In this document: piece after piece, positions 1 to 61,375 of the stretch
How positions within the stretch are numbered: the first letter of the stretch is position 1
How the letters are laid out: every line of letters begins with the position of its first letter
Source of the DNA: Deltaproteobacteria bacterium
Lineage (GTDB): Bacteria > Desulfobacterota > DSM-4660 > Desulfatiglandales > B25-G16
Assembly: GCA_019310725.1 (NCBI GenBank)
Contig: JAFDDT010000004.1
Location: 1 to 61,375 of the forward strand
Direction of reading: 5' to 3'
Length of the DNA: 61,375 nt
Translations under genes and position numbers: made by a program
Notes under the pieces: generated by a model
What the model was told of the DNA's origin: nothing
What the model saw: the letters and a program-made list of their open reading frames with translations, nothing else
Database searches by the model: none

Positions 1-1
1 A

Positions 2-115
2 CGGGGGAGCTTTGATGAGGTTGAACGGGGGTTAGATGAGCAGTCAGCTACCAAAGAGGCAGCACGGTGTCTGAGGTGTGGGCTGATCTGTTACCGGAAG
101 GAGGGAGGGAGTTAA
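2..115 (+). CDS. 3' end of a CDS cut by the window edge (Cys-rich C-terminus, family not assignable)
   Basis: The frame is open from position 2 and reads ...EAARCLRCGLICYRKEGGS, then TAA at 113-115. Only 37 codons are visible. Confidence 0.3.
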   Translation, partial: RGSFDEVERGLDEQSATKEAARCLRCGLICYRKEGGS

Positions 116-139
116 AAGGGGGTCTATCACATTTTAGCC

Positions 140-168
140 TTGCAAAAGTGCCATTATTCAGGTAAAAA
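140..168 (+). promoter_or_regulatory. Candidate sigma-70 promoter for the cytochrome c3 gene
   Basis: TTGCAA at 140-145, a 17-nt spacer, then TAAAAA at 163-168, about 35 nt upstream of the ATG at 203. Pattern match only. Confidence 0.3.
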
Positions 169-202
169 AATAGAAGTGAAATGAAAGGAGGCACAGAAGT
201 CC

Positions 203-619
203 ATGAGAAAAAAGATCTACTTTCTGGTTGGAGTTATTTTCTGTATAGCCCTTTTTACAGGTGTGGGCATCCTGAAAGCCACAGATATCCCGGATGAAAT
301 CTGTATTAAATCAGATGCATTTAAGGCACACAAAAAAGGGCCGGTCGAATTTAGTCATAGAAAACATATCACGGACTATAAGATTGCCTGCGCGGAGTGC
401 CACCATGTATACAAAGACGGAAAAAATGTCTTTAAGGAAGGAGATCCTGCGCAGAAATGCTCAGAATGTCACGATCCGGCACAATCAAAAGGTAAGGTAA
501 AGAAATTAATGCTGGCCTACCACAAGAACTGTCAGGGCTGTCACAAGGGTTTGGAAAAGGCTGGTAAACCCGCAGGTCCTACAAGGAAATGTAACGATTG
601 CCACGCAAAGAAACAATAA
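203..619 (+). CDS. Periplasmic tetraheme cytochrome c (c3 family)
   Basis: Hydrophobic N-terminal signal peptide. Four CxxCH haem motifs (CAECH, CSECH, CQGCH, CNDCH) plus extra His ligands in 138 aa. GGAGG RBS upstream. Confidence 0.9.
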   Translation: MRKKIYFLVGVIFCIALFTGVGILKATDIPDEICIKSDAFKAHKKGPVEFSHRKHITDYKIACAECHHVYKDGKNVFKEGDPAQKCSECHDPAQSKGKVKKLMLAYHKNCQGCHKGLEKAGKPAGPTRKCNDCHAKKQ

Positions 620-657
620 TCTACGTCTGACACGAAACTTCCGTTGAGAGAAAATAG

Positions 658-699
658 AAACTGCCGCTCTTTTGTGATTATGAAAGAGCGGCAGTTTTT
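658..699. terminator. Bidirectional rho-independent terminator between convergent genes
   Basis: Perfect 12-bp stem, ctgccgctcttt (661-672) pairing with aaagagcggcag (683-694). It is flanked by an A-run on the 5' side and a T-run on the 3' side. Confidence 0.7.
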
Positions 700-711
700 G
701 ATCTCTAGCCT

Positions 712-903
712 TTACTCCTCAACTTCTGTTACAGTAATAGCCTCAGACTCGCAAGCCTCTACACAGCTCTCACACCCAATGCATTCCTCTTCATTGACGG
801 GCACTGATTTCTCATCCTGCATCTCAAAAACATCTGACGGGCAAACATCGACACACTCTTCGCAACCAACGCATTTCTCGCTATCGACTTCTACCTTATA
901 CAT
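712..903 (-). CDS. Small 2x[4Fe-4S] ferredoxin
   Basis: 63 aa with CVGCEECVDVCP and CIGCESCVEAC cluster motifs. It has a close paralog at 32939-33127. Confidence 0.9.
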   Translation of the reverse strand: MYKVEVDSEKCVGCEECVDVCPSDVFEMQDEKSVPVNEEECIGCESCVEACESEAITVTEVEE

Positions 904-998
904 GGCCTAATCCTCCTTGGTTAAATGGGTCAAATCGCTTTTTTGCAGGCTATTTAACAAAGCGATTCAGAGGTGTCAAGGGAAAAACTGAGGGTTAT

Positions 999-1391
999 CT
1001 ACTGAAATTTCATGTGGAGTTTTCTGGATCTAGGTCCATCAAACTCACAAAAGAAAATTCCCTGCCACGTACCTAATTTGAGGTGCCCGGATTCAACCAA
1101 AACCATTGCTGAATTCCCCACCAGGCAACTTTTGATATGGGCAGCGGAATTGCCTTCTCGATGCCGGTAGGCGGCCTCCCAGGGCACCAGTTTATCCAGT
1201 GTTGTCTGGATATCAACAGCCACACTTGGATCAGCACTCTCATTGATTGTTGTTCCGGCTGTAGTGTGGGGCACATAGAGAAAGCACACCCCATCCTTCA
1301 GACCTGATCGCTGTAACTCCTCCTCTACCTTGGCGGTAATATCTATCATTTCCGAGCGATCTCTTGTCTTGATACCTATTGTTGAAACCAT
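999..1391 (-). CDS. YjbQ/UPF0047 family protein (secondary thiamine-phosphate synthase-like)
   Basis: 130 aa with typical family motifs: IDIT..V, VPHTTAG.TINE..DP, and H.K....S near the C-terminus. Confidence 0.75.
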   Translation of the reverse strand: MVSTIGIKTRDRSEMIDITAKVEEELQRSGLKDGVCFLYVPHTTAGTTINESADPSVAVDIQTTLDKLVPWEAAYRHREGNSAAHIKSCLVGNSAMVLVESGHLKLGTWQGIFFCEFDGPRSRKLHMKFQ

Positions 1392-1969
1392 GAAGCGCCC
1401 CTTATGCCAAGTTCTCCTTTCTTTTCCTCAGCTGCAACCTGATCACCGAATCCTTCTTCCTTGAAATACACAGTAATTGTCTCGTTGCCCGATGTCTCCC
1501 ATTCCTTCGCCACATAATTGGCCTTTACCTGTACCTCTCGTTGTTTCTCTCCCCTGCCCACAAGCACAGCCTGCTCAACCTTCTGTGGCCTGCCGAAATC
1601 TATCGACGCATCCAAGGCCGGCCTTATGGTCCTGCCGGGAAACAGGACATCGTCTACCAAGATAATTATTCTATCATCTATGGAAAAGGGAATCTTCGTG
1701 CTCCCAAGTTTTGGGTTAAGGCCGATCCTCGTCCAGTTGTCCCGATATAGATTAATATCCAGCACGCCAGCTGGTAGTTCCTCTTCGTGTAACTTTGTAA
1801 TCTCCCGGCGCAGGCGCTGAGCCAAAAAAGCTCCTCCACTCGTGATTGCAATAAAACAGGTAGCTTTTCAGGACTCACGCCTCGAATTTATCTGCTTCGC
1901 GATCCCTTTCAGGGCTTGTTTGATCTCCTTTTGATCAGGTATAATTTTACTATTCTCTTCTAAATTCAT
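1376..1969 (-). CDS. pyrR: PyrR (pyr operon regulator / uracil phosphoribosyltransferase) interrupted by one in-frame TGA
   Basis: PRPP-binding motif IILVDDVLFPGRTIR and LYRDN are present. The ATG at 1969 and the 1376-1825 ORF share one frame (594 nt), joined across a TGA at 1868-1870. The N-terminal part reads MNLEENSKIIPDQKEIKQALKGIAKQINSRRES*KATCFIAITSGGAFLAQRL, which matches the PyrR N-terminus. Confidence 0.75.
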
Positions 1970-2118
1970 TACCCTTCCTCTTCTCCAAAAATAACTTCTA
2001 TATATCAAAGAATAATCAAAGGTCAAACAGTTTTATCCAAGTTGTGCCATGAATTTCAAGAATAACCCCTCCTGATTGCCTTGACTTTAGAAGGTTTTGA
2101 TTTTAGTATGCCGTACTA

Positions 2119-2826
2119 ATGAACGACCCTAGATTACCAAAAAATCCTGAAGACTTAGCACCAATCCTCGATTATTCCTTTGAAGACAAAAAGTTACTGT
2201 CTCAGGCCTTCCGGCATCCTTCTTACGTTTATGAAAAGGATGATCCTAGAGTATCAGATAATCAGAGATTAGAGTTTCTTGGCGATGCAGTTATCAACCT
2301 TGTTATCAGCCATCTGCTCATGGAATCCTTTCCTGAAATGAAGGAAGGAGAGCTGTCCAAATACAGGGCTTCTCTGGTAAGTGAAAGCGGTCTCTACCCT
2401 ATTGCCTGTGATTTGCAGATAGGAGATTATCTCCTGCTGGGAAAGGGAGAGGAGCGAACCCAGGGCAGAAAAAAACCATCTATCCTAACTGATGCCCTTG
2501 AGGCCCTTATTGGAGCAGTTTATCTTGATGGCGGTTTTAGTGTTGCTCTCAGGGTAATAGCAAGACTCTTTAGCCCTTTATTGGATAAGATCAGCCTTGG
2601 TAACTCATTTATTGACTATAAAACAGACCTGCAGGAATACTCACAAGAGGCTGTTCAATCAACTCCAGAATACCGGCTTGAAAAGGAAACTGGTCCAGAC
2701 CACAATAAGACCTTCTATATAGCAGTGTACCTGAGAGGAAAGTTAATGGGTAAAGGAAAGGGAAAGAGCAAAAAGGAGGCCGAACGCGAAGCAGCAAAGG
2801 AGGTCTTGGCTTGTCTAAGAAAATAA
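2119..2826 (+). CDS. rnc: Ribonuclease III
   Basis: RNase III signature NQRLEFLGDAV, followed by a C-terminal dsRBD ending in KSKKEAEREAAKEVL. Confidence 0.95.
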   Translation: MNDPRLPKNPEDLAPILDYSFEDKKLLSQAFRHPSYVYEKDDPRVSDNQRLEFLGDAVINLVISHLLMESFPEMKEGELSKYRASLVSESGLYPIACDLQIGDYLLLGKGEERTQGRKKPSILTDALEALIGAVYLDGGFSVALRVIARLFSPLLDKISLGNSFIDYKTDLQEYSQEAVQSTPEYRLEKETGPDHNKTFYIAVYLRGKLMGKGKGKSKKEAEREAAKEVLACLRK

Positions 2827-3845
2827 AAGGCCACTTTATCATACCCATATTTATCCCACACCAGGGCTGTCCCCATAGATGTGTTTTCTGTCAACAAAAA
2901 ACCATAACCAATCGCTCAGAAAGCGTTTGCACAGCAGATGATATTACAAATCTAATAGAGCGAGCTGTACAGTCAAAACGCTTTCCTAATCAAAAGCCAA
3001 TAGAGGTCGCCTTTTATGGTGGTACCTTTACGTCTCTACCAGCTGCCTCCATGAAGAACATGCTAGATGCTGTAAGGCCTTTCTTGGAAAAAGGCGTCAT
3101 ACAATCTGTCCGTCTCTCTACAAGACCAGACGCTCTGGATGAAAAGAGACTTGATATCCTTGAATCTTATGGCGTATCAACCGTAGAGCTTGGGGTACAA
3201 TCCATGGGCGACCAGGTTTTACTCCTTTCTAATCGAGGGCATACATCACGTGAAACCGTTGATGCGTTCAGAGCGCTGAAAAATAGAGGATTCAATGTCG
3301 GGGCACAACTGATGCCTGGCTTGCCAGGAGACTCTCAAGAGCTATTCCTGGAAACCATTGACAAGGTTATTTCCCTGAAACCTGATATGGCCAGGCTTTA
3401 TCCAACACTTGTAATACGGGGAACAAGACTGGCACAATGGTACAATCAAGGAAAATTTACCCCAATGGGGCTTGACGATACCATTGGTCTCTGCAAAGAG
3501 GCCTGCATCCGATTAGAAAGTGCCGGGATTCCCGTCATCAGAATCGGGCTCATGTCTTCCCCATCCCTGCTCAAGAAAGGGGAGATTGTTGCGGGACCAT
3601 GGCATCCATCTTTAGGATTTCTGGTCCGATCTGCCATTCACCTTGCAAAAGTGAAACCTTATCTACCCACCATGAAAAAGCCAAGGAATATTGTACTCCA
3701 TGTGCCTAAAAGGGACATACCATTAATCAGGGGTCACAAAAAGAGCGGAATAAGGCAAGTCGAAGCTATGACAGGAGGCGTGATAAAAGAAATTATCTCC
3801 GACGATTCGGTCCCTTGTGGAAAGGTAGCCTTCGAGATTGTATAG
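2811..3845 (+). CDS. Radical SAM protein (ELP3/histone-acetyltransferase-related radical SAM core, no GNAT domain)
   Basis: CPHRCVFCQQ (CxxxCxxC) lies near the N-terminus. The TTG start overlaps the end of rnc. 344 aa. Confidence 0.7.
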   Translation: MSKKIKGHFIIPIFIPHQGCPHRCVFCQQKTITNRSESVCTADDITNLIERAVQSKRFPNQKPIEVAFYGGTFTSLPAASMKNMLDAVRPFLEKGVIQSVRLSTRPDALDEKRLDILESYGVSTVELGVQSMGDQVLLLSNRGHTSRETVDAFRALKNRGFNVGAQLMPGLPGDSQELFLETIDKVISLKPDMARLYPTLVIRGTRLAQWYNQGKFTPMGLDDTIGLCKEACIRLESAGIPVIRIGLMSSPSLLKKGEIVAGPWHPSLGFLVRSAIHLAKVKPYLPTMKKPRNIVLHVPKRDIPLIRGHKKSGIRQVEAMTGGVIKEIISDDSVPCGKVAFEIV

Positions 3846-4266
3846 TATCCATGAATAATTCCTCCAGGTGCTTTCCCTGAATTGTGGCGTTTTCAAAAGA
3901 GACCCTCTCCTGCCACTGGATTCCAACACGTGCTTAAGTCTCGATATATAATAGCGAAGCTCCTCCTCAAACCGACGAGATACGATGTCAGTAGGAAAAT
4001 ACGAAATACTAAGTAACGTTTATGGGTTACGGTGGAGCCTGTCCCGACTATACTGTCGGGGATGCCCGTTTCGTTTTTCGGTAACGTCATTAGTGTTTTC
4101 ATTTCCACGTTACCTTGACCGTTGCCGATACGGGCTTCGTTACCCTGACCCTTACCCTAATAAACGAGCAAAAACTTGCCATTAATCCACCTGGATAAAT
4201 GTTAAGTAGGTTATGTAGACATCTGGATCTTCTCAAGGGCAGAAGAAACAGAGGTTGTGGTGGGTG

Positions 4267-5244
4267 CTAGTTACTCCTCGTGACAACAAATTGATTTAAC
4301 TGGAAGAGGCATTCCTTTATTGGCGAGTCAGGAAAGAGGCTGAGGCACTGGGCTGCACGATCTACATACTCTCGGGCATCGTAACGGCATCTCGCAATGG
4401 CACCGTTACCCCTTACTAGTTCAGTTACCTCCCGGTAGTCATGCTCTAAGGCATCTCCGGCTTTAAATAGATCCTCTAGCCTCTTTCGCTCCTGTTGCGG
4501 GAGGCAGGTTAGGGAATAGATCAGCGGAAGGGTAATCTTACCCTCTCTGAGGTCGCTGCCCATGGGTTTTCCGGTCTCCTCCACCGTAGCGGTATAATCA
4601 AACACATCATCGATAATCTGAAAGGCAATCCCCATATTGAGCCCAAAGTCCTTAAGCGATTGAATATCGGCCTGCTCTGCCCCGGCCACGATACCGCCAC
4701 TAGCGCAGGCAGCCGACATGAGTGCCGCTGTCTTAGCCGTAATGATACCCACATATTCTTTCCTAGTTAGGCCCCAATTATGGGTATTTACGAGCTCCAA
4801 CACCTGGCCCTCAGTCATCCGTGTGGCGGTATCAGCTAGGATCTTTAAGAGCTCGATGTGCTTTTTTTCAACAACCATCTTGGAGAATTTGGAAAAGAGA
4901 AAATCACCCACCAGGATTGCCATGGGGCTTCCCCACAGCTTATTGGCTGATGCCTTTCCCCGACGCATCGGGGCGTTATCAATGACATCGTCGTGCAGGA
5001 GGCTTGCCGCATGCAGACACTCAAAGATGGTCGAAAGGGTGTACCTGTCACGGTCAGTGTAGTTGCAGAGCTCACAGGAGAGGACAAAAAACAGAGGCCT
5101 GAGCCGCTTGCCGGTACCAAGCAAGCTATACTGCGCAACCTCCTCTATGAGCGACACATTAGAGGTGAGCACCTTGCTCAATTCTTCGTCGATCCGCTCA
5201 AAGTAGGGGGTGAGCTGTCTTAAAACTGTGGATTCCTCGCTCAT
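4267..5244 (-). CDS. Long-chain trans-polyprenyl diphosphate synthase (IspB/HepT-like)
   Basis: Both aspartate-rich motifs are present: LLHDDVIDN and QIIDDVFDY. 325 aa. Confidence 0.85.
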   Translation of the reverse strand: MSEESTVLRQLTPYFERIDEELSKVLTSNVSLIEEVAQYSLLGTGKRLRPLFFVLSCELCNYTDRDRYTLSTIFECLHAASLLHDDVIDNAPMRRGKASANKLWGSPMAILVGDFLFSKFSKMVVEKKHIELLKILADTATRMTEGQVLELVNTHNWGLTRKEYVGIITAKTAALMSAACASGGIVAGAEQADIQSLKDFGLNMGIAFQIIDDVFDYTATVEETGKPMGSDLREGKITLPLIYSLTCLPQQERKRLEDLFKAGDALEHDYREVTELVRGNGAIARCRYDAREYVDRAAQCLSLFPDSPIKECLFQLNQFVVTRSN

Positions 5245-5548
5245 GGTCTCTTGGCTAGTCTTTTCCTCCGAAACAGATTATCTACTGTTCATAAAAAGAT
5301 AGCTAAATGATGCATGGTTGTCAAACCAATTATGCGTGTGTGTGGACGATTAATCCGACAAGACACCACAGGATCGTTATCTTTGGGATCATATTGATCG
5401 ATGTCATCCAAAATTTGTTTGCGCCTACTTGATAGCCCAATACCCCTCGCTGCCTGGAAATGACAGACTCACAAAATAACTTATAAGCTCCAGATTATTT
5501 ACTATTGATATTGCGCTTTTTTTCTTATAGGGTCTTAGAGAGTTTTAT

Positions 5549-7012
5549 TTGATAGCAAAGAATATGCGAGCTGAAATGAGCCAGCCAGAGCTGGAGAAAA
5601 GATTTCTCCCTTTTGCAAGAAAGATGTCAGACGAGGGCATACCTCCTCTCATTATCGATACCTTTAAGTTTTACTATGGGAAGCTTCTGAGTGGGGAAAG
5701 GGGGTTTATATCCAGAGACGACATTGTTCCGGTTGGAAAAGATGAGATAGCTGATTTGGAGACGCTAAACAGATTCACCGAAGAGGGAGTCCGGGCATTA
5801 AAGGAGGCGGTAATAATCAAACTGAACGGCGGCTTGGGAACGAGTATGGGCCTGTCAAGGGCCAAGTCCCTTATTGAGGTAAAGGATGGATACAACTTTC
5901 TCGACATTATTGCGAGACAGGTTTTGAGCCTCAGAAAAGAACATGAAACAGACATACCTCTGGTACTCATGAACAGTTTTAGTACTGATGAGGATAGTAC
6001 AAAATTTCTTGAGAGATACCCTGAACTGGGCTCTGACATCCCGCTGTCGTTTCTGCAAAATAAATTTCCAAAGGTCCTTAAACAAGACCTCAGCCCTGCA
6101 GTTTGGCCCTTGGACCCAGATTTGGAGTGGAATCCGCCTGGGCACGGGGACATTTATTGTGCATTGATCACCTCTGGCATGCTGGACAAGCTGATTATGA
6201 GAGGCTATCAGTACGCCTTTATCTCCAACTCCGACAACCTCGGGGGCACAATGAATGTGGCAGCACTCGGTTACCTAGTCTCCAACGACTTTCCTTTTAT
6301 GATGGAGGTTGCGGAGAAGACAAAAGCAGACACCAAGGGCGGACACATAGCCCGGCTGCGGCAGACTGGCGGACTTGTTCTCAGAGAGATAGCCCAGTGT
6401 CCTGAGGAAGAGATAGGGGAGTTTCAGGATATAGAGGTGTATAAATATTTCAATACAAATAATATATGGGTCAATCTCGTATTTCTAAAAGACCAGCTAA
6501 AAGAGCCTGGAAACATTTTTAAATTACCGGTCATTGTCAATCCGAAGAGAATTAGTTCTAGAGATGACTCATCCCCCGAGGTTTACCAAATCGAAACGGC
6601 TATGGGCTCTGCTATCTCGATTTTTGAAAGGTCCGCAGCTGTAAAGGTACCAAAGACACGATTTGCTCCCGTCAAAAGGTGCCAAGACCTTGTTGCACTC
6701 ATGTCGGATTGCTATGTGATGACAGAAGACAGCGGGGTTATACAAAACCCTCAAAGGCGACTTGGGGATATAGAGATCGATCTCGATGATAGGTATTACA
6801 GAAAGATAGACCAATTGCAGGAAAGATTTCCCCATGGTGTCCCCTCACTGGTTGATTGCAAATCGTTCAAAGTGGAGGGAAATGTTTACTTTGGGAGGGG
6901 AATTGTGATAAAGGGAGACGTGACTATTACCAATCCTTTGTCAGAGCGGGTTTCAATCCCTGAAGGCGCAGTAATTGATAAAGATTTGCTTTTTGACAAA
7001 AATTTGACATAA
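5549..7012 (+). CDS. UDPGP-family (eukaryotic-type) UTP--glucose-1-phosphate / UDP-sugar pyrophosphorylase
   Basis: KLNGGLGTSMG nucleotide-binding loop, NPPGHGD, and a 487-aa length typical of the UDPGP family. The real start may be the ATG at 5564 rather than the TTG at 5549. Confidence 0.75.
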   Translation: MIAKNMRAEMSQPELEKRFLPFARKMSDEGIPPLIIDTFKFYYGKLLSGERGFISRDDIVPVGKDEIADLETLNRFTEEGVRALKEAVIIKLNGGLGTSMGLSRAKSLIEVKDGYNFLDIIARQVLSLRKEHETDIPLVLMNSFSTDEDSTKFLERYPELGSDIPLSFLQNKFPKVLKQDLSPAVWPLDPDLEWNPPGHGDIYCALITSGMLDKLIMRGYQYAFISNSDNLGGTMNVAALGYLVSNDFPFMMEVAEKTKADTKGGHIARLRQTGGLVLREIAQCPEEEIGEFQDIEVYKYFNTNNIWVNLVFLKDQLKEPGNIFKLPVIVNPKRISSRDDSSPEVYQIETAMGSAISIFERSAAVKVPKTRFAPVKRCQDLVALMSDCYVMTEDSGVIQNPQRRLGDIEIDLDDRYYRKIDQLQERFPHGVPSLVDCKSFKVEGNVYFGRGIVIKGDVTITNPLSERVSIPEGAVIDKDLLFDKNLT

Positions 7013-7020
7013 AATACATC

Positions 7021-7872
7021 ATGCCGGACAGCGACCTGCAGAATATTGAAAAGACAATCAAGGCGATCCAGAACATTGGTATTATGCTCGATGGTGCCAC
7101 TGAGTTTGTATGTGAAGAAGGGGTGCTTAAGAGATTCTCAGGGTATATAGGAGCCTATCTCAAGAAACTCGAAACGGATATCGCCTCCCTTAAGAAGAAA
7201 TTTCCAGGAAAGTTCCCAGAAACACCAGAACTGGATAGTTCCTTATCAAGGATTAAAGGTATCGCTAAAACACTGAGAAGAGGTAAAAGTGATGTTGAAG
7301 AGAAATGCCGGGGCGGAGATCTGGGTCGTGAATTAACGACAGAAATCATCGAGCTAAGAACCAGTGTCCAAGATATCTCGCAGACTGTTAGTGGTAAGGT
7401 TTCGGGATACTCAATTGCTGACAGAATTGCAGGCCAGGGAGGGAAAGTAGCATCAGCGCTCTATTATCTTTCCCCTTTCGCCCCCGTTCCACGGAAGGTT
7501 ATTCTTGCAGCGCTAGCGGTCGCTCTTATAGGTTTTGGATATCTTTTTTTTACCATGGAATCGGAAGATGCCTTGATTCGGAGCATCAGAGATGATGTTG
7601 CCTTTCTGCAAAAGCAGAAAAAGGCGATCTCCGCAAAAAAGCACGAATATAGGGAGATCAAGGCAGAGATTAAAACCCTTGATAAACAAAATCTTAGCAG
7701 GAAGGATAAAATCAAATTGCTCAGCCTATCGGTGGAGGAAAGGAAAATAGCGGAATTCATTGAAAAAACAGCGGTTTTAATAGAAAATAGAGAAACAGAA
7801 TTGGCGGAGAAAAATAAAAGGTTAGAAAAGCTCCAAAAAAAATCATTCTTTCAAAGGTTGTTAAAGAAGTAG
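7021..7872 (+). CDS. Hypothetical coiled-coil protein with one central transmembrane helix
   Basis: 283-aa ORF with a hydrophobic segment (ILAALAVALIGFGYLFF) followed by a Lys/Glu-rich heptad-like region. No recognisable catalytic motif. Confidence 0.5.
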   Translation: MPDSDLQNIEKTIKAIQNIGIMLDGATEFVCEEGVLKRFSGYIGAYLKKLETDIASLKKKFPGKFPETPELDSSLSRIKGIAKTLRRGKSDVEEKCRGGDLGRELTTEIIELRTSVQDISQTVSGKVSGYSIADRIAGQGGKVASALYYLSPFAPVPRKVILAALAVALIGFGYLFFTMESEDALIRSIRDDVAFLQKQKKAISAKKHEYREIKAEIKTLDKQNLSRKDKIKLLSLSVEERKIAEFIEKTAVLIENRETELAEKNKRLEKLQKKSFFQRLLKK

Positions 7873-7931
7873 AGAAAAGCTGAAATTGCAGGTTTTAAAG
7901 TGACAACACCAGGTAACCGACAACTATCACC

Positions 7932-8903
7932 TCATATCATGAAGCCATGGAAATCACTCTTTCCCCTCTTTCTTGCGAAAACAGACCAGTTATTACAATC
8001 TCGTGTTACCCGGACACTTACCGATTGATGAGAAGGGGCATCACTGTAAGACACCGTTAGGGCGGCAGCCAACTCTATGCCTTCCACAGAGAGGTTCCCG
8101 GTTGCCAGAACGGTGGGTCCGGGAAATGACTCAACTCGAAACATCGTATCTGCTTCCTTTCTCAAAGAGCTAATCACCTCGTTTTCTTTCTGGTTTCGGC
8201 CCACTACGATCTTGGCGTTCTTGCTCAGCCTAAAATGCCTTCCTAACCTAAGAAGTTCTACATCTCGCCTTGAGAAATCCGGGTTTGAAGATAGGAGGTC
8301 TTTGAGACGGCGGGAAAATACCTTTTCGGTTAGAAGACATCCCCCAGCAGGAGCCGGGTAGTCTTCTATACCAAATTTCTTGGCCAATTCAATCTGTGGC
8401 TGCCGAGAACGCCCTGAAAGCCCTAATAGCCTCTCTCTTATCACCCAGCCTTTCCTTTCAGGAAGGGTTTCCGGCAATCGTTTTGCTGAAAGGGGCCTAA
8501 GGATAAGATCTTTAAACCCCGACCCATGAGAGATGGTGGAAAGGGATCGTAGACTCTGCGACATGGGGCGTTGGCCCACGACCTCTCCACTTATGATAAA
8601 ATCCGCTTTTTCATTTTTCAACATTTCACCCGCTATCTTGAACATCAACTCATGGCAATCGATACACGGGTTTAATCCTTTTCCATGGCCATGCCTTGGG
8701 TTAAGCACTATCTGGATGAGACTATCTGTGATGTCCACGACCTTGAGAGAAAGCCCAATATAGGGTGCAGACCGGGCAGCCTTGTCTGAGGAGAAAAAAG
8801 GCGCCTCAAAACAGATGCCAACAACACCAAGCCCTTGCTCCTGGATGAGCTTAACAGCCAATATGCTATCTAGACCACCCGAAAAAAGGGCTATGGCCTT
8901 CAT
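7932..8903 (-). CDS. PP-loop ATP pyrophosphatase, tRNA-thiolation type (ThiI/MnmA-like)
   Basis: SGGLDS PP-loop immediately after MKAIALF, and a conserved CIDCH. The likely start is the ATG at 8903 (the ORF track extends to 8933). Confidence 0.6.
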   Translation of the reverse strand: MKAIALFSGGLDSILAVKLIQEQGLGVVGICFEAPFFSSDKAARSAPYIGLSLKVVDITDSLIQIVLNPRHGHGKGLNPCIDCHELMFKIAGEMLKNEKADFIISGEVVGQRPMSQSLRSLSTISHGSGFKDLILRPLSAKRLPETLPERKGWVIRERLLGLSGRSRQPQIELAKKFGIEDYPAPAGGCLLTEKVFSRRLKDLLSSNPDFSRRDVELLRLGRHFRLSKNAKIVVGRNQKENEVISSLRKEADTMFRVESFPGPTVLATGNLSVEGIELAAALTVSYSDAPSHQSVSVRVTRDCNNWSVFARKRGKSDFHGFMI

Positions 8904-9183
8904 GAAAAGAACTCCATTTATGGTGGTTGACAAGTCGCAACTAGTTTACCAATGCCGTGGCTTGAGTCAAGCCGTAAGTTAATCCTTAGGCTGCACGAGA
9001 ACAGAACCCCCTTTCCTGTGCAAACTAGCTCACTGTTCAACGCCTGTATCTTCATAGATTTCTTACCTTCGCTGATTTGGGCTTGTTTTTCTCTTGTAAA
9101 GTGGCATACTAAAAATGAGTTGGCTTTCTAAGCGAAATTCTACCTTTCTTTTTCACCTCGAACAACTTTAGGGGGGATGGCAC

Positions 9184-9693
9184 ATGGACAAGTTTGATTT
9201 AACAGGCATAAGGATTAGGGAGATAAGAGAATCGGACGTCGATTTCATTGTCGAGATTGAAGAAATGAATCTGGGAATAAGACGCCCAAAGTACTGGAAG
9301 AGAGAGCTTCAAAAGAACAAAGAAGGCCGTTTCCTGGGATCAAGGATAGCTGAACTCGATGAAAGGGTTGTAGGGTTTATCTTGGGGGATATTGGCTCAA
9401 GGGAATTTGGCATGCCCGAGAATATGGGTTGGATACACACGATAGGCGTCCATCCAGATTACCAGCACAAAGGGATAGCGAGGATGCTATTTGAGGATTA
9501 TAAGAGACGATTTATGGAGCTCGATGTAGATATCATCTATACCATCGTATCCCTATCCGATAATATGCAACTCCCCTTTTATGAAAAGATGGGTTTTAGA
9601 CCGGGAAACCGCGTGTATCTTGAGTTTAGTCTAGGCAAAGAGCCGCCAAAAGGAGATAGGGTAACTGACTACGACTTTAGACAGATTATGTAA
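9184..9693 (+). CDS. GNAT family N-acetyltransferase
   Basis: The acetyl-CoA binding region IGVHPDYQHKGIARMLF matches the (Q/R)xxGxG/A-type motif. 169 aa. Confidence 0.8.
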   Translation: MDKFDLTGIRIREIRESDVDFIVEIEEMNLGIRRPKYWKRELQKNKEGRFLGSRIAELDERVVGFILGDIGSREFGMPENMGWIHTIGVHPDYQHKGIARMLFEDYKRRFMELDVDIIYTIVSLSDNMQLPFYEKMGFRPGNRVYLEFSLGKEPPKGDRVTDYDFRQIM

Positions 9694-9770
9694 TTATCCG
9701 GAGTTTTCCAAAACCATGGTCGGGGACTGCTGGTCAATCCGAAGCATCTGCTCAGTCCATAAGAAAGCGG

Positions 9771-9816
9771 CAAGGTAACGTCAATGTCCAGGGTATAGGT
9801 GTCTTTTGGTTATGCC
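9771..9816 (+). repeat. Short interspersed motif, copy A (CAAGGTAACGTCAATGTCCAGGGTATAGGTGTC-TTTT-GGTTATGCC)
   Basis: Near-identical to 44228-44277. Related to 59652-59694, and in inverted orientation to 51751-51783 and 43811-43843. Confidence 0.8.
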
Positions 9817-9967
9817 CCTGGCCCAGACCTGGTATGCTGGGTTGCGGTTATAGAAAGCGATCCATGCATAGGCAGTAAACACGGTTGTATGTTCTGATCC
9901 GGTCGCGCCAGGGCAGGCCTATAGCATAGCCGTGAAGAAAGCGTTTGAGGCGTCACAGCATAACAAT

Positions 9968-11905
9968 CTAGTCCTGATGCTTGTAATCCACCGATGGGAA
10001 AAGTTTCCTATCTGTATGGGGTAAGAAAAGGGCTGCCACATACTCATCCATAAAAGGGAGGTACGTGGAAAGCTCGATATTGGTCATCATGCTTGCTATC
10101 TTGGTGGTTCGCTCAAGGGCGTGAGTTGACAAGAGGGCCATTCTGGCGCCCATAAGAGAGCTATTGCCAACAAACTGGATTCTTTTAGGATCAATATCAG
10201 GCAACAGCCCTATTGCAATGGCCTTAGGAATATTCAAATAACTTCCAAAACCGCCGGCAACAAAAAATGTATTTATCTGATCAAAACCCAGGCCCACATA
10301 GTCTATAAGGGACTTGATAGCTGCAAATACAGCACCCTTTGAGCGGATAAGATTGCTTATATCCGACTCGGTAACAGCAATATCTTTTCCTGTCTCCGTC
10401 TCATGGGAATATGCTACAATAAACTGGGGCTCATCGTCTCTCTCAATTACCCTTTCATGCTCAGTGGAGCGATTGAACTTTCCATCCTGGCCAATTATTC
10501 CATTTCTCACAAGCTCATAGATAGCGTCGATCAGCCCTGATCCACATATTCCTCGTGGCTTGGCCTTTCCGATAGTGTGGTACTCCACCCTGCCATTGGT
10601 TATCTCTACCTTTTCTATAGCTCCAAGGGTAGCCCTCATACCGCAACCAATCCCCCCGCCCTCAAAGGCAGGTCCAGCAGAGGCTGAACAACACACCATC
10701 CAGTCATTGTTGCCCATGGCGATTTCCCCGTTTGTTCCCACGTCTATTAGGGCCTTTACCTCAGTACTGTCTGCTATACCACAGGCCAAAACGCCGGAAA
10801 CTATGTCACCACCGACGTAACTGGCCACATCGGCAACTGTCTCCAGTATTCCCTCCGGGTTTATATTTATACCTAACTCAGCTGCCCGTATCTGAGGAAA
10901 AGCATGGGCTGTTGGTACATAAGGATCCAGTCTGATGGAGCAGGGAACGAGCCCCAATAGGAGATGACTCATGGTGGTGTTCCCCGCAGCCACAATGGCA
11001 GTGATCTGTTCAACACCTATTCGTTTCTTATCGATCAAGCTTTTTATCAGGTCATTAATATCTTTTATGATAGCCTCATGGAGGGGATCGAGCCCCCCTT
11101 GCCTGCTGCATGCAAATACCATCCTTGATATCACATCTTCACCGTAATGCGACTGAAGATTATGGGTCCCTGCCACTCCAAGGACGTTGCCTGATTTCAG
11201 ATGGACAAGTTGGGCAACAACCGTAGTCGTTCCCACATCAAGGGCCAGTCCGTAATTTTGATCGCTGGTATCTCCAGGCTCTATCTGCAATATTCGCCAG
11301 AGATCACCATGCCTGGCTATTGTGGCTGTGACCTTCCAGTCGTTACTGCGTAACTTGGAGGCCAGATCCCGGAGACAGCGTAACGATTTCTCGAAGGTCT
11401 GATATTCAGTTTTTTTTCTTAGTTCTCTTATAACTCGGTCGCTATCAGCTATGTTGTCATCACCAGTAGGCTCCTTGAGTTCCAGGTGTATCTTTTGGAC
11501 CAGCGGCTCAAAAAGGGAGAGAGGGTCAGAAGGAACCTTAGAGACAAAGACCTTTGCTGGTTGACTATAATCAACCACTGTTCCTTCCATCAGAATCTGT
11601 TCTGCTTCCAGGCGAGATTCAGGCGGAATGACTACCTCCATGTCGCTGGTAACATTCGTTTGGCAAGCCAGAACATAGCCCTCCATGAGCTCTTCTTTGG
11701 ATAAAAATCCGATGGAATGCTTGTCTGCCAATACCTTACCATCGGTAACCTGAACCCGGCATTTGCCACAGACACCCTTTCCTCCACAAAGGGTGTTAAT
11801 ATAAACGCCAGCGCTTTCCGCTGCTTGCATCAGGGTAGTATTTTCCTCGACCTCAACCTCTTTCCCCTCCGGCAGAAAGGTTACTCTATGAACTGCCATA
11901 GACAA
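9968..11905 (-). CDS. RACo-type reductive activator of corrinoid proteins (2Fe-2S ferredoxin domain + ASKHA ATPase, DUF4445)
   Basis: The N-terminal plant-type ferredoxin motif is CGGKGVCGKCRV. It is followed by a long ASKHA-like domain (LALDVGTTT..., IDVGTNGE). 645 aa. Confidence 0.8.
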   Translation of the reverse strand: MSMAVHRVTFLPEGKEVEVEENTTLMQAAESAGVYINTLCGGKGVCGKCRVQVTDGKVLADKHSIGFLSKEELMEGYVLACQTNVTSDMEVVIPPESRLEAEQILMEGTVVDYSQPAKVFVSKVPSDPLSLFEPLVQKIHLELKEPTGDDNIADSDRVIRELRKKTEYQTFEKSLRCLRDLASKLRSNDWKVTATIARHGDLWRILQIEPGDTSDQNYGLALDVGTTTVVAQLVHLKSGNVLGVAGTHNLQSHYGEDVISRMVFACSRQGGLDPLHEAIIKDINDLIKSLIDKKRIGVEQITAIVAAGNTTMSHLLLGLVPCSIRLDPYVPTAHAFPQIRAAELGININPEGILETVADVASYVGGDIVSGVLACGIADSTEVKALIDVGTNGEIAMGNNDWMVCCSASAGPAFEGGGIGCGMRATLGAIEKVEITNGRVEYHTIGKAKPRGICGSGLIDAIYELVRNGIIGQDGKFNRSTEHERVIERDDEPQFIVAYSHETETGKDIAVTESDISNLIRSKGAVFAAIKSLIDYVGLGFDQINTFFVAGGFGSYLNIPKAIAIGLLPDIDPKRIQFVGNSSLMGARMALLSTHALERTTKIASMMTNIELSTYLPFMDEYVAALFLPHTDRKLFPSVDYKHQD

Positions 11906-12162
11906 TCTCCTCCATATTTACACTATCCTACACTTTCACCACTGGCTGTTTTCCCCAGGCGATAGCGTTTTTCACTCTTTTTACACAGTTCCCCTATTAT
12001 ACATGACGCCCTAAATTTACAATACGCGCATGGATCTGTGCAGGCCTCACAACTTTCCAGACATTACTGACAATATCCCACTCCCATCTTCTGGCATGTT
12101 ATCCTAGCTTCCCTATCGGGATGATAACAACACTGCATATTTAAATCTGTTTAAGGTAAATA

Positions 12163-13887
12163 TTAGCCCACAACTCGATCGCTTGATGACGCATGCAAAT
12201 CTGTGTTTGCTATGGCATCACGAACCGACTGAGCAGCGGTTGGCGTAATACTCAGAGACCTATAGCCCAGGCCAAGCAAAAGCGGAACAAGCTGTGGATG
12301 TGAAGCAATCTCTCCGCAAATTGTCACATCTTTTTCCTTGCCCGATTCAGCTGTCCGTTCTATGATGAACTGTAGCAGCCAAAGAAATGCGCGACTCTCA
12401 AAATCCTCGTATTTGAGAACAGCCTCGTTATCACGGTCAGCCGCCACAAAGTACTGGAGTAGATCATTGGTTCCCACGTTAACAAAATCCACCTCCGCCA
12501 AAATGTCACTAATACTAATTGCCGCAGCAGGCACCTCAATCATTGCGCCGAGTTGAACGTCCGCAGAAAAGGTATCATTTCTTGCATGCAGCTCCTCCTT
12601 GACGTTTTGAAAGAGACGCTTTACCTCGCGGATGTCATCCACGGTTGTGATCATCGGAAGCAGAATTCCAACTGGGAATCCAACAGCAGCACGGAGTATT
12701 GCGCGCAGTTGAGCCCGAAGTTCTTCGGGGCGGTGCAAGAAGTGCCGTCGCACACCCCGAACCCCCAGGGCAGGATTCTGTCCGGTACAATAGCGAAAAT
12801 CAACAATTTCCTTATCCCCGCCGATATCAAAGGTGCGGATCACCACCCGCCTCCCACCAGCGGCAGTGAAAACACGATGATAGATGTCGTATTGTTCCTT
12901 CTCTGTTGGAAAGCTTTCCGTTTCCAGGACAAAGAACTCTGTGCGAAATAGTCCAACCCCTTCAAGCCGATTGCGAAGCACGAGTTGGATTTGGTCTGGA
13001 TTATTGATATTTGCCATCAAACGAACATCCACGCCATCCTTGGTGCGGCTACCAATCGGAGGTGAAAGAGGCAATGCTTCAGGGGTTTCCAGTTCCCGTT
13101 TCAGGGTAATGTATTCTTGAACGGTTTCGGGTTTTGGTCGAATGATAACAACGCTGTTAATTGCATCAACAATCACCCGATCCCCGTCCACAGCAGACTC
13201 CCTCAGACCCTTTACACCACCGATAGCCGGTATCCCAAAACCTTTAAGAAGTATTGCCGCATGGGATGAAAGCACAGCACTCTCAGTGACGAATGCAACC
13301 GACCGAAAACGGCGGGCCTCCATCACTGAAGATGGAAAAAGATTGCCGGAGATCAGCACTTCCGATTCCCTCCTCTGCGGTAAAACTTTTTTGTACGTCT
13401 CCGGCCTTGAAGAGAGGGCATCTACAATGCTTTCAACCAAATCACGAATGTCCTCTGCGCGGGACTTGAGATATGGGCTCCTGCTTGCCTCCAGCCCTGT
13501 GATGATCTGCTGGGCCTCTACCTCAATGGCCCACGCTGCATTCTTGTATTCAGCTGAAATCCTAGAACGCACAGCATCATGAAACTGGCCATCTGTCAGC
13601 ATTGCTTCATGGTTTTTCAATATGAGTGAAGCACTCAGAGAGGAACCTGCATGGGCTTCTTTTATGTGTTCATAGAGATGGTCACTGACAGTCTTTACCG
13701 CCTCGCTGTAGCGTTGTTGCTCTGATTCCACCTGGTCTGATGTAATCCTTTTTCTTGATATATAAATTTCACGATCAAGAATTCGTATATGCCCAATCCC
13801 GATACCAGGGCAGATTGTAACGCCTTTCAGCCTAATCTCTTTAGCACTTTCTGACACGGTGTCTTTAGGTAACGCCTTTTCATCCAT
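12163..13887 (-). CDS. ptsI: Phosphoenolpyruvate-protein phosphotransferase (PTS enzyme I family)
   Basis: Phosphohistidine region LSSHAAILLKGFGIPAI and a PEP-utilising TIM-barrel region (GTNDLLQY, ICGE). The ATG at 13887 has a GGGAGG RBS (the ORF track TTG is at 13911). Confidence 0.85.
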   Translation of the reverse strand: MDEKALPKDTVSESAKEIRLKGVTICPGIGIGHIRILDREIYISRKRITSDQVESEQQRYSEAVKTVSDHLYEHIKEAHAGSSLSASLILKNHEAMLTDGQFHDAVRSRISAEYKNAAWAIEVEAQQIITGLEASRSPYLKSRAEDIRDLVESIVDALSSRPETYKKVLPQRRESEVLISGNLFPSSVMEARRFRSVAFVTESAVLSSHAAILLKGFGIPAIGGVKGLRESAVDGDRVIVDAINSVVIIRPKPETVQEYITLKRELETPEALPLSPPIGSRTKDGVDVRLMANINNPDQIQLVLRNRLEGVGLFRTEFFVLETESFPTEKEQYDIYHRVFTAAGGRRVVIRTFDIGGDKEIVDFRYCTGQNPALGVRGVRRHFLHRPEELRAQLRAILRAAVGFPVGILLPMITTVDDIREVKRLFQNVKEELHARNDTFSADVQLGAMIEVPAAAISISDILAEVDFVNVGTNDLLQYFVAADRDNEAVLKYEDFESRAFLWLLQFIIERTAESGKEKDVTICGEIASHPQLVPLLLGLGYRSLSITPTAAQSVRDAIANTDLHASSSDRVVG

Positions 13888-13950
13888 CCTAATAATCCTC
13901 CCAACCAGCAATACTTGGGTTCAGGCTCGCCCGAGAATCACTCTTTCGCT

Positions 13951-14592
13951 CTATCCCCGCTTACCCTTGTAATGGACTACAATAGAGGGATTCAGTTCAT
14001 AGATTGGTGATCCTGCTCCCATTACATCTGGGATTGAGCCCAGCTTGGGACTCATAATACCTGCTGCCTTGAGCTCTGCTATCAACCCATCAACTCTATT
14101 GCTGAGACCAAACTGGAGACATATCTTCTTTATTTGATTCCCGTTGATTTTATTATCTATAGCCTTTTCGGCAATAGCCTTTATCAACCCGGGTATCTGT
14201 TTCCAAGCCGGGTCTCTTAATTCTTTAAAGAGCTCCTTCATGGCCTTTTCCGGATACCATTTCGCGCTCTGTATGGCCTCTTTTGCTAGATATCGTATCA
14301 CATTCGGCATCTTATATACCTCTCCGTCTCTTGCCAATAACAATCGATCCTCCCAGCTCGAGCTCTTTGCCGTCCTGACAGGCAGAAGCAATCTCCATTC
14401 CTCGGCCATAAGTAAAATATCTTCCGGATCATCTTCGACAACATCCCTTATTTCCTGGTAACAAACAGTATCATGCAAGGAGGCATAAGCTAATAACTGA
14501 GATAATCTGCCGGTGGCCTCGTCGTCACCAAGAATAGGACTCAAGGCCTTTTCCAGCTGCCTTGCCTTTTTCTTTATTTGCACGATATCCAT
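13951..14592 (-). CDS. Hypothetical protein
   Basis: 213-aa ORF co-directional with its neighbours. No motif recognised. Confidence 0.5.
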   Translation of the reverse strand: MDIVQIKKKARQLEKALSPILGDDEATGRLSQLLAYASLHDTVCYQEIRDVVEDDPEDILLMAEEWRLLLPVRTAKSSSWEDRLLLARDGEVYKMPNVIRYLAKEAIQSAKWYPEKAMKELFKELRDPAWKQIPGLIKAIAEKAIDNKINGNQIKKICLQFGLSNRVDGLIAELKAAGIMSPKLGSIPDVMGAGSPIYELNPSIVVHYKGKRG

Positions 14593-14680
14593 AGGCCATG
14601 TCTCTAATTCCGTTGGGACCGCCTTGAAGGGATAGACCTGGCTCTCTCATCTATAGATTATTGATAGTATGTTTGCTGGC

Positions 14681-16021
14681 CTACGCCTTTCTGGCCTTGT
14701 TGGCAGCAATCAAGATGGGATCCCATGCCGGGGCAAAAGGGGGTGCATAACCCAAATCCAGATGATATACATCCTCTGCGGTCATACCGCCATGCAAGGC
14801 TGCAGCCATCACATCTATTCTATGGGCAACTCCTTCTCTGCCTATCATCTGAGCCCCCAGTAACCTCCGGGTATCTCTCTCCGTGATAAGGTGAACGGTG
14901 ATCGGATAACCTCCGGGATAATGCTTAGATCTAGACCTGTGACGTATGGTGGTAGCATAGGCGTCAAATCCATCACCAGTGGCCTCCTTTAAACTCAGCC
15001 CGGTCCGTGCAACCTCCAGGTCGAATATCTTTGATACAGCAGTGCCCACAATGCCAGGGAATTCTGTATTCAACCCCCCGATATTCTCACCGGCCACCCT
15101 TCCTGCCTTATTGGCCGTTGTTCCAAGTGGTATGTACGCCGGTTTGCCACGCACTATGTGATATGCCTCAGCACAATCACCCCCTGCATAAACACGCTCT
15201 ACATTGGTTTTCTGGTGCTTGTTCACAGCAATAGCACCCGTTACACCGATCTTCACACCTATCTGTTGGGCAAGGTCCACATTTGGAAGAGCCCCTTTTG
15301 CAATTAGTACTGCTTCAGCCTTCACCTCGCCCTTGCTGGCAACTACCTTCTCCACCCTACCATGACCCTCGAAGGAAAGGATATCCACACCAGTAGTTAT
15401 GGTTACACCCTTTGATCTCACCTCTTCTTCTACCAAGGCGGACATCTCGGAATCAAAGTTCAAAAGCATCTGAGAGGTCTTCTTCAGTATGGTAACATGC
15501 TTTCCCAAGCTCACGAAGGCCTCTGCCATCTCAAGCCCGATATACCCACCACCGCAAATTACTATATCCTCTGCATTGCGGGCGCTGTGACGGATAGAAA
15601 TAGCGTCCTCTACGGTGCGTAAGGTATGTACACCCATCAGTTTCTCCCCAGCAACACCCAGGGTTTTACCGGTAGCACCCGTGGCGATCATGATGTAATC
15701 GAACTGCTCTTTGAAACTCCTGTGGTTAACCAAATCATCCACCGTGACATATCCATTTTTATAGTCTATCTCAACTACCTCGTGCATCCTGCGGATAGGG
15801 ATAGAACGTTTCTGCTCAAACTCCTCTGGGGTGATTTCAATCAGATCTTCTGGTTGAGGGACAAGACCTGACACGAAGTATGGCTCAGAACATGCCCCAT
15901 AGGATATATATCCTGATTTTTCGAAGACCACGGTACTTAAATCCCCTTTCTTGAGCCGCTTGGCAGCGCTCGCAGCAGATAACCCGGCTGCAACTCCGCC
16001 TATTACTACCAGTTTCTCCAT
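14681..16021 (-). CDS. Pyridine nucleotide-disulfide oxidoreductase (CoA-disulfide reductase / NADH oxidase family)
   Basis: N-terminal FAD fold VVIGGVAAG, a single redox Cys in the context SYGACSEPY, and a second dinucleotide fold VICGGGYIGLE. 446 aa. Confidence 0.8.
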   Translation of the reverse strand: MEKLVVIGGVAAGLSAASAAKRLKKGDLSTVVFEKSGYISYGACSEPYFVSGLVPQPEDLIEITPEEFEQKRSIPIRRMHEVVEIDYKNGYVTVDDLVNHRSFKEQFDYIMIATGATGKTLGVAGEKLMGVHTLRTVEDAISIRHSARNAEDIVICGGGYIGLEMAEAFVSLGKHVTILKKTSQMLLNFDSEMSALVEEEVRSKGVTITTGVDILSFEGHGRVEKVVASKGEVKAEAVLIAKGALPNVDLAQQIGVKIGVTGAIAVNKHQKTNVERVYAGGDCAEAYHIVRGKPAYIPLGTTANKAGRVAGENIGGLNTEFPGIVGTAVSKIFDLEVARTGLSLKEATGDGFDAYATTIRHRSRSKHYPGGYPITVHLITERDTRRLLGAQMIGREGVAHRIDVMAAALHGGMTAEDVYHLDLGYAPPFAPAWDPILIAANKARKA

Positions 16022-16105
16022 AATTGAACCTCCATAACCGTCAGGTCTTCTATGCTGGTGCCAGCAGAATAACCGCTGAAACTGTCGAGATCAAGGCGTC
16101 TTAAC

Positions 16106-16750
16106 TCACTCTTGCAGTCTATGGAGCTGTGCCAGCAATTTATCCTTGAATCGGTTGAGAGTTATCTCATGGGGCGAAATGGGGATGCTCATCCAGTCGG
16201 AGTATTCGAGTAGCTCCTCTGCGTGTTCCTCCACGTACCGATCAAAAAAACCTATCCCATCGAGAACTATTGCCCCTCCAGTGTGCTTCGGGAAGTTTTC
16301 GTTTGCCAGGCCTTTATCCCAGTCCTTAAATACATGCTTTCTGTACAGTACCCATCCCGGTGTCATCCACCATACCTTCTCTCCTTTGCCTATCTCTTCT
16401 CTTTCATCTTTACCGGCGAGCATATCGACACAGTGAGAGGCCTGCACCCTCACAATGCCGTCACCCTGTTCCTTAATAATAGTATCTATCGTCCTGAAAA
16501 GGTCATTGGAGTTGACATAGCAAAACTGCCCCCCATATACGACAATTATCTTGTTCGAGTATTCCCTTGCCTTCTTGATTCTATCTATGAGCTGGTTTTC
16601 TAATTCTCTCGGTATCTCATGGAGTCCTGGGGTAGTAAAAAGCACCTTTTTGGCATCTAAGAAACCCTCTTTTTTTAGGTGGTTTATCTCCGGGCTTAAG
16701 GTTCCACATGCCACAATAACGCAGTCTCTAAACGAATCATTCTCTTCCAT
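16106..16750 (-). CDS. DUF1638-like protein
   Basis: The 214 aa begin ...VIVACGTLSPEI, and overall length and pattern match DUF1638 as I recall it. Function unknown. Confidence 0.45.
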   Translation of the reverse strand: MEENDSFRDCVIVACGTLSPEINHLKKEGFLDAKKVLFTTPGLHEIPRELENQLIDRIKKAREYSNKIIVVYGGQFCYVNSNDLFRTIDTIIKEQGDGIVRVQASHCVDMLAGKDEREEIGKGEKVWWMTPGWVLYRKHVFKDWDKGLANENFPKHTGGAIVLDGIGFFDRYVEEHAEELLEYSDWMSIPISPHEITLNRFKDKLLAQLHRLQE

Positions 16751-16774
16751 CTCTCTCCAATCATCTTTAGAGGG

Positions 16775-18664
16775 TTAAACCGATACCGCACATCCATAGG
16801 CACTATGTATGGCATCCATGGCCCTACCTATTTCCTTGCAATCTCCCACAAGGAAAACTTCGATTTTTCCTTTGAGCCTGTTTTCCATGGAATTTTCCGG
16901 GACCATGCCCTTTGTATAGACGACAAAGCCCACATTCTCAATGCGTCCCTCTTTGTCGCCGATGCTTAGATAAAGGGTCTCGCCTTTTTTTCTTACTACA
17001 TCAGCCCCTGTCAATATCTTTACCTTTAGCTCTTTTAAGGCCTTTAAGAGGAAATTGCGCGACATTACTTCCATTCTTGGTGCTATTTCTTCGGATTTCT
17101 TGATGATCGTTACATCGTTTCCATTCTTTACCAAAACCTCAGCAATCTCAGCTCCAATAAAGCCCCCACCAACAATAACCCCCTTCTTGTTCTTAGGGAT
17201 CTTATCTGGCTCCAAGATCTCTGCCCAATGCCACTCTGTTAATCCAGGGATGGTTGGGGTCTTGGGATGGGAACCAGTGGCCAGGATGACTGTGTCATAA
17301 TTTCCTATCAGCTCATCTGGGTCAGCCTCTCTATAAGCGACATTTATCTTATCCTTCACCAGATTAACGAGATAGATCTCAAGCTTCTCCAAATTGGCCT
17401 TTCTCGGTGCACGGTAGGCCAAATCAAACATCCCACCGAGCTTCTTCTTTTCGAATAAGGTCACCCTATGGCCCCTTTCGTTGAGAACAAGGGCAGCCTC
17501 CATACCTGCAGGACCACCTCCCACAACGGCAACTTTCTTAACTTTGGCAACCTTTGCTAGTGGTTTTTCCTCCTTTCCTACCTCAGGGTTAACAACACAC
17601 ATAAGCCCTTTACCGCTTCTTATTCCCCCGATGCAACCCTCTAAACAGCAAGCACATGGACGAATGGGGTCCTTTATCTCTCCCAGTACCTTTCCAGCAA
17701 AGTCAGGATCTGCCACCAAAGGTCTTCCGATAGCCACTGCGTCAGCCAATCGGTCCCCCAGTATTTTTTCTGGATCATTCTTCTCATTTATCTGGCCCAC
17801 TGCAATTACTGGAATATTAACCTTACTCCTGATTTTGGAGGCAAACTCCCAGGTCTTTCCTTTTGGTATAGACATGTGCTGGAAGTACCAGGGTGGTGTC
17901 TCACACACAGAGCCACTTGAGACATGGATAGCGTCAGCACCCTTTTGCTTGAGGGCGGTTGACAGCCTTATTGTATCCTCCAGTTTCAGACCGCCTGGAG
18001 TCATCTCGTCGGCGCTCAAACGGATTATTGTTGGGATTGATACAGCCCGCTTAACCCTTTCAAGTACCTCAAGCCCAAAACGAAGGCGGTTCTCCCAACT
18101 CCCTCCGTATCTATCGGTTCGATTGTTTACATTCTCCGATAAAAACTGCGCAATTAGGTAACCATGCCCAAACTGAAGTTCAATGAAGTCATAGCCTGCC
18201 TCCTGAGCCCTAACGGCCGCCTTTTGAAAGAGTAGCTCGGCATCTGTGATACTTTCCTCATTCATTGCTACGGGTTGCTTACCGCCTGTAGCACACGTTT
18301 GCTCGGAAGAAGAAAGATATTGGTTCCCAGGGATATTGGGATTTGCCATCCTTCCCGGGTGATTCAGGTGGACAATCGCAAGGGCGCCATTCTCATGGAT
18401 AACCCCTGCCAGCCTCCTTAGACCTGGAATCATTTCGTCATTATGGATTCCTATCTGCACGGGCAGTTCACGTAAAGATGGATGAAGATAAAAAGGTTCC
18501 GGCGTTATTGCCCCCAAGAAATGGTTGCGTCTGTGGTAGAAGTGGAGATGACGATCGGTCACCTCTCCAGTTTTTGTACCATAACCGGTTTTCACCGGGG
18601 CCATTACAAACCTATTTCTTAGGTGTCTGCCCCCGATTGCCAGCTCTTCTGATACCAAGCTCAT
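16775..18664 (-). CDS. Old-yellow-enzyme-type FMN oxidoreductase fused to an FAD/NAD(P) domain (2,4-dienoyl-CoA reductase-like)
   Basis: N-terminal OYE TIM-barrel (HGYLIAQFLS, RYGGS), a Cys cluster CACCLEGC, then VAVVGGGPAGME and GVIVGGGFIGAE dinucleotide folds. 629 aa. Confidence 0.85.
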   Translation of the reverse strand: MSLVSEELAIGGRHLRNRFVMAPVKTGYGTKTGEVTDRHLHFYHRRNHFLGAITPEPFYLHPSLRELPVQIGIHNDEMIPGLRRLAGVIHENGALAIVHLNHPGRMANPNIPGNQYLSSSEQTCATGGKQPVAMNEESITDAELLFQKAAVRAQEAGYDFIELQFGHGYLIAQFLSENVNNRTDRYGGSWENRLRFGLEVLERVKRAVSIPTIIRLSADEMTPGGLKLEDTIRLSTALKQKGADAIHVSSGSVCETPPWYFQHMSIPKGKTWEFASKIRSKVNIPVIAVGQINEKNDPEKILGDRLADAVAIGRPLVADPDFAGKVLGEIKDPIRPCACCLEGCIGGIRSGKGLMCVVNPEVGKEEKPLAKVAKVKKVAVVGGGPAGMEAALVLNERGHRVTLFEKKKLGGMFDLAYRAPRKANLEKLEIYLVNLVKDKINVAYREADPDELIGNYDTVILATGSHPKTPTIPGLTEWHWAEILEPDKIPKNKKGVIVGGGFIGAEIAEVLVKNGNDVTIIKKSEEIAPRMEVMSRNFLLKALKELKVKILTGADVVRKKGETLYLSIGDKEGRIENVGFVVYTKGMVPENSMENRLKGKIEVFLVGDCKEIGRAMDAIHSAYGCAVSV

Positions 18665-18715
18665 TTGATTCCCCCTTTCTTTTGATAGGGCAACTAAGCC
18701 GTCAACTATGGATTG

Positions 18716-19360
18716 CTACTCGATTTCTATGATCCTCCCTGCCCCTCCGCTAACGTATTTCTCCGGATATAGAGACCTTATCTCTGGCTTGTATTGGGTG
18801 CAGTGACAGGGACAGACTAAATCGAGATCTTTAATGACATCAAACTGGTTGAAACCATGAAGCCCTCCGATAAGGGCATAAGGCTTCCCAAATTGTGAGG
18901 CCGAGTTGAGAATATTCTCCACACCTGGATGGGAACATCCTGCGATTACAGTGATATCTTTCTCTGTCTTGATAGCCAGAGACTGCTCAATACCCTTTAG
19001 CTCTCCGGTAGAAAACACACCTGTGCAAATCTCCACCGGATCAGTAACCCTTATGACCTCCTTAGCAAGCAGGGGTTGCGGGCATGATGCGGGTATGTAG
19101 ACCTTAACTTCACTATTCTTTTCTAAAAACCGGGAAAGCCCGCCAATATGATCCCAGTGGGCATGGGAGATAACAACTATATCGATTGAGAGAGGATCAA
19201 TAGTAAGTTTATCCATATTGTGAAGGAGAATTGAACCATTTGCACCTGTGTCAAAAAGGATCCCGGGCATATCCTCCCTCTCTATCAGGCAAGAAAAGCC
19301 CCAATCTGACTTAAGCCCTTTGGTATGCACCTCATTATCGTAAGTTAGTGTTATCTTCAT
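18716..19360 (-). CDS. MBL-fold metallo-hydrolase
   Basis: HAHWDHIGG (HxHxDH) motif. 214 aa. Confidence 0.8.
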   Translation of the reverse strand: MKITLTYDNEVHTKGLKSDWGFSCLIEREDMPGILFDTGANGSILLHNMDKLTIDPLSIDIVVISHAHWDHIGGLSRFLEKNSEVKVYIPASCPQPLLAKEVIRVTDPVEICTGVFSTGELKGIEQSLAIKTEKDITVIAGCSHPGVENILNSASQFGKPYALIGGLHGFNQFDVIKDLDLVCPCHCTQYKPEIRSLYPEKYVSGGAGRIIEIE

Positions 19361-19414
19361 CCGATTCCCTCGACCTCCTTCCAGGGATGGATCAGCATTA
19401 CACCACCTCTCTGC

Positions 19415-20467
19415 TTAAAACCCTGCCACATAGCACACTATCCCTGCCACCAGCCCGACAACAAAATTAATCATCTTGACAGAAAGAAAACTCCTCTTTG
19501 ACTCTGCGAGCAAAGGAAGCATTCCGTGACCATCTTGAACAATAGAACTTGCCAGGAGAACACCAAAGGGAATTGCCCCTTGTGCAAACAGGGTAACAAA
19601 TATCATGTGTGGGCCAGATTCTGGGATAAGCCCGATAAGGCACCCAATCAACATCACAGTCAAATAATTTGCCTTTATCCAGCCTCCCAAAGCCAGGTAA
19701 TCCATCAAGAAATACATTGCCAAAAGGGCACCGAATGTCCACAGAAATACCCTTGGGATATGAACCTTCACTATATGTTCCCAAAGGTGTTCTTCAAGAA
19801 AATGCTCTGGAACCGTAGAAACAACAAAAAAGGCCAGTAATGAACTAATCAATAGTGTTACTCTCATCCAGTTCCATACTGCTGGGCCCAGCTGACCAGA
19901 AACCAATCCAGCAACAAATAACCCCAACAGAAGTATTAAAGACGCTCTTTCAAGACTAAGATTCCTATATTGATTCAAGATCTCACCCTTGGGATAACAA
20001 ATACATTTATCCTCTTTATGAAATTCCAGATGCCCACTCATTTTTTCTACCAACACAGAGCCTGGTTTGAATAGGGCATCGGTTATGGGACCTGCAGCAA
20101 TTCCCACTATAAAGGTAATCAGAAATAGAAGAAGGGCCTTGGCTGGAAACATGGAGAGCATAACATAGGCCTCATCCCCGCTCGTTGCAATCATCACGGT
20201 CACCAAGGCCCCAAAACTCACGATACTGTGGACATAGAGCGTGACAACTGTGAATGCACCGAGACAACCCGGTGTAGCACCCAGGAAGGCTGACAAAAGA
20301 TATTGAATCCATCTCGATTTTTGTAGTGAATTTTGCCAATCCCCTCTGGTCTGGACATTCAGGTACTCTATGATGAGCATCATCACAAAGACAAAACCGG
20401 TAATCATTAAGGCGTGTTGAAGGATTTCTATGATCATCTGCACCCTCTGCTCTATTTGGGATCTCAA
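19415..20467 (-). CDS. Polytopic membrane protein, possibly a 10-TM ArsP_2-type putative metal exporter
   Basis: About 10 hydrophobic helices across 350 aa. The family assignment is from memory of similar sequences and is weak. The TTG start at 20467 is uncertain. Confidence 0.4.
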   Translation of the reverse strand: MRSQIEQRVQMIIEILQHALMITGFVFVMMLIIEYLNVQTRGDWQNSLQKSRWIQYLLSAFLGATPGCLGAFTVVTLYVHSIVSFGALVTVMIATSGDEAYVMLSMFPAKALLLFLITFIVGIAAGPITDALFKPGSVLVEKMSGHLEFHKEDKCICYPKGEILNQYRNLSLERASLILLLGLFVAGLVSGQLGPAVWNWMRVTLLISSLLAFFVVSTVPEHFLEEHLWEHIVKVHIPRVFLWTFGALLAMYFLMDYLALGGWIKANYLTVMLIGCLIGLIPESGPHMIFVTLFAQGAIPFGVLLASSIVQDGHGMLPLLAESKRSFLSVKMINFVVGLVAGIVCYVAGF

Positions 20468-20643
20468 CTTCTTTTTCGCAGCTTGTTCAGTTCCTTCTCT
20501 TTATCCTCGATAACTGCCTCTAACTCCTCAATGACTAACATCTGTTGTGGACGGACAGAATGGGCAGGGAGGGAATCCTCTCGGTCCTTTAATTGTGCCT
20601 TCAGCTCGGCTATCTCTTTTTCCAGTTCTTCCTCTCTTCCCAT
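20464..20643 (-). CDS. Small coiled-coil protein (59 aa), absent from the >=60 aa ORF track
   Basis: My translation is MGREEELEKEIAELKAQLKDREDSLPAHSVRPQQMLVIEELEAVIEDKEKELNKLRKRS. The stop overlaps the next gene's start by 4 nt. It is co-directional with the operon. Confidence 0.5.
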   Translation of the reverse strand: MGREEELEKEIAELKAQLKDREDSLPAHSVRPQQMLVIEELEAVIEDKEKELNKLRKRS

Positions 20644-20655
20644 AACGAATGCCTT

Positions 20656-20940
20656 TCAGTCAAAAAGATCGTCTTCTTTATTGTCATCCATTCTCAACCA
20701 GATCCTAAATAGTTTTTCACCACTCTCCTCAAAGCACTTGTATCCTGTAGAATCCACTTCCTCCACCATAATCTCTCCTAACTCTCTGCATTGGGCCAGC
20801 CAGTTTTTGAAATGTTCTCCACCACCAAAGTATGCCTTTTTCCATCTTCTCCCTAGTGCGTCTGTCTTCTCTTTAACCAGTTCTTCTTCAGCCATCCTTT
20901 CCCGGATCGTCTTCCCCTCGGTGTCTCCTTGATCAGCCAT
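20656..20940 (-). CDS. Hypothetical acidic protein (94 aa)
   Basis: ORF tightly packed within the minus-strand gene string. No motif recognised. Confidence 0.45.
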   Translation of the reverse strand: MADQGDTEGKTIRERMAEEELVKEKTDALGRRWKKAYFGGGEHFKNWLAQCRELGEIMVEEVDSTGYKCFEESGEKLFRIWLRMDDNKEDDLFD

Positions 20941-21030
20941 TTGCTTCTCTTCAACCCAGATACGCTATGTATTTGACAGTTGCCTCTCCTCCCACAAACA
21001 ACGGACAATGTTGGAGGTAATCAATGCCAA

Positions 21031-21207
21031 TCAGGTCATAATACCGGTAGATTTACCCATATCCAGCTCATTGGAGCGCTTTGACCTGATCTTTGGTTTT
21101 AGCACCTCTTTAAAAAACCGCAGTGCCTCCTCGGCATCATTGTCCAAAAGTATAGCCTCTATCCTCATAGCCTCCTCATGCGAAAACTCAAGTACCATAT
21201 TGGCCAT
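21031..21207 (-). CDS. Small hypothetical protein (58 aa), absent from the ORF track
   Basis: My translation is MANMVLEFSHEEAMRIEAILLDNDAEEALRFFKEVLKPKIRSKRSNELDMGKSTGIMT. A GAGGAG RBS lies about 9 nt upstream of the ATG at 21207. Confidence 0.45.
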   Translation of the reverse strand: MANMVLEFSHEEAMRIEAILLDNDAEEALRFFKEVLKPKIRSKRSNELDMGKSTGIMT

Positions 21208-21275
21208 TGCATACTTCTCCTCTTACCTGGCCATTTCCTAGCAAAGACACGAAATGGCCAGGCTACACTATATAC

Positions 21276-21491
21276 CTACCTTGTCATTGGTGCCCCACAT
21301 TTAGGACACTGAACCTCATAACACGGAGAACCCTGCTGATGGGAAACCTTGAAACCACAGTTGGGGCAAATACATTCTCCCCCTGTCCCGAGTCCACGGC
21401 CGCCCATCCTGCCACGGCCACCACCGCGTCCAAGGCCTCTCCCCGTTCCCGGGCCTCTTCCGGCAGGCCCTGTACCATCTCCTCTTGGCAT
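21276..21491 (-). CDS. DUF5320-type N-terminal motif + RG-rich linker + C-terminal zinc-ribbon (71 aa)
   Basis: It starts MPRGDGTGPAGRGPGTGRG, continues through a (G/R)-rich run, and ends CPNCG...CPKCG. Confidence 0.7.
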   Translation of the reverse strand: MPRGDGTGPAGRGPGTGRGLGRGGGRGRMGGRGLGTGGECICPNCGFKVSHQQGSPCYEVQCPKCGAPMTR

Positions 21492-21591
21492 CTAACTCAC
21501 CTCCTCTTTGATTATTATCTGATAGTTATTATATCGTGATGTACAAAATATGTATCAACAAAGACAAAATGAGTGGGCTCCATGCTCTATC

Positions 21592-22011
21592 TTACATTCC
21601 CTTCAAATTCTCGATTCTATCCAAGATACCATCAATCCGCTTTGATAATATTGTAACCTCTTTTTTCAATGATTCTAGAGAAGGAACCGGTCCTGGTCTT
21701 GAGGCAGAAATAGGTTGATAGAATCTTTGTTGGTATCCAAAAACTGGAACTCTCATTCCGACAACTTCACTTATGCTATATCCTGCCCATGGATTCTGCC
21801 TGCAACCAAAAGGGGATGCACTACCCTCTGCCACTGCCTTGGCAAATTGCCCACAATTGTCATATCCACAAAGACCACAATTCAAATGAGGTAGGATATC
21901 ATAGATCTGTCTTATTTTATCCTTATTTGTTGCTGCCACCTCTCTTCCACCTTTGTTTGCAATTACTCCAGAGCCATATAGAAATAGTTTCTCCGCCCTC
22001 TCCACACCCAC
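21592..22011 (-). CDS. RnfB-N-type putative Fe-S domain protein with C-terminal coiled coil
   Basis: LNCGLCGYDNCGQFAKAVAEGSASPFGC matches the Cx2CGx2xCx..C Fe-S domain seen in RnfB and CFeSP N-termini. The C-terminus LESLKKEVTILSKRIDGILDRIENL is a heptad coiled coil. Confidence 0.65.
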   Translation of the reverse strand: MGVERAEKLFLYGSGVIANKGGREVAATNKDKIRQIYDILPHLNCGLCGYDNCGQFAKAVAEGSASPFGCRQNPWAGYSISEVVGMRVPVFGYQQRFYQPISASRPGPVPSLESLKKEVTILSKRIDGILDRIENLKGM

Positions 22012-22041
22012 AACAGTTGATATCTGGTGTATGCTGTCGAT

Positions 22042-22581
22042 TTAACCAGCATCGTATAATTCTTTCAAGACATTGGCTAATTGCTCATTTGCTTCTTCAA
22101 TCTTTTTTACTGCCTGTAATATATGGCTGTAAGTTGCTGCATCTCCCGCGTTCTTAATCTTCTCTTCCCATTTCCTAAATTTCTCACTATGGTTTTTGTG
22201 ATGATCGATCCAGGAAGTGAGGATAACCCTAAGCCTACCCTTTCCATCAGTCGGGAATCTTTTCAGAATATCCTCAACCTTTGAACGAATCATATGTTCA
22301 GGCACTGCACCGAGAATCTCGTCAACCTTTTCGCCGTTATTGAAATACATCTGCATGGGGATGCTCACAATATTGAATTGCTGGGCAGTACGTGGATTCT
22401 CATCCACATTGATCTTGCAGAACTTGAAATCGTTATATTCCTCTGAAAGCTTATCATATATGGGTGAGACCATACGACAGGGACCACACCACGGGGCCCA
22501 AAAATCGACCTCTGTAGGAACATCTGATTCTAAAACCTCTTGCTCAAAATTGCTGTCTGTAATCTCTGCTACCTTCGTCAT
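22042..22581 (-). CDS. Thioredoxin with a ~70-aa helical C-terminal extension
   Basis: WCGPC active site in a thioredoxin fold. 179 aa. Confidence 0.85.
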   Translation of the reverse strand: MTKVAEITDSNFEQEVLESDVPTEVDFWAPWCGPCRMVSPIYDKLSEEYNDFKFCKINVDENPRTAQQFNIVSIPMQMYFNNGEKVDEILGAVPEHMIRSKVEDILKRFPTDGKGRLRVILTSWIDHHKNHSEKFRKWEEKIKNAGDAATYSHILQAVKKIEEANEQLANVLKELYDAG

Positions 22582-22717
22582 GCTACCTCCTTGAATTGGT
22601 ATTGTTAATAGGATATATGAAAACCATCTGATGAACTTTGGAGCCGTTCCTTCTGATAGGCGGCACCGAACCGAAGCTTTCGTGAAATCACTACCGGCTA
22701 TATTTTGAGATTCAGAT

Positions 22718-23314
22718 TCACCTTAGCTTCTTCCTAAAATTCATTACTCTTCCTGTCTCAATGTCCTTATTGTTATGTATTAGGATCAGGGAATACTTCT
22801 TTTCCAGATAGAAATTGGCACGCTCTATCTCATCTCTTGCCTCGGATTCTATATGTTTCGGCCAGACTGAAATAAATCCATTTGTTTTTGTGATCCTGTA
22901 AATTTCATCCATGAGTCTTCTTCTTTCATCCATCTCGGGGAAGTAGTAACGGTGAAGGACATCGAAGAGAAGGGCCACATCTACCGATTCTTCTGGTAGC
23001 TCGATCTTTGGCCCCCCGGATGAAGTTATTATTTCCATATTATTCAAACGGGCTGAGTCAGCCTTTTGCATCAGGTCTCTTAGGACATCTTTGTCTTTAT
23101 CCAGGGCATAAACCTTGCCTTTCCTACCAACTATTCTGGCCACTGGAATCGTGTAGGTGCCACAGCCACAACCAAAATCCAACACGGTCTGCCCTCTCCT
23201 AATGCCTATCCTCTGCAGTATCCGAACGGCTCTTTCATTTAAACCAATCCTCCCCCCTTCCTCATCCCTTCTGAGCTCTTTGCCATGTTCATGTGTTTCA
23301 GCATGTAACCGCAC
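22718..23314 (-). CDS. Class I SAM-dependent methyltransferase
   Basis: Motif I is VLDFGCGCGTYT. 198 aa. Confidence 0.75.
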   Translation of the reverse strand: MRLHAETHEHGKELRRDEEGGRIGLNERAVRILQRIGIRRGQTVLDFGCGCGTYTIPVARIVGRKGKVYALDKDKDVLRDLMQKADSARLNNMEIITSSGGPKIELPEESVDVALLFDVLHRYYFPEMDERRRLMDEIYRITKTNGFISVWPKHIESEARDEIERANFYLEKKYSLILIHNNKDIETGRVMNFRKKLR

Positions 23315-23415
23315 GGGATAATACCTTGTTAAGCTCTAGCCACGTACCACCTCTTCGCCCGCGGCGTGATGTAAACTTGATGATCCTCACATGAAATTTC
23401 GCCGGTGGGTATCTT

Positions 23416-23643
23416 TTAACTCGAGGCCAATTCCGGCACATCACCTTCGCCGAGGATATTGGTGATGTCCAATACTACCTTAGAATTTTCAAAGTCTACT
23501 TTGAGGACTTTACCTTTGATTACCTTCTCCTCGCCAAACATGTTTTCCATTCTTACGTATTGGTCATCAAGCTCTATGCCGACAATATTCTCCAGAATCG
23601 GCTCATCCATCTCCGTATTAGGGTATGCCTTTGCTAGACACAT
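23416..23643 (-). CDS. cooT: CooT-family small nickel-binding protein
   Basis: 75 aa beginning MCLAKAY (Cys2 is conserved in the family). It lies directly downstream of the CooC-like ATPase. Confidence 0.65.
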   Translation of the reverse strand: MCLAKAYPNTEMDEPILENIVGIELDDQYVRMENMFGEEKVIKGKVLKVDFENSKVVLDITNILGEGDVPELASS

Positions 23644-23714
23644 TTTAAAGACCCCCTTTCTCTCTAATTATTTCTATTCTTATCAATTATCATGGCCTAC
23701 TCCAGCCAGAGGAA

Positions 23715-24518
23715 CTAATGCCCTGGATTAGCTCTTGAAACAAGTGAATCCACCACATCTATAATCTCCTCACCTGCCTTTCCTTTGCCAAAGCTGACAC
23801 CTTCTAAACCGGATTGGAAAATCTCTGCATCATAATGGATACATCCGATCATTTCGATCCCTTTCGTGCCCAATTCATGCTCTAGCTTTGAGGCTATCTC
23901 ATCTGATGGAACTTTGTTAAGGATAGCCCAAATGTTATCGATCCCAATCCCACGAGAGAGGTTATTTACTCGTTCAGCGAGCTGGAGAGATTCAAAGGAA
24001 GGCTCAACCACAACAAGCACAGTATCTATGCTTGTCTCAACACCCCTGCCAAAGTGCTCCACTCCCGCTTCCATATCTACAATAGCTATTTCGTCTCTGG
24101 CGAGGCTAAGCTTCCTCAAAAATTCACGACTCAAAACCCCCATGGGGCAGGCGCAACCTTCCAGTGACTGGAGGATCTTCCCTATGCTCACCAGCCTTAG
24201 ATTATCCCTCTTAAGGATATTGTCGACGGGAATATCATCAACCATGATGTGTCCTTGGGTCATCACCCTCATTCCGGTCTCAGCCTCAGCAGCGGAATAG
24301 CCCCTTTTCATCTTTTCTTGGACCTTCTTTTTGCCACCGACAAGCTCCATGAGGGGTACAGGCGGCTGGTCAAAACCAAACATCCGAAAAAGGCCTGAAT
24401 TTGACTCATCTGAGTCCACAACTAGTACCCGGTAGCCCATTGTTCTCGCCTGATTGGCTAACAAGGTGACTATTGTACTCTTGCCGCTACCCCCTTTACC
24501 GCAAACGGATATCTTCAT
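23715..24518 (-). CDS. cooC: CooC/AcsF-type nickel-insertion ATPase (MinD/ParA superfamily)
   Basis: Deviant Walker A CGKGGSGKST and the CxC metal motif (EGCACPMG). 267 aa. Confidence 0.8.
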   Translation of the reverse strand: MKISVCGKGGSGKSTIVTLLANQARTMGYRVLVVDSDESNSGLFRMFGFDQPPVPLMELVGGKKKVQEKMKRGYSAAEAETGMRVMTQGHIMVDDIPVDNILKRDNLRLVSIGKILQSLEGCACPMGVLSREFLRKLSLARDEIAIVDMEAGVEHFGRGVETSIDTVLVVVEPSFESLQLAERVNNLSRGIGIDNIWAILNKVPSDEIASKLEHELGTKGIEMIGCIHYDAEIFQSGLEGVSFGKGKAGEEIIDVVDSLVSRANPGH

Positions 24519-24551
24519 TTAATCACCCCATGCAGAATGTATTTGCAACGA

Positions 24552-25082
24552 CTATGTTTTGACAGGCCCTTTTTGCCCCTTGTGGCTCTTTGCCTTCTGC
24601 GTGTGTACCTGCTTGATACTCACCCCAAGCACTTCACCTGTTCCTGCCCTATTGCTGACCGAATCCTTGCATTGTTCGCAGTACCCTTCCATATATAGTT
24701 CAGTTTTGGTGACGTTAAAGCCATAATCAAGCTGCACCTTCCTAATTATTTTCCGAATGAGGTTGCTATCAAACTCGATAACATTACCACAGCAACTGCA
24801 CACCAGATGCTGATGCCCAGCCAAGTCCTTTATCTCATAATAGCAGTTCACCTGCCCAAGCCTTCTCTCCTCGATAAGGCCCAAATCCTTGAATAGCCGC
24901 AGGGTGCGGTATACTGTAGCCAGGCTTATAGACTCATTTTTCCTGCTAGCACGCCTGTACAGTTCTTTGGCGCTGATATGTCCACCTGCTTTCTGGATTA
25001 GGCTTAAGAGTAACTTGCGCTGACCAGTTACCGGGCGACCTTCCATGTGGCTTTCTATGTTGCGAATGCTTCTCATTCTCAT
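24552..25082 (-). CDS. Fur-family metalloregulator (Fur/PerR/Nur-like) with N- and C-terminal extensions
   Basis: Winged-helix region ISLATVYRTLRLF, then HHLVCSCCGNVIEF and CEQC structural-zinc motifs. Confidence 0.8.
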   Translation of the reverse strand: MRMRSIRNIESHMEGRPVTGQRKLLLSLIQKAGGHISAKELYRRASRKNESISLATVYRTLRLFKDLGLIEERRLGQVNCYYEIKDLAGHQHLVCSCCGNVIEFDSNLIRKIIRKVQLDYGFNVTKTELYMEGYCEQCKDSVSNRAGTGEVLGVSIKQVHTQKAKSHKGQKGPVKT

Positions 25083-25144
25083 CTGTATTTACTAATACCC
25101 CCATCACATTCTGTCAACTATTTTCTTTAAATTTTTTGCATCAC

Positions 25145-25163
25145 GAAAATTTATCATTATTTA
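25145..25163. promoter_or_regulatory. Candidate Fur/PerR-type box in the divergent promoter region
   Basis: The sequence gaaaatttatcattattta contains TTATCATTAT, which resembles the AATCATTATC half of the Fur consensus. It lies between the fur-like gene and the trx-grx/groES genes. Confidence 0.3.
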
Positions 25164-25276
25164 GATTTTTAGACCTTGACAATTTCCAGAGAGATGATTA
25201 CCAAGAATTCATTTGCGGCTGTTATTTATTTCCCAGTTAGCAATAGAACATTTTATCTTAAGAGAGAAAAAACCCT

Positions 25277-25861
25277 ATGATAGAGGAAATACGCGATCAA
25301 AAACATTTATCGAGTCTTACGCAAAGTCATCCCGATTTTATGATGATCTTGTTTTATACTGATTCCTCAGAGAAGAGTAAGCAGACATTAGATGTCCTAG
25401 ATTCATTCCATCAGAAACATCCTGACGTTGCACTATTCAAGGTTAATGCTTCAAAGGTAAGAGACATACATCCAAGCTATGGGATAGATTCCGTTCCTAC
25501 CCTCTTGACACTGAAAAGCGGCAAACCAGTAGAATATGTCTTAGGTGCTCAGAGTGAGGACTACTATACCAGGCTGCTTAGTGGCACCCGACATCTTCCA
25601 AAAAAGCAGGTTAAAGGGCAGCACTTAAGAGTTGTAGTTTATACGTCTGACAGCTGCCCCTGGTGTAGTAAGGCAAAATCATACCTGAGAAAAAACAGCG
25701 TTCCGTTCAGCGAGGTTAATGTATCCCGCAATCCGAATGCAGCCCAGGATATTTTTCGAAGAAGCGGGCAGATGGGAACGCCGCAAATAGATATTAATAA
25801 TCATATTGTTGTGGGGTTTGATCAGCCAAAGATAGACAGGCTCTTAGGGATAAACGCATAA
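25277..25861 (+). CDS. Fusion of a degenerate thioredoxin-like domain (no CxxC) and a glutaredoxin-like domain (CPWC)
   Basis: The N-terminal Trx-fold-like region has SSEKS where CxxC would be. The C-terminal part reads VVVYTSDSCPWCSKAKSYL...GTPQI, which is glutaredoxin/YruB-like. Confidence 0.7.
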   Translation: MIEEIRDQKHLSSLTQSHPDFMMILFYTDSSEKSKQTLDVLDSFHQKHPDVALFKVNASKVRDIHPSYGIDSVPTLLTLKSGKPVEYVLGAQSEDYYTRLLSGTRHLPKKQVKGQHLRVVVYTSDSCPWCSKAKSYLRKNSVPFSEVNVSRNPNAAQDIFRRSGQMGTPQIDINNHIVVGFDQPKIDRLLGINA

Positions 25862-25885
25862 AACATTAGAGAAAGGGTGACACAG

Positions 25886-26170
25886 ATGAGAAAGATTCAG
25901 CCAATCAACAACAACCTATTAATTAAGCTGGATGAGGTCAAGGAAGATAAAACTGCTGGAGGTATAATTATACCAGATACTGCCAAGGAAAAGCCTTCAG
26001 AGGGAGAGGTGGTGGCCCTACCACCGGATTCTGATATCGGCGTATCAGTAAGCGATAGGGTTATCTACAAGAGCTTTTCAGGCACAGAGATTGCATTTGA
26101 GGGGGAAAAATATCTCCTTGTTCCATCTGATGATATTCTGGCCAAATACGTCGAGGTTGATGCCATTTAA
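25886..26170 (+). CDS. groES: Co-chaperonin GroES (Cpn10) with no adjacent groEL
   Basis: MRKIQPINNNLLIKLDE...TAGGIIIPDTAKEKPSEGEVVA is a classic Cpn10 mobile-loop region. The ATG at 25886 is preferred over the GTG at 25877. Confidence 0.85.
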   Translation: MRKIQPINNNLLIKLDEVKEDKTAGGIIIPDTAKEKPSEGEVVALPPDSDIGVSVSDRVIYKSFSGTEIAFEGEKYLLVPSDDILAKYVEVDAI

Positions 26171-26423
26171 CTCAAAGAGAGCTTAGATCTAGATCACATC
26201 TGCGAAGATTGAGCTCTGGCGCCTTTTTTTGTGCGAGCAGGGTAGAAGCATATTGAGGCTAAAACCCCCCAAGAAAAGCGTCCTGTTCGTTATCCCTGAA
26301 CATTAATCTGCTTATGAAGCTGCCTTACCCTGGCAAGGTATCATTCACGCACCGACGATGTTGTGCTCGGAACATGATAGAACAATACCATTTTACTATG
26401 ATGAATTCCCCAAGAAATAACTC

Positions 26424-27368
26424 ATGAGAGCCTTCGGACCAGTTCCATCAAGGCGATTGGGTCAAAGTTTGGGGATAAACAACATACCCCCCAAGGTTTG
26501 CACTTACTCCTGTGTCTACTGCCAAATTGGGAAAACACAACACTTGAACTGTGAGCGAGGGGCATTTTTTGAGCCAGATGATTTGGCACGCGAGGTCACA
26601 GAAAAGGTTAACGAGCTCAGAAAAAGGCAGACAAAGATAGATTATTTGAGTTTTGTTCCTGATGGGGAACCAACCCTGGATATTAACTTAGGTGAGCATG
26701 CTGAACGTATCAAGCCACTCAACATAAAGATCGCGGTCATCACGAACGGCTCTCTCATCACCATCGAGGATGTGAGAGCAGACCTGCAAAAAGCAGATTT
26801 GGTTTCATTAAAAGTCGATGCTACCAGCAGAAAAGCCTGGCTCAAAACTGATAGGCCACACAAGTCACTTGATCTCAAGGCAATACTGCAGGGGATGCTG
26901 GAATTCAGGGCAAACTTTGGCGGCGAACTGATTACCGAGACCATGCTTCTCAAAGGAATGAATGATAGTCCTGAAGAGATAAAAGGGATTACCGAGTTTC
27001 TGACCACACTCAAACCGCAAAAATCCTACATCTCTATCCCTACCAGACCAACAGCAGTTAAAGGGGTACTCCCTACCAGTGATCAGGCACTTAATTTGGC
27101 CTACCAGATCTTTAAGGAGACGCTACCCCATGTAGAATATTTAATCGGCAATGAGGGAAATGAATTCGGCTTCAGCGGTAACGTTGAAGAAGACCTGCTG
27201 AGCATCACCTCGGTTCACCCCATGAGAGAAGATGCTGTCAAGCAATACCTGAAAAAGGCAGGAGCAGATTGGGATGTAATAACCGACCTGGCAAGAAAGG
27301 GCCTATTAATAGAAGTGGAGTATCAAGGGAAAAAGTTTTACCTGAGGAAACTACCGGGGAAGGACTAG
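26424..27368 (+). CDS. Radical SAM protein (unassigned subfamily)
   Basis: GPVPSRRLGQSLGIN...CTYSCVYCQ (CxxxCxxC) at the N-terminus. 314 aa. Confidence 0.7.
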   Translation: MRAFGPVPSRRLGQSLGINNIPPKVCTYSCVYCQIGKTQHLNCERGAFFEPDDLAREVTEKVNELRKRQTKIDYLSFVPDGEPTLDINLGEHAERIKPLNIKIAVITNGSLITIEDVRADLQKADLVSLKVDATSRKAWLKTDRPHKSLDLKAILQGMLEFRANFGGELITETMLLKGMNDSPEEIKGITEFLTTLKPQKSYISIPTRPTAVKGVLPTSDQALNLAYQIFKETLPHVEYLIGNEGNEFGFSGNVEEDLLSITSVHPMREDAVKQYLKKAGADWDVITDLARKGLLIEVEYQGKKFYLRKLPGKD

Positions 27369-27473
27369 CCTATGCTCAATCTCTAATCCCCGCTTCTGGT
27401 TTCCTCTAGCGGGAGGCCTATCAAATCGAAGGGCGCGTCTCGGCGCCAGGAATCTGGCAATATGACGGTCGGA

Positions 27474-27512
27474 CATACCCGCCCGAATAGGAGCGGGTGG
27501 GTATGTTATATT
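27474..27512 (+). terminator. Candidate terminator hairpin between convergent genes
   Basis: The stem catacccgcccg / cgggtgggtatg (one G-T pair, one unpaired g at the loop edge) is followed by ttatatt. Two further GC-rich hairpins lie just upstream, at about 27388-27450. Confidence 0.4.
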
Positions 27513-28455
27513 AATCGGAGAGCCATCCATAGATGGTTCTAAATACCAAGTCGTGAGTTTTTTCCAAAACCAGTCCGTGTGACCCGTTCCCAACTAACAT
27601 GTAGGCCTTTTTTTCGGCAGGGCAGTCCTTGAAGCAATTCATTGCATCTTCCAAATCGACAAAAACCTCATATTCACCATACATAAAAAGGGTCGGACAC
27701 TTAATCATAGGTACATATTTTGCGTGGCGAGCATCTCTGGCATCTATGAAGGGACCGGTAGGTATTTTAGGATTTCGCTTCTCCACAATCTCAACAAATT
27801 TGTTCAGAACTTTTTCATCATATTTGTACCAAAGGCCTTTGGCTGACACAGGATTTGACGGAACAAAAGTTTTCCCTGTTTCGGCCATATGACTCAATTT
27901 GGCAACCACCTTTTTTACTTTCTGGTTAACTGTTTTATAAGGCAGACCCATTAATACCATACGTTCCACTTCCTCTGGATAATTCGCAGCAAGTGACAGC
28001 GAAATCACAGTTCCAAAAGAGAGGCCGACCACATCAACCTTATCAACCTTTTCTTTGGCCTCAATGAAATCAGCAACCGCTTTCATATCCTTTCCACAGT
28101 TGTCTGCGTTCACGTCCAGTCCTTCTGTTTTCGTGCTTTTGCCGTAACTCCTATGATCTACTGCATAGGCAACAAACCCTTTAGAAACCAGATAATCCAT
28201 GAGGTTGTATCCTTCTACTGGCAAATTATAGAGCGTTGAACCGCTCTTAACCCAAGGAATAAGAAGTACAACCTTTGTCGGCTTATACTGAGATGGGGCC
28301 TTTCTTACAACATAAATAGTGGGACCTGCTGGGCTTTTTACCGTATATTCACTTTGTACAGGTTCAGGTGTTTTGCAAACCTCTAAACCAGCACAGCTAT
28401 AAAAAAGTGAAATAGATATGAGGATTGCCCCAATAGTTACTAGTCTCCTTTTCAT
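27511..28455 (-). CDS. Alpha/beta-hydrolase lipoprotein
   Basis: Lipobox LFYSC after a signal peptide, and the nucleophile elbow GLSFG. 314 aa. Confidence 0.7.
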   Translation of the reverse strand: MKRRLVTIGAILISISLFYSCAGLEVCKTPEPVQSEYTVKSPAGPTIYVVRKAPSQYKPTKVVLLIPWVKSGSTLYNLPVEGYNLMDYLVSKGFVAYAVDHRSYGKSTKTEGLDVNADNCGKDMKAVADFIEAKEKVDKVDVVGLSFGTVISLSLAANYPEEVERMVLMGLPYKTVNQKVKKVVAKLSHMAETGKTFVPSNPVSAKGLWYKYDEKVLNKFVEIVEKRNPKIPTGPFIDARDARHAKYVPMIKCPTLFMYGEYEVFVDLEDAMNCFKDCPAEKKAYMLVGNGSHGLVLEKTHDLVFRTIYGWLSD

Positions 28456-28666
28456 CTTTCTACCTCCCCTCTTCTAATGTTTTGAGAAAGCTTTCACCAC
28501 TAATAAGGCCTAGGCTATACCACTCAGCCAAAAAGATGCATCACCTCCTTTCCGCCTAAGGAAAATTTTTCAATATTAAGGCCACAATCAAATCTCTAAT
28601 AACATTTCCTTCTGATGAGAATTAAAATAGTCGCACTCCTCGCATGAATGACTACAGCGGATTTTT

Positions 28667-29038
28667 TTATGCGCGACCTCCCTCCTTAGGGATATAGCAA
28701 TTGATAGATCTCACTTTATAAACGAGACAAGCCTCACAGGTTCCGTCAGGGCGGATATGATCACTAATTTTATTTTTGTAGAATTCCCAGCAGAAGGTTG
28801 GTAAATGGGCGGCATCAGGTAGGGCTTCTAAGTCAACACCCACTTCGGCAGGGTCAGGAAAGGGGATGTCGTTACTCTTCAGAAAGGAGGCCACATCCTT
28901 TGCTAGCACGCGCCAATGACAGGAGGTGCCCACGCGAAAACCCTTAATCTCTCCTCTTTCCAGCCAACGCTTGACGGTTTCCCGAGAATGGTGGCATACC
29001 AACGCGATATCGGACGTGGTAAATGCCTTTTTTTCCAT
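28667..29038 (-). CDS. Excisionase/MerR-type HTH DNA-binding protein with Cys-rich C-terminal domain
   Basis: The N-terminal part TTSDIALVCHHSRETVKRWLERGEIKGFRVG..HWRV resembles the HTH_17/excisionase family. The C-terminal half has CWEF...DGTCEACLVYKVRSINC. Confidence 0.6.
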   Translation of the reverse strand: MEKKAFTTSDIALVCHHSRETVKRWLERGEIKGFRVGTSCHWRVLAKDVASFLKSNDIPFPDPAEVGVDLEALPDAAHLPTFCWEFYKNKISDHIRPDGTCEACLVYKVRSINCYIPKEGGRA

Positions 29039-29069
29039 ATTTCTTTGTTTTCTTTGTTTTGTTTAGTAA

Positions 29070-29097
29070 GTTTTATCTTGTGGAATCAGTTTGTCAA
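29070..29097 (-). promoter_or_regulatory. Candidate sigma-70 promoter for the HTH gene
   Basis: On the minus strand: TTGACA (29097-29092), a 16-nt spacer, then TAAAAC (29075-29070). It is preceded by an A-run. Confidence 0.35.
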
Positions 29098-29307
29098 GTT
29101 TTTTTGTAGGCGAGAAGGTCTGAAAGGAGCGATACACTATTTGAATGGAAGTAATGCCGGAAAGGCAGAAGTTGAGGATATGGATGCCATGAGTGGCCTT
29201 CAATCGGCTGGGTATTTACATTGGAATGGAGAATACTACGGAAGGCTTGACTGCTCTGAAATCGGGAGCATCCTTTCTGGATTCAGTAAAGCAGAGAGAA
29301 CCCGCTC

Positions 29308-29673
29308 TCAACCGTGATGATGGCCTCCAAGGTGATCGTGCTGGCAGGGTTCTACTCCGGTGATCTCTCCTTTTAAATAGGCCTTGAGAACATTCCCAGC
29401 ATTCCCAGTTGCTCCACTTACAACTTCGATCCCTAAACCAGTAAACATATCAATTGCCCTTGGTCCCATACCACCAGCAATCATGACATTCACACCCTGT
29501 TCATTGATGAATTGAGGGACCATTCCAGGGGCATGGTTATTGTAATAGGGGTTATCAACACTCTTAGTCTTTTCTATTTCATGTCCCTCAACCTCTACAA
29601 TCAGATAGCAAGGACAACGGCCAAAGTGCTGGCTGATCTGACCATTGAGTCCCTTATTATCCTCGGTTGCCAG
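29308..29673 (-). CDS. NifX/NifB-C-like (dinitrogenase FeMo-cofactor-binding fold) small protein with His-rich tail; non-ATG start
   Basis: The frame is open from 29688 and reads (T)RRIALATEDNKGLNGQISQHFGRCPCYLIVEVE...HAPGMVPQF...IAGGMGPRA...CQHDHLGGHHHG. The only ATG (29523) would remove half of the domain. CTG at 29673 has a GAAGGA RBS, and ATA at 29679 is an alternative start. Confidence 0.6.
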   Translation of the reverse strand: MATEDNKGLNGQISQHFGRCPCYLIVEVEGHEIEKTKSVDNPYYNNHAPGMVPQFINEQGVNVMIAGGMGPRAIDMFTGLGIEVVSGATGNAGNVLKAYLKGEITGVEPCQHDHLGGHHHG

Positions 29674-29832
29674 TGCTATCCTTCTCGTTTATTCACACCT
29701 CTTTCACTAGTTTTACTCGCCTTCGCCAGAATACCCTGCAGCTTGTCGGAGCAAAGCGGAGATCCCGCTTGCGGGGCTGCGGGGAGCTTCATCTTTTGTG
29801 CGTTTTGCTGGATACTCATCTCTGACCTCTAT

Positions 29833-30714
29833 TCATGACTGATCTGTATTCAGGTCAAATCGAGCAGCCAGCCTCTCCCATATGTCCACAACCGCCCGGG
29901 CGGCCTGGGATGCCCCATCATATTCGATGACAGTCTGCTTCTGGACCATGGCCTTAGTGAATGACGGATCAAAGGGGATCCTTCCCATAATAGGTAAACC
30001 CCTATCCCTGGCATACTGTTCTATTACCACAGTCATATCCGGATTAAGGTCAAATTTGTTTATGCAAACGCTGGCTGGAATCCCAAAATGGTTGGCTAAC
30101 TCAACAACCCTGTCCATATCGTGCTGTCCAGAGAGGGTGGGTTCAGTTACAATAAGTACCGCACTAGCACCGGCTATTGATGCAATAACAGGACAGGCCA
30201 GACCAGGGGGCCCATCAGTGAGAATAAGGCTCAAGTCCCTCTCCTGTGCGAGCTCTTTGGCCTGCTTGCGGGTTAGCGTTACCAGTTTTCCGGAGTTGTC
30301 CTCAGCAATACCGAGTCTGGCATGTACCATGGGCCCAGCGCGTGTCTCTGATACAAACAATTCACCACAAGTCTTGATGGGAAAATCTATCGCATCTTCC
30401 GGACAGAAATAGACACAGACCCCACATCCTTCACAGTCAATAGGATCTACCTTATACTCCGAACTAATGGCATCGAAGCGACACAGCTCCCTGCACAGGC
30501 CGCATTCAGTACACTTATCCAGGTTTATTTCAGCCCTATGCCCTTCTTGAAAGTCTTGCCTCTCTTTTATGTCCGGTTCCAAGATCAGATAGAGATCAGC
30601 AGCATCTACATCGGCATCACACAGAACCTTATCCTTGGCTAGAGATGCAAAGGCGGCCAGCAAACTGGTCTTGCCGGTTCCACCCTTGCCGCTTATTACA
30701 ATAAGTTCTTTCAT
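29833..30714 (-). CDS. MinD-superfamily P-loop ATPase with inserted 2x[4Fe-4S] ferredoxin domain (COG1149-like)
   Basis: Walker A SGKGGTGKTS, then CTECGLCRELC and CEGCGVCVYFCP inserted between the ATPase segments. Confidence 0.85.
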   Translation of the reverse strand: MKELIVISGKGGTGKTSLLAAFASLAKDKVLCDADVDAADLYLILEPDIKERQDFQEGHRAEINLDKCTECGLCRELCRFDAISSEYKVDPIDCEGCGVCVYFCPEDAIDFPIKTCGELFVSETRAGPMVHARLGIAEDNSGKLVTLTRKQAKELAQERDLSLILTDGPPGLACPVIASIAGASAVLIVTEPTLSGQHDMDRVVELANHFGIPASVCINKFDLNPDMTVVIEQYARDRGLPIMGRIPFDPSFTKAMVQKQTVIEYDGASQAARAVVDIWERLAARFDLNTDQS

Positions 30715-30820
30715 AGCAACTTGGTTCTATTGGTTTGATTTATTTGGTTGCCAAAAAGCCCACCAAATAGGGTCATGGCAACAAGACTAACAGGGCAAGG
30801 CACGCATCTCCTCCTTCTTT

Positions 30821-31663
30821 TTACTCCTGTCTTACAAGATCGGTTATTTTTTCATAGAGGTGAATAAATTTCGCTTTCCAGTCAGGCAACTCCTCTACCA
30901 GGAGTTTACCCCTTGAATAGGTCTCTGCGATCTGGCGGTCAAATGGGATCTCCATAAGGATGGGGATGTCTTCCTGCTCTGCATATTCTGTAACCTTGGT
31001 ATCGCCCAGATCTGAGCGATTTATGATAATGCCATGAGGGATGTTGAGGATCTTAACCATGCCAACGGCGAGCTTCAGATCATTCAGACCAAATGGGGTA
31101 GGTTCCGTTACCAGGATCACAAAATCGGTGCCCTTTACTGAACTGATCACTGGGCATGACGTGCCCGGAGGGGCATCAATTATGTTTACCTTGTCCGGTT
31201 GAACAGCAGCCCTGACCCTTTCAATCACGGGAACCGCCATCACCTGGCCAACAAAGAGGCGGCCATGGGAAAATTCGAGACTATCCCTGTGACCACCTTC
31301 AAAGACCCCCATTTCTCTGTCTATTTCAGTAATTGCATCTTCGGGGCACACCTCCACACATCCGCCACAACTGTGGCACAACTCGGGAAAGGTTAAGACA
31401 GATTTGCCCACAACAACAATGGCCTGGAACTGACAGATATCCTGACATCGCCCACACAGGGTACATTTATCCATGTCTACCTGGGGGACTTTTAGGCCCA
31501 CCCTTTCAGTGTATGTAACCTCCGGCTGGATAAAGATATGGTCATTTGGTTCCTCTACGTCACAATCCAGAAGGTTTACCCCGGGTCCCAGGGCCACTGC
31601 CAGGTTGGTAGCTATTGTTGTTTTTCCAGTTCCACCCTTTCCGCTTGCTATGCTTATGATCAT
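30821..31663 (-). CDS. MinD-superfamily P-loop ATPase with inserted 2x[4Fe-4S] ferredoxin domain (second paralog)
   Basis: SGKGGTGKTT, CTLCGRCQDIC and CHSCGGCVEVCP. The ATG at 31663 has an AGGAAG RBS (the ORF track GTG is at 31699). Confidence 0.85.
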   Translation of the reverse strand: MIISIASGKGGTGKTTIATNLAVALGPGVNLLDCDVEEPNDHIFIQPEVTYTERVGLKVPQVDMDKCTLCGRCQDICQFQAIVVVGKSVLTFPELCHSCGGCVEVCPEDAITEIDREMGVFEGGHRDSLEFSHGRLFVGQVMAVPVIERVRAAVQPDKVNIIDAPPGTSCPVISSVKGTDFVILVTEPTPFGLNDLKLAVGMVKILNIPHGIIINRSDLGDTKVTEYAEQEDIPILMEIPFDRQIAETYSRGKLLVEELPDWKAKFIHLYEKITDLVRQE

Positions 31664-31816
31664 TGTCGTCTTCCTATTTGGCAGGAGTTCAACTTTCACC
31701 TGGCAGATTTCAGCAAAAACAGAGGGACTCGTGTTGTTATCGAATCCCTCAATTTTAAGTGTTTAAAGTCAGCTTAAGTGCCTACTGCATACTCCTTACT
31801 GCCTAGTAGATAATCG

Positions 31817-32653
31817 TCACTTCGTAAGATTAGCGACCTCATCTACAATCTTGGTGAAATTTACTGTGTAAGGCAGATCTTTTTGCTCCATCCAGTTTAC
31901 TGTTCCATTATCACCCTCAAGGACAATATCCGGCTCCAGAGGGAGGCTTCCCAGGAGTTTGAGCCCCGCCTTTTTGGCAGTGATAATACCACCATTTGTC
32001 TTAAAGAGATCAATGGTCTTGCCACAATGAGGACATTTCAAGCCACTTCCATTTTCTATCAAACCAAGGATTTGCATATTGACCTGATGGCAAAAATTTA
32101 TTGATTTTCGCACGTCAGCAAGAGAGATCTCCTGGGGTGTAGTTACAATAATTGCCTTGGTGTCCGGTATGATTTGGGCTATCGTCAAGGGTTCATCCCC
32201 TGTGCCAGGGGGACAGTCAATAATGAGATAGTCCGAATTACTCCAGGCAATGTCATTGATAAACTGCTTAATCACCCCGATTTTCAAGGGGCCCCTCCAG
32301 ATTGTTGCAGTGTCCTTATCTCCAAGCAGCGCCTCTATCGACATCACCTGCATGTTCGGCAGATAGCTTAAGGGAATCCCCTTTTTGAGCCCGGGAGAGG
32401 AAACTATTTCCCCCTTGAGTCCCAAGAGCCGGGGGATACTCGGACCGTGTAAGTCTACGTCCATCAGTCCTACCTGGAAGCCTTTCCTGGCCAGCCCAAC
32501 CGAAAGATAGGCGGCGATAGTACTTTTGCCAACACCGCCTTTTCCACTCATTACTAATATCTTGTTTTTAAACCCTTCAAGTTTTTCTCTTATCTCTTTA
32601 TCCTGGGCCTCCATCATGGCCTTTTTGCGTTTCATCTCTTCGTCTTGTTGCAT
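31817..32653 (-). CDS. Mrp/NBP35/ApbC-family Fe-S cluster carrier ATPase
   Basis: MSGKGGVGKST Walker A, DCPPGTGD, and the CPHCG motif. 278 aa. Confidence 0.85.
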   Translation of the reverse strand: MQQDEEMKRKKAMMEAQDKEIREKLEGFKNKILVMSGKGGVGKSTIAAYLSVGLARKGFQVGLMDVDLHGPSIPRLLGLKGEIVSSPGLKKGIPLSYLPNMQVMSIEALLGDKDTATIWRGPLKIGVIKQFINDIAWSNSDYLIIDCPPGTGDEPLTIAQIIPDTKAIIVTTPQEISLADVRKSINFCHQVNMQILGLIENGSGLKCPHCGKTIDLFKTNGGIITAKKAGLKLLGSLPLEPDIVLEGDNGTVNWMEQKDLPYTVNFTKIVDEVANLTK

Positions 32654-32938
32654 TATGCTATCTTTTCCTCCTCATTGATCTTAAAAACCATATAATATCA
32701 AACCTCTTTCAATAATCATTATATCCACCGTTGCATACAGGCCACTTCCTCAGTGCTGCCCTCGCCCATGAGCAAATAGCTCTTGAGCTATTCGGCGTCG
32801 AGCTCATGACCGAGAGGCTCACTGCCAAAAGGCTCGGCCCGCATGGGGTGAGCATAATAGGGATCATGGTCACCACTCCAAGCGTTCAGCTCTGTGGTGA
32901 ATATCTCTCCTGAACCTCTATACCCTCCCCGGCAATTG

Positions 32939-33127
32939 TCAGTCAACTTCAGTAACAGTGATCGCCTCCTGTTCACAGACCTCGATACAGCTCTCACATC
33001 CAATGCACTCCTCTGCATTGACAGGAACTGACTTTTCATCCTGCATTTCAAAGACATCTACAGGACAGACATCTACGCACTCCTCGCAGCCTATACATTT
33101 TTCTTTATCAACCTCTACCTTGTACAT
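32939..33127 (-). CDS. Small 2x[4Fe-4S] ferredoxin (paralog of 712-903)
   Basis: MYKVEVDKEKCIGCEECVDVCP...CIGCESCIEVC. By my count 54 of 62 aligned residues are identical to the 712-903 product. The ATG at 33127 has an RBS. Confidence 0.9.
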   Translation of the reverse strand: MYKVEVDKEKCIGCEECVDVCPVDVFEMQDEKSVPVNAEECIGCESCIEVCEQEAITVTEVD

Positions 33128-33239
33128 ATCCTTACCCCTTTCAAGTATGGTGCACAATAACGAGTAACAGATAATCCTTTCCTTAGAAATGTCAAGGTCT
33201 TTTTATCAGACCAACTGATCCCTCGTACGTAGCAGGCAG

Positions 33240-33584
33240 CTACTTGGCCGCTTTCTCCAATTCTTTGATCCTTGCATCGATCTGGTCCATCTGCTGCTTT
33301 AGCATTTGGGCCTGGTCTCTTAAGTAGTTTATCTCCTGCTCTGGGGCCATAGGAGCGCCAAATGGTGGTATCCCTGGCCCTCCAAATCCTCCCTGTGGCG
33401 GGTAATTAGGTTGACCATAGGGCGACATCTCTGACGTTCCATATCCTCCTGGAGGTGGGTAATAGGGCATCTGTGGCATACCTCCGCAAGGATTCATCCA
33501 GCCACCTGGCATAGGATAGCCCATTCCCATGGGCGGTCCCCAGGGAGGAGGCCATCCTCCATATGGATAAGATTGGTAATGCAT
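33240..33584 (-). CDS. Low-complexity Pro/Gly/Met/Tyr-rich protein with C-terminal coiled coil (DUF5320-like C-terminus)
   Basis: AAAGGAGG RBS. The N-terminal ~80 aa are almost only P, G, M, Y and W. The C-terminus reads EQEINYLRDQAQMLKQQMDQIDARIKELEK. Confidence 0.7.
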   Translation of the reverse strand: MHYQSYPYGGWPPPWGPPMGMGYPMPGGWMNPCGGMPQMPYYPPPGGYGTSEMSPYGQPNYPPQGGFGGPGIPPFGAPMAPEQEINYLRDQAQMLKQQMDQIDARIKELEKAAK

Positions 33585-33610
33585 ATCATCCTCCTTTCTA
33601 CATCAATTAG

Positions 33611-33815
33611 GACGCAGACCCGCGTGCCCGCCATCCATAGTATTACGGCCGACGGGCCAGACGGCGGGCAGATTTTCGCCGATGCCCGCAGATATTTATT
33701 CTATTGGTTCTTTATATTCAAAATCCTGGTAGCCTGCCCGCTAATCCCGACTGGTCGCGATAGCAATGGCAGACGGGTCTGCGTTCATGCGCTTCCAAAA
33801 TGGAAATCCCTATGC
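33611..33815. repeat. Structured ~200-nt interspersed element (copy 1), closed by an inverted repeat
   Basis: gacgcagacccg (33611-33622) pairs with cgggtctgcgt (33774-33784). About 155 nt (33664-33815) align at roughly 80-85% by eye with 47543-47697. It sits inside an operon between two small genes. Confidence 0.7.
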
Positions 33816-33829
33816 TATTAAGTTATTTT

Positions 33830-34072
33830 TTACGAATAAGGATAACCATACGGGTTTCCCGTCCACATACCATAAGGAGCATAGGCCGATTGATAGCTAT
33901 ATCCTCCATAAGGGGCATAAGGGGTAAACCCTGGGGCCCTATAGGCCCAGCCTCTGGGTAGGCCTCCCCTTCCCAAGCCAACATAAGGCCACGGGGGAGA
34001 ATATCCCCTAAATCCGAAGCCTCTTCCAAAACCTCTGCCCCTTCCCATTCCAAATCCTCTGCCGTAAGGCAT
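33830..34072 (-). CDS. RG/GY-rich low-complexity mini-protein (80 aa)
   Basis: AGGGGG RBS. The sequence is MPYGRGFGMGRGRGFGRGFGFRGY...YAPYGGYSYQSAYAPYG. G, Y, P and R together make up about two thirds of residues by my count. Confidence 0.65.
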   Translation of the reverse strand: MPYGRGFGMGRGRGFGRGFGFRGYSPPWPYVGLGRGGLPRGWAYRAPGFTPYAPYGGYSYQSAYAPYGMWTGNPYGYPYS

Positions 34073-34161
34073 AATTATACCCCCTTTGCACCTTAAACCG
34101 TGACTCTAACGGAGCAGTCCTGGCAGATACTAAGACTGCTGCAAAGATCTAATTATTTAGC

Positions 34162-34425
34162 TTACCACCATCCTCTGCCTCTGCCAAATCCTCTGCCACC
34201 GCCAAATCCTCTGCCAAATCCATAGGCACCATATGGATAGCCTGCATATGGAGTAGTGTATCCGGCTCCATAAGGTGGTACGTAGCCCATACCGTAAGGG
34301 CTGCCATATGGATAGGCTCCCATAAAGGGTGGTCTTGCTCCTGCATAATAGGGGTTACACCATCCCCTGCCTCCTCCGGTCATTGGGCCCATTCCTCTGG
34401 GTCCGGTTCCATCGAATCCTGGCAT
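34162..34425 (-). CDS. DUF5320-type N-terminal motif followed by GY/RG-rich low-complexity tail (87 aa)
   Basis: An AGGAGG RBS lies 8 nt before the ATG at 34425. The protein starts MPGFDGTGPRGMGPMTGGGRGWC, continues YPYGSPYGMGYVPPYGAGY, and ends GFGRGFGGGRGFGRGRGWW. Confidence 0.7.
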   Translation of the reverse strand: MPGFDGTGPRGMGPMTGGGRGWCNPYYAGARPPFMGAYPYGSPYGMGYVPPYGAGYTTPYAGYPYGAYGFGRGFGGGRGFGRGRGWW

Positions 34426-34450
34426 CTCATTCACCTCCTTTCTGCTTTTC

Positions 34451-34858
34451 TTAAGGAAAGTGGATCCCTCGCCGCCTTCTCCCTCTACCTGTGCCGGGTC
34501 CTGGTGGGCCTTTGCCCCACTGGCCAGGACGACCAGGCATCATAAATTGAACATCGAACAAATTGCCCTGCAAAAATGCGTGCAGTACATCCTCCACCTG
34601 GCCTGATATCCAGGCGATCAGATTGATCCCAGCAGTTGTGACCATGTTCGCAAGGGGTTTTGAAATAGCTCCACAGATAAGTGTATCAACTCCCAAACCG
34701 GTAAGTCTCATAGTTTTGCTGGGAGGAAAATATTCACTGATATCCGTCTCAAATCGTGAGTATTCACCTTCTTCTCCCACCTCAACCACTACCAGTCGCG
34801 ACGCTGCATCAAAAACGGGCGACACCCTCCCATTCCATGTTGGTATGGCAATTTTCAT
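34451..34858 (-). CDS. NifX/NifB-C-like small protein (divergent subfamily) with Gly/Arg-rich tail
   Basis: MKIAIPTWNGRVSPVFDAA...LICGAIS... fold pattern. The tail is GRPGQWGKGPPGPGTGRGRRRRG. Confidence 0.65.
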   Translation of the reverse strand: MKIAIPTWNGRVSPVFDAASRLVVVEVGEEGEYSRFETDISEYFPPSKTMRLTGLGVDTLICGAISKPLANMVTTAGINLIAWISGQVEDVLHAFLQGNLFDVQFMMPGRPGQWGKGPPGPGTGRGRRRRGIHFP

Positions 34859-34891
34859 TCTTGCCTTTATGTCTTTTGGTAATGGAAGAAT

Positions 34892-35104
34892 CTATTTTTC
34901 CAGATCTTTTATCCGAGACAGAATCGAATTAAGCTGATCCCGGAGAGCCTTTGCCTCTTGCTTGAGCGCTCCAATCTCTTGATCAGGAGATGCGGGAGGA
35001 GCCGTCTGATTTGGGCCATATCCTGCTTGCATACCCATGCCACGGCCCATACCCATGCCACGGCCCATGCCCATGCCACGGCCCATGCCCATGCCACGGC
35101 CCAT
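34892..35104 (-). CDS. (GRGMGM)n repeat protein with DUF5320-like C-terminal coiled coil (70 aa)
   Basis: The ATG at 35104 is preceded by AAGGGAG. The protein is MGRGMGMGRGMGMGRGMGMGRGMGMQAGYGPNQ...EIGALKQEAKALRDQLNSILSRIKDLEK. It overlaps the 3' part of the upstream gene in another frame. Confidence 0.6.
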   Translation of the reverse strand: MGRGMGMGRGMGMGRGMGMGRGMGMQAGYGPNQTAPPASPDQEIGALKQEAKALRDQLNSILSRIKDLEK

Positions 35105-35429
35105 TGGGTGATAATTCTCCCTTCTTATATCTATCAATCGCCTCTCTAATGGAACCACTAACGCCGACAATCACATCGACACCGGCTGCATTTAGGGTTC
35201 TGCTGGCATTGGGGCCAACATTTCCGGTTATAACCACAGTTGCCCCTGTGGAAGCGATAAACTGGCCTGACTGAATACCTGCTCCCCCGCCGAGAGACAT
35301 ACTCTCGTTCTCAATGGCCTCAAAGGTCATGTCATCTGGATTAACGATTAAAAAATACGCGCATCTACCAAATCTTGGATCTATTTCGGCGTCAAGATCC
35401 GTTCCCGTTGAACTAAACGCTATTTTCAT
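34983..35429 (-). CDS. NifX/NifB-C-like small protein; C-terminal limit uncertain (frame continues into a GPWHGH repeat)
   Basis: MKIAFSSTGTDLDAEIDPRFGRCAYFLIV...GGGAGIQ...ITGNVGPNA...IREAIDRYKKGEL is the complete domain. The same frame then reads PNGPWHGHGPWHGHGPWHGYGPWHGY through the tandem repeat to a stop at 34983. Confidence 0.7.
   Translation of the reverse strand: MKIAFSSTGTDLDAEIDPRFGRCAYFLIVNPDDMTFEAIENESMSLGGGAGIQSGQFIASTGATVVITGNVGPNASRTLNAAGVDVIVGVSGSIREAIDRYKKGELSPNGPWHGHGPWHGHGPWHGYGPWHGYASRIWPKSDGSSRIS
35034..35105. repeat. Tandem repeat, 18 nt x 4 (cccatgccacggcccatN)
   Basis: The units are 35034-35051, 35052-35069, 35070-35087 and 35088-35105. They differ only at the last base. 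Confidence 0.95.
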
Positions 35430-35464
35430 AAGCTATTTCTCCTTCCTTTTCTAAAATTATCCCT

Positions 35465-35480
35465 AGCAGCTTCTGTGCCA
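35465..35480 (-). promoter_or_regulatory. Sigma-54 (-24/-12) promoter
   Basis: The minus strand reads TGGCACagaagCTGCT against the consensus TGGCAC-N5-TTGCW, with the correct GG/GC spacing. It ends 35 nt upstream of the ATG at 35429 and is followed by an AAGGAAGGAG RBS. Confidence 0.65.
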
Positions 35481-35587
35481 TGTTTGTGCTATCCTCATTG
35501 AATAGGATAACTCATTAATATTTCTGATGATATTCAGTTGGAATAAAAAAATATATGAAATACATCATACACAGAATGTATTATTAT

Positions 35588-35625
35588 TGGAACATATTTT
35601 ATGCAATGTTCCAGTATTGGAACAC
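35588..35625. promoter_or_regulatory. Candidate enhancer-binding-protein site (UAS): TGGAACAT-N10-ATGTTCCA plus a third half-site
   Basis: A perfect 8-bp inverted repeat (35588-35595 / 35606-35613) and TGGAACAC at 35618-35625. The sites lie about 110-160 bp upstream of the sigma-54 promoter, with AT-rich DNA in between. Confidence 0.45.
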
Positions 35626-35657
35626 TTAAAAGGTCCTAGACAACCTGCAAAAGGCCT

Positions 35658-37460
35658 TTATGGTGGTTTCCTGCGAAAGTAATCAAAAACATTTTTTGCT
35701 ACTAGTTGGGCAATCCCTGGAACTTGCATTAACTCTTTGAGCCCTGCCTGGGCTATAGCGTCGATATCTCCAAAAAATCCAAGCAATAACCTCTTTCTCT
35801 TTGGCCCAATCCCCGGAATTTTATCCAGCTCGGACATAGTTAACTTTTTCTTCCTTCTTTTTCGGTAATAACTGACAGCCCTCCGGTGGGTCTCATCTCT
35901 TATACGGATAAAAAGAGACAGGACTGGGTGATTGCGCGCAAGGTTAAGGGGGTTTTTCCTGTTTGGAAGATATATTTTGTCCAAAGCCCCCTGTCTTCCT
36001 CGATCAGCTTTCGCAATGGAGATAACATCAGGTGGCTTCTCAAGGCCAATAGCACCGAGCGTTTTTAAGGCTACCGCCAGATGACCCTTTCCACCATCTA
36101 TTACAAAAAGGTCTGGCGGTTTGCCCTGTTTCAGTCTTCTTCTCATTCCCTCTGCAATCATGGCATAATCATCTATCCCCCCCACCTCTTTTATCCGGTA
36201 GTTACGATAGCCGGATTTCTGCGGCAGCCCTCTGACAAAGGTGACTATGGAGGCTACGGCAAGATCACCTTTGAGATTAGATACATCTATCGCCTCTATG
36301 TGCACTGGCTTTCTTCTTAAGTGCAGTAACGATTTTGCTTCCTCAAGAAGAGCAGACTCATGGGTTTTTTGGCGTCTTAACAGTGCATTGTCAGCGTTCA
36401 CCGCAGCCATGTGGGCAAGCCTTCTCTTATGTCCCTTGGAGGGAACCGAAATAGATACCTTTCTCCCAGCTATCCCTGTCAACCATTCAGAGATCAGTTT
36501 TCTATCATCTATTGCATCTGATAGGATTATGTCAGGAGGGAAAAATTGTTTCTCTCTGTAATATTGTTTGAGGAATGCCTCCAGTATTTCACTTGAATAC
36601 TCCCATGCTCCACGTATGGAATAACTTCTGCTTCCAACCATAACACCGCCCCGCACCAAGAGAATCACCACCTCTGCTTCTTTACCAGAGTAAGATAGTC
36701 CGATAATGTCTTGATCCCTCATCTTGCTGGAAACTACTATTTGCTTTTCCACGGTTTTTTCTATAGCCCTGATTTGATCTCTCACCATGGCAGCCTTTTC
36801 AAAATTGAGCTCCCTCGAGGCATTATCCATCGCCTTCTTCAGCTTCGAGATTAATTCCTTGTTCCGTCCTTCCAAAAATAGCCTTACCTGATCAACTAAC
36901 TCCTGATAATCCTCTCCGCTGACATCCATACAACAGGGTGCCAGACACCTGCCGAGCTGATAATTCAGACAAGGCCTCGACCGCTTGGGGATTTCCCTGG
37001 TAGTACATTTTCTCAAAGGAAAGATAGGGCCTATCAAGTGCAGAGTGGAGCGTACCTCTGACACAGACGGAAAGGGGCCGAAATAGAGAGCCCCATCATT
37101 TCTCATCCTTCGTACAATAGCCAAGCGAGGATACCTCGTATTGATATCCAGCTTAACGAAGGGATAATTGGCATCATCCTTGAGATCTACGTTATACCTA
37201 GGCCGATATTTTTTTATGAGATTCCCTTCAAGTATCAAGGCCTCAGTTTCCGTACCAGTTATGATATGATCTATCCTTTCGGTATTCCTGATAATGTACG
37301 CTAACTTACCGGACTGATTACTGCCGTGGGTGAAATAGGAATTGATGCGTTTCTGTAGGTTTTTGGCCTTGCCAATATAGATTATCTTTCCAGACTTATC
37401 CTTAAAGAGATAAACTCCTGGGTTTTGAGGGAATTCTTTGATGCTATCACCACTCAGCAT
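35658..37460 (-). CDS. uvrC: Excinuclease ABC subunit C
   Basis: GIY-YIG N-terminus (GVYLFKDKSGKIIYIGKAKNL), a UVR domain, and a C-terminal (HhH)2. 600 aa. Confidence 0.95.
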   Translation of the reverse strand: MLSGDSIKEFPQNPGVYLFKDKSGKIIYIGKAKNLQKRINSYFTHGSNQSGKLAYIIRNTERIDHIITGTETEALILEGNLIKKYRPRYNVDLKDDANYPFVKLDINTRYPRLAIVRRMRNDGALYFGPFPSVSEVRSTLHLIGPIFPLRKCTTREIPKRSRPCLNYQLGRCLAPCCMDVSGEDYQELVDQVRLFLEGRNKELISKLKKAMDNASRELNFEKAAMVRDQIRAIEKTVEKQIVVSSKMRDQDIIGLSYSGKEAEVVILLVRGGVMVGSRSYSIRGAWEYSSEILEAFLKQYYREKQFFPPDIILSDAIDDRKLISEWLTGIAGRKVSISVPSKGHKRRLAHMAAVNADNALLRRQKTHESALLEEAKSLLHLRRKPVHIEAIDVSNLKGDLAVASIVTFVRGLPQKSGYRNYRIKEVGGIDDYAMIAEGMRRRLKQGKPPDLFVIDGGKGHLAVALKTLGAIGLEKPPDVISIAKADRGRQGALDKIYLPNRKNPLNLARNHPVLSLFIRIRDETHRRAVSYYRKRRKKKLTMSELDKIPGIGPKRKRLLLGFFGDIDAIAQAGLKELMQVPGIAQLVAKNVFDYFRRKPP

Positions 37461-37730
37461 TGTTCAATCCAGTACATCAAGGCGGCGCTTATTGCCAGTT
37501 GCCAATTGGCACGTGCTGAGGTATCGTGAGGGGCGAAAACACCCTTTGCCTATGGGAACCTCATGACCTCCCTAGAGCCTGAATGATCACCCACTATTTT
37601 TATGCAAACACCTTTGAACCATGCCAACGTATTGTATATTATATACTATAATTTTTTAAATTGTGGGTACCAAAGAAATTTTCTTAGTATTCCACGGAAA
37701 AATATATTAGAAACTAAGGGGTCATTTTGA

Positions 37731-39059
37731 TTGATGAAGGGAACCATATCAGGAGATTCAAAGATGACGTTACACCCAGAGAGGATCGATAACTTAAGGC
37801 CTGACCAGTATCGGGACATCCTGACAAGATCACGCACAGATGTTACCTCAATTCTTGACGATGTAAGGGAGATCGTCAGAGATGTCAGAGAAAATGGCGA
37901 ACAGGTGTTCCTTGATTACTATAGAAAAGAATATAAATCGGATCTGACCCCAAAAGACCTGGAGGTCAGCAAGGAAGAGGTAGCAGAAGCCTATCGTCAT
38001 GTTGATTCAAAGGTGATCGATGCCCTCAACCTTGCTGCCCAGAATATAACCAAGTTTCATCAAGCACAGATGGAAAGAGAGATGTGGTCTGTTGACATAG
38101 CAAACGGCATCTTGGCTGGACGGATGACCACGCCCTTGGAAAAGGTTGGTGCCTACATACCTGGCGGAAGGGCTTCGTATCCCAGCACTGTCTTAATGAC
38201 CCTCTTGCCTGGAAAGGTAGCCGGAGTGAAGGAGATTATTGCGTGCTCCCCTCCTGGTAAAGGTATGGCCATAGCTCCCCCTACCCTCGTAGCTGCAGAT
38301 ATAGCTGGGCCGGTAAGGATCTTTAAAGTTGGGGGTCCCTGGGCAATTGCCTCGATGGCCTATGGCACCAAGACGATTCCCAGGGTAGACAAAATAGTCG
38401 GGCCTGGAAACAAATATGTGACCGCAGCAAAGACTATCGTGTTTGGAGAGGTAGATATAGACTCGCCTGCAGGGCCAAGTGAGGGAATGGTTCTGGCTGA
38501 CAAAACAGGAAATGTAAATCTGATTGCCATAGATCTCTTATCCCAGGCAGAGCATGATCCAGATTCAGCAGCTATCCTCGTAACCCCTTCAGATGACCTT
38601 GCAGCAGCGGTTTCTGAGAGTATCAACAAAAGGCTCCCCGGACTTCCTCGGAAAGAAATCCTTGATTCCTCTCTTGCAAGATACTCCTGTATTCTGATCG
38701 CCACGGATATGGACCAAGCCATTGATTTTGTCAACGAGTATGCACCTGAACACCTGGAGATCATGACTGAACACCCTTACACTACCCTCAAAATGGTTAG
38801 AAATGCGGGCTCCATATTTCTGGGGCCATTTTCACCCATATCAGCAGGTGATTATGCCTCTGGAACAAATCACGTCCTGCCCACCGGCCAGTCAGCACGA
38901 ATGTTTTCCGGGTTGTCCATCGATGATTTTATAAAGAAACCAACCTTTCAGTATTTAAGCAAGGAAGGGCTTTCACTGTTAAGAGATGCAGTCGTTACCT
39001 TAGCGGAAGCAGAAGGACTTCCTCTTCACGCACAGGCAATACTGGAAAGATTCAGATAA
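37731..39059 (+). CDS. hisD: Histidinol dehydrogenase
   Basis: LLSQAEHDPDSAAILVT, NEYAPEHLE and GDYASGTNHVLPT motifs. The start is uncertain (TTG 37731, ATG 37734 or 37764). Confidence 0.9.
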   Translation: MMKGTISGDSKMTLHPERIDNLRPDQYRDILTRSRTDVTSILDDVREIVRDVRENGEQVFLDYYRKEYKSDLTPKDLEVSKEEVAEAYRHVDSKVIDALNLAAQNITKFHQAQMEREMWSVDIANGILAGRMTTPLEKVGAYIPGGRASYPSTVLMTLLPGKVAGVKEIIACSPPGKGMAIAPPTLVAADIAGPVRIFKVGGPWAIASMAYGTKTIPRVDKIVGPGNKYVTAAKTIVFGEVDIDSPAGPSEGMVLADKTGNVNLIAIDLLSQAEHDPDSAAILVTPSDDLAAAVSESINKRLPGLPRKEILDSSLARYSCILIATDMDQAIDFVNEYAPEHLEIMTEHPYTTLKMVRNAGSIFLGPFSPISAGDYASGTNHVLPTGQSARMFSGLSIDDFIKKPTFQYLSKEGLSLLRDAVVTLAEAEGLPLHAQAILERFR

Positions 39060-39148
39060 TCTGCACTTTTTTATTGAATTCTGGGCATTTCTTTAATAAA
39101 TGAGTACATCGTAATAGAAAGTGACAAACAATTCTAAGGAGGTAGGGT

Positions 39149-39586
39149 ATGGCGAATATAAAGGGTTACAACATGCCGGATGAACTGTACTACCATCAAG
39201 AGCACAGTTGGGCCAGGGTAGAAAACGGAAAGGTTACGGTGGGCATGGACGACATGTTCCAAAAGGAGGCAGGTGATATCGTGTTTGTAGATCTCCCTGA
39301 TGAAGAAGATGAGGTCGAGCAGAACGAGGTATGCGGCAAGATTCAATCACGAAAATGGATCGGAAAACTCTGCGCCCCGGTATCTGGAGAGATTGTCGAG
39401 ATCAATGAAGAGTTAGAGGATGATACCTCCCTCATCAATGAAGATCCTTACGGGAAGGGATGGATCCTGGTTATTGAGCCGAGCGATCTGGAAAGTGAGC
39501 TCGGGAACCTTATACATGGAGATGCTCTTATCCCCTTTGTCGATCAAGAGATAAAACGGACTGAGGAAGAAAGGGCAAAGGCCTGA
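39149..39586 (+). CDS. gcvH: Glycine-cleavage H-protein-like lipoyl carrier
   Basis: H-protein pattern HSWARVENGKVTVG. The lipoyl-lysine context SRKWIGKLCAPVSGEIVEINEEL aligns with ESVKAASDIYAPVSGEIV. Confidence 0.8.
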   Translation: MANIKGYNMPDELYYHQEHSWARVENGKVTVGMDDMFQKEAGDIVFVDLPDEEDEVEQNEVCGKIQSRKWIGKLCAPVSGEIVEINEELEDDTSLINEDPYGKGWILVIEPSDLESELGNLIHGDALIPFVDQEIKRTEEERAKA

Positions 39587-40650
39587 TGACTTCATGGAGG
39601 CTTTTCAAGGATACAGTAAATCCTGTTTCAACAGCCTTGGGTCTTTCCATTGATGATACCCTTCCCCTATCCTTATCCCAACATGGTTCACCACCAATTC
39701 TTCACCTTTATATTTTCAAACCGTCAGCCATTGTTGGAAAATATCAGGACATAAATGCTGCTCTGAAGCTTGATAGATGCAGGCACAGGCAAATTGAGCA
39801 CAACCGCAGGAGTACCGGTGGTGGAACAGTAATAATGGGTCCGAAGGTGGTTGCCCTGGGTCTGGGTATTACCTTCGACCACCCTGGTTTAAAAGGAGGA
39901 ATTAATGGCATATTTGAATCCCTGAGCACTGTCTTGATGGATGCTTTGCAGGATTTTGGCATAAAGGCCGGGTTCAGGCCCAAGAATGACCTTGAGGTAC
40001 ACGGTCGAAAGATAGCAGGTCTCTCTGCATCTCTGGACACAGAAAAGGCGATTCTGTTTCATGCAAGCCTGCTCGTGGATTTTGATATCTCCCTGATGCT
40101 GGACATTATGCATCAACCTTCCCTGAAACTCTCTGATAAAGGCTATAGCTGTTTCAGCCAGAGGATAACTACCATCAGAGAACAATTGGGCTGTGATATA
40201 GATATGGACACTGTTGTTGCCGCCATAGAAAACGCCTTCATCCAAAAATTTGATATTTCCTTTGAGGTGGATGGGCCTGACACGTGGGAGAAAAAGAGCA
40301 TACAGGAGTTTTTTACCACTCGGTATACAAATCCCGATTGGATCTTTTCTCACAAACATCCCAGATCGAGCATGGGCGTAAGTGCAGTCAAAACACCAGG
40401 GGGGCTTCTGGAGATATACCTCGCTCTCGCAGGCAACACCATTGAGCATATCATGATTACCGGGGACTTTTTTTCCACGACCAAAGATATCAATCTTCTG
40501 GAGTCCTCTCTCAAGTGGACATCAGCAAAAAGGGAAAAGATTGAGGAACATCTCTCTGAGGTGTGGAGAAACGAGATCATTTATGGGGTCGGTTTCGACA
40601 CGTTGACAGAGGCAATCCTGCAGGCCAAGGAAAAGCTAGTAGCCACGTGA
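39586..40650 (+). CDS. Lipoate/octanoate-protein ligase family protein (LplA/sLpl(AB)-like)
   Basis: RRSTGGGTVIMG and GRKIAGLSAS motifs of the BPL/LPL catalytic domain. The start overlaps the gcvH stop (TGATG). 354 aa. Confidence 0.75.
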   Translation: MTSWRLFKDTVNPVSTALGLSIDDTLPLSLSQHGSPPILHLYIFKPSAIVGKYQDINAALKLDRCRHRQIEHNRRSTGGGTVIMGPKVVALGLGITFDHPGLKGGINGIFESLSTVLMDALQDFGIKAGFRPKNDLEVHGRKIAGLSASLDTEKAILFHASLLVDFDISLMLDIMHQPSLKLSDKGYSCFSQRITTIREQLGCDIDMDTVVAAIENAFIQKFDISFEVDGPDTWEKKSIQEFFTTRYTNPDWIFSHKHPRSSMGVSAVKTPGGLLEIYLALAGNTIEHIMITGDFFSTTKDINLLESSLKWTSAKREKIEEHLSEVWRNEIIYGVGFDTLTEAILQAKEKLVAT

Positions 40651-40662
40651 AAAAGAGAACAG

Positions 40663-41715
40663 ATGGTTGCTGACCGCATAAAACAGAGCCCAGACTATGC
40701 AAGGATAAGTAGTGCCACTGCCATGTCTCTGGGTCTGTCTCATGGGAGATTTTACCGAGGGGCTAGAAATCGATGCGCAAATCTTCTTGTTCACTACAAC
40801 GAGGGATGTGCAGCAAATTGTGCTTACTGCGGCCTCGCAAAAAAAAGAACGGGTTCGTATAGGGAAAAGAGCTTCATTATGGTTCAATGGCCTCTCTTCT
40901 CTATGGATGCCATTATTGAGGCTATCAACGCTTGTCCCAAGTATGTCAAGAGGACCTGTATTTCCATGATCACCAATGGCAGATGCCGAAGAGATACCAT
41001 CGCTATGATTCAGCGACTCAAAAAGGAGACTGCAATCCCGATCTCCATCCTTATAAGCCCAACAGTATTGAAGATTGATGATCTCAAAGCAATGAAAGAA
41101 AGCGGTGCAGACAAGATTGGTGTCGCTATTGATCTGGCCACCCCGGAGCTTTTCGATCTTTACAGGGGAAAGGGGGTGTCAGGACCTCACAAATGGGCTA
41201 AATACTGGCAGACCGCGGCCGATGGCCTTGAGGTCTTTGGTGAACGTAATGTTGGAAGTCACCTCATGGTAGGCATGGGTGAGACTGAAAAGGAGATGGT
41301 TACCGTTATGGAAAGGCTTTGGAGCATGGGGGTTGTAAATCATCTCTTTTCGTTTTTTGCTGAACCCAATTCCAAACTGGAAAACAGAAAACAGCCACCG
41401 TGGCCCACCTATCTGAGAATTCAGCTTGCGCGCTATCTATTAGAAGAATGTTCTATCTCGGCATTCGACATGGATTTCGATAAAGATGGACATATTAGGA
41501 ATTTTGGTCTACCAAAAGATGATTTGACTCATATCATCAACCTGGGCACCCCGTTTATGACTGGTGGATGTCTGGATGAGGATGGCGAAGTTGCCTGCAA
41601 CAGACCTTTTGGCAACTGCCTGCCCGGAGAAAAACAATGGAATTATCCATACCCGCCTAATGAAGAGGAACTAAACCTGATTCAAAATCACATCTTCACC
41701 ATAGATCCAAATTGA
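40663..41715 (+). CDS. Radical SAM protein (biotin/lipoyl-synthase-related, LipS-like candidate)
   Basis: The CAANCAYCG (CxxxCxxC) cluster motif about 50 aa from the N-terminus. 350 aa. Directly downstream of the ligase gene. Confidence 0.6.
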   Translation: MVADRIKQSPDYARISSATAMSLGLSHGRFYRGARNRCANLLVHYNEGCAANCAYCGLAKKRTGSYREKSFIMVQWPLFSMDAIIEAINACPKYVKRTCISMITNGRCRRDTIAMIQRLKKETAIPISILISPTVLKIDDLKAMKESGADKIGVAIDLATPELFDLYRGKGVSGPHKWAKYWQTAADGLEVFGERNVGSHLMVGMGETEKEMVTVMERLWSMGVVNHLFSFFAEPNSKLENRKQPPWPTYLRIQLARYLLEECSISAFDMDFDKDGHIRNFGLPKDDLTHIINLGTPFMTGGCLDEDGEVACNRPFGNCLPGEKQWNYPYPPNEEELNLIQNHIFTIDPN

Positions 41716-41792
41716 ACTCCATATAAGCCTGTAAAATTTTTTTGACACACCATCCCAATAGTGTTACTAAAACATCTAGGCACTTTATGTAT

Positions 41793-41869
41793 GGGCCGTT
41801 AGCTCAGTCAGGTAGAGCAGCGGACTTTTAATCCGTTGGTCGCGTGTTCGATTCACGCACGGCCCACCA
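41793..41869 (+). tRNA. tRNA-Lys (anticodon UUU), CCA encoded
   Basis: Folded by hand. Acceptor GGGCCGT/ACGGCCC, D arm GCTC/GAGC, anticodon stem GCGGA/TCCGT with loop CTTTTAA, T arm GCGTG-TTCGATT-CACGC. Confidence 0.9.
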
Positions 41870-42241
41870 GAACTGATAAGGGTTTCAGGATATTGGTCAT
41901 TTCTCAACATCCTGATTTGTAACCATTTTGCTACCATCTTCGAAGAAAACCGCATTTCCTTAAGATGAATTTTGTCATAGTTGATTGAAGCAACCAATCA
42001 CTGTTGATCTTTATCCTTTGATTAGGGTGGGTAATTATTTGATACAGCCGGAAGTCTGGTCGTATAGGGTTACTCGGACAAGGATACTGCTTATGAGTTA
42101 ATAGAGAGGTCTGCTTATAGTAATTGGTACTCAGCTATACTTCGTCATCAAGATTTCAAAGAGACTATTTAAAGCGCTTTCAAGGTCTTGGTAAAATTTT
42201 TAGGAAAATAAAAGGGAACCGAGAAAAAACTGCGGTCCGCC

Positions 42242-43687
42242 ATGCTAGGTTCTATGGCTGAAAACAAATACGAACCACTCACAAAATGCCTTTGCACTAA
42301 TACATGGATAGATTATATAAAGTCCCAAGGTTGGAATACTGAGGGACTTTATGATGGATTGGGTTACGATGAAGAGTATATGTGTGATGTCGAGAACTGG
42401 ATGCCTTCTGGCCAGGTTTACAAATTTTCCATAAACATAACTGCAAAATTTCAAGAAGGCCCTGAATTATTCTACAGGATGGGCATTTGGGCTGCAAAAC
42501 ACCGAACGGTTGGAGCCCTATATGCCATGGCTAGATCCTTCATAGACCCCGGTTTCATATATGATCGCTTACCTAAGTATATTGAAAATTTCAATAAGCA
42601 CATGAAAATGGAAATTGTTGAAAGATCAAAGAACAAGGCACTTTTGAACACCTATCATATGACGGAAGTAAAGGCTATTAAAGAAATTTGTGAATGGACT
42701 CGTGGTCTCATAGCAGCAGCCCCCTGTGTGCTGAATTTACCTGCTGCAGAGGCCAAGGAGACTTTGTGTGAACTTAATGGTGATGAGTGTTGTCAATATG
42801 AAGTCGTCTGGACAAGACGCAAAAATATTCTTGTATCTATGTGGGAAAAGACATTAGGTCAAAAAAAAATTATTCAGGAACAACGATTGGCCTTAGAAAA
42901 AGATCAAGAGAAGCTGCTGGAGCATTTCGAAGAGCGAATGAGGCTTAAGCATGCGTTAGATTTGGCCATGGAGGTCCAACAGAATCTTTTGCCAAGAACT
43001 GATCCCAAGATCGAGGGATTGGATATTGCAGGGAAAAGCATTTACTGTGACGAAACCGGGGGCGACTACTACGATTTCCTGTACAGGGGTAATAAATACG
43101 GGCGAAGAAAGATCGCCGTCCTAGTGGGTGATGTCTCAGAACACGGTATCCCCGCGGCCCTGCTTATGACCACTGCCCGTGCCTCTCTTCGGCAGCGCTC
43201 TTCCATGTCAGGCAGCATTGAGCGCATTGTTTCAGCTGTGAACCGGCAGCTGAGCCATGACGTCGAGGAAACGGGCCGGTTTATGACTTTGTTTTATTGT
43301 GAGATTGACACCGAAAACAAATCCCTCCGCTGGGTCAACGCCGGGCATGATCCGGCTATTATCTACGACTCCAGTAGCGACAATTTTGAGGAACTTGGAG
43401 GAAGGGCTTTACCATTGGGCGTGTTTGAAGACTCCAAGTATAGAGAATCGCACCGAGAAATTACCCCAGGCCAGATCTTCGTAATTGGCACCGACGGCGT
43501 TTGGGAGGCCCGCAACCCGAAGGGCGAGATGTTTGGGAAAAAAAGGTTAAGAGATATCATCCGCGCTTATGCAACCAAGCCTGCAAAACAGATACTAGAT
43601 GCGGTGATAAGGGAATCAGAACAGTTTAGAAATCCGCTAGGTATAGAAGATGACTTCACGTTGGTGGTTGTCAAGGTTGAACTGTAA
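42242..43687 (+). CDS. PP2C/SpoIIE-family serine phosphatase with N-terminal V4R-like sensor domain
   Basis: The C-terminal part GGDYYDF...VGDVSEHG...TDGVWEA...DDFTLVVV is typical SpoIIE/RsbU. The N-terminal ~190 aa end in CELNGDECCQYEV, which resembles the end of a V4R domain. Confidence 0.75.
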   Translation: MLGSMAENKYEPLTKCLCTNTWIDYIKSQGWNTEGLYDGLGYDEEYMCDVENWMPSGQVYKFSINITAKFQEGPELFYRMGIWAAKHRTVGALYAMARSFIDPGFIYDRLPKYIENFNKHMKMEIVERSKNKALLNTYHMTEVKAIKEICEWTRGLIAAAPCVLNLPAAEAKETLCELNGDECCQYEVVWTRRKNILVSMWEKTLGQKKIIQEQRLALEKDQEKLLEHFEERMRLKHALDLAMEVQQNLLPRTDPKIEGLDIAGKSIYCDETGGDYYDFLYRGNKYGRRKIAVLVGDVSEHGIPAALLMTTARASLRQRSSMSGSIERIVSAVNRQLSHDVEETGRFMTLFYCEIDTENKSLRWVNAGHDPAIIYDSSSDNFEELGGRALPLGVFEDSKYRESHREITPGQIFVIGTDGVWEARNPKGEMFGKKRLRDIIRAYATKPAKQILDAVIRESEQFRNPLGIEDDFTLVVVKVEL

Positions 43688-43810
43688 CGCAACTGGCAAT
43701 GGTTTTGGTCGAGAAAACCCAGCCCGAGGACAATAGGTGGTATCTGCCAGTCGCCTTTGACACAGTCGATGGGAGGCTTGTGGCAAGCCCCACTCATCTA
43801 AACCATGTGG

Positions 43811-43843
43811 GGCATAATCCAAAAAAAAGATACCCATACCCTG
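43811..43843 (-). repeat. Short interspersed motif, copy E (inverted orientation, T-run half only)
   Basis: ggcataatccaaaaaaaagatacccataccctg is the reverse complement of the 3' half of copy B (44228-44277). Confidence 0.7.
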
Positions 43844-44029
43844 CAAGAAGCCCGAAAATCAATAGCCCTAGGTTTCACTATGACGTGGCCCTGTGGTAGT
43901 AGATAGGATTGTTGTGGAGCACTACCTTCATGATGTAGGCTGGGTTCAGGCCCTTTTTCAAGGCTTCTACAGAAACTCATAATTTCTGACCAGTTCAATT
44001 CCGTAGATACTGCAGTAGTAGTACTGGTA

Positions 44030-44070
44030 GTAGAAACAAAAGAGGGTTGCCGAAATTCCGGAAACCCTCT
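44030..44070 (-). terminator. Rho-independent terminator downstream of tRNA-Val
   Basis: The stem agagggtt / aaccctct (44041-44070) is followed on the minus strand by TTTTGTTTCT. Confidence 0.65.
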
Positions 44071-44079
44071 AATTTTCCA

Positions 44080-44154
44080 TGGTGGGCGGTGTGGGATTTG
44101 AACCCACGACTTCCACCGTGTGAGGATGGCACTCTCCCGCTGAGTTAACCGCCC
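44080..44154 (-). tRNA. tRNA-Val (anticodon CAC), CCA encoded
   Basis: The reverse complement folds as acceptor GGGCGGT/ACCGCCC, anticodon stem CCATC/GGTGG with loop CTCACAC, and T arm GTGGG-TTCAAAT-CCCAC. Confidence 0.9.
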
Positions 44155-44227
44155 AAACTTATTACGCTATACAAACCGGTACTATAACCGGTTATGATTT
44201 GCAAACAAAATTAATCAAGTCCAACAG

Positions 44228-44277
44228 CAGGGTAACGTCAAAGTCCAGGGTATGGGTGTCTTTTTTTTGGTTATGCC
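44228..44277 (+). repeat. Short interspersed motif, copy B (full length)
   Basis: cagggtaacgtcaaagtccagggtatgggtgtcttttttttggttatgcc. It abuts the rluB stop codon and contains the direct repeat CAGGGTA twice, with starts 18 nt apart. Confidence 0.8.
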
Positions 44278-45039
44278 TTATGACATGGCCCTGAGTCCAA
44301 CAGAGGAACGTAAAGTTTTTACTTCTCCACTTCTAAGGTGCCGGTATTTGCCGACCTTGAGACTGCCTAGGGTGAGAGTGCCGTAACCTATCCTGATGAG
44401 CTTGAGGGTTTTGTGACCCACAGCCTCAAGCATCCTTCTTATCTCTCTTGGCCTGCCCTCAAAAATGGTAATCCTCACCACGCTCCTCGCCTGCTGCCTG
44501 TCTATTATTTTGACGTGCGCCGGATTCGTTAACCCGTCATCAAGAAGGATACCCTTTTTCAATTTTTGAACTGAGGCATCTGATAAGGAACCACCCACAA
44601 GCACCTTATAAGTCCTGGGAATACGGAATCTCGGGTGCATGAGCCGAAAGGAGAGTTCACCATCATTGGTAAGAATCAATAGCCCCTGACTGTCAAAATC
44701 GAGGCGCCCAACAGGATAGATTCTCTCTTTGATATCTTTGATTACATCCCTGATGATAGGCCTGCCTTCAGGGTCGCGCAAGGTGCTTACATACCCAAAG
44801 GGTTTGTTAAGCATCACATAGATCTTTCGTGGGGGGCCAGGTATAGGATGACCATCAACCTCGATGGCGTCTATGCCCCAGACCGCTCTTGCACCAAGTT
44901 CTGTCTGCTTGTGCCCATTTACCGTTACCAGGCCTTGAGAGATGAATTCATCGGCCCGCCTTCTTGAGGCAATGCCCGCCATGGCAATAATCTTGTTCAA
45001 CCGTTCCGCCTTCTTATTGCTCGACCTCTTCATCGCCAA
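44278..45039 (-). CDS. rluB: 23S rRNA pseudouridine synthase (RluB/RsuA family)
   Basis: S4 domain (GIASRRRADEFI) and the catalytic GRLDFDSQGLLILTNDG. Confidence 0.85.
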   Translation of the reverse strand: MAMKRSSNKKAERLNKIIAMAGIASRRRADEFISQGLVTVNGHKQTELGARAVWGIDAIEVDGHPIPGPPRKIYVMLNKPFGYVSTLRDPEGRPIIRDVIKDIKERIYPVGRLDFDSQGLLILTNDGELSFRLMHPRFRIPRTYKVLVGGSLSDASVQKLKKGILLDDGLTNPAHVKIIDRQQARSVVRITIFEGRPREIRRMLEAVGHKTLKLIRIGYGTLTLGSLKVGKYRHLRSGEVKTLRSSVGLRAMS

Positions 45040-45553
45040 GCTCTTCTATTTCCTTTAAGGTCGGAAGGGATGACAAGTCCTTTAAATCAAATATCTCGAG
45101 AAACGTTCTCGTTGTACCATAGATAATTGGTCTGCCTGGCAGGGGTTTTCGACCCACGATCCTAATCAAACCTTTTTTAAGCAGCAACCTGAGTATACCG
45201 CCTACGTCCACACCTCGCAGCCGTTCAATCTCCTGCCGGATGATGGGTTGTTTATAGGCAACAATGGACAAGGTTTCCAGTGCAGCTGTGCTTAATCTGG
45301 ATTGCGTTGAACTCAGCATTTTGGCAATGTATGGCCTAAAACGGGGTAAAGTGCAAAACTGATAGCCCTTAGCTACCTCCCTGATGATAAAGCTCCTCTT
45401 CATGTGTTGGTATTCGGCTTTCAGTTCCGCCAGCACGGCCCTTATCTCCTTAAGATCCTTTTCTGGAAGAAGCTCGCGAATCTGCTGAGGGGTTAGGGGT
45501 TCTTCGGATGCAAAAACAAGAGATTCTACTATGAGTTTGAGGGAATTATCCAT
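45014..45553 (-). CDS. scpB: Segregation and condensation protein B
   Basis: Typical ScpB pattern LIVESLVFASEEPL... and AALETLSIVAYKQPI...IE..RGV. 179 aa. Confidence 0.85.
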   Translation of the reverse strand: MDNSLKLIVESLVFASEEPLTPQQIRELLPEKDLKEIRAVLAELKAEYQHMKRSFIIREVAKGYQFCTLPRFRPYIAKMLSSTQSRLSTAALETLSIVAYKQPIIRQEIERLRGVDVGGILRLLLKKGLIRIVGRKPLPGRPIIYGTTRTFLEIFDLKDLSSLPTLKEIEELGDEEVEQ

Positions 45554-45679
45554 AACAAGTGCCTAAAGTACTTAAAGTTTAAAGTTCCTAAAATTAGTCA
45601 ACCATTCAACTACTCAACCAATACGCTAGTCAACCAAAAAAGCCACACTGACAGCTGAGCACTAAACACTTATGCTCTT

Positions 45680-46399
45680 TCAGACACCTTTGGTTAATAC
45701 CTCAATCATTATATCACTACCGTCTTGCTCCTGAAAGACAGTCATAAATCCAGTTCTTACAAGCTCAAGTAAGGCCAGAAAGGTGGCAATCATTTCTGAA
45801 ATGGAGGCCGTCTCGGCAAAAAGATCTCTAAAGGAGAGAGTCTTTACCCCTTTCAATTTATCGCGTATTTCAACCATCTTTTCCTTTATAGACCAGGGCT
45901 CAGGTTTAAATCTGAGAACTGCACCGGGATGTTTTTCTTTTATAAGCCTTTTGAAGGCATTCATTAATCCATAGAGATTAATCCTGGATGGGTTTATATT
46001 GTCTTCCTCACCCCTTGTGCCATTCATTTCGATGCCCCTCTTGAAAACATCTCTGTAGAGAATATCCCTAGATGCTAATTCATTTGCAGCCTCTTTGAGT
46101 TTTATGTATTCCATAAGGGGCCTGACAATTTCCTCCCGTAGATCTTCTATCTCCTCGAGGTCATCATCTCTTCTTGGGAGGAGCATCTTGGATTTGATGT
46201 GCATCAGGGTAGACGCCATAACTAGAAAATCACCGGCGATATTTATGTCCAAGGCCCTCATCAAGTCCAGATATTCCAAATACTGTTCGGTGATAGTAGC
46301 TACGGGTATGTCTGAGATATCTACCTCATTTATCTGGACTAGGTGCAATAGCAAATCAAGGGGACCTTCAAACACGTCTAGTTTTGTCTCAAAGGGCAT
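45680..46399 (-). CDS. scpA: Segregation and condensation protein A (kleisin)
   Basis: FEGPLDLLLHLVQINEVDISDIPVATITEQYL is the ScpA N-terminal signature. Confidence 0.85.
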   Translation of the reverse strand: MPFETKLDVFEGPLDLLLHLVQINEVDISDIPVATITEQYLEYLDLMRALDINIAGDFLVMASTLMHIKSKMLLPRRDDDLEEIEDLREEIVRPLMEYIKLKEAANELASRDILYRDVFKRGIEMNGTRGEEDNINPSRINLYGLMNAFKRLIKEKHPGAVLRFKPEPWSIKEKMVEIRDKLKGVKTLSFRDLFAETASISEMIATFLALLELVRTGFMTVFQEQDGSDIMIEVLTKGV

Positions 46400-46401
46400 G
46401 A

Positions 46402-47388
46402 TTAGATCTTGACCGCCTCTCTCACTTCTTTCATGGTACTTTTGGCAATCTTACGCGCCTTTCTGTTACCTTCCTCAATAATAGTGTCTATGGTTCTGGG
46501 ATTGGCCTCCAACTCTTTCCTCTTCTCTCTTATCGGTTCCAGGGACAGGTTCAGACTGGCTGCCATGATTCGCTTGCAATCCACACAACCGATGGTTGCT
46601 TTACGGCAGCTTTCGTTGATCTCTTTTACCGTCTCTTCATCAGTATATAACTCATGAAAGGTGAAGACGTTGCAGTACCCTGGCCTGCCAGGATCAGATC
46701 TTCTGGCCCTCTGAGGATCGGTAATCATCTCATCCACCCTTTTTTCTATGACCTCTTTTGAATCAGAGATAAAAATGGCATTGTCATATCCCTTACTCAT
46801 CTTCCTCCGGTCTATCCCGAGTATCTTGGCCTCTGGGGTTAGAAGAACCTCTGGCAGAGGAAAAACATTTGAATAGAAATGATTAAAGCGCCGCGCTATC
46901 TCTCGCGTCAATTCAACATGGGGGCTCTGGTCCTCTCCGACAGGCACACCATGTGCTTTATACATCAGGATATCTGCTGCCTGCAAAACTGGGTAGCCTA
47001 AAAATCCATAGGTATAAAGATTTCTTTGGGCCATTTCCTTGAGCTGTTCCTTATAGGTAGGGTTTCTTTCCAGCCATGATAGAGGTGTTACCATGGTAAA
47101 AATCAGATGCAGCTCAGCATGCTCCTTTATGCTTGACTGAATAAAGAACACTGATTCCTCGGGGTCAAGACCAACCGAGATCCAGTCAATAATGATATCT
47201 TTGGTGGTTTCCTTTATAATCTCCGGATGTTCATATTCACTCGTTAAGGCATGCCAGTCAGCGATAAAGTAAAAGCACTGGTAGTCCTTTTGAAGAGAGC
47301 GCCAGTTATTTAAGGCCCCATGGACGTGCCCGAGATGCAGTTTGCCAGTCGGTCTCATGCCGCTGACAATTCTCTTTTTCCCCATCAT
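46402..47388 (-). CDS. trpS: Tryptophan-tRNA ligase
   Basis: Class I motifs: GKLHLGH (HIGH-type) and KMSKG (KMSKS). 328 aa. Confidence 0.95.
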   Translation of the reverse strand: MMGKKRIVSGMRPTGKLHLGHVHGALNNWRSLQKDYQCFYFIADWHALTSEYEHPEIIKETTKDIIIDWISVGLDPEESVFFIQSSIKEHAELHLIFTMVTPLSWLERNPTYKEQLKEMAQRNLYTYGFLGYPVLQAADILMYKAHGVPVGEDQSPHVELTREIARRFNHFYSNVFPLPEVLLTPEAKILGIDRRKMSKGYDNAIFISDSKEVIEKRVDEMITDPQRARRSDPGRPGYCNVFTFHELYTDEETVKEINESCRKATIGCVDCKRIMAASLNLSLEPIREKRKELEANPRTIDTIIEEGNRKARKIAKSTMKEVREAVKI

Positions 47389-47460
47389 TTAGTCCTCCAA
47401 ACGTGAATAGAGCTACCGATTCTAACTTGTAGCTTCTAACCCTACACCGACAGTTTGGCT

Positions 47461-47840
47461 GAGAAGTCATTCTGAATCATTCCGCCCACACGGGAGAGCG
47501 AAGAACCTACGATTTGCGGGCAGGTACTAGAACTATTGAATTAGGCCGCCGATTTTCGCAGATATCCGCAGATATTTATTCTAGTAGTACTTTTATCTAA
47601 AATCTTGGTAACCTGCCCGCTAATCCTGACTGGTCGGGATAGCGATGGCAGGCGGGTTTGCGTTCATCTGCGTCCAAAAGGAAGTTCCTATACGATAAAT
47701 CTAGATTCTTCGTCGCTTCGCTCCTCAGAATGACAAAGTGTCGCTCCTCAGAACCGTCCTCGAGCGAATCGGAGGAATGACAAAGTGTCGCTCCTCAGAC
47801 CTGTCCTCGAGCGAAGCGGAGGAATGACAAAGTGTCGTTG
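47461..47840. mobile_element. Composite MITE-like non-coding element: inverted unit + copy 2 of the structured element + 47-nt tandem units
   Basis: 47543-47697 is homologous to 33664-33815. The 47-nt units are at 47741-47787 and 47788-47834, with an internally deleted unit at 47717-47740. An inverted related copy lies at about 47466-47510 (gtcattctga vs tcagaatgac). No ORF is present. Confidence 0.5.
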
Positions 47841-47845
47841 TAGGG

Positions 47846-50515
47846 TTAACTTTTAGCTTGCTTTGGTAAACTAGAAAATCTTCGATTTACGAATTCAATC
47901 TCATCTTGTCTCGTTATAACCTCGCCTCCCAACTTGGCCTCCAGGATGCCGTCAAATATATCCTTGAAAAGGGGACCCGGTTCATAACCCATTGCAACGA
48001 GATCCTTGCCCTTCAAATAGACCCTTGTTCCTTTAAGTCGGGAGAAAAAGGTGGATATGGATTTCTGTATCTTTTCACTCTTGGTTTTCGCCATACTAAC
48101 CAGTAAAATTTCGGGAGTAAAGGGTGAAAGAGTTTTGTATAGGGAATAGTTATTCTTACCCTTGAGCTGAGAGAGTTCCCTAAAAGCTATCTTGACCTCT
48201 TGCCGGGTGGAAATCGCATTTACTATATCTCTGTCTTGAATCTGCATCGTCTCTATTATCTTTTTCAAGGCATCATCGCTCAGAGATGAGATTAACCCAA
48301 GAAAATATACCTTCCATGGTTCATAGGTAATACCCAGGTACAGGAGATTAAACCATACCAAAATACCCTTTGTCCTCTTCAGCACAGCCCTTATCCCCTC
48401 TGTAAGTTTAAGCTCGGGGGAGATGAACTTCAAAAGGTCATAGTCATCCATCCTCTCTAATACCGCAACGGGATCTTCTTCCTGCAAGATCAGTTTTAGT
48501 TCCAGAAAAAGCCTTTGCCCAGGCAAATTCTCAAAGCAATGCACGTTGACAGCATTCTGAATAAGGCTTTCTGTGAGCTTGCCTATCCGGAACCCAAACC
48601 GTTGCTCGAACCTGATGGCCCTCAAAATCCTCGTAGGATCTTCGACAAAGCTAAGGTTATGAATCACACGCAAAACCCGCTCTTTAATATCCCTCATAGC
48701 ACCAAAGTGATCGAGGAGGGTACCATAATGCCCCTTGTTAAGATGAACTGCCAGGGTATTAATGGTAAAGTCTCTGCGAAAAAGATCCCGCTTCAGCGAG
48801 CTTAGCCTAACTTCCGGTGGAGCAGCCGGTGACTCGTAGTGCTCTATCCTGGCAGTTGCGACGTCTATCTTAAAGCCGTCTGGCATAATCACAACCGCTG
48901 TTCCGAACTTAGGGTAACTCCTCACCCTGGCCTTCTTGTTCTGCGCAAAGGCTTTGGCCAGCTTGATAGCATCTCCTTCAATAACGATATCCACGTCAAG
49001 GTTTTTCCTCTTTAAGATAACGTCTCTTACGAGACCTCCAACCAGATAGGCATTGAAGGCGAGTTCATCTGCCATCTCTCCCAGTTCCTTCAGGAGCGTT
49101 GTGATCTTGACGGGTAACCGTTCTTCAAGTAGGTTTTTGATATTCTTTTCCCGAACAAAGCTCGTGATCTCCTGTGAATCATAAACAAACTCAGGTGTGG
49201 ATGACCTCTCTATCAGTATGTTTAAAAGGTCGGTTCTGGTAATAACTCCGAGCAGCTGGCCGTCTTGCAGTACAGGTAGAATTCTCAGCTTGCTATTGAT
49301 AATCAGATCCTGTATCTCATTCAAGGTAGTTTCAGGTCCTACGTGCCTGAATTCCACATTCATGTACTCTGTTACCGGCCTCATTTCCAGGCCAAGGAAG
49401 ATAGCCCTGTCCACCACCTGCCTGGAGATATATCCCTTGAGGGTTCTATTTTCATCAATAACCATCAACGTGTTGATATTGTACCTGGTCAGGGTATCAC
49501 CTGCCTCTCTCATGGAAGCGTCCGGTAATATGTGGATGACAGGAGAGGTCATCATGTCTTTGGCAAATCTCTCAAAATTGATCCGGTTTAGGAGAAACCT
49601 ATTAAGATCTTCCTCTGCCTGGATGAGGGTTTTATCAAGAATAGTAGCAGAGGCTGCCTGTGGATGTCCTCCACCACCAAAGTCCATGGCAATTTCACCA
49701 ACATTTACCTCTGGAAGCCTGCTTCTCGCAACCAGATAGACCCTGTTCTCCATCTGGGTGAGGGCAAATAAGACATTGAGATTTTCCATTTCCATAAACT
49801 TTTGAACTAAAACAGCAAAATCACCTATATACCGATCTCTCTTGGCCTTGGCTATAACCACTTCAATACCACTGATAGTGGTTCTGGTAGCAGAAGCCAT
49901 CAAATCATTTAAGAGCCAAACCTGCTCAGCGGTCAGCTCTCTGGTTAGCATATCAGAGATCGTATTAAGCGATGCCCCCTGTTCTAGTAGCCAGGCAGCA
50001 GCCTCATGATCTTCAGACCTCGTGGAAGAAAAGGTAAAAGATCCAGTATCTTCATAGATACCGAGTGCCATCAGAGTCGCCTCATCAGAGGTGATTTTGG
50101 TACCCTTTTTCTTGATTATTTCCGTGAGTATTGATGTGCCTGCCCCGAGTTCTTGGATAGCTTCAAAATCACCCTTGATATCATCCTCAGAGGGGGGATG
50201 ATGATCATATATGTGTATCTCCAATTCTTTCTTGCCCAATAGCTCTTTAAATTTGCCTATCCGCCTTTTTTGGCGTGTATCTACCAGGATGAGCCTCTTG
50301 ATGCTATTAAAATCAATATCCTTTATACGGAGGAAATTAAAGAGATAAGAGGTTGAGTGCAGAAAGAAATTCCTCAGATTCTTTTCCTGGGCACCGGGAA
50401 ATACCATTTTTGCCTCGGGGTAGAGCTTTTTTGCGGCCAACATGGATGCCAAGGCATCAAAATCGGCATTCATATGGGTCGTTATTACCTCGATGCACGG
50501 TGCCTGTTTTGTCAT
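47846..50515 (-). CDS. DHH/DHHA1 phosphoesterase - CBS pair - poly(A) polymerase/CCA-adding tRNA nucleotidyltransferase fusion
   Basis: N-terminal DHH (THMNADFDALAS, DHH at IYDHHPP), GGGH of DHHA1, two CBS motifs, then LVGGLVRD...DVDIV and RRDFTINTLA nucleotidyltransferase motifs. The ATG at 50515 overlaps the upstream stop as ATGA. Confidence 0.85.
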   Translation of the reverse strand: MTKQAPCIEVITTHMNADFDALASMLAAKKLYPEAKMVFPGAQEKNLRNFFLHSTSYLFNFLRIKDIDFNSIKRLILVDTRQKRRIGKFKELLGKKELEIHIYDHHPPSEDDIKGDFEAIQELGAGTSILTEIIKKKGTKITSDEATLMALGIYEDTGSFTFSSTRSEDHEAAAWLLEQGASLNTISDMLTRELTAEQVWLLNDLMASATRTTISGIEVVIAKAKRDRYIGDFAVLVQKFMEMENLNVLFALTQMENRVYLVARSRLPEVNVGEIAMDFGGGGHPQAASATILDKTLIQAEEDLNRFLLNRINFERFAKDMMTSPVIHILPDASMREAGDTLTRYNINTLMVIDENRTLKGYISRQVVDRAIFLGLEMRPVTEYMNVEFRHVGPETTLNEIQDLIINSKLRILPVLQDGQLLGVITRTDLLNILIERSSTPEFVYDSQEITSFVREKNIKNLLEERLPVKITTLLKELGEMADELAFNAYLVGGLVRDVILKRKNLDVDIVIEGDAIKLAKAFAQNKKARVRSYPKFGTAVVIMPDGFKIDVATARIEHYESPAAPPEVRLSSLKRDLFRRDFTINTLAVHLNKGHYGTLLDHFGAMRDIKERVLRVIHNLSFVEDPTRILRAIRFEQRFGFRIGKLTESLIQNAVNVHCFENLPGQRLFLELKLILQEEDPVAVLERMDDYDLLKFISPELKLTEGIRAVLKRTKGILVWFNLLYLGITYEPWKVYFLGLISSLSDDALKKIIETMQIQDRDIVNAISTRQEVKIAFRELSQLKGKNNYSLYKTLSPFTPEILLVSMAKTKSEKIQKSISTFFSRLKGTRVYLKGKDLVAMGYEPGPLFKDIFDGILEAKLGGEVITRQDEIEFVNRRFSSLPKQAKS

Positions 50516-51069
50516 TGCTTTTTCTGATGTTTTCGGCGCCATCTGTAAGGTCTTTCAAATGGTGGCTTGGGAGATTCCTGAGCAGCCTTTAATATCCTTT
50601 CTGCAAGCACTGGGAATCCGTTGTCTCCGAAATAGGATATAGTTTCATATGCTAATCCAGCCCTGATCAAACGGATAGCCAAAAGTTCCTCGTCAACAAA
50701 TACATGCGCAAGAAGCCGGCCATATTTATCTTTTTGAAATGGAAGATATTCAACAACTTTGGCATTTCTCAAGAGATCTGCAGTCATTGCTGCCGCCTTT
50801 AGGCCATAAGGCTGATCCTCAAATATCCCGTGTTCCTTATGGATAATCTCCGGTGCATCTATGCCCAGAATCCTTATGACAAAATCCTTATAGAAAAAGG
50901 TATCTCCGTCATCAGGGCGAATAGCTGATTTGTCAATCCTGATAAGGCTGTAATGTTCCCCCCGCCCTCCTTCAGCCCAAGGGTTTGAACCCCACTTTTT
51001 TAAAAAAACCGAAAGAAGACCCAAGGCAATTAATCCGGTGATGAGAATGTACCTTCGACGAGATAACAA
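50512..51069 (-). CDS. Staphylococcal-nuclease-like (SNase/thermonuclease) protein with N-terminal membrane anchor
   Basis: RILGIDAPE and YGRLLAHV SNase motifs. Hydrophobic N-terminus. Confidence 0.75.
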   Translation of the reverse strand: MLSRRRYILITGLIALGLLSVFLKKWGSNPWAEGGRGEHYSLIRIDKSAIRPDDGDTFFYKDFVIRILGIDAPEIIHKEHGIFEDQPYGLKAAAMTADLLRNAKVVEYLPFQKDKYGRLLAHVFVDEELLAIRLIRAGLAYETISYFGDNGFPVLAERILKAAQESPKPPFERPYRWRRKHQKKQ

Positions 51070-51353
51070 TCGAGCCCTGCCTCTGTAAATACTAAAATGG
51101 TTTCGAATACTTACCTATAGTATCTTATGGATTTCAAGTAAAATCAAACAATTTATGGAATATATGCCCAATCATCGTAAACCTTGTGACGAATAAGGAG
51201 CCTCTTGATAAGGGTGTGAGTATGTTTGAAAAACGCTGGATAATACAAGGGACTTGGTGAGGTGACTGTTTAAAAGATCTGTGCTATATTGACATTTGGC
51301 AATCAATTTTTAACTTGTATGATGAGTATTCAATCAATATCCAAGGATTTTTA

Positions 51354-51746
51354 ATGACCGACTATTCAAAGTCATCTGATGCCAAGGTTGAGATCCCTGA
51401 AGGTGTCACCCTTACGACCTTTCCTGCAAGAGAGCATACTCCCCTGGTTGAATTGGAGTATCCGGAGTTCCAATCTCTCTGTCCTGTGTCCCAGCGCCAC
51501 GATCAAGGCGTTGTCACGATACGGTACAAACCAAAAGAGAATATCTTGGAAGGGAAATCATTGCGGGATTATCTGACGATGTGGAGAAACAAGAGAAACT
51601 GGCAGGAATACGTGACCGAGGAAATTGCCGATCTTTTGTATAAGATCTGCGAACCGGAGTGGCTGATAGTAACCATTACTTGGGCAGCACGGGGTGGGAT
51701 AGTGGCCAAAACTACATCAGCAAGGGGGAGCACGGCCACCTCATAG
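51354..51746 (+). CDS. queF: NADPH-dependent 7-cyano-7-deazaguanine reductase (type I QueF)
   Basis: EYPEFQSLCPVS (catalytic Cys context) and the C-terminal ARGGI. The ATG at 51354 has an AAGGA RBS. Confidence 0.75.
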   Translation: MTDYSKSSDAKVEIPEGVTLTTFPAREHTPLVELEYPEFQSLCPVSQRHDQGVVTIRYKPKENILEGKSLRDYLTMWRNKRNWQEYVTEEIADLLYKICEPEWLIVTITWAARGGIVAKTTSARGSTATS

Positions 51747-51750
51747 TGAA

Positions 51751-51783
51751 GATCCCCATATCCTGGACTTTGACGTTGCCCTG
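51751..51783 (-). repeat. Short interspersed motif, copy D (inverted orientation, no T-run)
   Basis: gatccccatatcctggactttgacgttgccctg is the reverse complement of the 5' two thirds of copy B, with 6 mismatches in 33 positions. Confidence 0.7.
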
Positions 51784-51800
51784 AGGGGAAGCCCGCCTTC

Positions 51801-51829
51801 TTGACTTTGGTAATGACTCTGTTTATATT
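51801..51829 (+). promoter_or_regulatory. Sigma-70 promoter for the cbpA-like gene
   Basis: TTGACT (51801-51806), a 17-nt spacer, then TATATT (51824-51829). Confidence 0.55.
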
Positions 51830-51931
51830 CACTGTATAGTTTGATTTAAGACATATTATTGATGGATTTGCAAAACACTCTTTGCGAGTTTGTCATTACT
51901 AATAATACAAGAAAGTTATCTTACGAGAGAG

Positions 51932-52894
51932 ATGTCCAGCAAGGATTACTACAAAATACTTGGAGTAAAGAAATCTGCCAGCGCAGATGGTATTAAGAAA
52001 GCCTACCGGAAACTGGCGATGCAATACCACCCTGATAGGAACAAGGGTGACAAGGCTGCTGAGGCGAAATTCAAGGAGATAAGTGAGGCCTATGCTGTTT
52101 TAAGCGATTCTGAGAAAAGAAAACAGTATGACATGTTCGGATCTGAGGGCTTCCAGCAGAGGTATAGCCAAGAGGATATCTTCAGTGGCTTTGATTTCAG
52201 TGATATTTTCAGGGAGTTTGGGTTTGGAAATATCGGCGGCAGGAAGAGTGGCAGAGGTTCGAGTATTTTTAACCACATCTTCTCCGGAGCGACTCAAGGC
52301 ACCAGATACCAGTCGAAGGGTGATCCCTTTGCCTCTTTTTCTACAGGCTATGGCAATCGCACGAGGAGCTTGAAAGGCCAGGATCTCATGTATGAGCTCT
52401 CGTTACGCCTTGAAGATATAATAAAGACCCAGGAAAGGACTATCACCTACAATTTAGATGGGGTAAACCACCAGATTAAGGTTAAGATTCCTGCTGGGAT
52501 AGGTGATGGAAAGAAATTGAGACTTGCTGGCAAGGGTCAGCCAGGACCCCAGGGAGGATCTCCAGGAGATCTTTATGTAAAGATAAGGCTCCTGAATCAT
52601 CCTATCTTCCAGAGGCAAGAAGATGATCTATACATAAGTAGAGAGATAAAATTTACAGATGCGGCATTGGGGACGCAGATTGAGGTGCCAACTATCGACG
52701 GCAAAAGGCTTAACCTCAAGATACCTGCTGGCACTCAGAGCGGCTCAAGAATGAGACTGAGGGGGCACGGTTTACCCCGCATGGGTGCGGCCAGTCGTGG
52801 AGATGCCTATGTCAAGATACATGTTGGGGTACCGAAAAAACTAAACAAGAAACAGAGAGCACTCGTGCAAGAACTCAAGGCTTTGGGCCTGTGA
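51932..52894 (+). CDS. cbpA: DnaJ-class co-chaperone without zinc finger (CbpA-like)
   Basis: J domain DYYKILGV...[14 protein letters not shown], a G/F-rich linker, and two C-terminal beta domains. No CxxCxGxG repeats. Confidence 0.85.
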
Positions 52895-53679
52895 TAGATA
52901 AGACCAGAAAACATGTTGGGTGTGTACTCGTACTACTCATCCTGTTCCTTTTCCCTTCCTTTGTCACCTTTGGCTGGGCCGAGAAAAAGCTCCCTTCGCC
53001 TCAGGGCCTGATAAATGATTTTGCAGGCATTATCCCTCCCGACTACGAACAGAAGTTGAACGTCCTTGCCCTTGAGGTTCTGAATAAAACAGGGGCAACC
53101 CTGACCGTAGTCACTTTTAAGAATATTGGTGGCGCTAACATAGATGAATTCACTAACCAGCTCTATGAGGCGTGGGGTGTCGGCAAAAAAGGGGAAGACA
53201 GGGGTGTTATGTTCCTTGTTGCCCTCAAGGAGCGAAAGCTCCGGATCGAGGTTGGGTATGGCCTCGAGGGGATTATACCTGATGGGTTGGCTGGCCAGAT
53301 ACGAGATCAGGCCATGGTTCCCTATCTGAAGAAGGGAGAATATGGACTTGGTCTCTTAAACGGTCTCTATGCCACAGCCAGTATTATCGCCAAAGACAAG
53401 GGAATTACCTTGACAGGGTTACCCCCTGCCCCAAAAAGAGTTCCATCAAGGAGACGTGGTTTCTCTTTTGGTATTTTCCCTTTTCTTTTCTTGCTGTTCA
53501 TATTTTGGATCCTCGCAAGATCCCGACATATGGGTATTGGTACCTTATTTCTCTTACTAATGCTTGGTGGGGGCAGAGGAGGTTTTGGCGGACACAGCGG
53601 TTTCGGAGGATTCGGAGGAGGCTTTGGGGGATTTGGAGGTGGAATGAGTGGAGGCGGTGGTGCAAGTGGAAGCTTTTGA
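52891..53679 (+). CDS. TPM-domain (YgcG-like) membrane protein with Gly-rich C-terminus
   Basis: Signal/anchor region, then DFAGIIPP...VVTFKNIGG...[36 protein letters not shown] pattern, a TM helix, and a GGFGG tail. Confidence 0.8.
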
Positions 53680-53696
53680 GGGAGAGGTAAACAGAT

Positions 53697-54437
53697 ATGG
53701 GAAAGATACCTAACAGGCCTGAAGAGATATTTGATGAACTCAAACAGGACTATACTGCCCTTTTCGGTGATGATCTGGTGGCTATTATCCTTTATGGGAG
53801 TGGTGCACGGGGTGAATACGTACCGAAAAAATCAGACATCAATTTTCTAATTGTCTTGTCCGATAAAGGAATAGAGCGCTTGGGTGATGCAACGGATGCC
53901 GCAACCAAATGGCGAAAAAGGAACGTTCGAGTGCCTCTGGTTATGACGAGAGAATACATAGAATCATCCCTCGATACCTTTCCCTTAGAATTCTTTAACA
54001 TAAAATCAGCCTACCAGGTTATCCAGGGTGAAGACATCTTAAAGGATGTAGTTATTCAGAAAGAGGATCTCCGCCTTCAATGCGAGAGAGAGCTCAAGGC
54101 CAAGCTTCTCCTGCTGAGAGAGTCCTTTTTGGAGGCAAACAATAAGAGTCATCTCTTGCGGGAGCTTGTGGCACAATCCCTTTCAGCATTCATCTCTATC
54201 TTCAAGGCACTACTTTACCTCAAAGGAGATGAGGTACCAGAAAAGAATGAGGCTGTTATCTCTGCTACTGTCCAAAGTTTCGGGCTCGACAGAGAGATTT
54301 TCCAGACCCTCTGGCATATAAAGAGAGGAGAGAAAAAATCGGACAGAGGTGCCCTGAAAAAAATCGCTCAGAAATACATTAGTGAGATCAGAGGATTATC
54401 AACCCAGGTCGATCAGATGGACACTAAGATAAATTAA
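53697..54437 (+). CDS. Nucleotidyltransferase-domain protein (MNT/KNTase-like) with helical C-terminal domain
   Basis: LYGSGARGEYVPKKSDINFLIVL matches the GSxxRGx..SDxD pol-beta NTase motif. Confidence 0.7.
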   Translation: MGKIPNRPEEIFDELKQDYTALFGDDLVAIILYGSGARGEYVPKKSDINFLIVLSDKGIERLGDATDAATKWRKRNVRVPLVMTREYIESSLDTFPLEFFNIKSAYQVIQGEDILKDVVIQKEDLRLQCERELKAKLLLLRESFLEANNKSHLLRELVAQSLSAFISIFKALLYLKGDEVPEKNEAVISATVQSFGLDREIFQTLWHIKRGEKKSDRGALKKIAQKYISEIRGLSTQVDQMDTKIN

Positions 54438-54687
54438 CCGCAGACCTCCGCAGACGGATATAGACATTCTGTTGGGCTGGACTGGCTCAGTAGAAAATGC
54501 AATCCGCAAAGGTGGAATGAGACTCGATACTTTATGAATCTAACGATGATACCTTTGGATGATCCCAAATATGCCCGCTCCGTCCCGGTGCGACGAGAGG
54601 CCCTTCGGGAAAGGGCATGATGGTTAATATAGTTCCGCTTATATTTGGCGGAACTATTTGTCTGTGTTAGTCTGTGTGTGTCTGCGG
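54438..54687. repeat. ~250-nt non-coding element bounded by the 8-bp inverted repeat CCGCAGAC / GTCTGCGG
   Basis: ccgcagac occurs twice at 54438-54454, and gtctgcgg at 54680-54687. An internal perfect 10-bp hairpin, atagttccgc / gcggaactat, lies at about 54629-54657. The CGCAGA(C/T) ends resemble those of the 33611 and 47543 elements. Confidence 0.45.
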
Positions 54688-54724
54688 TTTCAGATGTTTC
54701 ACAAAGATATTTTCGGAGGTCATC

Positions 54725-55303
54725 ATGGGAAAAACAGGTAAGGCACTGGGCATAGCAGGCCTGGTTATTGTGGTTATTCTTCTCGCCTTCTTTTTTTCTA
54801 TCAGAGGCATGTATAACAGTCTGGTTCAGTCGGAGGAGGGTGTAAAGGGTGCATGGGCACAGGTTGAAAACCAGCTTCAGAGAAGGTATGACCTCATACC
54901 CAACTATGTTGAAACGGTAAAAGGCTATGCCAAGCACGAGAAAGAGGTCTTTTTGCGGGTAACCGAGGCACGGGCCAAGGTGGGAGGCGCCACAAACGTA
55001 AAGGATAAAATAGGTGCAAACAATGAACTCTCATCTGCCTTGTCCAGGCTGTTGCTTGTGGTAGAGAGATACCCGGATCTCAAGGCGAATCAAAACTTTA
55101 TCAGGCTCCAGGATGAACTGGCAGGCACGGAAAACCGGATTGCTGTTGAGAGAAGAAGATACAACGAGGCAGTAAGGGCCTATAATGTAAAGATTAGGAG
55201 TTTTCCCACCAACATTCTGGCAGGGATGTTTGGGTTTACTGGGGCGGAGTTTTTCAAAGCACCACCTGAAGCAAAGGAAGTACCAAAGGTAGAATTCAAG
55301 TAA
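54725..55303 (+). CDS. lemA: LemA family protein
   Basis: N-terminal TM helix, then the typical LemA sequence NQLQRRYDLIPN...ERYPDLKAN...L.GTENRI...R..YN. The ATG at 54725 has a GGAGG RBS. Confidence 0.9.
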   Translation: MGKTGKALGIAGLVIVVILLAFFFSIRGMYNSLVQSEEGVKGAWAQVENQLQRRYDLIPNYVETVKGYAKHEKEVFLRVTEARAKVGGATNVKDKIGANNELSSALSRLLLVVERYPDLKANQNFIRLQDELAGTENRIAVERRRYNEAVRAYNVKIRSFPTNILAGMFGFTGAEFFKAPPEAKEVPKVEFK

Positions 55304-55896
55304 GTGTTCAGGTATCTTCAGTGAGGACAAAGGACGTTGAGAATGTCAAAGCCCAAAGCTCAAATCAATGGCAAAACCCAAACGACAGAAAAGTGGACTT
55401 TTACATTGAAACACTTGGATTTGATTTGACATTTAGGCCTTGTGATTTGGCTTTTCCGTTAGGATTCTAACCCTCACCCCTTTTTTTGCCCACGTGGCCT
55501 GGTTGTCTGATTCTATTATATTGGTAATGTATTCGCCTTTCGCAGTGGCGAGATTGATGAGGTGACACCAATCGGCGTGAGCAAGCAGTTATTAAACCCA
55601 GATTTTGCAGTAGGCATCGTAGCGAGGCACAAGAGACCTAGCGAAACAAGCTTTGCAGCAAGGTTTCTAAAGCCGCAATAAATGGCTACTGGAAAATCTG
55701 GGTTGAATGTTCAAATGATAGAAGCAAACCCTCTGCAGTGGAATCTGGGAAATGAGTGCTGCCTAATGCGGTTTCGGTCATTTGATATTGTTTGGAAATT
55801 CGGATTATTGTGGGCAGGCTTGAAGGGGTCCCCCACCTTTTTTCCTCAGGCTCTGAATACAGCTGCCACTTTTGGGGTGGATACGAGTGAGGGTTC

Positions 55897-56274
55897 TCAA
55901 TTTGCTTCGTTCTGAAGAGGAGGACAATTATCTATTGTTCGAGTCGGAAATATGGGCTTCATGTTCAGTGGTTCATGGGGGTATTTGCCGTATGAACTTC
56001 CGTGATGGCACCCCGGCCAGCACCTCACCCTGTAGTAACGCATCGGTTTATCGGGCAGAGCACCATCACCCGGATACCAAACCCCAGGGGCAATAGGATA
56101 AACACGAGGGGTTTTGTCAGATGACACAGGAGCAATGGATTCCGGTGCGGTTGTATATGATTGATCACCGCCTTGGGAGGCGGTCACCGTGGTTCCATCA
56201 GTGTCGGTTCTTATCACGCTTCCCATAGCAACTATCAGAAACAGTGATGTGATACCGATGAGGAAATACTTCAT
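55897..56274 (-). CDS. Hypothetical secreted protein
   Basis: Signal peptide MKYFLIGITSLFLIVAMG. 125 aa with no recognised motif. Confidence 0.45.
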   Translation of the reverse strand: MKYFLIGITSLFLIVAMGSVIRTDTDGTTVTASQGGDQSYTTAPESIAPVSSDKTPRVYPIAPGVWYPGDGALPDKPMRYYRVRCWPGCHHGSSYGKYPHEPLNMKPIFPTRTIDNCPPLQNEAN

Positions 56275-56531
56275 CTTTGGTCCTCCTGTTGTAGTGTCTT
56301 ATGTTGATGGCTGTTGCCCAAACGGAAATCCATTTGAGCGGTCATTAAAACGTTTTTTGCTAAGAAATCTTGGCGAAGTGGAAGATAAGCGATGTCAACT
56401 GTTTGAGCCCTAAAGACGAGTTTTGACATCGCCTGGAGCAAGCCTTAGATTCATCAGAAAACGTTTTAGACACAGTGAAAAGGGATTTCGGCAACAGCCT
56501 ACTGAAGAGCGATGAACCCAAGAGAAAGAAA

Positions 56532-57104
56532 TTATATCATCTCCAAAAGGGATTTGATCATTGCGTCCTGGTCCTGAGAAACCATTTTGAAGGTTACGCC
56601 AATTCCCTGCGCACTGGTCCACACAACCTCGCCGCTAATCTTGATGTATTTCTGGTAGTTTGGGAGCGGAAAGGTCAGTGAAACCTCCTGACCAGCAGAG
56701 AAAGGCATTTGGGTTTCGATAAACACCCCTCCGGCACTTATGTTTTGGATGAAGTCTTTGTAGCCACGATCCTGAGCAGCATAGTCTACAACCATAAAGA
56801 AGGGTTTCCGGTAATGCTTCCTTTTCCCTTTGAGTACCTTCCCCTCTAAGTCTTTCAAGAGCTTCTGTTGTTCATCTTCAGGCATGCTCATGATTAGTTC
56901 GAGCAAGCGATCGGATACACGAGGGGCTGAAAGATCGGTGTCAGCAAGCCTATAGAGTCCACGAGAGATTTCAATAAGTACTCCCTCATCGCGGAGTCCA
57001 TAAAAGGTGCGCCTATGCATACCCTCTGCAAGAGCCTCACGGGTACGAATGAGTCCACCTCTTTTTTGAATGGCTTCTATGGCCTTTTGTCGAGCCGATT
57101 GCAT
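56532..57104 (-). CDS. AbiEi-like winged-helix N-terminal domain fused to a PilZ domain
   Basis: The N-terminal part GGLIRTREALAEGMHRRTFYGLRDEGVLIEISRGLYRL is the AbiEi_4-like pattern. The C-terminal PilZ motifs are KRKHYRK (RxxxR) and NISAGG (D/NxSxxG). Confidence 0.65.
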   Translation of the reverse strand: MQSARQKAIEAIQKRGGLIRTREALAEGMHRRTFYGLRDEGVLIEISRGLYRLADTDLSAPRVSDRLLELIMSMPEDEQQKLLKDLEGKVLKGKRKHYRKPFFMVVDYAAQDRGYKDFIQNISAGGVFIETQMPFSAGQEVSLTFPLPNYQKYIKISGEVVWTSAQGIGVTFKMVSQDQDAMIKSLLEMI

Positions 57105-57110
57105 AAACAA

Positions 57111-57140
57111 ATGGTACAAAAACTTGACATTATTGTCAAG
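57111..57140 (-). promoter_or_regulatory. Promoter with palindromic operator; probable leaderless transcript
   Basis: On the minus strand: TTGACA (57139-57134), a 17-nt spacer, then TACCAT (57116-57111). The ATG at 57104 follows 6 nt later. The -35 lies inside the perfect palindrome CTTGACA-N4-TGTCAAG (57123-57140). Confidence 0.5.
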
Positions 57141-57254
57141 TTTACTCCTGATTTGGTACAAACTATTTCAGGAGAAGTTGCAATAGCTGTCCCGCGATCT
57201 TTTGAGCCGTGAACGTGTACGCAGTATTGTTCATGCCAACACTTTTGAAGGATG

Positions 57255-57968
57255 CTAATTTTCTTGGCTCTGGCTCGATTTTCGAAATTGCACCGTTATC
57301 CAGATGATGACCTCGGGTTTTTCAGAGTAATTGGTTTTTAGTTTCAGAACGCCGCGGTATGTTCCTATGTTACCTGGAATGCTCGTGAAATGAATCCTAA
57401 AGTCTTTCCCTGATTCAAGCTCTTCTATTCTGTAGGTCACCTTTTCACTGAGGCTAAATTGGCTCTCCTCAAGGGTCAATGCTTTGTCCATACAAGCTCT
57501 AACAGCAACTGTTTTGGTCAGTTTTCGATCCGCCTGACCTCTGAGATAGACACGCCTGGCGGAAAGAAAGATGGGTACCTTTACAAAGGCCTTAATGCTT
57601 ACTACTTGAAACCTTCCGCTTGGCTCATTGGTGTAAACTCTGGCTCTTTTCAGGAGATTTCCCCTGTAACCCTTTGTCTTTACCCTTAGCGTGATCTTTC
57701 CCTCCTCTCCAGGGGGGATAAGCCTGTCAAAATGGGCTACTGCGCAACCTCAACCAGGTTGCACCCTCTTTATCTGGAGGGGTTGATCTCCCTTATTAAG
57801 CACGGTAAAGCTGTGCCTAATAATTTCGCCTTCTTTGACCTGCTGCGCATCAAAGAGGGGTTTCTCTATAACCATTCTTGGCCCAATAGTTTGCTGAGCG
57901 CAAACTGTTGAAAGGTTGAGACTGATCAGAAAGATCAGAAAAAAAGTATCATATAATAGCTTTTTCAT
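57255..57968 (-). CDS. Secreted DUF1573-domain protein with in-frame TGA at the CGC-motif position (candidate selenoprotein, or a pseudogene)
   Basis: Signal peptide MKKLLYDTFFLIFLISL. The ORFs 57750-58064 and 57255-57491 plus the segment between them form one frame (714 nt from the ATG at 57968). The junction reads LQIKRVQPG-TGA-GCAVAHFDRLIPPGEEGKITLRV, which parallels the DUF1573 pattern ...SCGCT......PGe.g.i.v. Confidence 0.6.
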
Positions 57969-58115
57969 CCGTCTGCCCTTGTCAAGAAACACCATAACAA
58001 TCACTCCTCTTCTTATTGGTGAATTGGCGGGGATTCCGTTTCCGCCTCTCCAGTACATCTCCACGCAATCTTTCCGCCTTACGTGTAAATTGAAGGCCTC
58101 GATCGCCTCATATTT

Positions 58116-58697
58116 CTATCCCGGTTCTCCTTTCAAACCAATCACGTCTGCAACTTCCTGCATCCCCTTTATGGTATCTTCGATGAGTTCTTCAAGGCTC
58201 ACTCCCAGCATGTCGGCACCCTTCTGGATGATTGATCGATTCACACCAGCAGCAAAGGAAGGTGATTTCCATTTCTTTTTTACCGATTTTACTGTCATGT
58301 CCATCACGCTTTTCGAAGGCCGAATGAGGGCATTGGCCGCAACAAGCCCTGTTAATTCATCAATGGCGTAGAGCGTCTTTTCCAAGGTGCTCTTTGGCTC
58401 CACATCTGAGCATATTCCCCATCCGTGAGAGACTGCGGCGCGAATATATTCTTCGGGCCAGTTATGTTGGTCAAGGATTTCCCGCGTCTTGGTGCAGTGC
58501 TGATCAGGGAATTCTTCATAATCGAGATCATGAATAAGACCGATAATCCCCCACTTGTCCTCATCTTCACCACGCTTTCTTGCGACATAGCGCATTACTC
58601 CTTCAACGGTATAGGCGTGTTTGAGCAAGCTATCGTTTCTGTTATGCTCCTTTAGAAGTGCTAATGCCTCCTCCCGAGACGGTACCTTTTCTTCCAT
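58116..58697 (-). CDS. HD-domain metal-dependent phosphohydrolase
   Basis: H...HD pattern (LLKHAYTVE..., GLIHDLDYE). 193 aa. Confidence 0.7.
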   Translation of the reverse strand: MEEKVPSREEALALLKEHNRNDSLLKHAYTVEGVMRYVARKRGEDEDKWGIIGLIHDLDYEEFPDQHCTKTREILDQHNWPEEYIRAAVSHGWGICSDVEPKSTLEKTLYAIDELTGLVAANALIRPSKSVMDMTVKSVKKKWKSPSFAAGVNRSIIQKGADMLGVSLEELIEDTIKGMQEVADVIGLKGEPG

Positions 58698-58916
58698 TGT
58701 TATTCTCCTTTCCAGGTTTTAGATGGTCACCTTTTAGAAAAGGCCACGTTCCTATCGATGCCATAAATGGGCACGTTGGTTTCATATTTTATTACCTGGT
58801 GCCCGTGACTGGTGAAACAGGGTTCTCCTCCTATTCACTGTAACGCTGTTTCCAGAAATCTTTGAGAATGAAGCCCCGATTCTCATCTGTGCTGCCATGC
58901 CCGAAAGGCAGATGGC

Positions 58917-59543
58917 TCATTTGAAAAGACTCTCGATCACCTCGGTCAGGGTTTGGTTCAAGGTAGCCTCGACTTTGCCTGGATCAAAGCTTATCTTCTT
59001 GGTCTGGGGTGCGCTATCCACGGTCCGAATCACAACCTTTCCTTCCTTTGTTTGACCAATCGAAACGGCCATCTTCACACGGTAGTGTATCTCTGTGGTC
59101 ACAACACCGGATCGGGCATCAATGGCAAAGGATTCGATTGCACCTCCCACAACTGTAGAGAGATCTTGAGGTAAGCGGGCGAGTCCCTCGGGGCTTTTGT
59201 CCCAGCCCTTGCAATCAGTGACCTCAAAACCCCTTCCGGTAAAGTAGTCCTTTACAGCCCGAGTAATAGACTGGGAGACGCTGATGCCAGCTACCTTTAG
59301 GAAATCGACTTCTTTACCGGTTCGATGTCTGATGCCGATGGAATCTTCAGGTTGTTCCTTTCTGGCATCCTCGAAGGGGCAAATACCCACGACCTTGGCC
59401 TTCTGGGGTTCGGTTGCAGGAGGTGCCTTCTTCGCTGAGACATATTTCACATCGATGAGATATGTCCTGCTCCCGGCACATCCTGAAAGAACTGCAATGA
59501 GGCTGGAGATCATCAGGAAAATGATAACTTTTCCCTTCATCAT
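58917..59543 (-). CDS. Hypothetical lipoprotein
   Basis: The ATG at 59543 has a GGAGG RBS. The protein starts MMKGKVIIFLMISSLIAVLSGCAG, which contains a lipobox. Confidence 0.65.
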   Translation of the reverse strand: MMKGKVIIFLMISSLIAVLSGCAGSRTYLIDVKYVSAKKAPPATEPQKAKVVGICPFEDARKEQPEDSIGIRHRTGKEVDFLKVAGISVSQSITRAVKDYFTGRGFEVTDCKGWDKSPEGLARLPQDLSTVVGGAIESFAIDARSGVVTTEIHYRVKMAVSIGQTKEGKVVIRTVDSAPQTKKISFDPGKVEATLNQTLTEVIESLFK

Positions 59544-59606
59544 GGTTCCTCCTTTTTTCTGGGTTGAAGAATAGTGCGAGCCCATAATCCTCCTACAATT
59601 CAAATC

Positions 59607-59635
59607 AGTATAGAGGAAACCCCCCTGGGCGTCAA
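59607..59635 (-). promoter_or_regulatory. Sigma-70 promoter for the lipoprotein gene
   Basis: On the minus strand: TTGACG (59635-59630), a 17-nt spacer, then TATACT (59612-59607). Confidence 0.55.
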
Positions 59636-59651
59636 TGGCGAAGGTGCTGCA

Positions 59652-59694
59652 CAGGGCACATCAAACTACAGGGTATGGGTGTCTTTTTTTTGCC
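59652..59694 (+). repeat. Short interspersed motif, copy C
   Basis: cagggcacatcaaactacagggtatgggtgtcttttttttgcc. It abuts the stop codon of the GNAT gene at 59696. Confidence 0.75.
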
Positions 59695-59695
59695 T

Positions 59696-60130
59696 TCAGC
59701 TCTTGTCATCCAGGATCATAATAAGCGCATCGTCGTTGCTGTAGTAGCTGGGAATTCTTCTAACTGTCTTCATACCCACGCTGTGGTAAAACCCTATGGC
59801 ACTATCGTTCTTTGATCTCACTTCAAGCCACAGCCTTTTTTGAACACACGAAACAGCATGCATGAACAGCATCGTTCCAAAACCCTTCCTTCTGTACGCA
59901 GGTTTGACTGCAGTGGAATGGACATGACCGCCCATATCAAAGATAATGTATCCGGCAATGTCAGTGCCTGTTTCTAAAACAAGAAAACCATCGGGGAGAC
60001 CTTTTGCATAGCTGAGAAACGTTCCTTTTGAATAGGGCGTCTTGGGAAATGCCTGTTGTTCAATTTTGAGTATTTTCTTGATATCTTCTTTGTTGAATCT
60101 TCTTATTGCGGCAAGGGGGTTTTCAGCCAT
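59696..60130 (-). CDS. rimI: GNAT acetyltransferase (RimI-like)
   Basis: AVKPAYRRKGFGTMLF acetyl-CoA motif. 144 aa. Confidence 0.7.
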   Translation of the reverse strand: MAENPLAAIRRFNKEDIKKILKIEQQAFPKTPYSKGTFLSYAKGLPDGFLVLETGTDIAGYIIFDMGGHVHSTAVKPAYRRKGFGTMLFMHAVSCVQKRLWLEVRSKNDSAIGFYHSVGMKTVRRIPSYYSNDDALIMILDDKS

Positions 60131-60247
60131 TTGCTCTCATCTCTGAAACAACGGCACCCCATATCATTACGACCAAAAAATCTGAAATGTCAGACACCAT
60201 GAGCTCTATCTGGGGGTACATCAAAGGTTCATCCCTAAGGGCGGATT

Positions 60248-60661
60248 CTACATTGAGGCCAGAGACATAAAGGTCTCGAGCGTTCCCTTCATGACGTCCT
60301 TTTGGGTGACTATGCCTGCTACCTTCCCTTTATCTATGACCAAGAGCCTTCTGACGTCCTTGAGTGACATGAGTGAGGATGCCTGGCCCAGTCCCGCATC
60401 TGCTTCAATGTGAATGAGGGGTTTGCTCATTATTTCTCCAGCAGTTACTGCCCTTGTGCACAATTGCCGGGGGCAGACCTTCTTTAGAATATCCCGTTCA
60501 GTAAATATACCCACAGGTTTTCCATCCTGAGTGACAACCACGGATCCTACATCATTTTTTGTCATTACTCTAATAGCTTCAGTCACCTTGTCTGCGGTCT
60601 CTACTGACGTAAGATTTTTTGTCATTACATCCCTAACGGTAAGGGTCGTTGGCATTACCAT
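60248..60661 (-). CDS. CBS-pair domain protein
   Basis: Two CBS motifs (VRDVMTKNL...VVTQDGKPVGIFTERDIL and GEIMSKPL...VIDKGKVAGIVTQKDV). 137 aa. Confidence 0.85.
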   Translation of the reverse strand: MVMPTTLTVRDVMTKNLTSVETADKVTEAIRVMTKNDVGSVVVTQDGKPVGIFTERDILKKVCPRQLCTRAVTAGEIMSKPLIHIEADAGLGQASSLMSLKDVRRLLVIDKGKVAGIVTQKDVMKGTLETFMSLASM

Positions 60662-60968
60662 AGAAAACCTCCAATGCCGTTTCTGTTGCTGTGGTCTCTG
60701 TTCTCAACCGACTCTACTTTGATTAGTCGGTAGACTTTGGCCTTTACTTTTATCGCACATTTTTCAAGACGTTCTTCAGTCCTGTTGAGAGACCTCTTTC
60801 ATGGCTTCGTGTTTCACTTGCTCTTTTTGCTTCACTTTTTCTGAATTCCACTGAAGTTGTCCACTACATATCTGACGACACGCGACCATTCATTCTTGTT
60901 TATGCCAACACTTTTGAACGATACCAACGAATATTCTCCCGAATGAAAAACTGGGTATATCAGTTACA

Positions 60969-61370
60969 TCATTGAATCATAGAAAATGGAGGTGTCGCTG
61001 TCAACAATAATGCCTTTATCTCAACCGTGAGCATGGACTCCTGTCCAGCAGGGGAAATCTTGTTGAGCCCAATCCCATGGGCGGCAAAGGTGCTGCAGAG
61101 ATAGGTGCGGGATTCCTCTCTATCCATTTCTTGGTAGGTGAGGATGTGTCCCGCCTCATGGGCAATAGAGATGATTTCCCTTGTCTGGTCGCCAAAAGTG
61201 CCGCAAAACACTGAAATAACAAAACAGGGTGATTCGTATATAATCAATCTTGGATTTTGGCATTTATTCCCAATTGACAACCTCCCAGTGTTGCGGTATA
61301 TAAACCAGTACACCAAATCCCACACCCCACAAGGCCCCCAGTGAGAGGAGAGCGCTATGGAAAAAGACAA
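60969..61370 (-). CDS. Putative zinc metallopeptidase (HExxH; ImmA/IrrE- or DUF955-like); N-terminus may lie beyond the window
   Basis: IAHEAGHIL motif. The frame is still open at the window edge and the called start is a TTG. Confidence 0.4.
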   Translation of the reverse strand: MSFSIALSSHWGPCGVWDLVYWFIYRNTGRLSIGNKCQNPRLIIYESPCFVISVFCGTFGDQTREIISIAHEAGHILTYQEMDREESRTYLCSTFAAHGIGLNKISPAGQESMLTVEIKALLLTATPPFSMIQ

Positions 61371-61375
61371 TAAAC

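Follow-up and report, generated by a model that had tools for sequence, protein, structure and literature searches.

What kind of gene array is found at 28667-35625, on the minus strand, of contig JAFDDT010000004.1 from a Deltaproteobacteria bacterium, and what could it do? It contains three NifX-fold genes, four low-complexity genes of the DUF5320 type, a 2x[4Fe-4S] ferredoxin, an Mrp/NBP35 protein and two MinD ATPases with inserted ferredoxin domains (MinD-Fd). As an earlier note on this DNA had said, no nearby pathway explains this set: nitrogenase, hydrogenase, Isc and Suf genes were not found among the ORFs scanned in the window, i.e. the whole stretch of 61,375 nt that we analysed. No known maturation target is encoded near the locus; CooC/CooT, Fur and thioredoxins are encoded 5-9 kb from it.

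The earlier note left the cluster without an assigned identity. This does not hold, as the type is already known: the array is a variant orp (ORange Protein complex) cluster, of the kind that strict anaerobes carry and that was described in Desulfovibrio (PMC3897727, PMC8359166, PMC6345978).

Gene content and promoter

The locus is as first described, a sigma-54 site followed by a NifX/DUF5320/ferredoxin/Mrp/MinD-Fd array. The Pfam scan returned the same gene order and domain classes, and it recovered the NifX-like, MinD-ferredoxin and Mrp assignments (Table 1).

Table 1. Features of the locus, in the order of transcription; Pfam unless otherwise stated.
Feature	Position	Strand	Evidence
Candidate enhancer (UAS) palindrome TGTTCCAatacTGGAACA	35607-35624	-	perfect 7-4-7 dyad
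Predicted sigma-54 -24/-12 element TGGCACagaagCTGCT	35465-35480	-	sole TGGCACN5YTGCW match in 61 kb
NifX1, ORP/Orp8-type NifX-fold	34983-35429	-	PF02579 Nitro_FeMo-Co 6e-24
DUF5320a, (GRGMGM)4 and C-terminal coiled coil, 70 aa	34892-35104	-	PF17253 9.4e-11, above cut-off (match listed for 34892-35170)
NifX2, divergent NifX-fold, polybasic G/R tail (GTGRGRRRRG)	34451-34858	-	PF02579 1.5e-7
DUF5320b, N-motif MPGFDGTGPRGMGPMTGGGRGWC, G/Y/P-rich stretch, (GRGFG)n	34162-34425	-	PF17253 2.5e-8, above cut-off (match listed for 34162-34434)
RG/GY-rich protein, 80 aa, motif FGFRGYSPPWPYVGLGRGGLPRG	33830-34072	-	pI 10.1; no match in Pfam
Structured intergenic repeat element within operon	33600-33829	-	second copy in window
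DUF5320c, P/G/M/Y-rich and C-terminal coiled coil	33240-33584	-	PF17253 1.1e-7, above cut-off
2x[4Fe-4S] ferredoxin, 62 aa	32939-33127	-	Fer4_7 1.3e-18 (match listed for 32939-33157)
Mrp/NBP35 Fe-S carrier ATPase	31817-32653	-	PF10609 (Mrp/NUBPL) 1.7e-88
MinD-Fd A (Orp4-like), deviant Walker A, 280 aa	30821-31663	-	CbiA/MinD and 2 inserted Fer4 (30821-31699)
MinD-Fd B (Orp3-like), paralogue of A	29833-30714	-	CbiA/MinD and 2 inserted Fer4
NifX3, Cys/His-rich NifX-fold	29308-29688	-	PF02579 2.8e-21
HTH_17 protein, Cys-rich C-terminus	28667-29038	-	PF12728 1.7e-8

The genes form a single co-directional array that would be driven by the predicted sigma-54 promoter with its upstream dyad. The earlier note had already placed the promoter here, and only 0.11 matches to the pattern would be expected by chance in the window. 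It lies about 35 nt before the first ATG and is kept ahead of the same gene in three related loci (L001, L008 and L009); in total 23 of 85 loci have a match ahead of the first gene in the cluster, the background being 0.112 per kb. The candidate palindrome lies upstream of the promoter, roughly 130-145 nt away from the -24 element, and comparable dyads are found at the equivalent position in L008 (ATGTTCCAAAATTAGAACAT) and L001 (TGTTACAAAATTGGAAC).

The first NifX-like gene and the (GRGMGM)n gene had been taken as two separate genes. Their ORFs overlap by about 120 nt in different frames: the NifX1 domain spans 35107-35429, while the last ~40 codons of that ORF read the GRGMGM repeat out of frame, and the 70-aa version of DUF5320a starts at an internal ATG. 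NifX1 and DUF5320 are a single fused ORF in L008 (185 aa), in L001 (168 aa) and in many phyla. In the DNA alignment with L008 a deletion of ~19 nt and an 18-nt repeat expansion account for the frame change; NifX1 and DUF5320a are a split version of one fused gene. At the other end NifX3 lacks an ATG, GTG or TTG start; its Shine-Dalgarno sequence is intact and ACG stands where L004, L006 and L008 have ATG.

The small genes are real, as the earlier note had held: they are under purifying selection (pN/pS 0.14-0.39), and DUF5320 is matched by 49 of 54 homologues. DUF5320b is kept in L008 and L001 (pN/pS 0.20-0.22), DUF5320c has a pN/pS of 0.17-0.39 against L006, L001 and L008, and the RG/GY-rich gene one of 0.14 against L008. 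The motif of the latter is also kept, together with a DUF5320-type coiled coil, in the Dehalococcoidia loci L039, L042, L060, L064 and L084. A strong Shine-Dalgarno sequence had been claimed for every small gene; this is true for most, including DUF5320b, but at the internal start of DUF5320a and at the HTH gene, as at MinD-Fd B, it is weak or absent. The ferredoxin gene has a paralogue at 719-913 with 77% DNA identity.

The repeat element and the HTH gene are both window-specific insertions. The repeat was correctly recognised before: its core (about 33668-33821) has a second copy, 83% identical, at 47548-47699. It folds with z = -3.4, has no match in Rfam and is absent from the equivalent site in L001 and L008. 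The HTH gene had been described as an operon member with its own promoter, but it lies outside the conserved cluster. In L004, L006 and L008 neither it nor the adjacent hydrolase stands between NifX3 and the radical-SAM gene, no homologue was found in any other surveyed locus, and the sigma-70 scan picked up no promoter for it.

Relation to the orp cluster

The orp cluster of Desulfovibrio vulgaris Hildenborough (DvH; DVU2103-2109) is anaerobe-specific and controlled by sigma-54, OrpR and IHF (PMC3897727, PMC8359166). A five-protein Desulfovibrio ORP complex has been pulled down, and a role in cell division was proposed for it (PMC3897727, PMC8359166, PMC6345978). We assign the array to this type because its ORP-type NifX1 matches the D. 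gigas ORP (2WFB, 1.5e-19; the best PDB match is MTH1175, 1.1e-19), because Mrp and NifX3 cover the MrpORP model NF041136, because the two MinD ATPases carry 2x[4Fe-4S] inserts, because the window has a single sigma-54 site and because activators with OrpR hallmarks adjoin related loci. An ORP-type NifX protein, two MinD ATPases with 2x[4Fe-4S] inserts, an Mrp/NBP35 plus a Di-Nase domain, a sigma-54 promoter and, at related loci, OrpR-type activators are shared with DvH (Fievet 2011, PMC3897727, PMC8359166), as is the restriction to anaerobes.

NF041136 is an NCBIfam equivalog with a cut-off of 450 bits, and each of the two proteins scores below it: Mrp matches positions 4-251 (360 bits) and NifX3 positions 273-364 (81.6 bits). 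Judged from these matches, Mrp, with the GKGGVGKS and CPHC motifs of MrpORP (Orp9; PMC6345978), corresponds to its P-loop half, and NifX3, whose HFGRC...C.H-type Cys/His signature resembles the Di-Nase domain, to the other half. Together they make up a split MrpORP, with the two domains, unlike in MrpORP itself, on separate polypeptides from genes about 2 kb apart. NifX3 matches the structures 1T3V/1O13/2YX6 at about 1e-23.

There are further differences from DvH. The array is co-directional, whereas DvH has two divergent operons; a ferredoxin and four DUF5320-type genes are added; and a (GRGMGM)n coiled-coil tail is the ancestral fusion partner of the ORP domain. No activator gene was found within the window, and the predicted UAS dyad is unlike the DvH OrpR site GGGCGYRTTTTGCGCCC; both count against an orp-type cluster. 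The activator is encoded outside the window. In 13 related loci an adjacent activator has an N-terminal PAS domain with C-x8-C-x3-C, and most of these also have GAFTDA; the hallmarks of OrpR are C52/C61/C65 (PMC8359166) and GAFTDA (PMC4641369). The NifX2 subtype is found in related loci directly after an OrpR-like activator and a sigma-54 promoter.

The MinD-Fd ATPases resemble the SIMIBI metallocentre ATPases (NifH, CooC, HypB, Mrp/Nbp35-Cfd1) in their deviant Walker A, in obligate pairing and in a conserved Cys past Walker B. The two are always adjacent and sometimes fused (about 600 aa). Close homologues of MinD-Fd A all have 280 aa and eight invariant Cys, and a further, near-invariant Cys stands seven residues past the Walker-B Asp (DAPPGTSCP / DGPPGLACP). 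NifH, CooC and HypB have metal ligands of the interface in this region. Unlike the SIMIBI ATPases, the MinD-Fd proteins carry a 2x[4Fe-4S] ferredoxin domain inserted after the P-loop and have no known client enzyme; for the complete architecture no PDB structure was found, only partial matches.

Recurrence of the neighbourhood in anaerobes, expected by the earlier note, is seen in 80 related loci, both bacterial and archaeal. Counts were taken over 46 well-covered loci from many phyla: MinD-Fd B follows A, and a NifX gene is present, in all 46, DUF5320 modules are found in 31, Mrp in 25 and the small ferredoxin in 7. The pair and NifX are universal here. We consider it fairly probable that the array is an orp-type set of proteins for metallocluster handling, specific to anaerobes and turned on at low redox potential. 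A link to Fe-S metabolism is indicated, since NifU_N, co-directional in every case, is an extra neighbour more often than any other gene (23 of 81 loci), Fur and DUF364 ('heavy-metal chelation') recur as well, and MrpORP passes Fe-S clusters to Orp3/Orp4 in vitro (PMC6345978).

Alternative readings

The MinD/ParA-like Orp3, Orp4 and Mrp might instead place the septum or the chromosome in anaerobes without MinCDE, with the Fe-S clusters as redox sensors only. This is the hypothesis of the literature, based on morphological defects upon OrpR inactivation, the polar localisation of MrpORP and a C-terminal amphipathic helix proposed in Orp3/4 (PMC6345978, PMC4672049, PMC8359166); the morphological phenotype and the polar MrpORP also count against metallocluster handling. 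The ATPases of the locus score, weakly, against MinD models. However, the role is 'still unclear' according to the authors (PMC8359166), and MinC, MinE and Fts do not recur in 81 neighbourhoods, while NifU_N, Fur, DUF364, radical SAM and NifX do. Further, NifX-fold cluster carriers are the partners present at every well-covered locus, and the cluster also exists in archaea, whose division machinery differs. We find such a role unlikely. It is also improbable that the A/B pair and the ferredoxin perform an ATP-driven, NifH-like electron transfer at low potential, reducing or reductively coupling a NifX-held cluster or substrate. Two [4Fe-4S] motifs per ATPase plus a separate ferredoxin, faint NifH/BchX/CfbC-type similarities and the Cys after Walker B would fit, but a NifDK-like, BchNB-like or CfbD-like partner is absent from the window and from the recurrent neighbours, and few loci have the small ferredoxin.

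The array could also be decaying, or only partly functional, in this genome under relaxed selection. The frame break in NifX1/DUF5320a, the ACG start and the insertion of a mobile element, here the repeat, are possible lesions that speak against a working orp-type cluster, and no activator is adjacent. Related loci have independent lesions as well: L008 has 10 nt of the ferredoxin gene duplicated and ~33 aa of MinD-Fd B deleted, L004 has a deletion within the Fd insert of its MinD-Fd B, and in L001 only 56 aa of Mrp remain and the RG/GY-rich gene has a stop codon. Against this stand the low pN/pS of the small genes, the conserved promoter and upstream dyad, and the large genes of the window, all intact. 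The NifX1/DUF5320a split leaves two open frames with ATG, and in metagenomes such lesions may stem from faulty assembly, particularly in repeats. Decay is, in our judgement, a doubtful explanation.

Low-complexity proteins and a possible mechanism

The handling of metalloclusters by this orp-type set may proceed as follows. Following what is published on Desulfovibrio, an activator of the OrpR type with a [4Fe-4S] cluster in its PAS domain would turn on the operon only under reducing conditions; Mrp, at its CXXC motif, would build a bridging [4Fe-4S] cluster, and it would pass clusters to the MinD-Fd ATPases, and both would be in complex with NifX-fold proteins. MrpORP's Di-Nase domain binds a [3Fe-4S] cluster (PMC6345978). 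The A/B pair may be a nucleotide-switched heterodimer, which would load, reduce or release a labile, non-covalent anionic metal-sulfide species on the NifX-fold carriers; this cargo could be Fe-S, possibly Mo/Cu-S.

The NifX-family protein IssA, which stores iron-sulfur in Pyrococcus furiosus, binds anionic thioferrate with a cationic, aromatic and Gly-containing tail (PMC5524996). Like IssA and its 'IssX' relatives with Gly-rich tails, the array appears to combine the NifX fold with disordered Gly/Arg/aromatic/Pro-rich sequences of high pI. Unlike in IssA, the tails mostly have genes of their own, or are Met-rich (GRGMGM)n linkers ending in a coiled coil, and they are embedded among MinD-Fd and Mrp ATPases. 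We propose that the DUF5320 proteins are a detachable form of the Gly/Arg/Met/aromatic tail found fused to the ORP-type domain in relatives, because of the fusions in L008, L001 and many phyla, because 36 of 79 ORP-type NifX1 proteins bear tails of at least 20 aa (23 of the 36 with GMGRG-type repeats), because the IssA tail binds thioferrate and because selection on the small genes is purifying. The DUF5320 proteins would use their disordered parts to bind or shield the anionic cargo and their coiled coils to oligomerise the carriers. The condensate-like scaffold or metal-buffering tails that the earlier note considered for the low-complexity subunits may be so too, with indirect support from the NifX-DUF5320 fusions and the example of IssA (PMC5524996). 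DUF5320b has no coiled coil and a pI of 9.7. DUF5320c is acidic (pI 5.1, 2 Arg), so a purely electrostatic polycation model fails for some members. Since the modules are absent from about one third of the loci, and no protein in the description of the DvH ORP complex is known to be DUF5320, they are accessory.

The earlier interpretation is partly supported; its general idea of a machine for metallocluster trafficking fits the published in vitro transfer of Fe-S from MrpORP to Orp3/Orp4 (PMC6345978). We infer that the cluster serves the trafficking or storage of metal-sulfide clusters. Within the literature searched, the link between DUF5320 and ORP with IssA-like tails is new, and the Gly/Arg-rich mini-proteins may hold the inorganic cargo.

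Identity and layout of the gene cluster

Judged by gene content, the cluster is assigned to the orp (ORange Protein complex) family, since it combines an ORP-type NifX protein (NifX1), a split MrpORP, a pair of MinD-type ATPases of the Orp3/Orp4 kind and a sigma-54-type promoter. The earlier note had described a system without assigned function, but such a cluster is already known from the literature as the orp cluster of Desulfovibrio vulgaris Hildenborough (DvH).

The DvH orp genes, DVU2103-2105 and DVU2107-2109, are arranged as two divergent operons, which sigma-54 RNA polymerase transcribes together with OrpR (DVU2106), the activator, and IHF. Five of their products assemble into the ORange Protein complex; Orp3 and Orp4 are MinD-type ATPases, each with a pair of ferredoxin motifs, and Orp8, the orange protein, is a NifX-fold protein with a non-covalently bound, anionic Mo-Cu-S cluster (PMC3897727, PMC6345978, PMC8359166). 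Orp9 (MrpORP) is a fusion of an Mrp/NBP35 domain and a NifX-like "Di-Nase" domain that binds Fe-S, and in vitro Fe-S clusters are transferred from MrpORP to Orp3/Orp4 (PMC6345978). The [4Fe-4S] cluster of the OrpR PAS domain serves as the sensor of redox potential (PMC8359166).

Profile searches recovered the gene classes that had been named from the sequence alone: three NifX-fold genes (PF02579), three DUF5320 ORFs above the PF17253 threshold, a 62-aa 2x[4Fe-4S] ferredoxin, Mrp/NBP35 (PF10609, 1.7e-88), two CbiA/MinD ATPases with two CxxCxxCxxxCP motifs each after the P-loop, and an HTH_17 protein. NifX1 matches the ORP of D. gigas (PDB 2WFB, 1.5e-19; PF02579, 6e-24). The window Mrp covers positions 4-251 of the MrpORP equivalog NF041136 with 360 bits and NifX3 covers positions 273-364 with 81.6 bits, neither alone reaching the cut-off of 450 bits; from this coverage and these scores we take the two as a split MrpORP. 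A fused Mrp/Di-Nase gene is absent from the window cluster, where the domains lie on separate genes, and fused forms of 400-490 aa are found at the surveyed loci L009-L015. An exact-sequence protein look-up of the window Mrp gave no match. NifX2 is, as a guess from its position, the Orp7 counterpart.

As in DvH, there is an ORP (Orp8)-type NifX protein, a sigma-54-type promoter, and two paralogous ATPases with a CbiA/ParA domain, Fer4 inserts and eight invariant Cys, here called MinD-Fd A (Orp4-like) and MinD-Fd B (Orp3-like). In contrast to DvH, the window holds a single operon instead of two divergent ones around a regulator, no OrpR adjoins it, the upstream dyad differs, MrpORP is split, and a ferredoxin and four DUF5320-type genes are added.

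All genes of the cluster are co-directional. At the sequence level the proposed sigma-54 promoter holds: the element reads TGGCACN5CTGCT, is the sole match to TGGCACN5YTGCW in the 61-kb window (0.11 expected), lies ~35 nt before the first ATG and is kept in the relatives. A perfect dyad stands ~135 nt further upstream, at enhancer distance. The spacer between this candidate enhancer and the promoter is AT-rich; the exact IHF sequence WATCARNNNNTTR is missing from it, and TATCAACGTGTTA is present there in the syntenic relative L008. A sigma-54 activator gene is missing from the 61-kb window, in which neither an EBP-like ORF nor, in any of the frames, a GAFTGA-like motif occurs. Sigma-70 promoters and intrinsic terminators do not exceed chance in a window scan, leaving an internal promoter, including the one that the HTH gene had been credited with, unsupported. 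No Rfam family matches in the cluster region.

Features of the window and their coordinates
Feature	Position	Strand	Remark
Ferredoxin gene, second small 2x[4Fe-4S]	712-913	-	77% DNA identity to 32943-33137
RACo	9968-11905	-	reductive activator of corrinoid Fe-S protein
DUF1638 gene	16106-16750	-	
Metal/redox block	19415-26170		
DUF5320-Zn-ribbon gene	21276-21491	-	71 aa; N-motif MPRGDGTGPAGRGPGTGRG
PF04060 FeS-domain protein	21592-22011		DUF5320-like C-terminal coiled coil
CooT	23416-23643		PF10133, 3.8e-13
CooC/MinD-like ATPase	23715-24518		
Fur	24552-25082		
Radical-SAM family member	26424-27368		
orp-type cluster	28667-35625	-	
NifX3	29308-29688	-	ACG start at 29688-29686
47-aa ORF	29676-29819		rejected as gene: mostly deleted in L004, not conserved
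DUF5320c	33240-33584	-	
Repeat element, orp copy (~200 nt)	33600-33829		inverted terminal arms GCAGACCCG...CGGGTCTGC
RG/GY-rich protein (RGGY)	33830-34072	-	no Pfam match
DUF5320b	34162-34434	-	
NifX2	34451-34858	-	
DUF5320a, (GRGMGM)n ORF	34892-35170	-	
NifX1	34983-35429	-	
Sigma-54 element	35465-35480		TGGCACagaagCTGCT
Dyad	35607-35624		TGTTCCAatacTGGAACA
uvrC	35658-37460		upstream of the cluster
Repeat element, second copy	47548-47699		between trpS and the CCA-adding/polyA-polymerase gene
Tandem 47-nt units	47728-47821		two units, 94% identical, just upstream of second repeat copy
~38-nt repeat GCAGGGTAACGTCAAAGTCCAGGGTATGGGTGTCTTTT	9770-9807, 43819-43848, 44227-44270, 51749-51783, 59650-59687	both	T-runs after some

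The split NifX1 fusion, DUF5320 proteins and insertions

NifX1 and the (GRGMGM)n ORF had been read as two separate genes; they are better described as one fused gene that has been split. The two ORFs overlap at the 3' end of NifX1, in different frames, and in L008, whose MinD-Fd is 93% identical, and in L001 a single ORF (185 aa and 168 aa) carries the NifX domain, a G/M/R linker and the DUF5320 coiled coil. Compared with these fused relatives, the window has a ~19-nt deletion and an expansion of an 18-nt repeat, which broke the NifX1 frame and left an internal ATG at 35104. A programmed +1 frameshift at CCC-A-ATG, leading from NifX1 into DUF5320a, was considered and rejected, the fused relatives being its sole support. 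NifX3 has ACG where L004, L006 and L008 have ATG (MRRIALATED...), with the Shine-Dalgarno sequence GAAAGAGGTG intact before it. Candidate explanations are a genuine change of start codon, inefficient initiation at ACG and a sequencing error.

The hallmark of DUF5320 (PF17253) is an N-terminal GTGP.G.GP.TGRG.G.C motif and/or a C-terminal coiled coil, and DUF5320a, b and c score 43.2, 35.4 and 33.4 bits, all above the cut-off of 27. RGGY falls outside Pfam, yet its conserved motif FGFRGSSPPWPYVGRGRGGLPRG occurs in DUF5320 proteins of Dehalococcoidia, which carry the coiled coil as well. The other subtypes are full-length proteins (motif MPxGDGTGPxGxGPMTGRxxGxC, GR/GY-rich middle, coiled coil), proteins with the N-motif and (GRGFG)n but no coiled coil, such as DUF5320b, and proteins with the N-motif and a Zn-ribbon, to which a window gene 8 kb away belongs. 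That the small genes are real, as had been argued, is borne out by low pN/pS against L008, L001 and L006 (DUF5320b 0.20-0.22, RGGY 0.14, DUF5320c 0.17-0.39) and by PF17253 matches in 49 of 54 small proteins whose genes flank MinD-Fd genes of other taxa and which were selected on their motif.

DUF5320b (pI 9.7) and RGGY (pI 10.1) are basic, with many G, Y, P, R, W and F residues; the acidic DUF5320c (pI 5.1) abounds in P, G, M and Y. A Gly/Arg/Met-rich tail (G 22%, R 8%, M 6.6%) is specific to the ORP-type NifX1 subgroup, where 36 of the 79 members have a tail of at least 20 aa and 23 of these 36 show GMGRG-type repeats. The tails are expected to be disordered.

The Zn-ribbon gene is a fifth DUF5320-type gene of the window, with a GR-rich stretch and a C-terminal CxCPxCG...CPxCG. 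Its family is co-directional with 10 of 81 orp-like loci and in L025 stands directly upstream of MinD-Fd A, a position which we take to be that of orp5 in DvH. As a guess, its product may be Orp5, the "small Cys-rich Fe-S protein" of the ORP operon.

Two parts of the region are insertions. The HTH gene, earlier counted as a cluster member, lies outside the conserved cluster: in L004, L006 and L008 neither it nor the adjoining alpha/beta-hydrolase gene stands between NifX3 and the radical-SAM gene, and its protein has no homologue in any other surveyed locus. The ~200-nt repeat within the operon is likewise an insertion, being missing from this site in L001 and L008. As had been claimed it is a true repeat, with a second copy of its ~155-nt core in the window; its fold has z = -3.4 and no Rfam family matches it. 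Two metagenome pattern scans gave no match for the first pattern and one for the second, a contig in which the second copy and its flanks are conserved (L089 1667-1818), and no evidence of a high-copy mobile element. The ~38-nt repeat elsewhere in the window resembles intergenic elements of the REP or terminator type.

Distribution and neighbours of orp-like loci

The MinD-Fd family comprises 7174 clusters at 50% identity (E<1e-3), the best matches being tandem A-B fusions of ~600 aa. Scanning species-representative genomes with the family alignment gave 80 loci, from Desulfobacterota, Planctomycetota, Chloroflexota, Omnitrophota, Acidobacteriota, Clostridia and five archaeal MAGs (Bathyarchaeia, Methanocellaceae, Thermoplasmatota, Thorarchaeota), so the neighbourhood does recur in anaerobes, as the earlier note expected. 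The closest relative record is GCA_015223015.1, and the relatives are uncultured Desulfobacteraceae-like MAGs. ORFs were classed by phmmer against the window proteins. Gene content was counted over the 46 loci with enough flank, among them the window and two of its close relatives, L001 and L008, and recurrent neighbours were counted over 81 loci.

Gene content and recurrent neighbours of orp-like loci
Feature	Loci	Remark
MinD-Fd B directly after A	46/46	
At least one NifX-fold gene	46/46	
At least two NifX-fold genes	39/46	
DUF5320 module, either kind	31/46	
Free DUF5320-like genes	25/46	
Mrp	25/46	often 400-490-aa Mrp-DiNase fusion
Sigma-54 activator within reach	15/46	
NifX fused to GMGRG-type linker	14/46	with or without coiled coil
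NifU_N	23/81	co-directional in all
Zn_ribbon_8	18/81	
Metallo-beta-lactamase fold	16/81	
ARMT1/DUF89	16/81	
DUF134 regulator	16/81	in lineages without activator
Radical-SAM family	13/81	has window member
Methyltransferase	12/81	
DUF364/DUF4213	10/81	"heavy-metal chelation"
Fur	8/81	

The MinD-Fd pair and the NifX carriers are thus the invariant core, and the ORP-type domain is often extended by Gly/Arg/Met tails and coiled coils that belong to the uncharacterised family DUF5320. At 13 loci the adjoining activator has an N-terminal PAS domain and C-x8-C-x3-C, the spacing of C52/C61/C65 in OrpR, and most of the 13 share the unusual GAFTDA motif listed for DVU2106; these are OrpR orthologues. At 23 of 85 loci a cluster gene is preceded, at a distance of 10-300 nt, by a -24/-12 match (background 0.112 per kb); this gene is typically of the NifX2 type and follows the activator.

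At five loci (L013, L023, L025, L033, L059) an ORP-type NifX with GMGRG linker and coiled coil continues into a further domain: a Di-Nase-type NifX (TPPPHEPG motif), a ferredoxin or a Zn-ribbon. Such domain shuffling would tie all modules into one functional unit.

The metal/redox block of the window also holds an ArsP_2 permease, small coiled-coil ORFs, thioredoxin, a methyltransferase, a Grx/Trx fusion and GroES; in L008 and L004 its Fur-to-ArsP_2 part directly follows the orp cluster. RACo, the DUF1638 gene and CooC/CooT point to a Wood-Ljungdahl-type anaerobe.

A possible metal-sulfide store and its alternatives

For the function of orp the literature offers a role in cell division. We consider this quite unlikely here: MinC and MinE are absent from the cluster and the recurrent flank families, the ATPases score far under the cut-offs of the MinD models, and among the 81 loci no Fts gene recurs, the commonest neighbour being the NifU scaffold. 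Nor does a known maturation pathway accompany the cluster, since no nitrogenase, hydrogenase or CODH structural genes recur. The earlier statement that nitrogenase genes are lacking nearby agrees with this, and a check for NifX/NafY/NifB-type carriers found no nifB, nifEN or nifDK among the window ORFs scanned or the recurrent neighbours. With two [4Fe-4S] motifs in each MinD-Fd protein, the pair could also be an ATP-driven electron-transfer module, to which we give a slim chance. That the window copy is partly decayed is just as improbable. It is kept alive by independent lesions, different in each close relative. In L008 the ferredoxin gene has a duplication of 10 nt and MinD-Fd B lacks ~33 aa; MinD-Fd B of L004 is shortened by a deletion within its ferredoxin insert; L001 retains only 56 aa of Mrp, an ARMT1/DUF89 gene having taken its position, and its RGGY is interrupted by a stop codon. 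The lesions could reflect relaxed selection across the clade or may equally be assembly artefacts.

Past domain identity, what we say on function is what we infer. Pairing of A and B is obligatory, with fusion of the two elsewhere, and a near-invariant Cys lies seven residues past the Walker-B Asp. In NifH, CooC and HypB interface ligands are found just after Walker B. MinD-Fd A and B may form a nucleotide-switched heterodimer, which would load, reduce or release labile metal-sulfide species on the NifX-fold carriers; Mrp has the motifs GKGGVGKS and CPHC. The Met-rich repeats on the ORP-type domain might suit soft metals, e.g. Cu(I), given the Mo-Cu-S cluster of ORP.

A precedent for the tails is IssA of Pyrococcus furiosus, a NifX-family protein with a 70-residue Pro/Gly/aromatic/cationic tail (pI 10.7) proposed to wrap anionic thioferrate; "IssX" is an uncharacterised clade with Gly-rich tails (PMC5524996). 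Compared with IssA, NifX2 bears a short polybasic tail, and the G/R/M tail of NifX1 is on the same polypeptide only in relatives, being split in the window. DUF5320b and RGGY resemble the IssA tail in composition (pI 9.7-10.1; G, R, Y, W, P) but are separate genes, and DUF5320 proteins could serve as tails in trans.

Our own reading, tentative and rather doubtful, is that the DUF5320 proteins are detachable IssA-like tails, which with ORP-type NifX and the MinD-Fd pair would make a redox-regulated, ATP-controlled metal-sulfide store or dispenser, widespread in anaerobes. It would take up inorganic, anionic cargo in the form of metal-sulfide polymers or clusters, made of thioferrate or of Mo/Cu thiometallates, and the store itself could be a coiled-coil-crosslinked nanoparticle or condensate.

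To a specialist in sulfate reducers the identity as an orp cluster is ordinary. It appears to be new that DUF5320 is systematically associated with the ORP core, that it is fused to the ORP-type domain and that NifU_N, Fur and DUF364 genes recur around the cluster, although these associations would be visible in gene-neighbourhood databases; no relevant paper on DUF5320 or COG1149 was found within the literature library searched. The invariant core, the NifU neighbour and the tail fusions lead to a testable hypothesis, that the tails bind cargo and ATP gates its loading or release. DUF5320 thereby gains its first functional context, and the link between tails and IssA makes the question of ORP function, now more than a decade old, experimentally approachable, with a bearing on the poorly understood handling of Fe-S and metal sulfides in strict anaerobes. 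If the store reading is true, the "orange protein complex" would be an Fe-S/metal-sulfide storage organelle and not a cell-division device, and such a system would be common in anaerobic bacteria and archaea.

Follow-up and report, generated by a model that had tools for sequence, protein, structure and literature searches.

IssA of Pyrococcus furiosus is a thioferrate iron-sulfur storage protein that forms large protein-mineral particles, and its tail works by electrostatic wrapping of (FeS2-)n (PMC5524996). A second described system that resembles the locus reported here is the ORP complex of D. vulgaris, whose orp operons are σ54-dependent (PMC3897727, PMC8359166). This complex has a putative role in cell division and is not linked to storage, MrpORP is polar, and the orange protein binds a Mo-Cu-S cluster (PMC6345978). 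The DUF5320 proteins form a large anaerobe family that lies inside equally poorly understood ORP, NifX-like and MinD-ferredoxin clusters, and a literature search for DUF5320, PF17253 and IPR035205 returned no functional study.

The host of IssA is a hyperthermophilic archaeon, whereas our locus comes from a mesophilic deltaproteobacterial-type MAG. The window, i.e., the whole stretch of DNA that was analysed, is 61,375 nucleotides long, and all features of the locus given below lie on its minus strand. The original prediction of three low-complexity ORFs rich in G/Y/P/R/M was confirmed, including the translations that it quoted. Protein A (33240-33584, 114 aa; P 20%, G 17%, M 10% and Y 9%) has a disordered P/G/M/Y/W-rich region at residues 1-80, followed by a coiled coil (module M3). 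Protein B (33830-34072, 80 aa; G 26%, Y 16%, P 14% and R 10%; net charge +8, pI 10.1) is composed of (GRGFG)n, motif M2 (FGFRGYSPPWPYVGLGRGGLPRGWAY) and a Y/P/G-rich tail. Protein C (34162-34425, 87 aa; G 32%, P 14%, Y 14% and R 8%; pI 9.7) starts with motif M1 (MPGFDGTGPRGMGPMTGGGRGWC), continues with a GY/PY-rich stretch and (GRGFG)n, and ends in WW. The mechanically called ORF of C begins at a GTG at 34434; the conserved start is the ATG at 34425, the position originally proposed. The combined content of G, Y, P, R, M, W and F was 0.83 in C, 0.80 in B and 0.61 in A, the three highest values among the 148 ATG-initiated ORFs of at least 60 aa in the window. Furthermore, 42 to 67% of the 12-aa windows in A, B and C had an entropy of 2.5 bits or less, compared to 6% for UvrC, and the low complexity of the three proteins is well beyond chance expectation. 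In AF2 models, B and residues 1-80 of A showed no secondary structure and a pLDDT of about 50, so that disorder is predicted for both. The RGG/GY-type character assigned to the proteins at the outset was upheld. The proposed coiled coil at the end of A was also borne out: residues 81-113 were modelled as a helix with a pLDDT of 84 to 95, and hydrophobic residues occupied 9 of its 10 a/d heptad positions. Protein A had no exact match in public assemblies.

Comparison with ~80 related loci showed that the annotated frames of A, B and C are under purifying selection, with dN/dS values of 0.16, 0.17 and 0.19, respectively, while the other sense frames gave 1.1 to 3.5. The annotated frame was open in all orthologues (45/45 for A and 60/60 for C), and changes in repeat number were in-frame. 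Each gene is preceded by a strong Shine-Dalgarno site (GGAGG or GGGGG) 6 to 8 nt 5′ of its ATG. The long ORFs in alternative frames across the region, pointed out in the original prediction, do exist. Conservation of the opposite frames, which it had named as an outcome that would count against it, was not what the orthologues showed. B was present in 8 of the 63 loci that have both C and A, and is confined to a sub-clade. Recent DNA-level tandem repeats, the alternative-frame ORFs, the broken NifX1-D gene of the window (see below) and the lack of B in most relatives would fit functionless, spurious or decaying ORFs in repetitive DNA. However, selection confined to the annotated frames, the constantly open frames, the in-frame indels, the strong Shine-Dalgarno sites and a family of at least 1,390 clusters at 50% identity all stand against such a view, which is effectively refuted by the dN/dS values and the open annotated frames and which we find barely credible. 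A, B and C are almost certainly real DUF5320 genes. On one sister contig, an alternative-frame ORF misled the public gene caller. This is of practical concern: gene callers put genes of this kind in the wrong frame or cut them short, and DUF5320 is under-annotated because of this.

We took the Pfam gathering threshold of PF17253 (27 bits) as the cut-off for DUF5320 membership. A (33.4 bits), C (35.4 bits) and a fourth protein, D (43.2 bits), all scored above it. B gave no match in hmmscan against Pfam, and is missed by the model; however, its phmmer matches include PF17253-annotated proteins at E values down to 2e-13, and hundreds of PF17253 proteins were matched through motif M2. The orthologues of B have ~80 aa and 67 to 79% identity, and M2 contains 15 invariant columns across 23 sequences. 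Judged from its sequence, B is a divergent DUF5320-type member. As to whether composition rather than sequence is conserved in these proteins, the question raised in the original prediction, sequence motifs are conserved and not composition alone.

Three modules could be recognised in the family: an N-terminal M1 (MPxxDGTGPxGxGPxTGxGRGxC), M2 (FGFRGxSPPWPYxGxGRGGLPR[CG]) and a C-terminal four-heptad coiled coil, M3. The linkers between them are Gly/Tyr/Pro-rich and contain (GRGFG)n or (MGRG)n repeats, and M1 has a conserved Cys residue, as do most M2 sequences. The archetype carries M1, M2 and M3 in one polypeptide (P0118), whereas in the window the modules are split over three or four separate genes, with M1 only in C, M2 only in B and M3 only in A and D. 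Along the operon, C, B and A follow one another as M1, M2 and M3 do in the full-length relatives. Natural fusions were found for C+B (P0013 and P0010) and for M2+M3 (P0017, P0021 and others), in addition to the complete M1+M2+M3 arrangement. The likeness of the window proteins to the family lies in the N-terminal MPxxDGTGP...GRGxC motif of C and the C-terminal coiled coil of A and D. A and D share a homologous M3, with 47% identity across 34 aa (E 8e-10). The disordered part of A differs from the family in having no Arg at all; it is a degenerate, non-cationic M2 (PPPWGPPMGMG), and the net charge of A is -2. The single Cys of A is not kept and is replaced by Tyr in orthologues, the orthologues of B lack the M2 Cys, and no His/Cys-rich clusters were found in A, B or C. 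A, B, C and D are paralogous DUF5320 members, each of which keeps a different subset of modules. A single full-length relative, used as the query, retrieved 1,390 clusters (50% identity), which is a lower bound for DUF5320; the family occurs in both bacteria and archaea. A PDB sequence search gave no match for DUF5320 or for NifX2, one of the two Nitro_FeMo-Co proteins encoded upstream of C.

These two proteins are NifX1 (34983-35429; PF02579, 84.6 bits) and NifX2 (34451-34858; PF02579, 32 bits). In relatives, Nitro_FeMo-Co and DUF5320 are combined in one protein of ~200 aa, with NifX1 as its N-terminal half, and D (34892-35104), which consists of an (MGRG)n repeat and the coiled coil M3, is normally the tail of NifX1. 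A frameshift separates them here: owing to a 74-bp deletion at 35105/35106, the NifX1 ORF runs into an out-of-frame PWHGHG tail. NifX1-D was a single ORF in 18/18 related loci, sister contigs with 99.8% identity carry an intact 203-aa NifX1-D gene, and more than 100 natural Nitro_FeMo-Co+DUF5320 fusion proteins matched it at 100% coverage. Near-identical contigs occur in the JGI samples 3300033148 and 3300033141. The detached D retains an ATG and a GGGAGA Shine-Dalgarno site, its frame was open in 42/42 orthologues, and its dN/dS was 0.16. It contains an 18-nt tandem repeat (4.2 copies at 98% identity) and 13% Met. D is a fourth relative of A, B and C and lies just beyond the interval singled out in the original prediction. 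The frame of the PWHGHG tail had a dN/dS of 3.55, and this 'His-rich tail' was rejected as a feature, being a read-through product of the deletion. The short tail in which NifX2 (dN/dS 0.11) ends is cationic and rich in Gly (MPGRPGQWGKGPPGPGTGRGRRRRG, pI 12), and it is similar to a degenerate form of the DUF5320 N-terminal motif.

Downstream of A are genes for a 2x[4Fe-4S] ferredoxin (32939-33127, 62 aa from the ATG; Fer4_7, 67.6 bits), which is kept in related loci, and for an Mrp/NBP35-type Fe-S carrier ATPase (31817-32653, 278 aa; PF10609, 296.7 bits). They are followed by two tandem MinD/CbiA ATPases (30821-31699 and 29833-30714) with inserted 2x[4Fe-4S] ferredoxin domains, which are Orp3/Orp4-like; this pair is kept in related loci as well as in distant DUF5320 contexts. 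A σ54-type -24/-12 element (TGGCACAGAAGCTGCT, 35465-35480) lies 51 nt 5′ of the NifX1 ATG and is the sole match in the window. No related locus matched the pattern TGGCAC-N5-YTGCW; alignment gave the conserved form TGGCAY-N6-TGCW. Of 26 distinct upstream regions of orthologues, 18 had this form at the aligned position, with 0.008 matches expected per 150 nt. The element is the probable promoter of the operon. Scans of 32900-35700 for terminators and σ70 promoters and against Rfam gave nothing relevant and no internal terminator. A to D are probably co-transcribed from the σ54 promoter with NifX1, NifX2, the ferredoxin, Mrp and the two MinD-ferredoxin ATPases.

The operon is an ORP-like anaerobe cluster. 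Like the ORP system of D. vulgaris Hildenborough, which has a single-domain Nitro_FeMo-Co protein (Orp8) and two MinD-like ATPases with 2x[4Fe-4S] inserts (Orp3/Orp4), it encodes PF02579 proteins (NifX1 and NifX2) and two CbiA ATPases with Fer4 domains, and it shares the Mrp/NBP35 carrier and the σ54-type promoter. However, MrpORP is a two-domain protein (Mrp/NBP35 plus Di-Nase), whereas the Mrp of the window lacks Di-Nase: against the MrpORP model NF041136 it scored 360 bits, below the cutoff of 450, with model positions 4-251 of 365 aligned, and it corresponds to the P-loop part of MrpORP only. In addition, the five described components of the ORP complex do not include DUF5320 proteins. No gene for a σ54 activator or OrpR-like protein was found among the window neighbours scanned; elsewhere, OrpR-like PAS-σ54 activators head DUF5320-containing clusters (L098 and L099).

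The order NifX1-D, NifX2, C, (B), A, (Fdx), Mrp, MinD-Fdx x2 was conserved in ~80 loci. In all seven independently chosen distant contexts, DUF5320 genes occurred with Nitro_FeMo-Co and ParA/CbiA(-Fer4) genes, the same typical neighbourhood as in the window, and were present as one to three consecutive copies. The original claim that runs of such genes are rare in bacteria does not agree with a large family whose members routinely come as two or three consecutive genes. DUF134, Zn_ribbon_8, NifU_N, FeoAB, FUR or an OrpR-type σ54 activator were often present too, DUF134 being a neighbour elsewhere than in the window. The tandem CbiA-Fer4 ATPase pair was found in five of the seven contexts; the other two (L098 and L099) have ParA/CbiA-type ATPases without Fer4. 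Besides the Nitro_FeMo-Co fusions, one Fer4+DUF5320 fusion was found, and elsewhere in the window are an M1+Zn-ribbon protein and a protein combining a PF04060 FeS domain with an M3-like coiled coil. The M1+Zn-ribbon protein belongs to a second window locus with CooT, a CooC-like ATPase, FUR and an ArsP_2 metal exporter, and CooT also adjoins DUF5320 genes in a distant context (L100). No DUF5320-ATPase fusion was seen among the fusions found, and no RNA-binding domains or RNA-metabolism genes were found in A, B or C, in the window cluster or in the seven distant contexts. It is quite likely that A, B and C function with the Nitro_FeMo-Co/ORP-like machinery.

Comparison with IssA showed a similar partnership. 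In both systems, a Nitro_FeMo-Co/IPR003731 domain, which is present in NifX1 and NifX2 and absent from A, B and C, is combined with a disordered Pro/Tyr-rich, (GRG[FW]G)n, ...WW cationic aromatic tail. We recovered IssA orthologues with a degenerate KIAIPTNGGG pattern, the published IssA cloning primer having no exact genome match. The tails of Thermococci IssA are PY/GY-rich, followed by (GRG[FW]G)n, a Cys and GWW, and this order of segments is that of C. In composition, B (distance 0.20) and C (0.21) were the window ORFs closest to the IssA tail, compared to a median of 0.54. With composition adjustment, however, BLASTP with the IssA tail gave non-significant E values of 0.45 for C and 1.1 for B, and PF17253 hit one of three IssA tails at 15.3 bits (E 0.045), below its cutoff of 27. 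The link to IssA is one of analogy and not of shown descent, because tail homology is non-significant after composition correction. The published definition of an IssA tail calls for a pI of at least 9, fewer than 5 Cys and at least 20% Gly in the last 40 aa, and that of an IssX tail for a pI of at least 8, fewer than 10 Cys and at least 10% Gly (PMC5524996). NifX2 (pI 8.98, 1 Cys and, over its last 40 aa, 25% Gly) falls within the limits for IssX tails and lies just below the pI cutoff of 9 for IssA; intact NifX1-D ends in a coiled coil, for which a measure of the last 40 residues is ill-suited. The relatives of the window locus have the tail fused covalently to the domain, as IssA does (the NifX1-D type), whereas most of the tail mass in the window is encoded in trans as small separate proteins. 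IssA also lacks the coiled-coil modules of the window proteins.

The best explanation of the locus as a whole, to which we assign a probability of roughly 0.5, is that disordered tails tethered by coiled coils work with Nitro_FeMo-Co proteins on anionic metal-sulfur species. The disordered cationic and aromatic segments would act like the C-terminal tail of IssA, neutralising or wrapping anionic metal-sulfur species (thioferrate-like Fe-S polymers, Fe-S clusters or thiometallates) that the Nitro_FeMo-Co domains may hold non-covalently. M3 of A would pair with M3 on NifX1-D and tether extra tail mass to the domain protein, and Mrp and the MinD-ferredoxin ATPases would load, unload or organise the assembly. 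We infer the binding of metal-sulfur anions, the pairing of A with D and the formation of higher-order particles; the IssA-tail-like polyelectrolyte mechanism, drawn by analogy, is possible though somewhat doubtful. Against the explanation as a whole stand the link of the D. vulgaris ORP complex to cell division (PMC6345978), the dispensability of B in most relatives and the result with a synthetic query of the NifX2 domain plus C, which retrieved no NifX2-C fusion among the 120 best-ranking relatives. Since A is non-cationic, simple neutralisation of charge cannot account for it.

McdB-type partners of ParA/MinD ATPases are likewise small, combine a disordered region with a coiled coil and are encoded beside ATPases of this family. 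By analogy, DUF5320 proteins could be adaptors or activators of the MinD/ParA-family ATPases of the cluster (Orp3/Orp4-like and Mrp), with a disordered basic peptide and coiled coil through which the ATPase would be stimulated and connected to cargo or to a cell position, in the manner of McdB, MinE and the N-termini of ParB. Their layout and the recurrent tandem CbiA-Fer4 pair in the window cluster and five of the seven distant contexts are consistent with such a function, as are the putative cell-division role of the ORP complex and the polar MrpORP (PMC6345978). However, the resemblance to McdB is one of layout, and the DUF5320 fusions point to cluster-binding domains (Nitro_FeMo-Co, Fer4 and Zn ribbon), none having been seen with an ATPase; an adaptor role is rather unlikely, and it and the metal-sulfur explanation are not mutually exclusive. 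Direct binding of soft metals (Cu(I), Ni, Zn or Mo/W) by small metallochaperones or buffers, through Met-rich (MGRGMG and PMGMG) and Cys (GRGxC in M1 and M2) motifs, would account for the Met content of A (10%) and D (13%) and for the Cys conserved in M1 and most M2 sequences. The Mo-Cu-S cluster of the orange protein (PMC6345978), the company of the M1+Zn-ribbon protein in the window (CooT, CooC-like ATPase, FUR and ArsP_2) and CooT beside DUF5320 in L100 point the same way. The soft-metal tails considered in the original prediction were right in their metal-related direction, whereas the 'His-rich' PWHGHG sequence is the out-of-frame artefact described above. The loss of the M2 Cys in B orthologues, the unconserved single Cys of A and the absence of His/Cys-rich clusters also make this function improbable.

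The predicted disorder and the RGG/RGF repeats and GY-rich or [G/S]Y[G/S]-like tracts of A, B and C resemble FUS/hnRNP proteins, which had led to the idea of nucleic-acid-dependent phase separation or hydrogel formation. In an archaeal motif scan, one DUF5320 protein came up as possibly binding G-quadruplexes (PMC7565180), and DUF134, a putative DNA-binding protein, is often nearby. Unlike FUS/hnRNP proteins, however, A, B and C have no RRM or zinc-finger RNA-binding module, and RNA-binding domains and RNA-metabolism genes are absent from the window cluster and the seven distant contexts, all of which are metal-sulfur-cluster machinery. Discrete M1 and M2 motifs are conserved in DUF5320 at the sequence level, unlike in purely compositional prion-like domains, and metal-cluster proteins are the fusion partners and neighbours. 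Nothing in these contexts points to RNA biology, and a FUS-like function is very improbable. Phase separation as such may nevertheless occur, as the analogue IssA does assemble into large protein-mineral particles (PMC5524996).

The metal-sulfur explanation gives a concrete hypothesis for the storage or trafficking of iron-sulfur or thiometallate species in anaerobes, resting on repeated fusions to cluster domains, mimicry of the IssA tail by the Arg/Gly/aromatic members and purifying selection despite low complexity. A broader version, which we consider unlikely, would make DUF5320 the missing tail component of IssA-like Fe-S/thiometallate storage and trafficking in mesophilic anaerobes. Free or fused polycationic/aromatic disordered modules, which coiled coils would tether to Nitro_FeMo-Co domains, would nucleate and wrap anionic inorganic Fe-S or Mo-S polymers into protein-mineral condensates, which the Orp3/Orp4 MinD-like ATPases and Mrp would load, unload or position. 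If this is true, a family of more than 1,000 clusters would gain a function, as would the enigmatic ORP complex.

The spacer between B and A contains an inserted structured repetitive element of ~155 nt (33668-33821, fold z-score -3.15), which is outside the protein system. The element is absent from one related locus (L002) and present in two others (L005 and L006), and a second copy with 83% identity lies at 47548-47699 in the window.

The three small low-complexity ORFs A, B and C lie on the minus strand, and their translations match those quoted in the original prediction. In A (33240-33584, 114 aa), the first 80 residues are rich in P/G/M/Y/W and the C-terminus forms a helix; B (33830-34072, 80 aa) contains 26% G, 16% Y, 14% P and 10% R with a net charge of +8, and C (34162-34425, 87 aa from a conserved ATG) contains 32% G, 14% P, 14% Y and 8% R. 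A fourth relative, D (34892-35104, minus strand), lies just upstream of the interval first described and combines MGRGMG repeats with a coiled coil. When the 148 window ORFs that start with ATG and span 60 aa or more were ranked by compositional bias, A, B and C took the first three places; they also showed far lower local sequence entropy than a control protein, and each carried a Shine-Dalgarno sequence (GGAGG or GGGGG) 6-8 nt before the ATG. With NifX2, a Nitro_FeMo-Co (PF02579) protein of the same cluster, as the probe, 80 related metagenome loci (73-89% identity) were retrieved and the cluster proteins were mapped onto them. The median dN/dS in the annotated frames was 0.16 for A, 0.17 for B, 0.19 for C and 0.16 for D, compared to 0.11 for NifX2 and 0.06 for the ferredoxin, while both shifted sense frames of the small ORFs gave 1.1-3.5. 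Differences were two to three times commoner at third codon positions than elsewhere, every repeat-number difference among orthologues was in-frame, and the annotated frame was open in all orthologues (A 45/45, B 12/12, C 60/60, D 42/42), the other frames being seldom open. Conservation of the opposite-frame ORFs had been named as evidence against A, B and C as coding; the dN/dS values, open frames and in-frame repeat changes favour the annotated frames instead. A, B, C and D are thus real genes under selection, and the selection analysis rules out the reading of A, B and C as non-functional ORFs.

Pfam searches assigned A (33.4 bits), C (35.4 bits) and D (43.2 bits) to DUF5320 (PF17253, threshold 27 bits). 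B had no match in Pfam or NCBIfam; however, it has orthologues of ~80 aa and matches hundreds of PF17253 proteins via a conserved motif, FGFRGxSPPWPYxGxGRGGLPR[GC]WAY, in which 15 columns do not vary among 23 sequences, so B is a divergent member. This motif forms the middle module (M2) of the family, between the N-terminal M1 (consensus MPxxDGTGPxGxGPxTGxGRGxC) and the C-terminal M3, a four-heptad coiled coil, and the linkers are rich in Y/P/G and include (GRGFG)n or (MGRG)n repeats. One protein (P0118) carries all three modules, P0013 and P0010 are C+B equivalents, and P0017, P0021 and others combine M2 and M3; the gene order C, B, A in the window is colinear with M1, M2, M3. A and D have homologous M3 modules (47% identity, E 8e-10), and PPPWGPPMGMG at the N-terminus of A looks like an M2 lacking Arg. 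AF2 predicted B to be disordered throughout (pLDDT 50, pTM 0.10), and A to comprise a disordered region and a confident helix at 81-113. P0118 alone matched 1,390 clusters at 50% identity (E ≤ 1e-3). DUF5320 has no solved structure, and the literature yielded no functional study of it. Among the matches, P0364 (1,590 aa, 16 DUF5320-like stretches) could be a giant protein of repeats, or a false match owing to low complexity. In the public annotation of the sister contig L096, the pair of calls at 5552-5710 and 6389-6619 places C in a wrong frame (52 aa, MAALTVWATYH...) and cuts A to 76 aa. The repeats of DUF5320-type genes lack stop codons in several frames, and for this reason such genes have probably been under-annotated.

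The original prediction held that runs of such genes are rare in bacteria. All seven independently chosen distant contexts, however, contained one to three consecutive DUF5320 genes with Nitro_FeMo-Co and ParA/CbiA(-Fer4) ATPase genes, so such runs are the rule, and the genes have kept metal-sulfur-cluster proteins as neighbours. DUF134, Zn_ribbon_8, NifU_N, FeoAB, FUR, CooT or an OrpR-like activator were often present as well. The order kept in related loci was UvrC, NifX1-D, NifX2, C, (B), A, (ferredoxin), Mrp, MinD-Fdx, MinD-Fdx, with B in only 8 of the 63 loci holding both C and A. A σ54-type -24/-12 element (TGGCAC-N6-TGCT, 35465-35480, minus strand) lies 51 nt upstream of NifX1 and is kept in 18 of 26 distinct orthologous upstream regions (0.008 expected per region); no terminator or σ70-like promoter was found in the part of the cluster scanned (32900-35700). 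A conserved AT-rich block (aaatattaat..gttatcct) lies farther upstream. The cluster has the same gene content as the Desulfovibrio orange protein (ORP) cluster, which encodes the MinD-ferredoxins Orp3/4, the Nitro_FeMo-Co protein Orp8 and the carrier MrpORP under σ54/OrpR control (PMC6345978, PMC3897727, PMC8359166). However, the window Mrp lacks the fused Di-Nase domain, and the window neighbours examined included no gene for OrpR or another σ54 activator. An ARMT1-like (PF01937) gene separates ferredoxin and Mrp in some relatives (L002 2081-2935, L003 969-1823); it is absent from the window, where this interval is only ~285 nt.

DUF5320 is also recurrently fused to metal-sulfur-cluster proteins. 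A synthetic query joining the domain of NifX1, the other Nitro_FeMo-Co protein, to D matched more than 100 natural proteins of 176-215 aa over the full length, nearly all of them PF02579 + PF17253, and P0281 joins DUF5320 to a 2x[4Fe-4S] ferredoxin. At a second locus of the window, the modules are fused to a zinc ribbon and to a PF04060 Fe-S domain; a NifX2-C fusion was looked for and not found. NifX1-D is one ORF in 18/18 related loci, and the sister contigs L096 and L097 (99.8% identical to the window) both hold the intact 203-aa gene. Against these contigs and every one of the 18 relatives compared, the window lacks 74 bp at 35105/35106; this deletion takes out the linker TGQANVPDHYGMGMGGGQTSFPGGG and changes the reading frame, so that a normally single ~203-aa Nitro_FeMo-Co+DUF5320 gene (34892-35429, minus strand) is broken into NifX1 and D. 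Strain variation, the onset of pseudogenisation or misassembly of repeat DNA could each account for it. The 'PWHGHG' His-rich tail of NifX1 was rejected as a real feature, since it is the out-of-frame product of this deletion. The C-terminal tail of NifX2, MPGRPGQWGKGPPGPGTGRGRRRRG (34451-34540), resembles a degenerate form of the M1 that opens the next gene, C (MPGFDGTGPRGMGPMTGGGRG), which suggests that the boundary between the two genes underwent a duplication or fusion-fission event earlier.

IssA, the thioferrate storage protein of Pyrococcus furiosus, has a Nitro_FeMo-Co domain and a 70-residue disordered tail, whose Pro-rich part precedes a cationic, aromatic and Gly-rich one; this tail was proposed to wrap anionic thioferrate, and the protein forms particles of 20-300 nm (PMC5524996). 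Tails of the recovered Thermococci orthologues read PAYGYGPYPP...GWGRGRGRGFGRGWGRGGRGWG...YC...GWW, and C has the same segment order, from PY/GY-rich through (GRGFG)n to WW. By composition distance, B (0.20) and C (0.21) were the window ORFs closest to the IssA tail, against a window median of 0.54, and NifX2 lies within the IssX-type limits given in PMC5524996. A composition-corrected alignment of the tail with C and B lacked significance and PF17253 reached only 15 bits, on one tail; we therefore propose a functional analogy and not homology.

On the favoured reading, A, B and C would be disordered cationic/aromatic tails supplied in trans to Nitro_FeMo-Co domains and tethered by the M3 coiled coils, and the domains with these tails would handle anionic Fe-S or thiometallate species. 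A simple charge-neutralisation model does not explain the non-cationic A or the dispensable B. Alternatively, A, B and C could be adaptors for the MinD-like ATPases, or could bind soft metals directly. They could also be nucleic-acid condensate proteins like FUS, a reading for which composition is the sole argument. A, B and C are members of a known, uncharacterised family in its typical genomic setting and are not categorically new; the initial observation was correct and provides a specific hypothesis, open to experiment, that ties DUF5320 to IssA-like iron-sulfur storage.

A second DUF5320-type locus was observed at 21276-22011 (minus strand), within 18716-25082. It encodes a 71-aa protein that combines an M1 motif and RGG repeats with a CxxC...CxxC zinc ribbon and scores 21.9 bits against PF17253, under threshold, and a 139-aa PF04060 'FeS' protein ending in a DUF5320-like coiled coil; the neighbours are FUR, a CooC-like ATPase, CooT, a methyltransferase, thioredoxin, an ArsP_2 metal exporter and a metallo-beta-lactamase-fold protein. 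A GC-hairpin-rich repetitive element of ~155 nt (33668-33821; fold z-score -3.15) is inserted between B and A, with a second, 83% identical copy at 47548-47699; L005 and L006 carry the element, L002 does not, and in L007 it sits at the contig end. In L001 (129-2517), phage-like genes, including one for an SU10-type major capsid protein, come immediately after homologues of B and of A, the latter cut short within its coiled coil, and this contig may carry a prophage inserted in the A gene or may be chimeric.

Follow-up and report, generated by a model that had tools for sequence, protein, structure and literature searches.

An OS_HP2/DUF1573 family gene of the Desulfobacterota with an in-frame UGA very probably decoded as selenocysteine

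The window analysed here is a stretch of 61,375 nucleotides of deltaproteobacterial DNA (contig JAFDDT010000004.1). On its minus strand, positions 57968..57255 translate as a single frame of 238 codons, MKKLLYD ... SQSQEN, closed by a TAG (57257..57255) and broken by one internal stop only. This stop is a TGA at 57752..57750, codon 73, followed by GGT TGC and lying in the context IKRVQPG-U-GCAVAHFDRLIPPGEEGKITLRVK; the frame contains no further stops and no frameshifts. A first-pass annotation had described a 714-nucleotide frame with a single TGA, and its coordinates and sequences are correct, with the strand being minus; a plus-strand reading of the same positions has stops throughout and was discarded. 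Gene finders would call two ORFs at this locus, 57750..58064 (minus strand) and the segment downstream of the TGA. The features are as follows, with positions marked + counted from the U of the UGA as 1.

57255..57968, minus strand: complete OS_HP2/DUF1573 selenoprotein gene, 237 residues including the putative Sec73 (frame, PF07610, NF041425, ortholog L001)
57897..57968, minus strand: predicted Sec-type signal peptide, residues 1-24, MKKLLYDTFFLIFLISLNLSTVCA (read from sequence)
57588..57869, minus strand: DUF1573 / HYDIN-VesB-CFA65-like Ig domain, residues 34-127, first β-sandwich (PF07610, PF22544, NF041425, AF2 model of homolog P0020)
57744..57762, minus strand: local hairpin with the UGA in its loop, not a conserved element (window fold)
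57750..57752, minus strand: UGA codon 73, almost certainly read as selenocysteine (ortholog codons, Cys column, TGA a normal stop elsewhere)
57744..57752, minus strand: U-G-C motif Sec73-Gly74-Cys75, presumed active or ligand site (conservation, motif given in reviews)
57721..57738 (+15..+32), minus strand: hairpin H1, AGCC/GGCU around the loop CAUUUUGACA (window fold, ortholog pairing)
57699..57718 (+35..+54), minus strand: hairpin H2, best SECIS candidate (fold and ortholog covariation)
57279..57581, minus strand: second, C-terminal β-sandwich, approximately residues 130-230 (AF2 model of P0020; no Pfam match)

The family of the encoded protein is well defined. Pfam PF07610 (DUF1573) matches residues 34-127 with an E-value of 1.7e-20 and 73.3 bits against a cut-off of 26.1, bearing out the domain named in the first-pass annotation, and PF22544 matches residues 32-127. 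Residues 35-129 also align with profile positions 2-97 (of 98) in the NCBIfam model NF041425, "OS_HP2 family (seleno)protein" (E=1.3e-29), where 102.4 bits exceed the cut-off of 100 by a small but positive margin. OS_HP2 was first reported as a selenoprotein family with two members, no Cys homologs found and no SECIS shown (Zhang and Gladyshev, 2007, NAR 35:4952; PMC1976440), and two reviews place a "DUF1573 domain-containing protein" (PF07610, motif UGC) among the known prokaryotic selenoproteins. The earlier proposal of a candidate new selenoprotein must therefore be withdrawn, because the family was described in 2007 and a curated NCBI model for it exists. Membership in OS_HP2 is indicated by the NF041425 score above cut-off, the PF07610 domain, the UGA within U-G-C and the TGA-bearing orthologs with conserved flanks. 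The window protein shares with the family its domain, its U-G-C motif, its deltaproteobacterial (Desulfobacterota) host range and the type of evidence, namely an in-frame TGA, a Cys/Sec pair and a stem-loop downstream. Nothing essential differs in the window copy; the differences are local details, such as PPGEEG where most members have PPGGEG. In comparison with the two members of 2007, the present set comprises 79 Sec forms and several Cys forms, together with an explicit RNA model. A search of the accessible literature for functional characterisation of OS_HP2 or DUF1573 returned nothing except listings, and a search for experimental Sec insertion in any family member likewise returned lists only. 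Anaerobic Deltaproteobacteria are rich in selenoproteins, and this lineage is among the richest known (PMC9312934).

Comparison across the Desulfobacterota shows how firmly the codon is kept. Among 81 orthologous genes codon 73 is TGA in 79 and TGC in 2, a result that answers the earlier proposal to look for orthologs carrying either codon. At 78 of 80 orthologous loci, each assembled independently, the TGA is kept, even where protein identity has fallen to about 36%; the nearest relative, L001, is 91% identical and has the same TGA. In the alignment all full-length Cys homologs read PGCGC where the window protein has its TGA codon, in agreement with the earlier view that the TGA replaces the first Cys of a CGC motif. 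G74 and C75 are present in all 79 Sec forms. Against L001, dN/dS is 0.12 upstream of the TGA and 0.16 downstream; over the ortholog comparisons it ranges from 0.12 to 0.28 upstream and from 0.16 to 0.28 downstream. Close homologs in protein databases are fragments broken exactly at the site: there are C-terminal pieces of 140-165 aa, and the homolog P0047 ends at ...VRPG.

Downstream of the UGA, the best candidate for a SECIS is H2, on grounds of its predicted fold and its covariation. H2 corresponds to the second stem reported in the first-pass annotation, UCCCCCCUGGAGAGGAGGGA, beginning 31 nt past the UGA, and consists of a C-rich arm and a G-rich arm with a GG-containing tetraloop, made from the codons of I-P-P-G-E/G-E-G. 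In the MFE fold of the window, positions 35-38 and 40-42 pair with 47-49 and 51-54 (3+4 bp) around a GGAG loop. In the consensus register, positions 35-36 and 38-41 pair with 46-49 and 51-52, and 96.7% of these are paired over 76 distinct orthologs, a figure to be read in light of the register having been picked on the same alignment later used for scoring, which is circular, and of much H2 pairing being an automatic outcome of the Pro-Pro-Gly-Gly codons. This register has a 4-nt loop, a 4-bp upper stem and two extra pairs past a C·A mismatch; in the loop, N42-G43-G44-N45, both G43 and G44 are invariant (76/76). Compensatory changes at synonymous sites occur at 36-51 and 39-48, and the same two pairs, Watson-Crick compatible and at third-codon positions, are the top covarying pairs when mutual information is computed free of any model. 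Synonymous-site entropy shows constraint confined to the stem: its codons have values of 0.35-0.53, whereas those of the loop, at 0.82-0.84, are close to the gene's other Gly codons (0.84-0.97). In the window copy residue 88 is E, not G (A47), and one pair of the consensus register is broken; an alternative register gives a perfect helix again. RNAalifold on the ungapped alignment recovered a weak, partial H2 only.

The bacterial SECIS consensus has a loop of 3-9 nt, an upper stem of 4-16 bp, a UGA-to-loop spacing of 16-37 nt and a G at loop position 1 or 2, usually then G or U, and a subset of elements lies outside the model (PMC13188914). H2 resembles this consensus (bSECISearch model; E. 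coli fdhF type) in being an in-coding stem-loop soon after the UGA, with a small apical loop bearing a G followed by G early on and an upper stem of at least 4 bp. Loop size, stem size and loop G all agree, but the spacing does not: the loop lies 38 nt (consensus register) or 39 nt (window register) from the UGA, with H1 occupying the spacer. The first-pass description of its hairpins as not canonical thus holds for H2 on spacing, and an Rfam search at gathering and relaxed thresholds produced no SECIS match and nothing else credible.

H1 is also maintained in orthologs, where positions 15-19 with 29-33 are 80.5% paired, with double-sided changes in 4 of 5 pairs and strong synonymous constraint at its codons A78 (GCC in 64/66) and F80. 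It is not diagnostic, because the distant Cys forms L086-L088 show similar complementarity, and its part may be that of a structured spacer separating H2 from the UGA. The combined H1+H2 model, scored on the alignment from which the H2 register was picked, is 89.4% paired, against 51-65% in slid controls, and its covariation score of 0.228 compares with 0.156±0.009, none of 500 shuffles reaching 0.228. It replaced, via mutual information, a first two-hairpin model (H1 of 8 bp, H2 in the window register) with 75.5% pairing and marginal covariation. The other hairpin of the first-pass annotation, GCAACC (57762-57757)/UGGUUGA/GGUUGC (57749-57744) with the UGA in its loop, does exist and has 9 bp in the MFE fold. 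Over 73 distinct orthologs, pairing holds in 93-97% for its C-G pairs -5:+4 and -6:+5 but in only 16-40% for several outer pairs. It was rejected as a conserved element: all that persists is the CC/GG core, which the Pro and Gly codons impose, and similar folding is seen in two Cys forms, L066 and L067. Thus the G-rich-loop stem of that annotation stood up as the conserved H2, while the hairpin around the UGA did not.

Cys-encoding relatives offer a further comparison. The four distant Cys-form DUF1573 genes compared, from two lineages, have no H2, whereas near Cys-form relatives keep both H1 and H2. The expectation that Cys forms would be without hairpins therefore failed for the near relatives and held, in the distant ones, for H2 only. 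In a neighbour-joining tree without bootstrap the Cys forms are nested inside the Sec clade at four places, and, if this tree is right, the hairpins of the near Cys forms are explicable as fossil SECIS elements. The Sec-specificity of the hairpins accordingly rests on that tree and on the four distant Cys genes from two lineages.

The predicted protein has a simple architecture. By inspection, the signal peptide shows KK in the n-region, then a hydrophobic core, and small residues in the c-region, with cleavage expected after V-C-A. The structure modelled with AF2 is that of the Cys-form homolog P0020, not the window protein itself, and has a pLDDT of 89.1. In this model an N-terminal helix (7-25) is followed by a low-confidence linker, and strands 138 to 234 form the second sandwich with pLDDT mostly above 90. 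The C-terminal domain is conserved across all orthologs; in the NaphS2 subclade it occurs as a tandem duplicate. C78-G79-C80 of P0020, the counterpart of U-G-C, forms a short turn between strands 69-76 and 81-85. Structural neighbours of the model are Ig/ASH-like, including 2qsv, and its fold is unlike known oxidoreductase folds; a PDB sequence search gave a chance azurin match only (E=0.3). Cys-form DUF1573 proteins, such as 2qsv of P. gingivalis, share the exported Ig-like β-sandwich, the C-G-C turn, the I-x-P-G-E-E-G strand and tandem domains, and differ in having Cys at the Sec position of the window protein.

Other explanations of the TGA have been considered. The UGA could be read through with a standard amino acid and no selenium, by near-cognate Trp or Cys insertion or by lineage-wide reassignment. 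No selA, selB, selC, selD or tRNA-Sec was found within the 61-kb window or the fetched flanks, nor any other selenoprotein gene; downstream hairpins could stimulate read-through in general, and the SECIS spacing is slightly beyond consensus. Yet TGA is the normal stop for 12 of 39 long ORFs within the window, which rules out a genome-wide reassignment, and codon 73 alternates with Cys codons only, the classic Sec/Cys pair. The family is moreover curated as selenoproteins, the lineage is among the most selenoprotein-rich known, and the invariant loop GG is typical of SelB-binding loops. Reading with a standard amino acid is consequently considered quite improbable, and the Sec-decoding machinery of the host is assumed from the lineage and the conservation of the UGA.

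Still less probable is an arrangement of two products, in which an exported peptide of 72 residues would end at the UGA and the remainder would have its own start at a GTG or ATG just past the motif. Database gene calls for orthologs do start at a Val or Met codon four residues past the TGA, and ribosomes might conceivably respond to the MFE structure that surrounds the UGA. The TGA, however, falls within a single Pfam domain (residues 34-127) and within a single predicted β-sandwich; a signal peptide is present on the N-terminal piece only, and in the Cys forms both parts belong to one polypeptide. The G-C that separates the TGA from the putative restart is invariant (79/79), and no initiation codon is conserved there, the supposed start being Val, Met, Ala, Thr or Ser depending on the ortholog. 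A pseudogene or a sequencing or assembly error, in which the TGA is a disabling mutation or miscalled base in a Cys-encoding DUF1573 gene, is suggested by the look of a lone in-frame stop and by the single base separating TGA from TGC, which two orthologs have, but is effectively refuted by the identical TGA at 78 of 80 independently assembled loci to about 36% identity, L001 (91% identity) included, by the otherwise unbroken frame and by a dN/dS past the TGA (0.16-0.28) as low as upstream.

Selenocysteine thus remains the preferred reading, as it was in the first-pass annotation, and is upheld by TGA in 79 of 81 orthologs, low dN/dS on both sides and the conserved H2. On this comparative evidence codon 73 is almost certainly decoded as selenocysteine. 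There is every reason for confidence, short of certainty, that the gene is a member of the described OS_HP2/DUF1573 selenoprotein family whose UGA is decoded as Sec via a downstream RNA element. In the proposed mechanism, SelB bound to Sec-tRNA(Sec) would recognise the downstream element and insert selenocysteine at codon 73. The element recognised would be H2, with its N-G-G-N tetraloop 38-39 nt past the UGA, and H1 would probably act as a structured spacer. The product would then be exported through its N-terminal signal peptide and would comprise two Ig-like β-sandwiches, with Sec73-Gly74-Cys75 in a tight inter-strand turn of the first domain.

The gene neighbourhood gives some hints of function. 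The common ortholog arrangement is Rex - OS_HP2 - RNase H, with Rex upstream and RNase H downstream at 37-40 of 81 loci. The window copy has an HD / PilZ-AbiEi neighbourhood common only to L001 and L004, and Cys-form relatives have the arrangement MauE/DoxX - DUF1573 - rhodanese. A thiol or sulfur-handling role fits MauE/DoxX and rhodanese beside the Cys forms and Rex beside many Sec forms. Vicinal Cys-Sec and CXC redox motifs include the C-terminal GCUG of mammalian thioredoxin reductase, and CGC peptides serve as PDI mimics. The likeness to these lies in a chalcogen pair 0-1 residue apart in a flexible turn, where a small-ring Se-S bond is possible; in contrast to thioredoxin reductase, the window protein has an Ig-like fold, is neither a flavoprotein nor thioredoxin-like, and would be exported. 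Most likely, the Sec/Cys pair would be a periplasmic redox-active selenenylsulfide centre or a soft metal/chalcogen binding site.

A broader reading can be offered only tentatively, and is rather unlikely to hold in all its parts. The family may use a distinct bipartite bacterial SECIS, with a spacer hairpin from 11 nt past the UGA and then, made from the I-P-P-G-G-E-G codons, a hairpin of a C-run and a G-run whose tetraloop, with its invariant GG, lies 38-39 nt downstream. Jointly with this, it may carry an uncharacterised periplasmic Sec-Gly-Cys centre on an exported Ig-like scaffold, serving redox chemistry or the binding of soft metals or sulfur species rather than acting as a thioredoxin-fold oxidoreductase.

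As a discovery the gene is of small value, the family, the U-G-C motif and the Sec/Cys pairing being already in the literature and in NCBI annotation models, and for this reason a Sec-aware pipeline would name it. Its practical value is as an annotation check. Nearly all close homologs in the protein collections searched are recorded as fragments starting or ending at the Sec codon, which means that gene calling in metagenome data gets this family wrong systematically. Modest additions are the 79 Sec forms with several nested Cys forms, a covariation-backed RNA model slightly beyond the bSECIS consensus, a confident two-domain Ig-like structural model, and the neighbourhood hints from Rex and from MauE/DoxX with rhodanese.

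The gene at 57255-57968 forms a single frame of 238 codons (MKKLLYDTFF...SQSQEN*) with exactly one internal stop, a TGA at codon 73 in the context ...IKRVQPG-U-GCAVAHFDRLIPPGEEGKITLRVK. The first-pass annotation had described such a frame with one internal TGA, and this was borne out on the minus strand, the plus-strand translation of the same interval containing many stops. The relevant features are:

57255-57968, minus strand: OS_HP2 (DUF1573) gene
57752..57750, minus strand: internal TGA
57762..57744, minus strand: hairpin GCAACC/UGGUUGA/GGUUGC, with the UGA in its loop
57718..57699, minus strand: stem UCCCCCCUGGAGAGGAGGGA of hairpin H2, starting 31 nt past the UGA
56532-57161, minus strand: gene directly downstream of OS_HP2, an AbiEi_4-type winged-helix N-terminal domain fused to a C-terminal PilZ (c-di-GMP binding) domain

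Once Cys is put in place of the stop, the protein matches PF07610 (Pfam DUF1573; E=1.7e-20, residues 34-127), confirming the membership proposed in the first-pass annotation, and further matches a HYDIN/VesB/CFA65-like Ig model related to DUF1573; the TGA falls within the DUF1573 domain. A search of a 5.8-billion-protein collection returned 49 homologs. The full-length ones, which are more distant (41-47% identity), all read PG-C-G-C with Cys in the TGA column of the alignment, as expected from the earlier proposal that the TGA takes the place of the first Cys of a C-G-C motif. The close relatives (53-77% identity) are all fragments of 130-170 aa limited to the C-terminal 54-68% of the query; the C-terminal fragments in the alignment all begin with whichever Val or Met codon comes first past the TGA site, and the N-terminal fragment P0047 ends exactly in ...VRPG. 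In public protein collections, close homologs (P0001-P0041 and P0047) are with few exceptions fragments that start just past the Sec codon or end at it; automatic gene finders therefore mis-call the family systematically.

The protein also scores 102.4 bits with the NCBIfam model NF041425, 'OS_HP2 family (seleno)protein', whose curated cut-off is 100. OS_HP2 was one of six new selenoprotein families reported from deltaproteobacterial symbionts of Olavius algarvensis (Zhang & Gladyshev 2007, PMC1976440); at that time it comprised two members with a TGA, Cys homologs were lacking, and the paper had no SECIS figure for it. Two prokaryotic selenoproteome reviews, citing that study, include 'DUF1573 domain-containing protein, PF07610, motif UGC' among the known families. 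The proposal of a new selenoprotein therefore does not stand; the gene is a member of a family known since 2007 and covered by a curated annotation model. In the literature found on 'OS_HP2' and 'DUF1573' the family appears in lists, and no functional study or experiment was among the results.

Species-representative genomes, scanned once, gave 80 loci, hosted by Desulfobacterota-type MAGs and the cultured strain NaphS2 and by no others, with ortholog protein identity down to ~36%. The aligned codon is TGA in 79 of 81 genes (window included) and TGC in two (L066, L067). The nearest ortholog, L001, belongs to 'Deltaproteobacteria bacterium bin73' (chromosome CP070673.1, 5.09 Mb); it has TGA at the same codon, is syntenic with the window, and encodes a protein 91% identical to that of the window. 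Nei-Gojobori dN/dS against L001 was 0.12 upstream and 0.16 downstream of the TGA, and 0.16-0.28 against five more distant orthologs. Purifying selection is equally strong on either side, so translation continues in the same frame past the TGA. A mechanical ORF listing cuts the frame in two at this codon; the reading as two independent genes split there is effectively excluded, as are a pseudogene mutation and an assembly error as the source of the TGA. A genome-wide reassignment of UGA was rejected since TGA ends 12 of the 39 long ORFs of the window. This gene very probably does encode a selenoprotein.

The bin73 chromosome carries two OS_HP2 paralogs, L001:6001-6711 and L058:6001-6651, both with TGA; the second matches the window protein at 49% identity. 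The subclade of the window copy (L001-L013, L016) has variable neighbourhoods, as if relocated. In the NaphS2 subclade the selenoprotein is ~350 aa long (L061:6001-7050, L042:6001-7047, L053:6001-7008; also L039, L051, L064), the C-terminal β-sandwich being tandemly duplicated past a Ser/Pro/Lys-rich linker to give three domains with the U-G-C motif unchanged.

Neither selA, selB, selD or tRNA-Sec nor a second selenoprotein gene was found in the 61,375-nt window or the examined locus flanks, so the presence of Sec machinery in the host is presumed from the conservation pattern and from the published standing of anaerobic Deltaproteobacteria among the most selenoprotein-rich organisms (PMC9312934). 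A TGA-read-through scan also flagged 39586-41715 (plus strand), where genes for an LplA-type lipoate-protein ligase (354 aa) and a radical SAM protein (350 aa) share a frame across a TGA and a 12-nt gap; these look like two ordinary adjacent genes rather than one selenoprotein gene. Elsewhere in the window, DHH/DHHA1, tandem CBS and poly(A) polymerase/CCA-adding head domains are joined in a single 898-aa ORF (47846-50542, minus strand).

Both stems noted in the first pass are present at their positions. Orthologs do not keep the hairpin that holds the UGA in its loop: its CC/GG core alone persists, because the Pro(-2) and Gly(+1) codons fix it, and Cys forms fold alike, so it was rejected as a conserved element. 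For H2, 76 distinct Sec-form sequences were aligned ungapped and codon-registered, with column 1 at the U of the UGA and the alignment extending to +66. In a model-free mutual-information scan the top two Watson-Crick-compatible covarying pairs were columns 39-48 (C-G 57, G-C 5, U-A 3, U-G 3) and 36-51 (C-G 50, U-A 16, U-G 7), all four being third-codon positions. They place H2 at 35-36 and 38-41 paired with 46-49 and 51-52, interrupted by a C37·A50 mismatch and capped by an N-G-G-N tetraloop whose G43 and G44 never vary. H1, a weaker hairpin, pairs 15-19 with 29-33; its base lies 11 nt past the UGA and its loop contains UUUGA. Across the family alignment, from which the H2 register was taken and on which it was also scored, pairing is 96.7% for H2, 80.5% for H1 and 89.4% for the whole structure, against 51-65% with the 3' partners slid. 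The covariation score was 0.228 against 0.156±0.009 in shuffles, none of 500 reaching it.

Normalised codon entropy was 0.11 at A78, 0.41 at F80, 0.46 at I84, 0.53 at P85, 0.52 at G88 and 0.35 at G90, compared with 0.82-0.84 at the two H2 loop codons (P86, G87) and 0.84-0.97 at Gly codons elsewhere in the gene; this synonymous-site analysis agrees with the H1+H2 model. Pro-Pro-Gly-Gly codons are self-complementary on their own, so the evidence for H2 lies in third-position covariation and constraint only. The C-run and G-run of H2 permit register slippage. The window's own MFE register fits the family less well than the H2 model and is the better fold in the window copy itself, where Gly88 is replaced by Glu (A47) and a U42-A47 pair makes the helix perfect, leaving a GGAG loop.

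Cys forms failed as a decisive hairpin-free control, since the nearest such genes (L082/L084, L083, L066) keep both hairpins and L067 alone has lost them. Distant Cys-form DUF1573 genes (25-30% identity) are without H2, forming 3 of its 6 pairs, as many as expected by chance; H1-like complementarity persists in one such lineage, and H1 is therefore not diagnostic. In a neighbour-joining tree (no bootstrap), Cys forms branch from within the Sec clade at four distinct points and all members of the deepest subclade carry Sec, a topology that would fit repeated Sec→Cys conversions with decaying SECIS remnants left behind. In the published bacterial SECIS consensus the loop is 3-9 nt long with G in its first two positions, the upper stem has 4-16 bp and the UGA-to-loop distance is 16-37 nt (PMC13188914); H2 agrees in loop and stem, whereas its distance is 38-39 nt. 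No Rfam model matches the region. H2 is thus a slightly non-canonical SECIS candidate embedded in peptide-coding sequence, and a residual point of interest.

The N-terminus reads as a predicted Sec-type signal peptide. The fold was modelled with AlphaFold2 on P0020, a full-length Cys-form homolog of the window protein, and the model is confident (mean pLDDT 89.1, pTM 0.72): a signal helix is followed by two tandem β-sandwich domains, with C-G-C in a short turn between strands 69-76 and 81-85. Foldseek matches of this model in the PDB were generic tandem Ig/ASH-type domains only (ciliary central-apparatus HYDIN-like proteins, titin and P. gingivalis 2qsv, a protein of unknown function), with no thioredoxin or other oxidoreductase fold among them; a PDB sequence search gave no match.

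In 37-40 of 81 loci (L014, L015, L017, L019, L061 and ~32 others, NaphS2 included), OS_HP2 lies directly between genes for a Rex-type redox-sensing repressor (PF06971+PF02629) and rnhA (PF00075). In L061 the order is:

5303-5944: Rex
6001-7050: OS_HP2
7031-7531: RNase H

Frequent companions are genes for a flavin reductase (15 loci) and a zinc-ribbon acidic protein (36 loci), often with a divergently oriented PAS histidine kinase gene nearby. A tRNA-Phe(GAA) gene ~1.8-2.9 kb downstream of the OS_HP2 match start is part of the conserved synteny block in many loci (L020, at 8299-8374; L022, L023, L025, L027, L034, L038, L047, L048, L052, L059, L065, L070, L071). The window copy lies outside the Rex-OS_HP2-rnhA arrangement; its order of lipoprotein, HD-domain protein, OS_HP2 and PilZ/AbiEi-like protein is common only to L001 and L004, and the AbiEi_4-PilZ fusion gene adjoins OS_HP2 in L001, L004 and L071 only. 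Two Cys-form relatives, P0017 and P0018 (L082:1-1362, L084:96-1175), lie between genes for a MauE/DoxX membrane protein and a rhodanese; in L082 the MauE/DoxX gene overlaps the Cys-form gene start by 4 nt. For the Cys branch, these flanks suggest an operon for handling thiols or sulfur. Together, the Rex, MauE/DoxX and rhodanese neighbours hint weakly at thiol, sulfur or redox chemistry, compatible with a putative Se-S redox centre or a putative soft-ligand-binding site. A further residual point of interest is the role of Sec on a predicted exported Ig-like scaffold.
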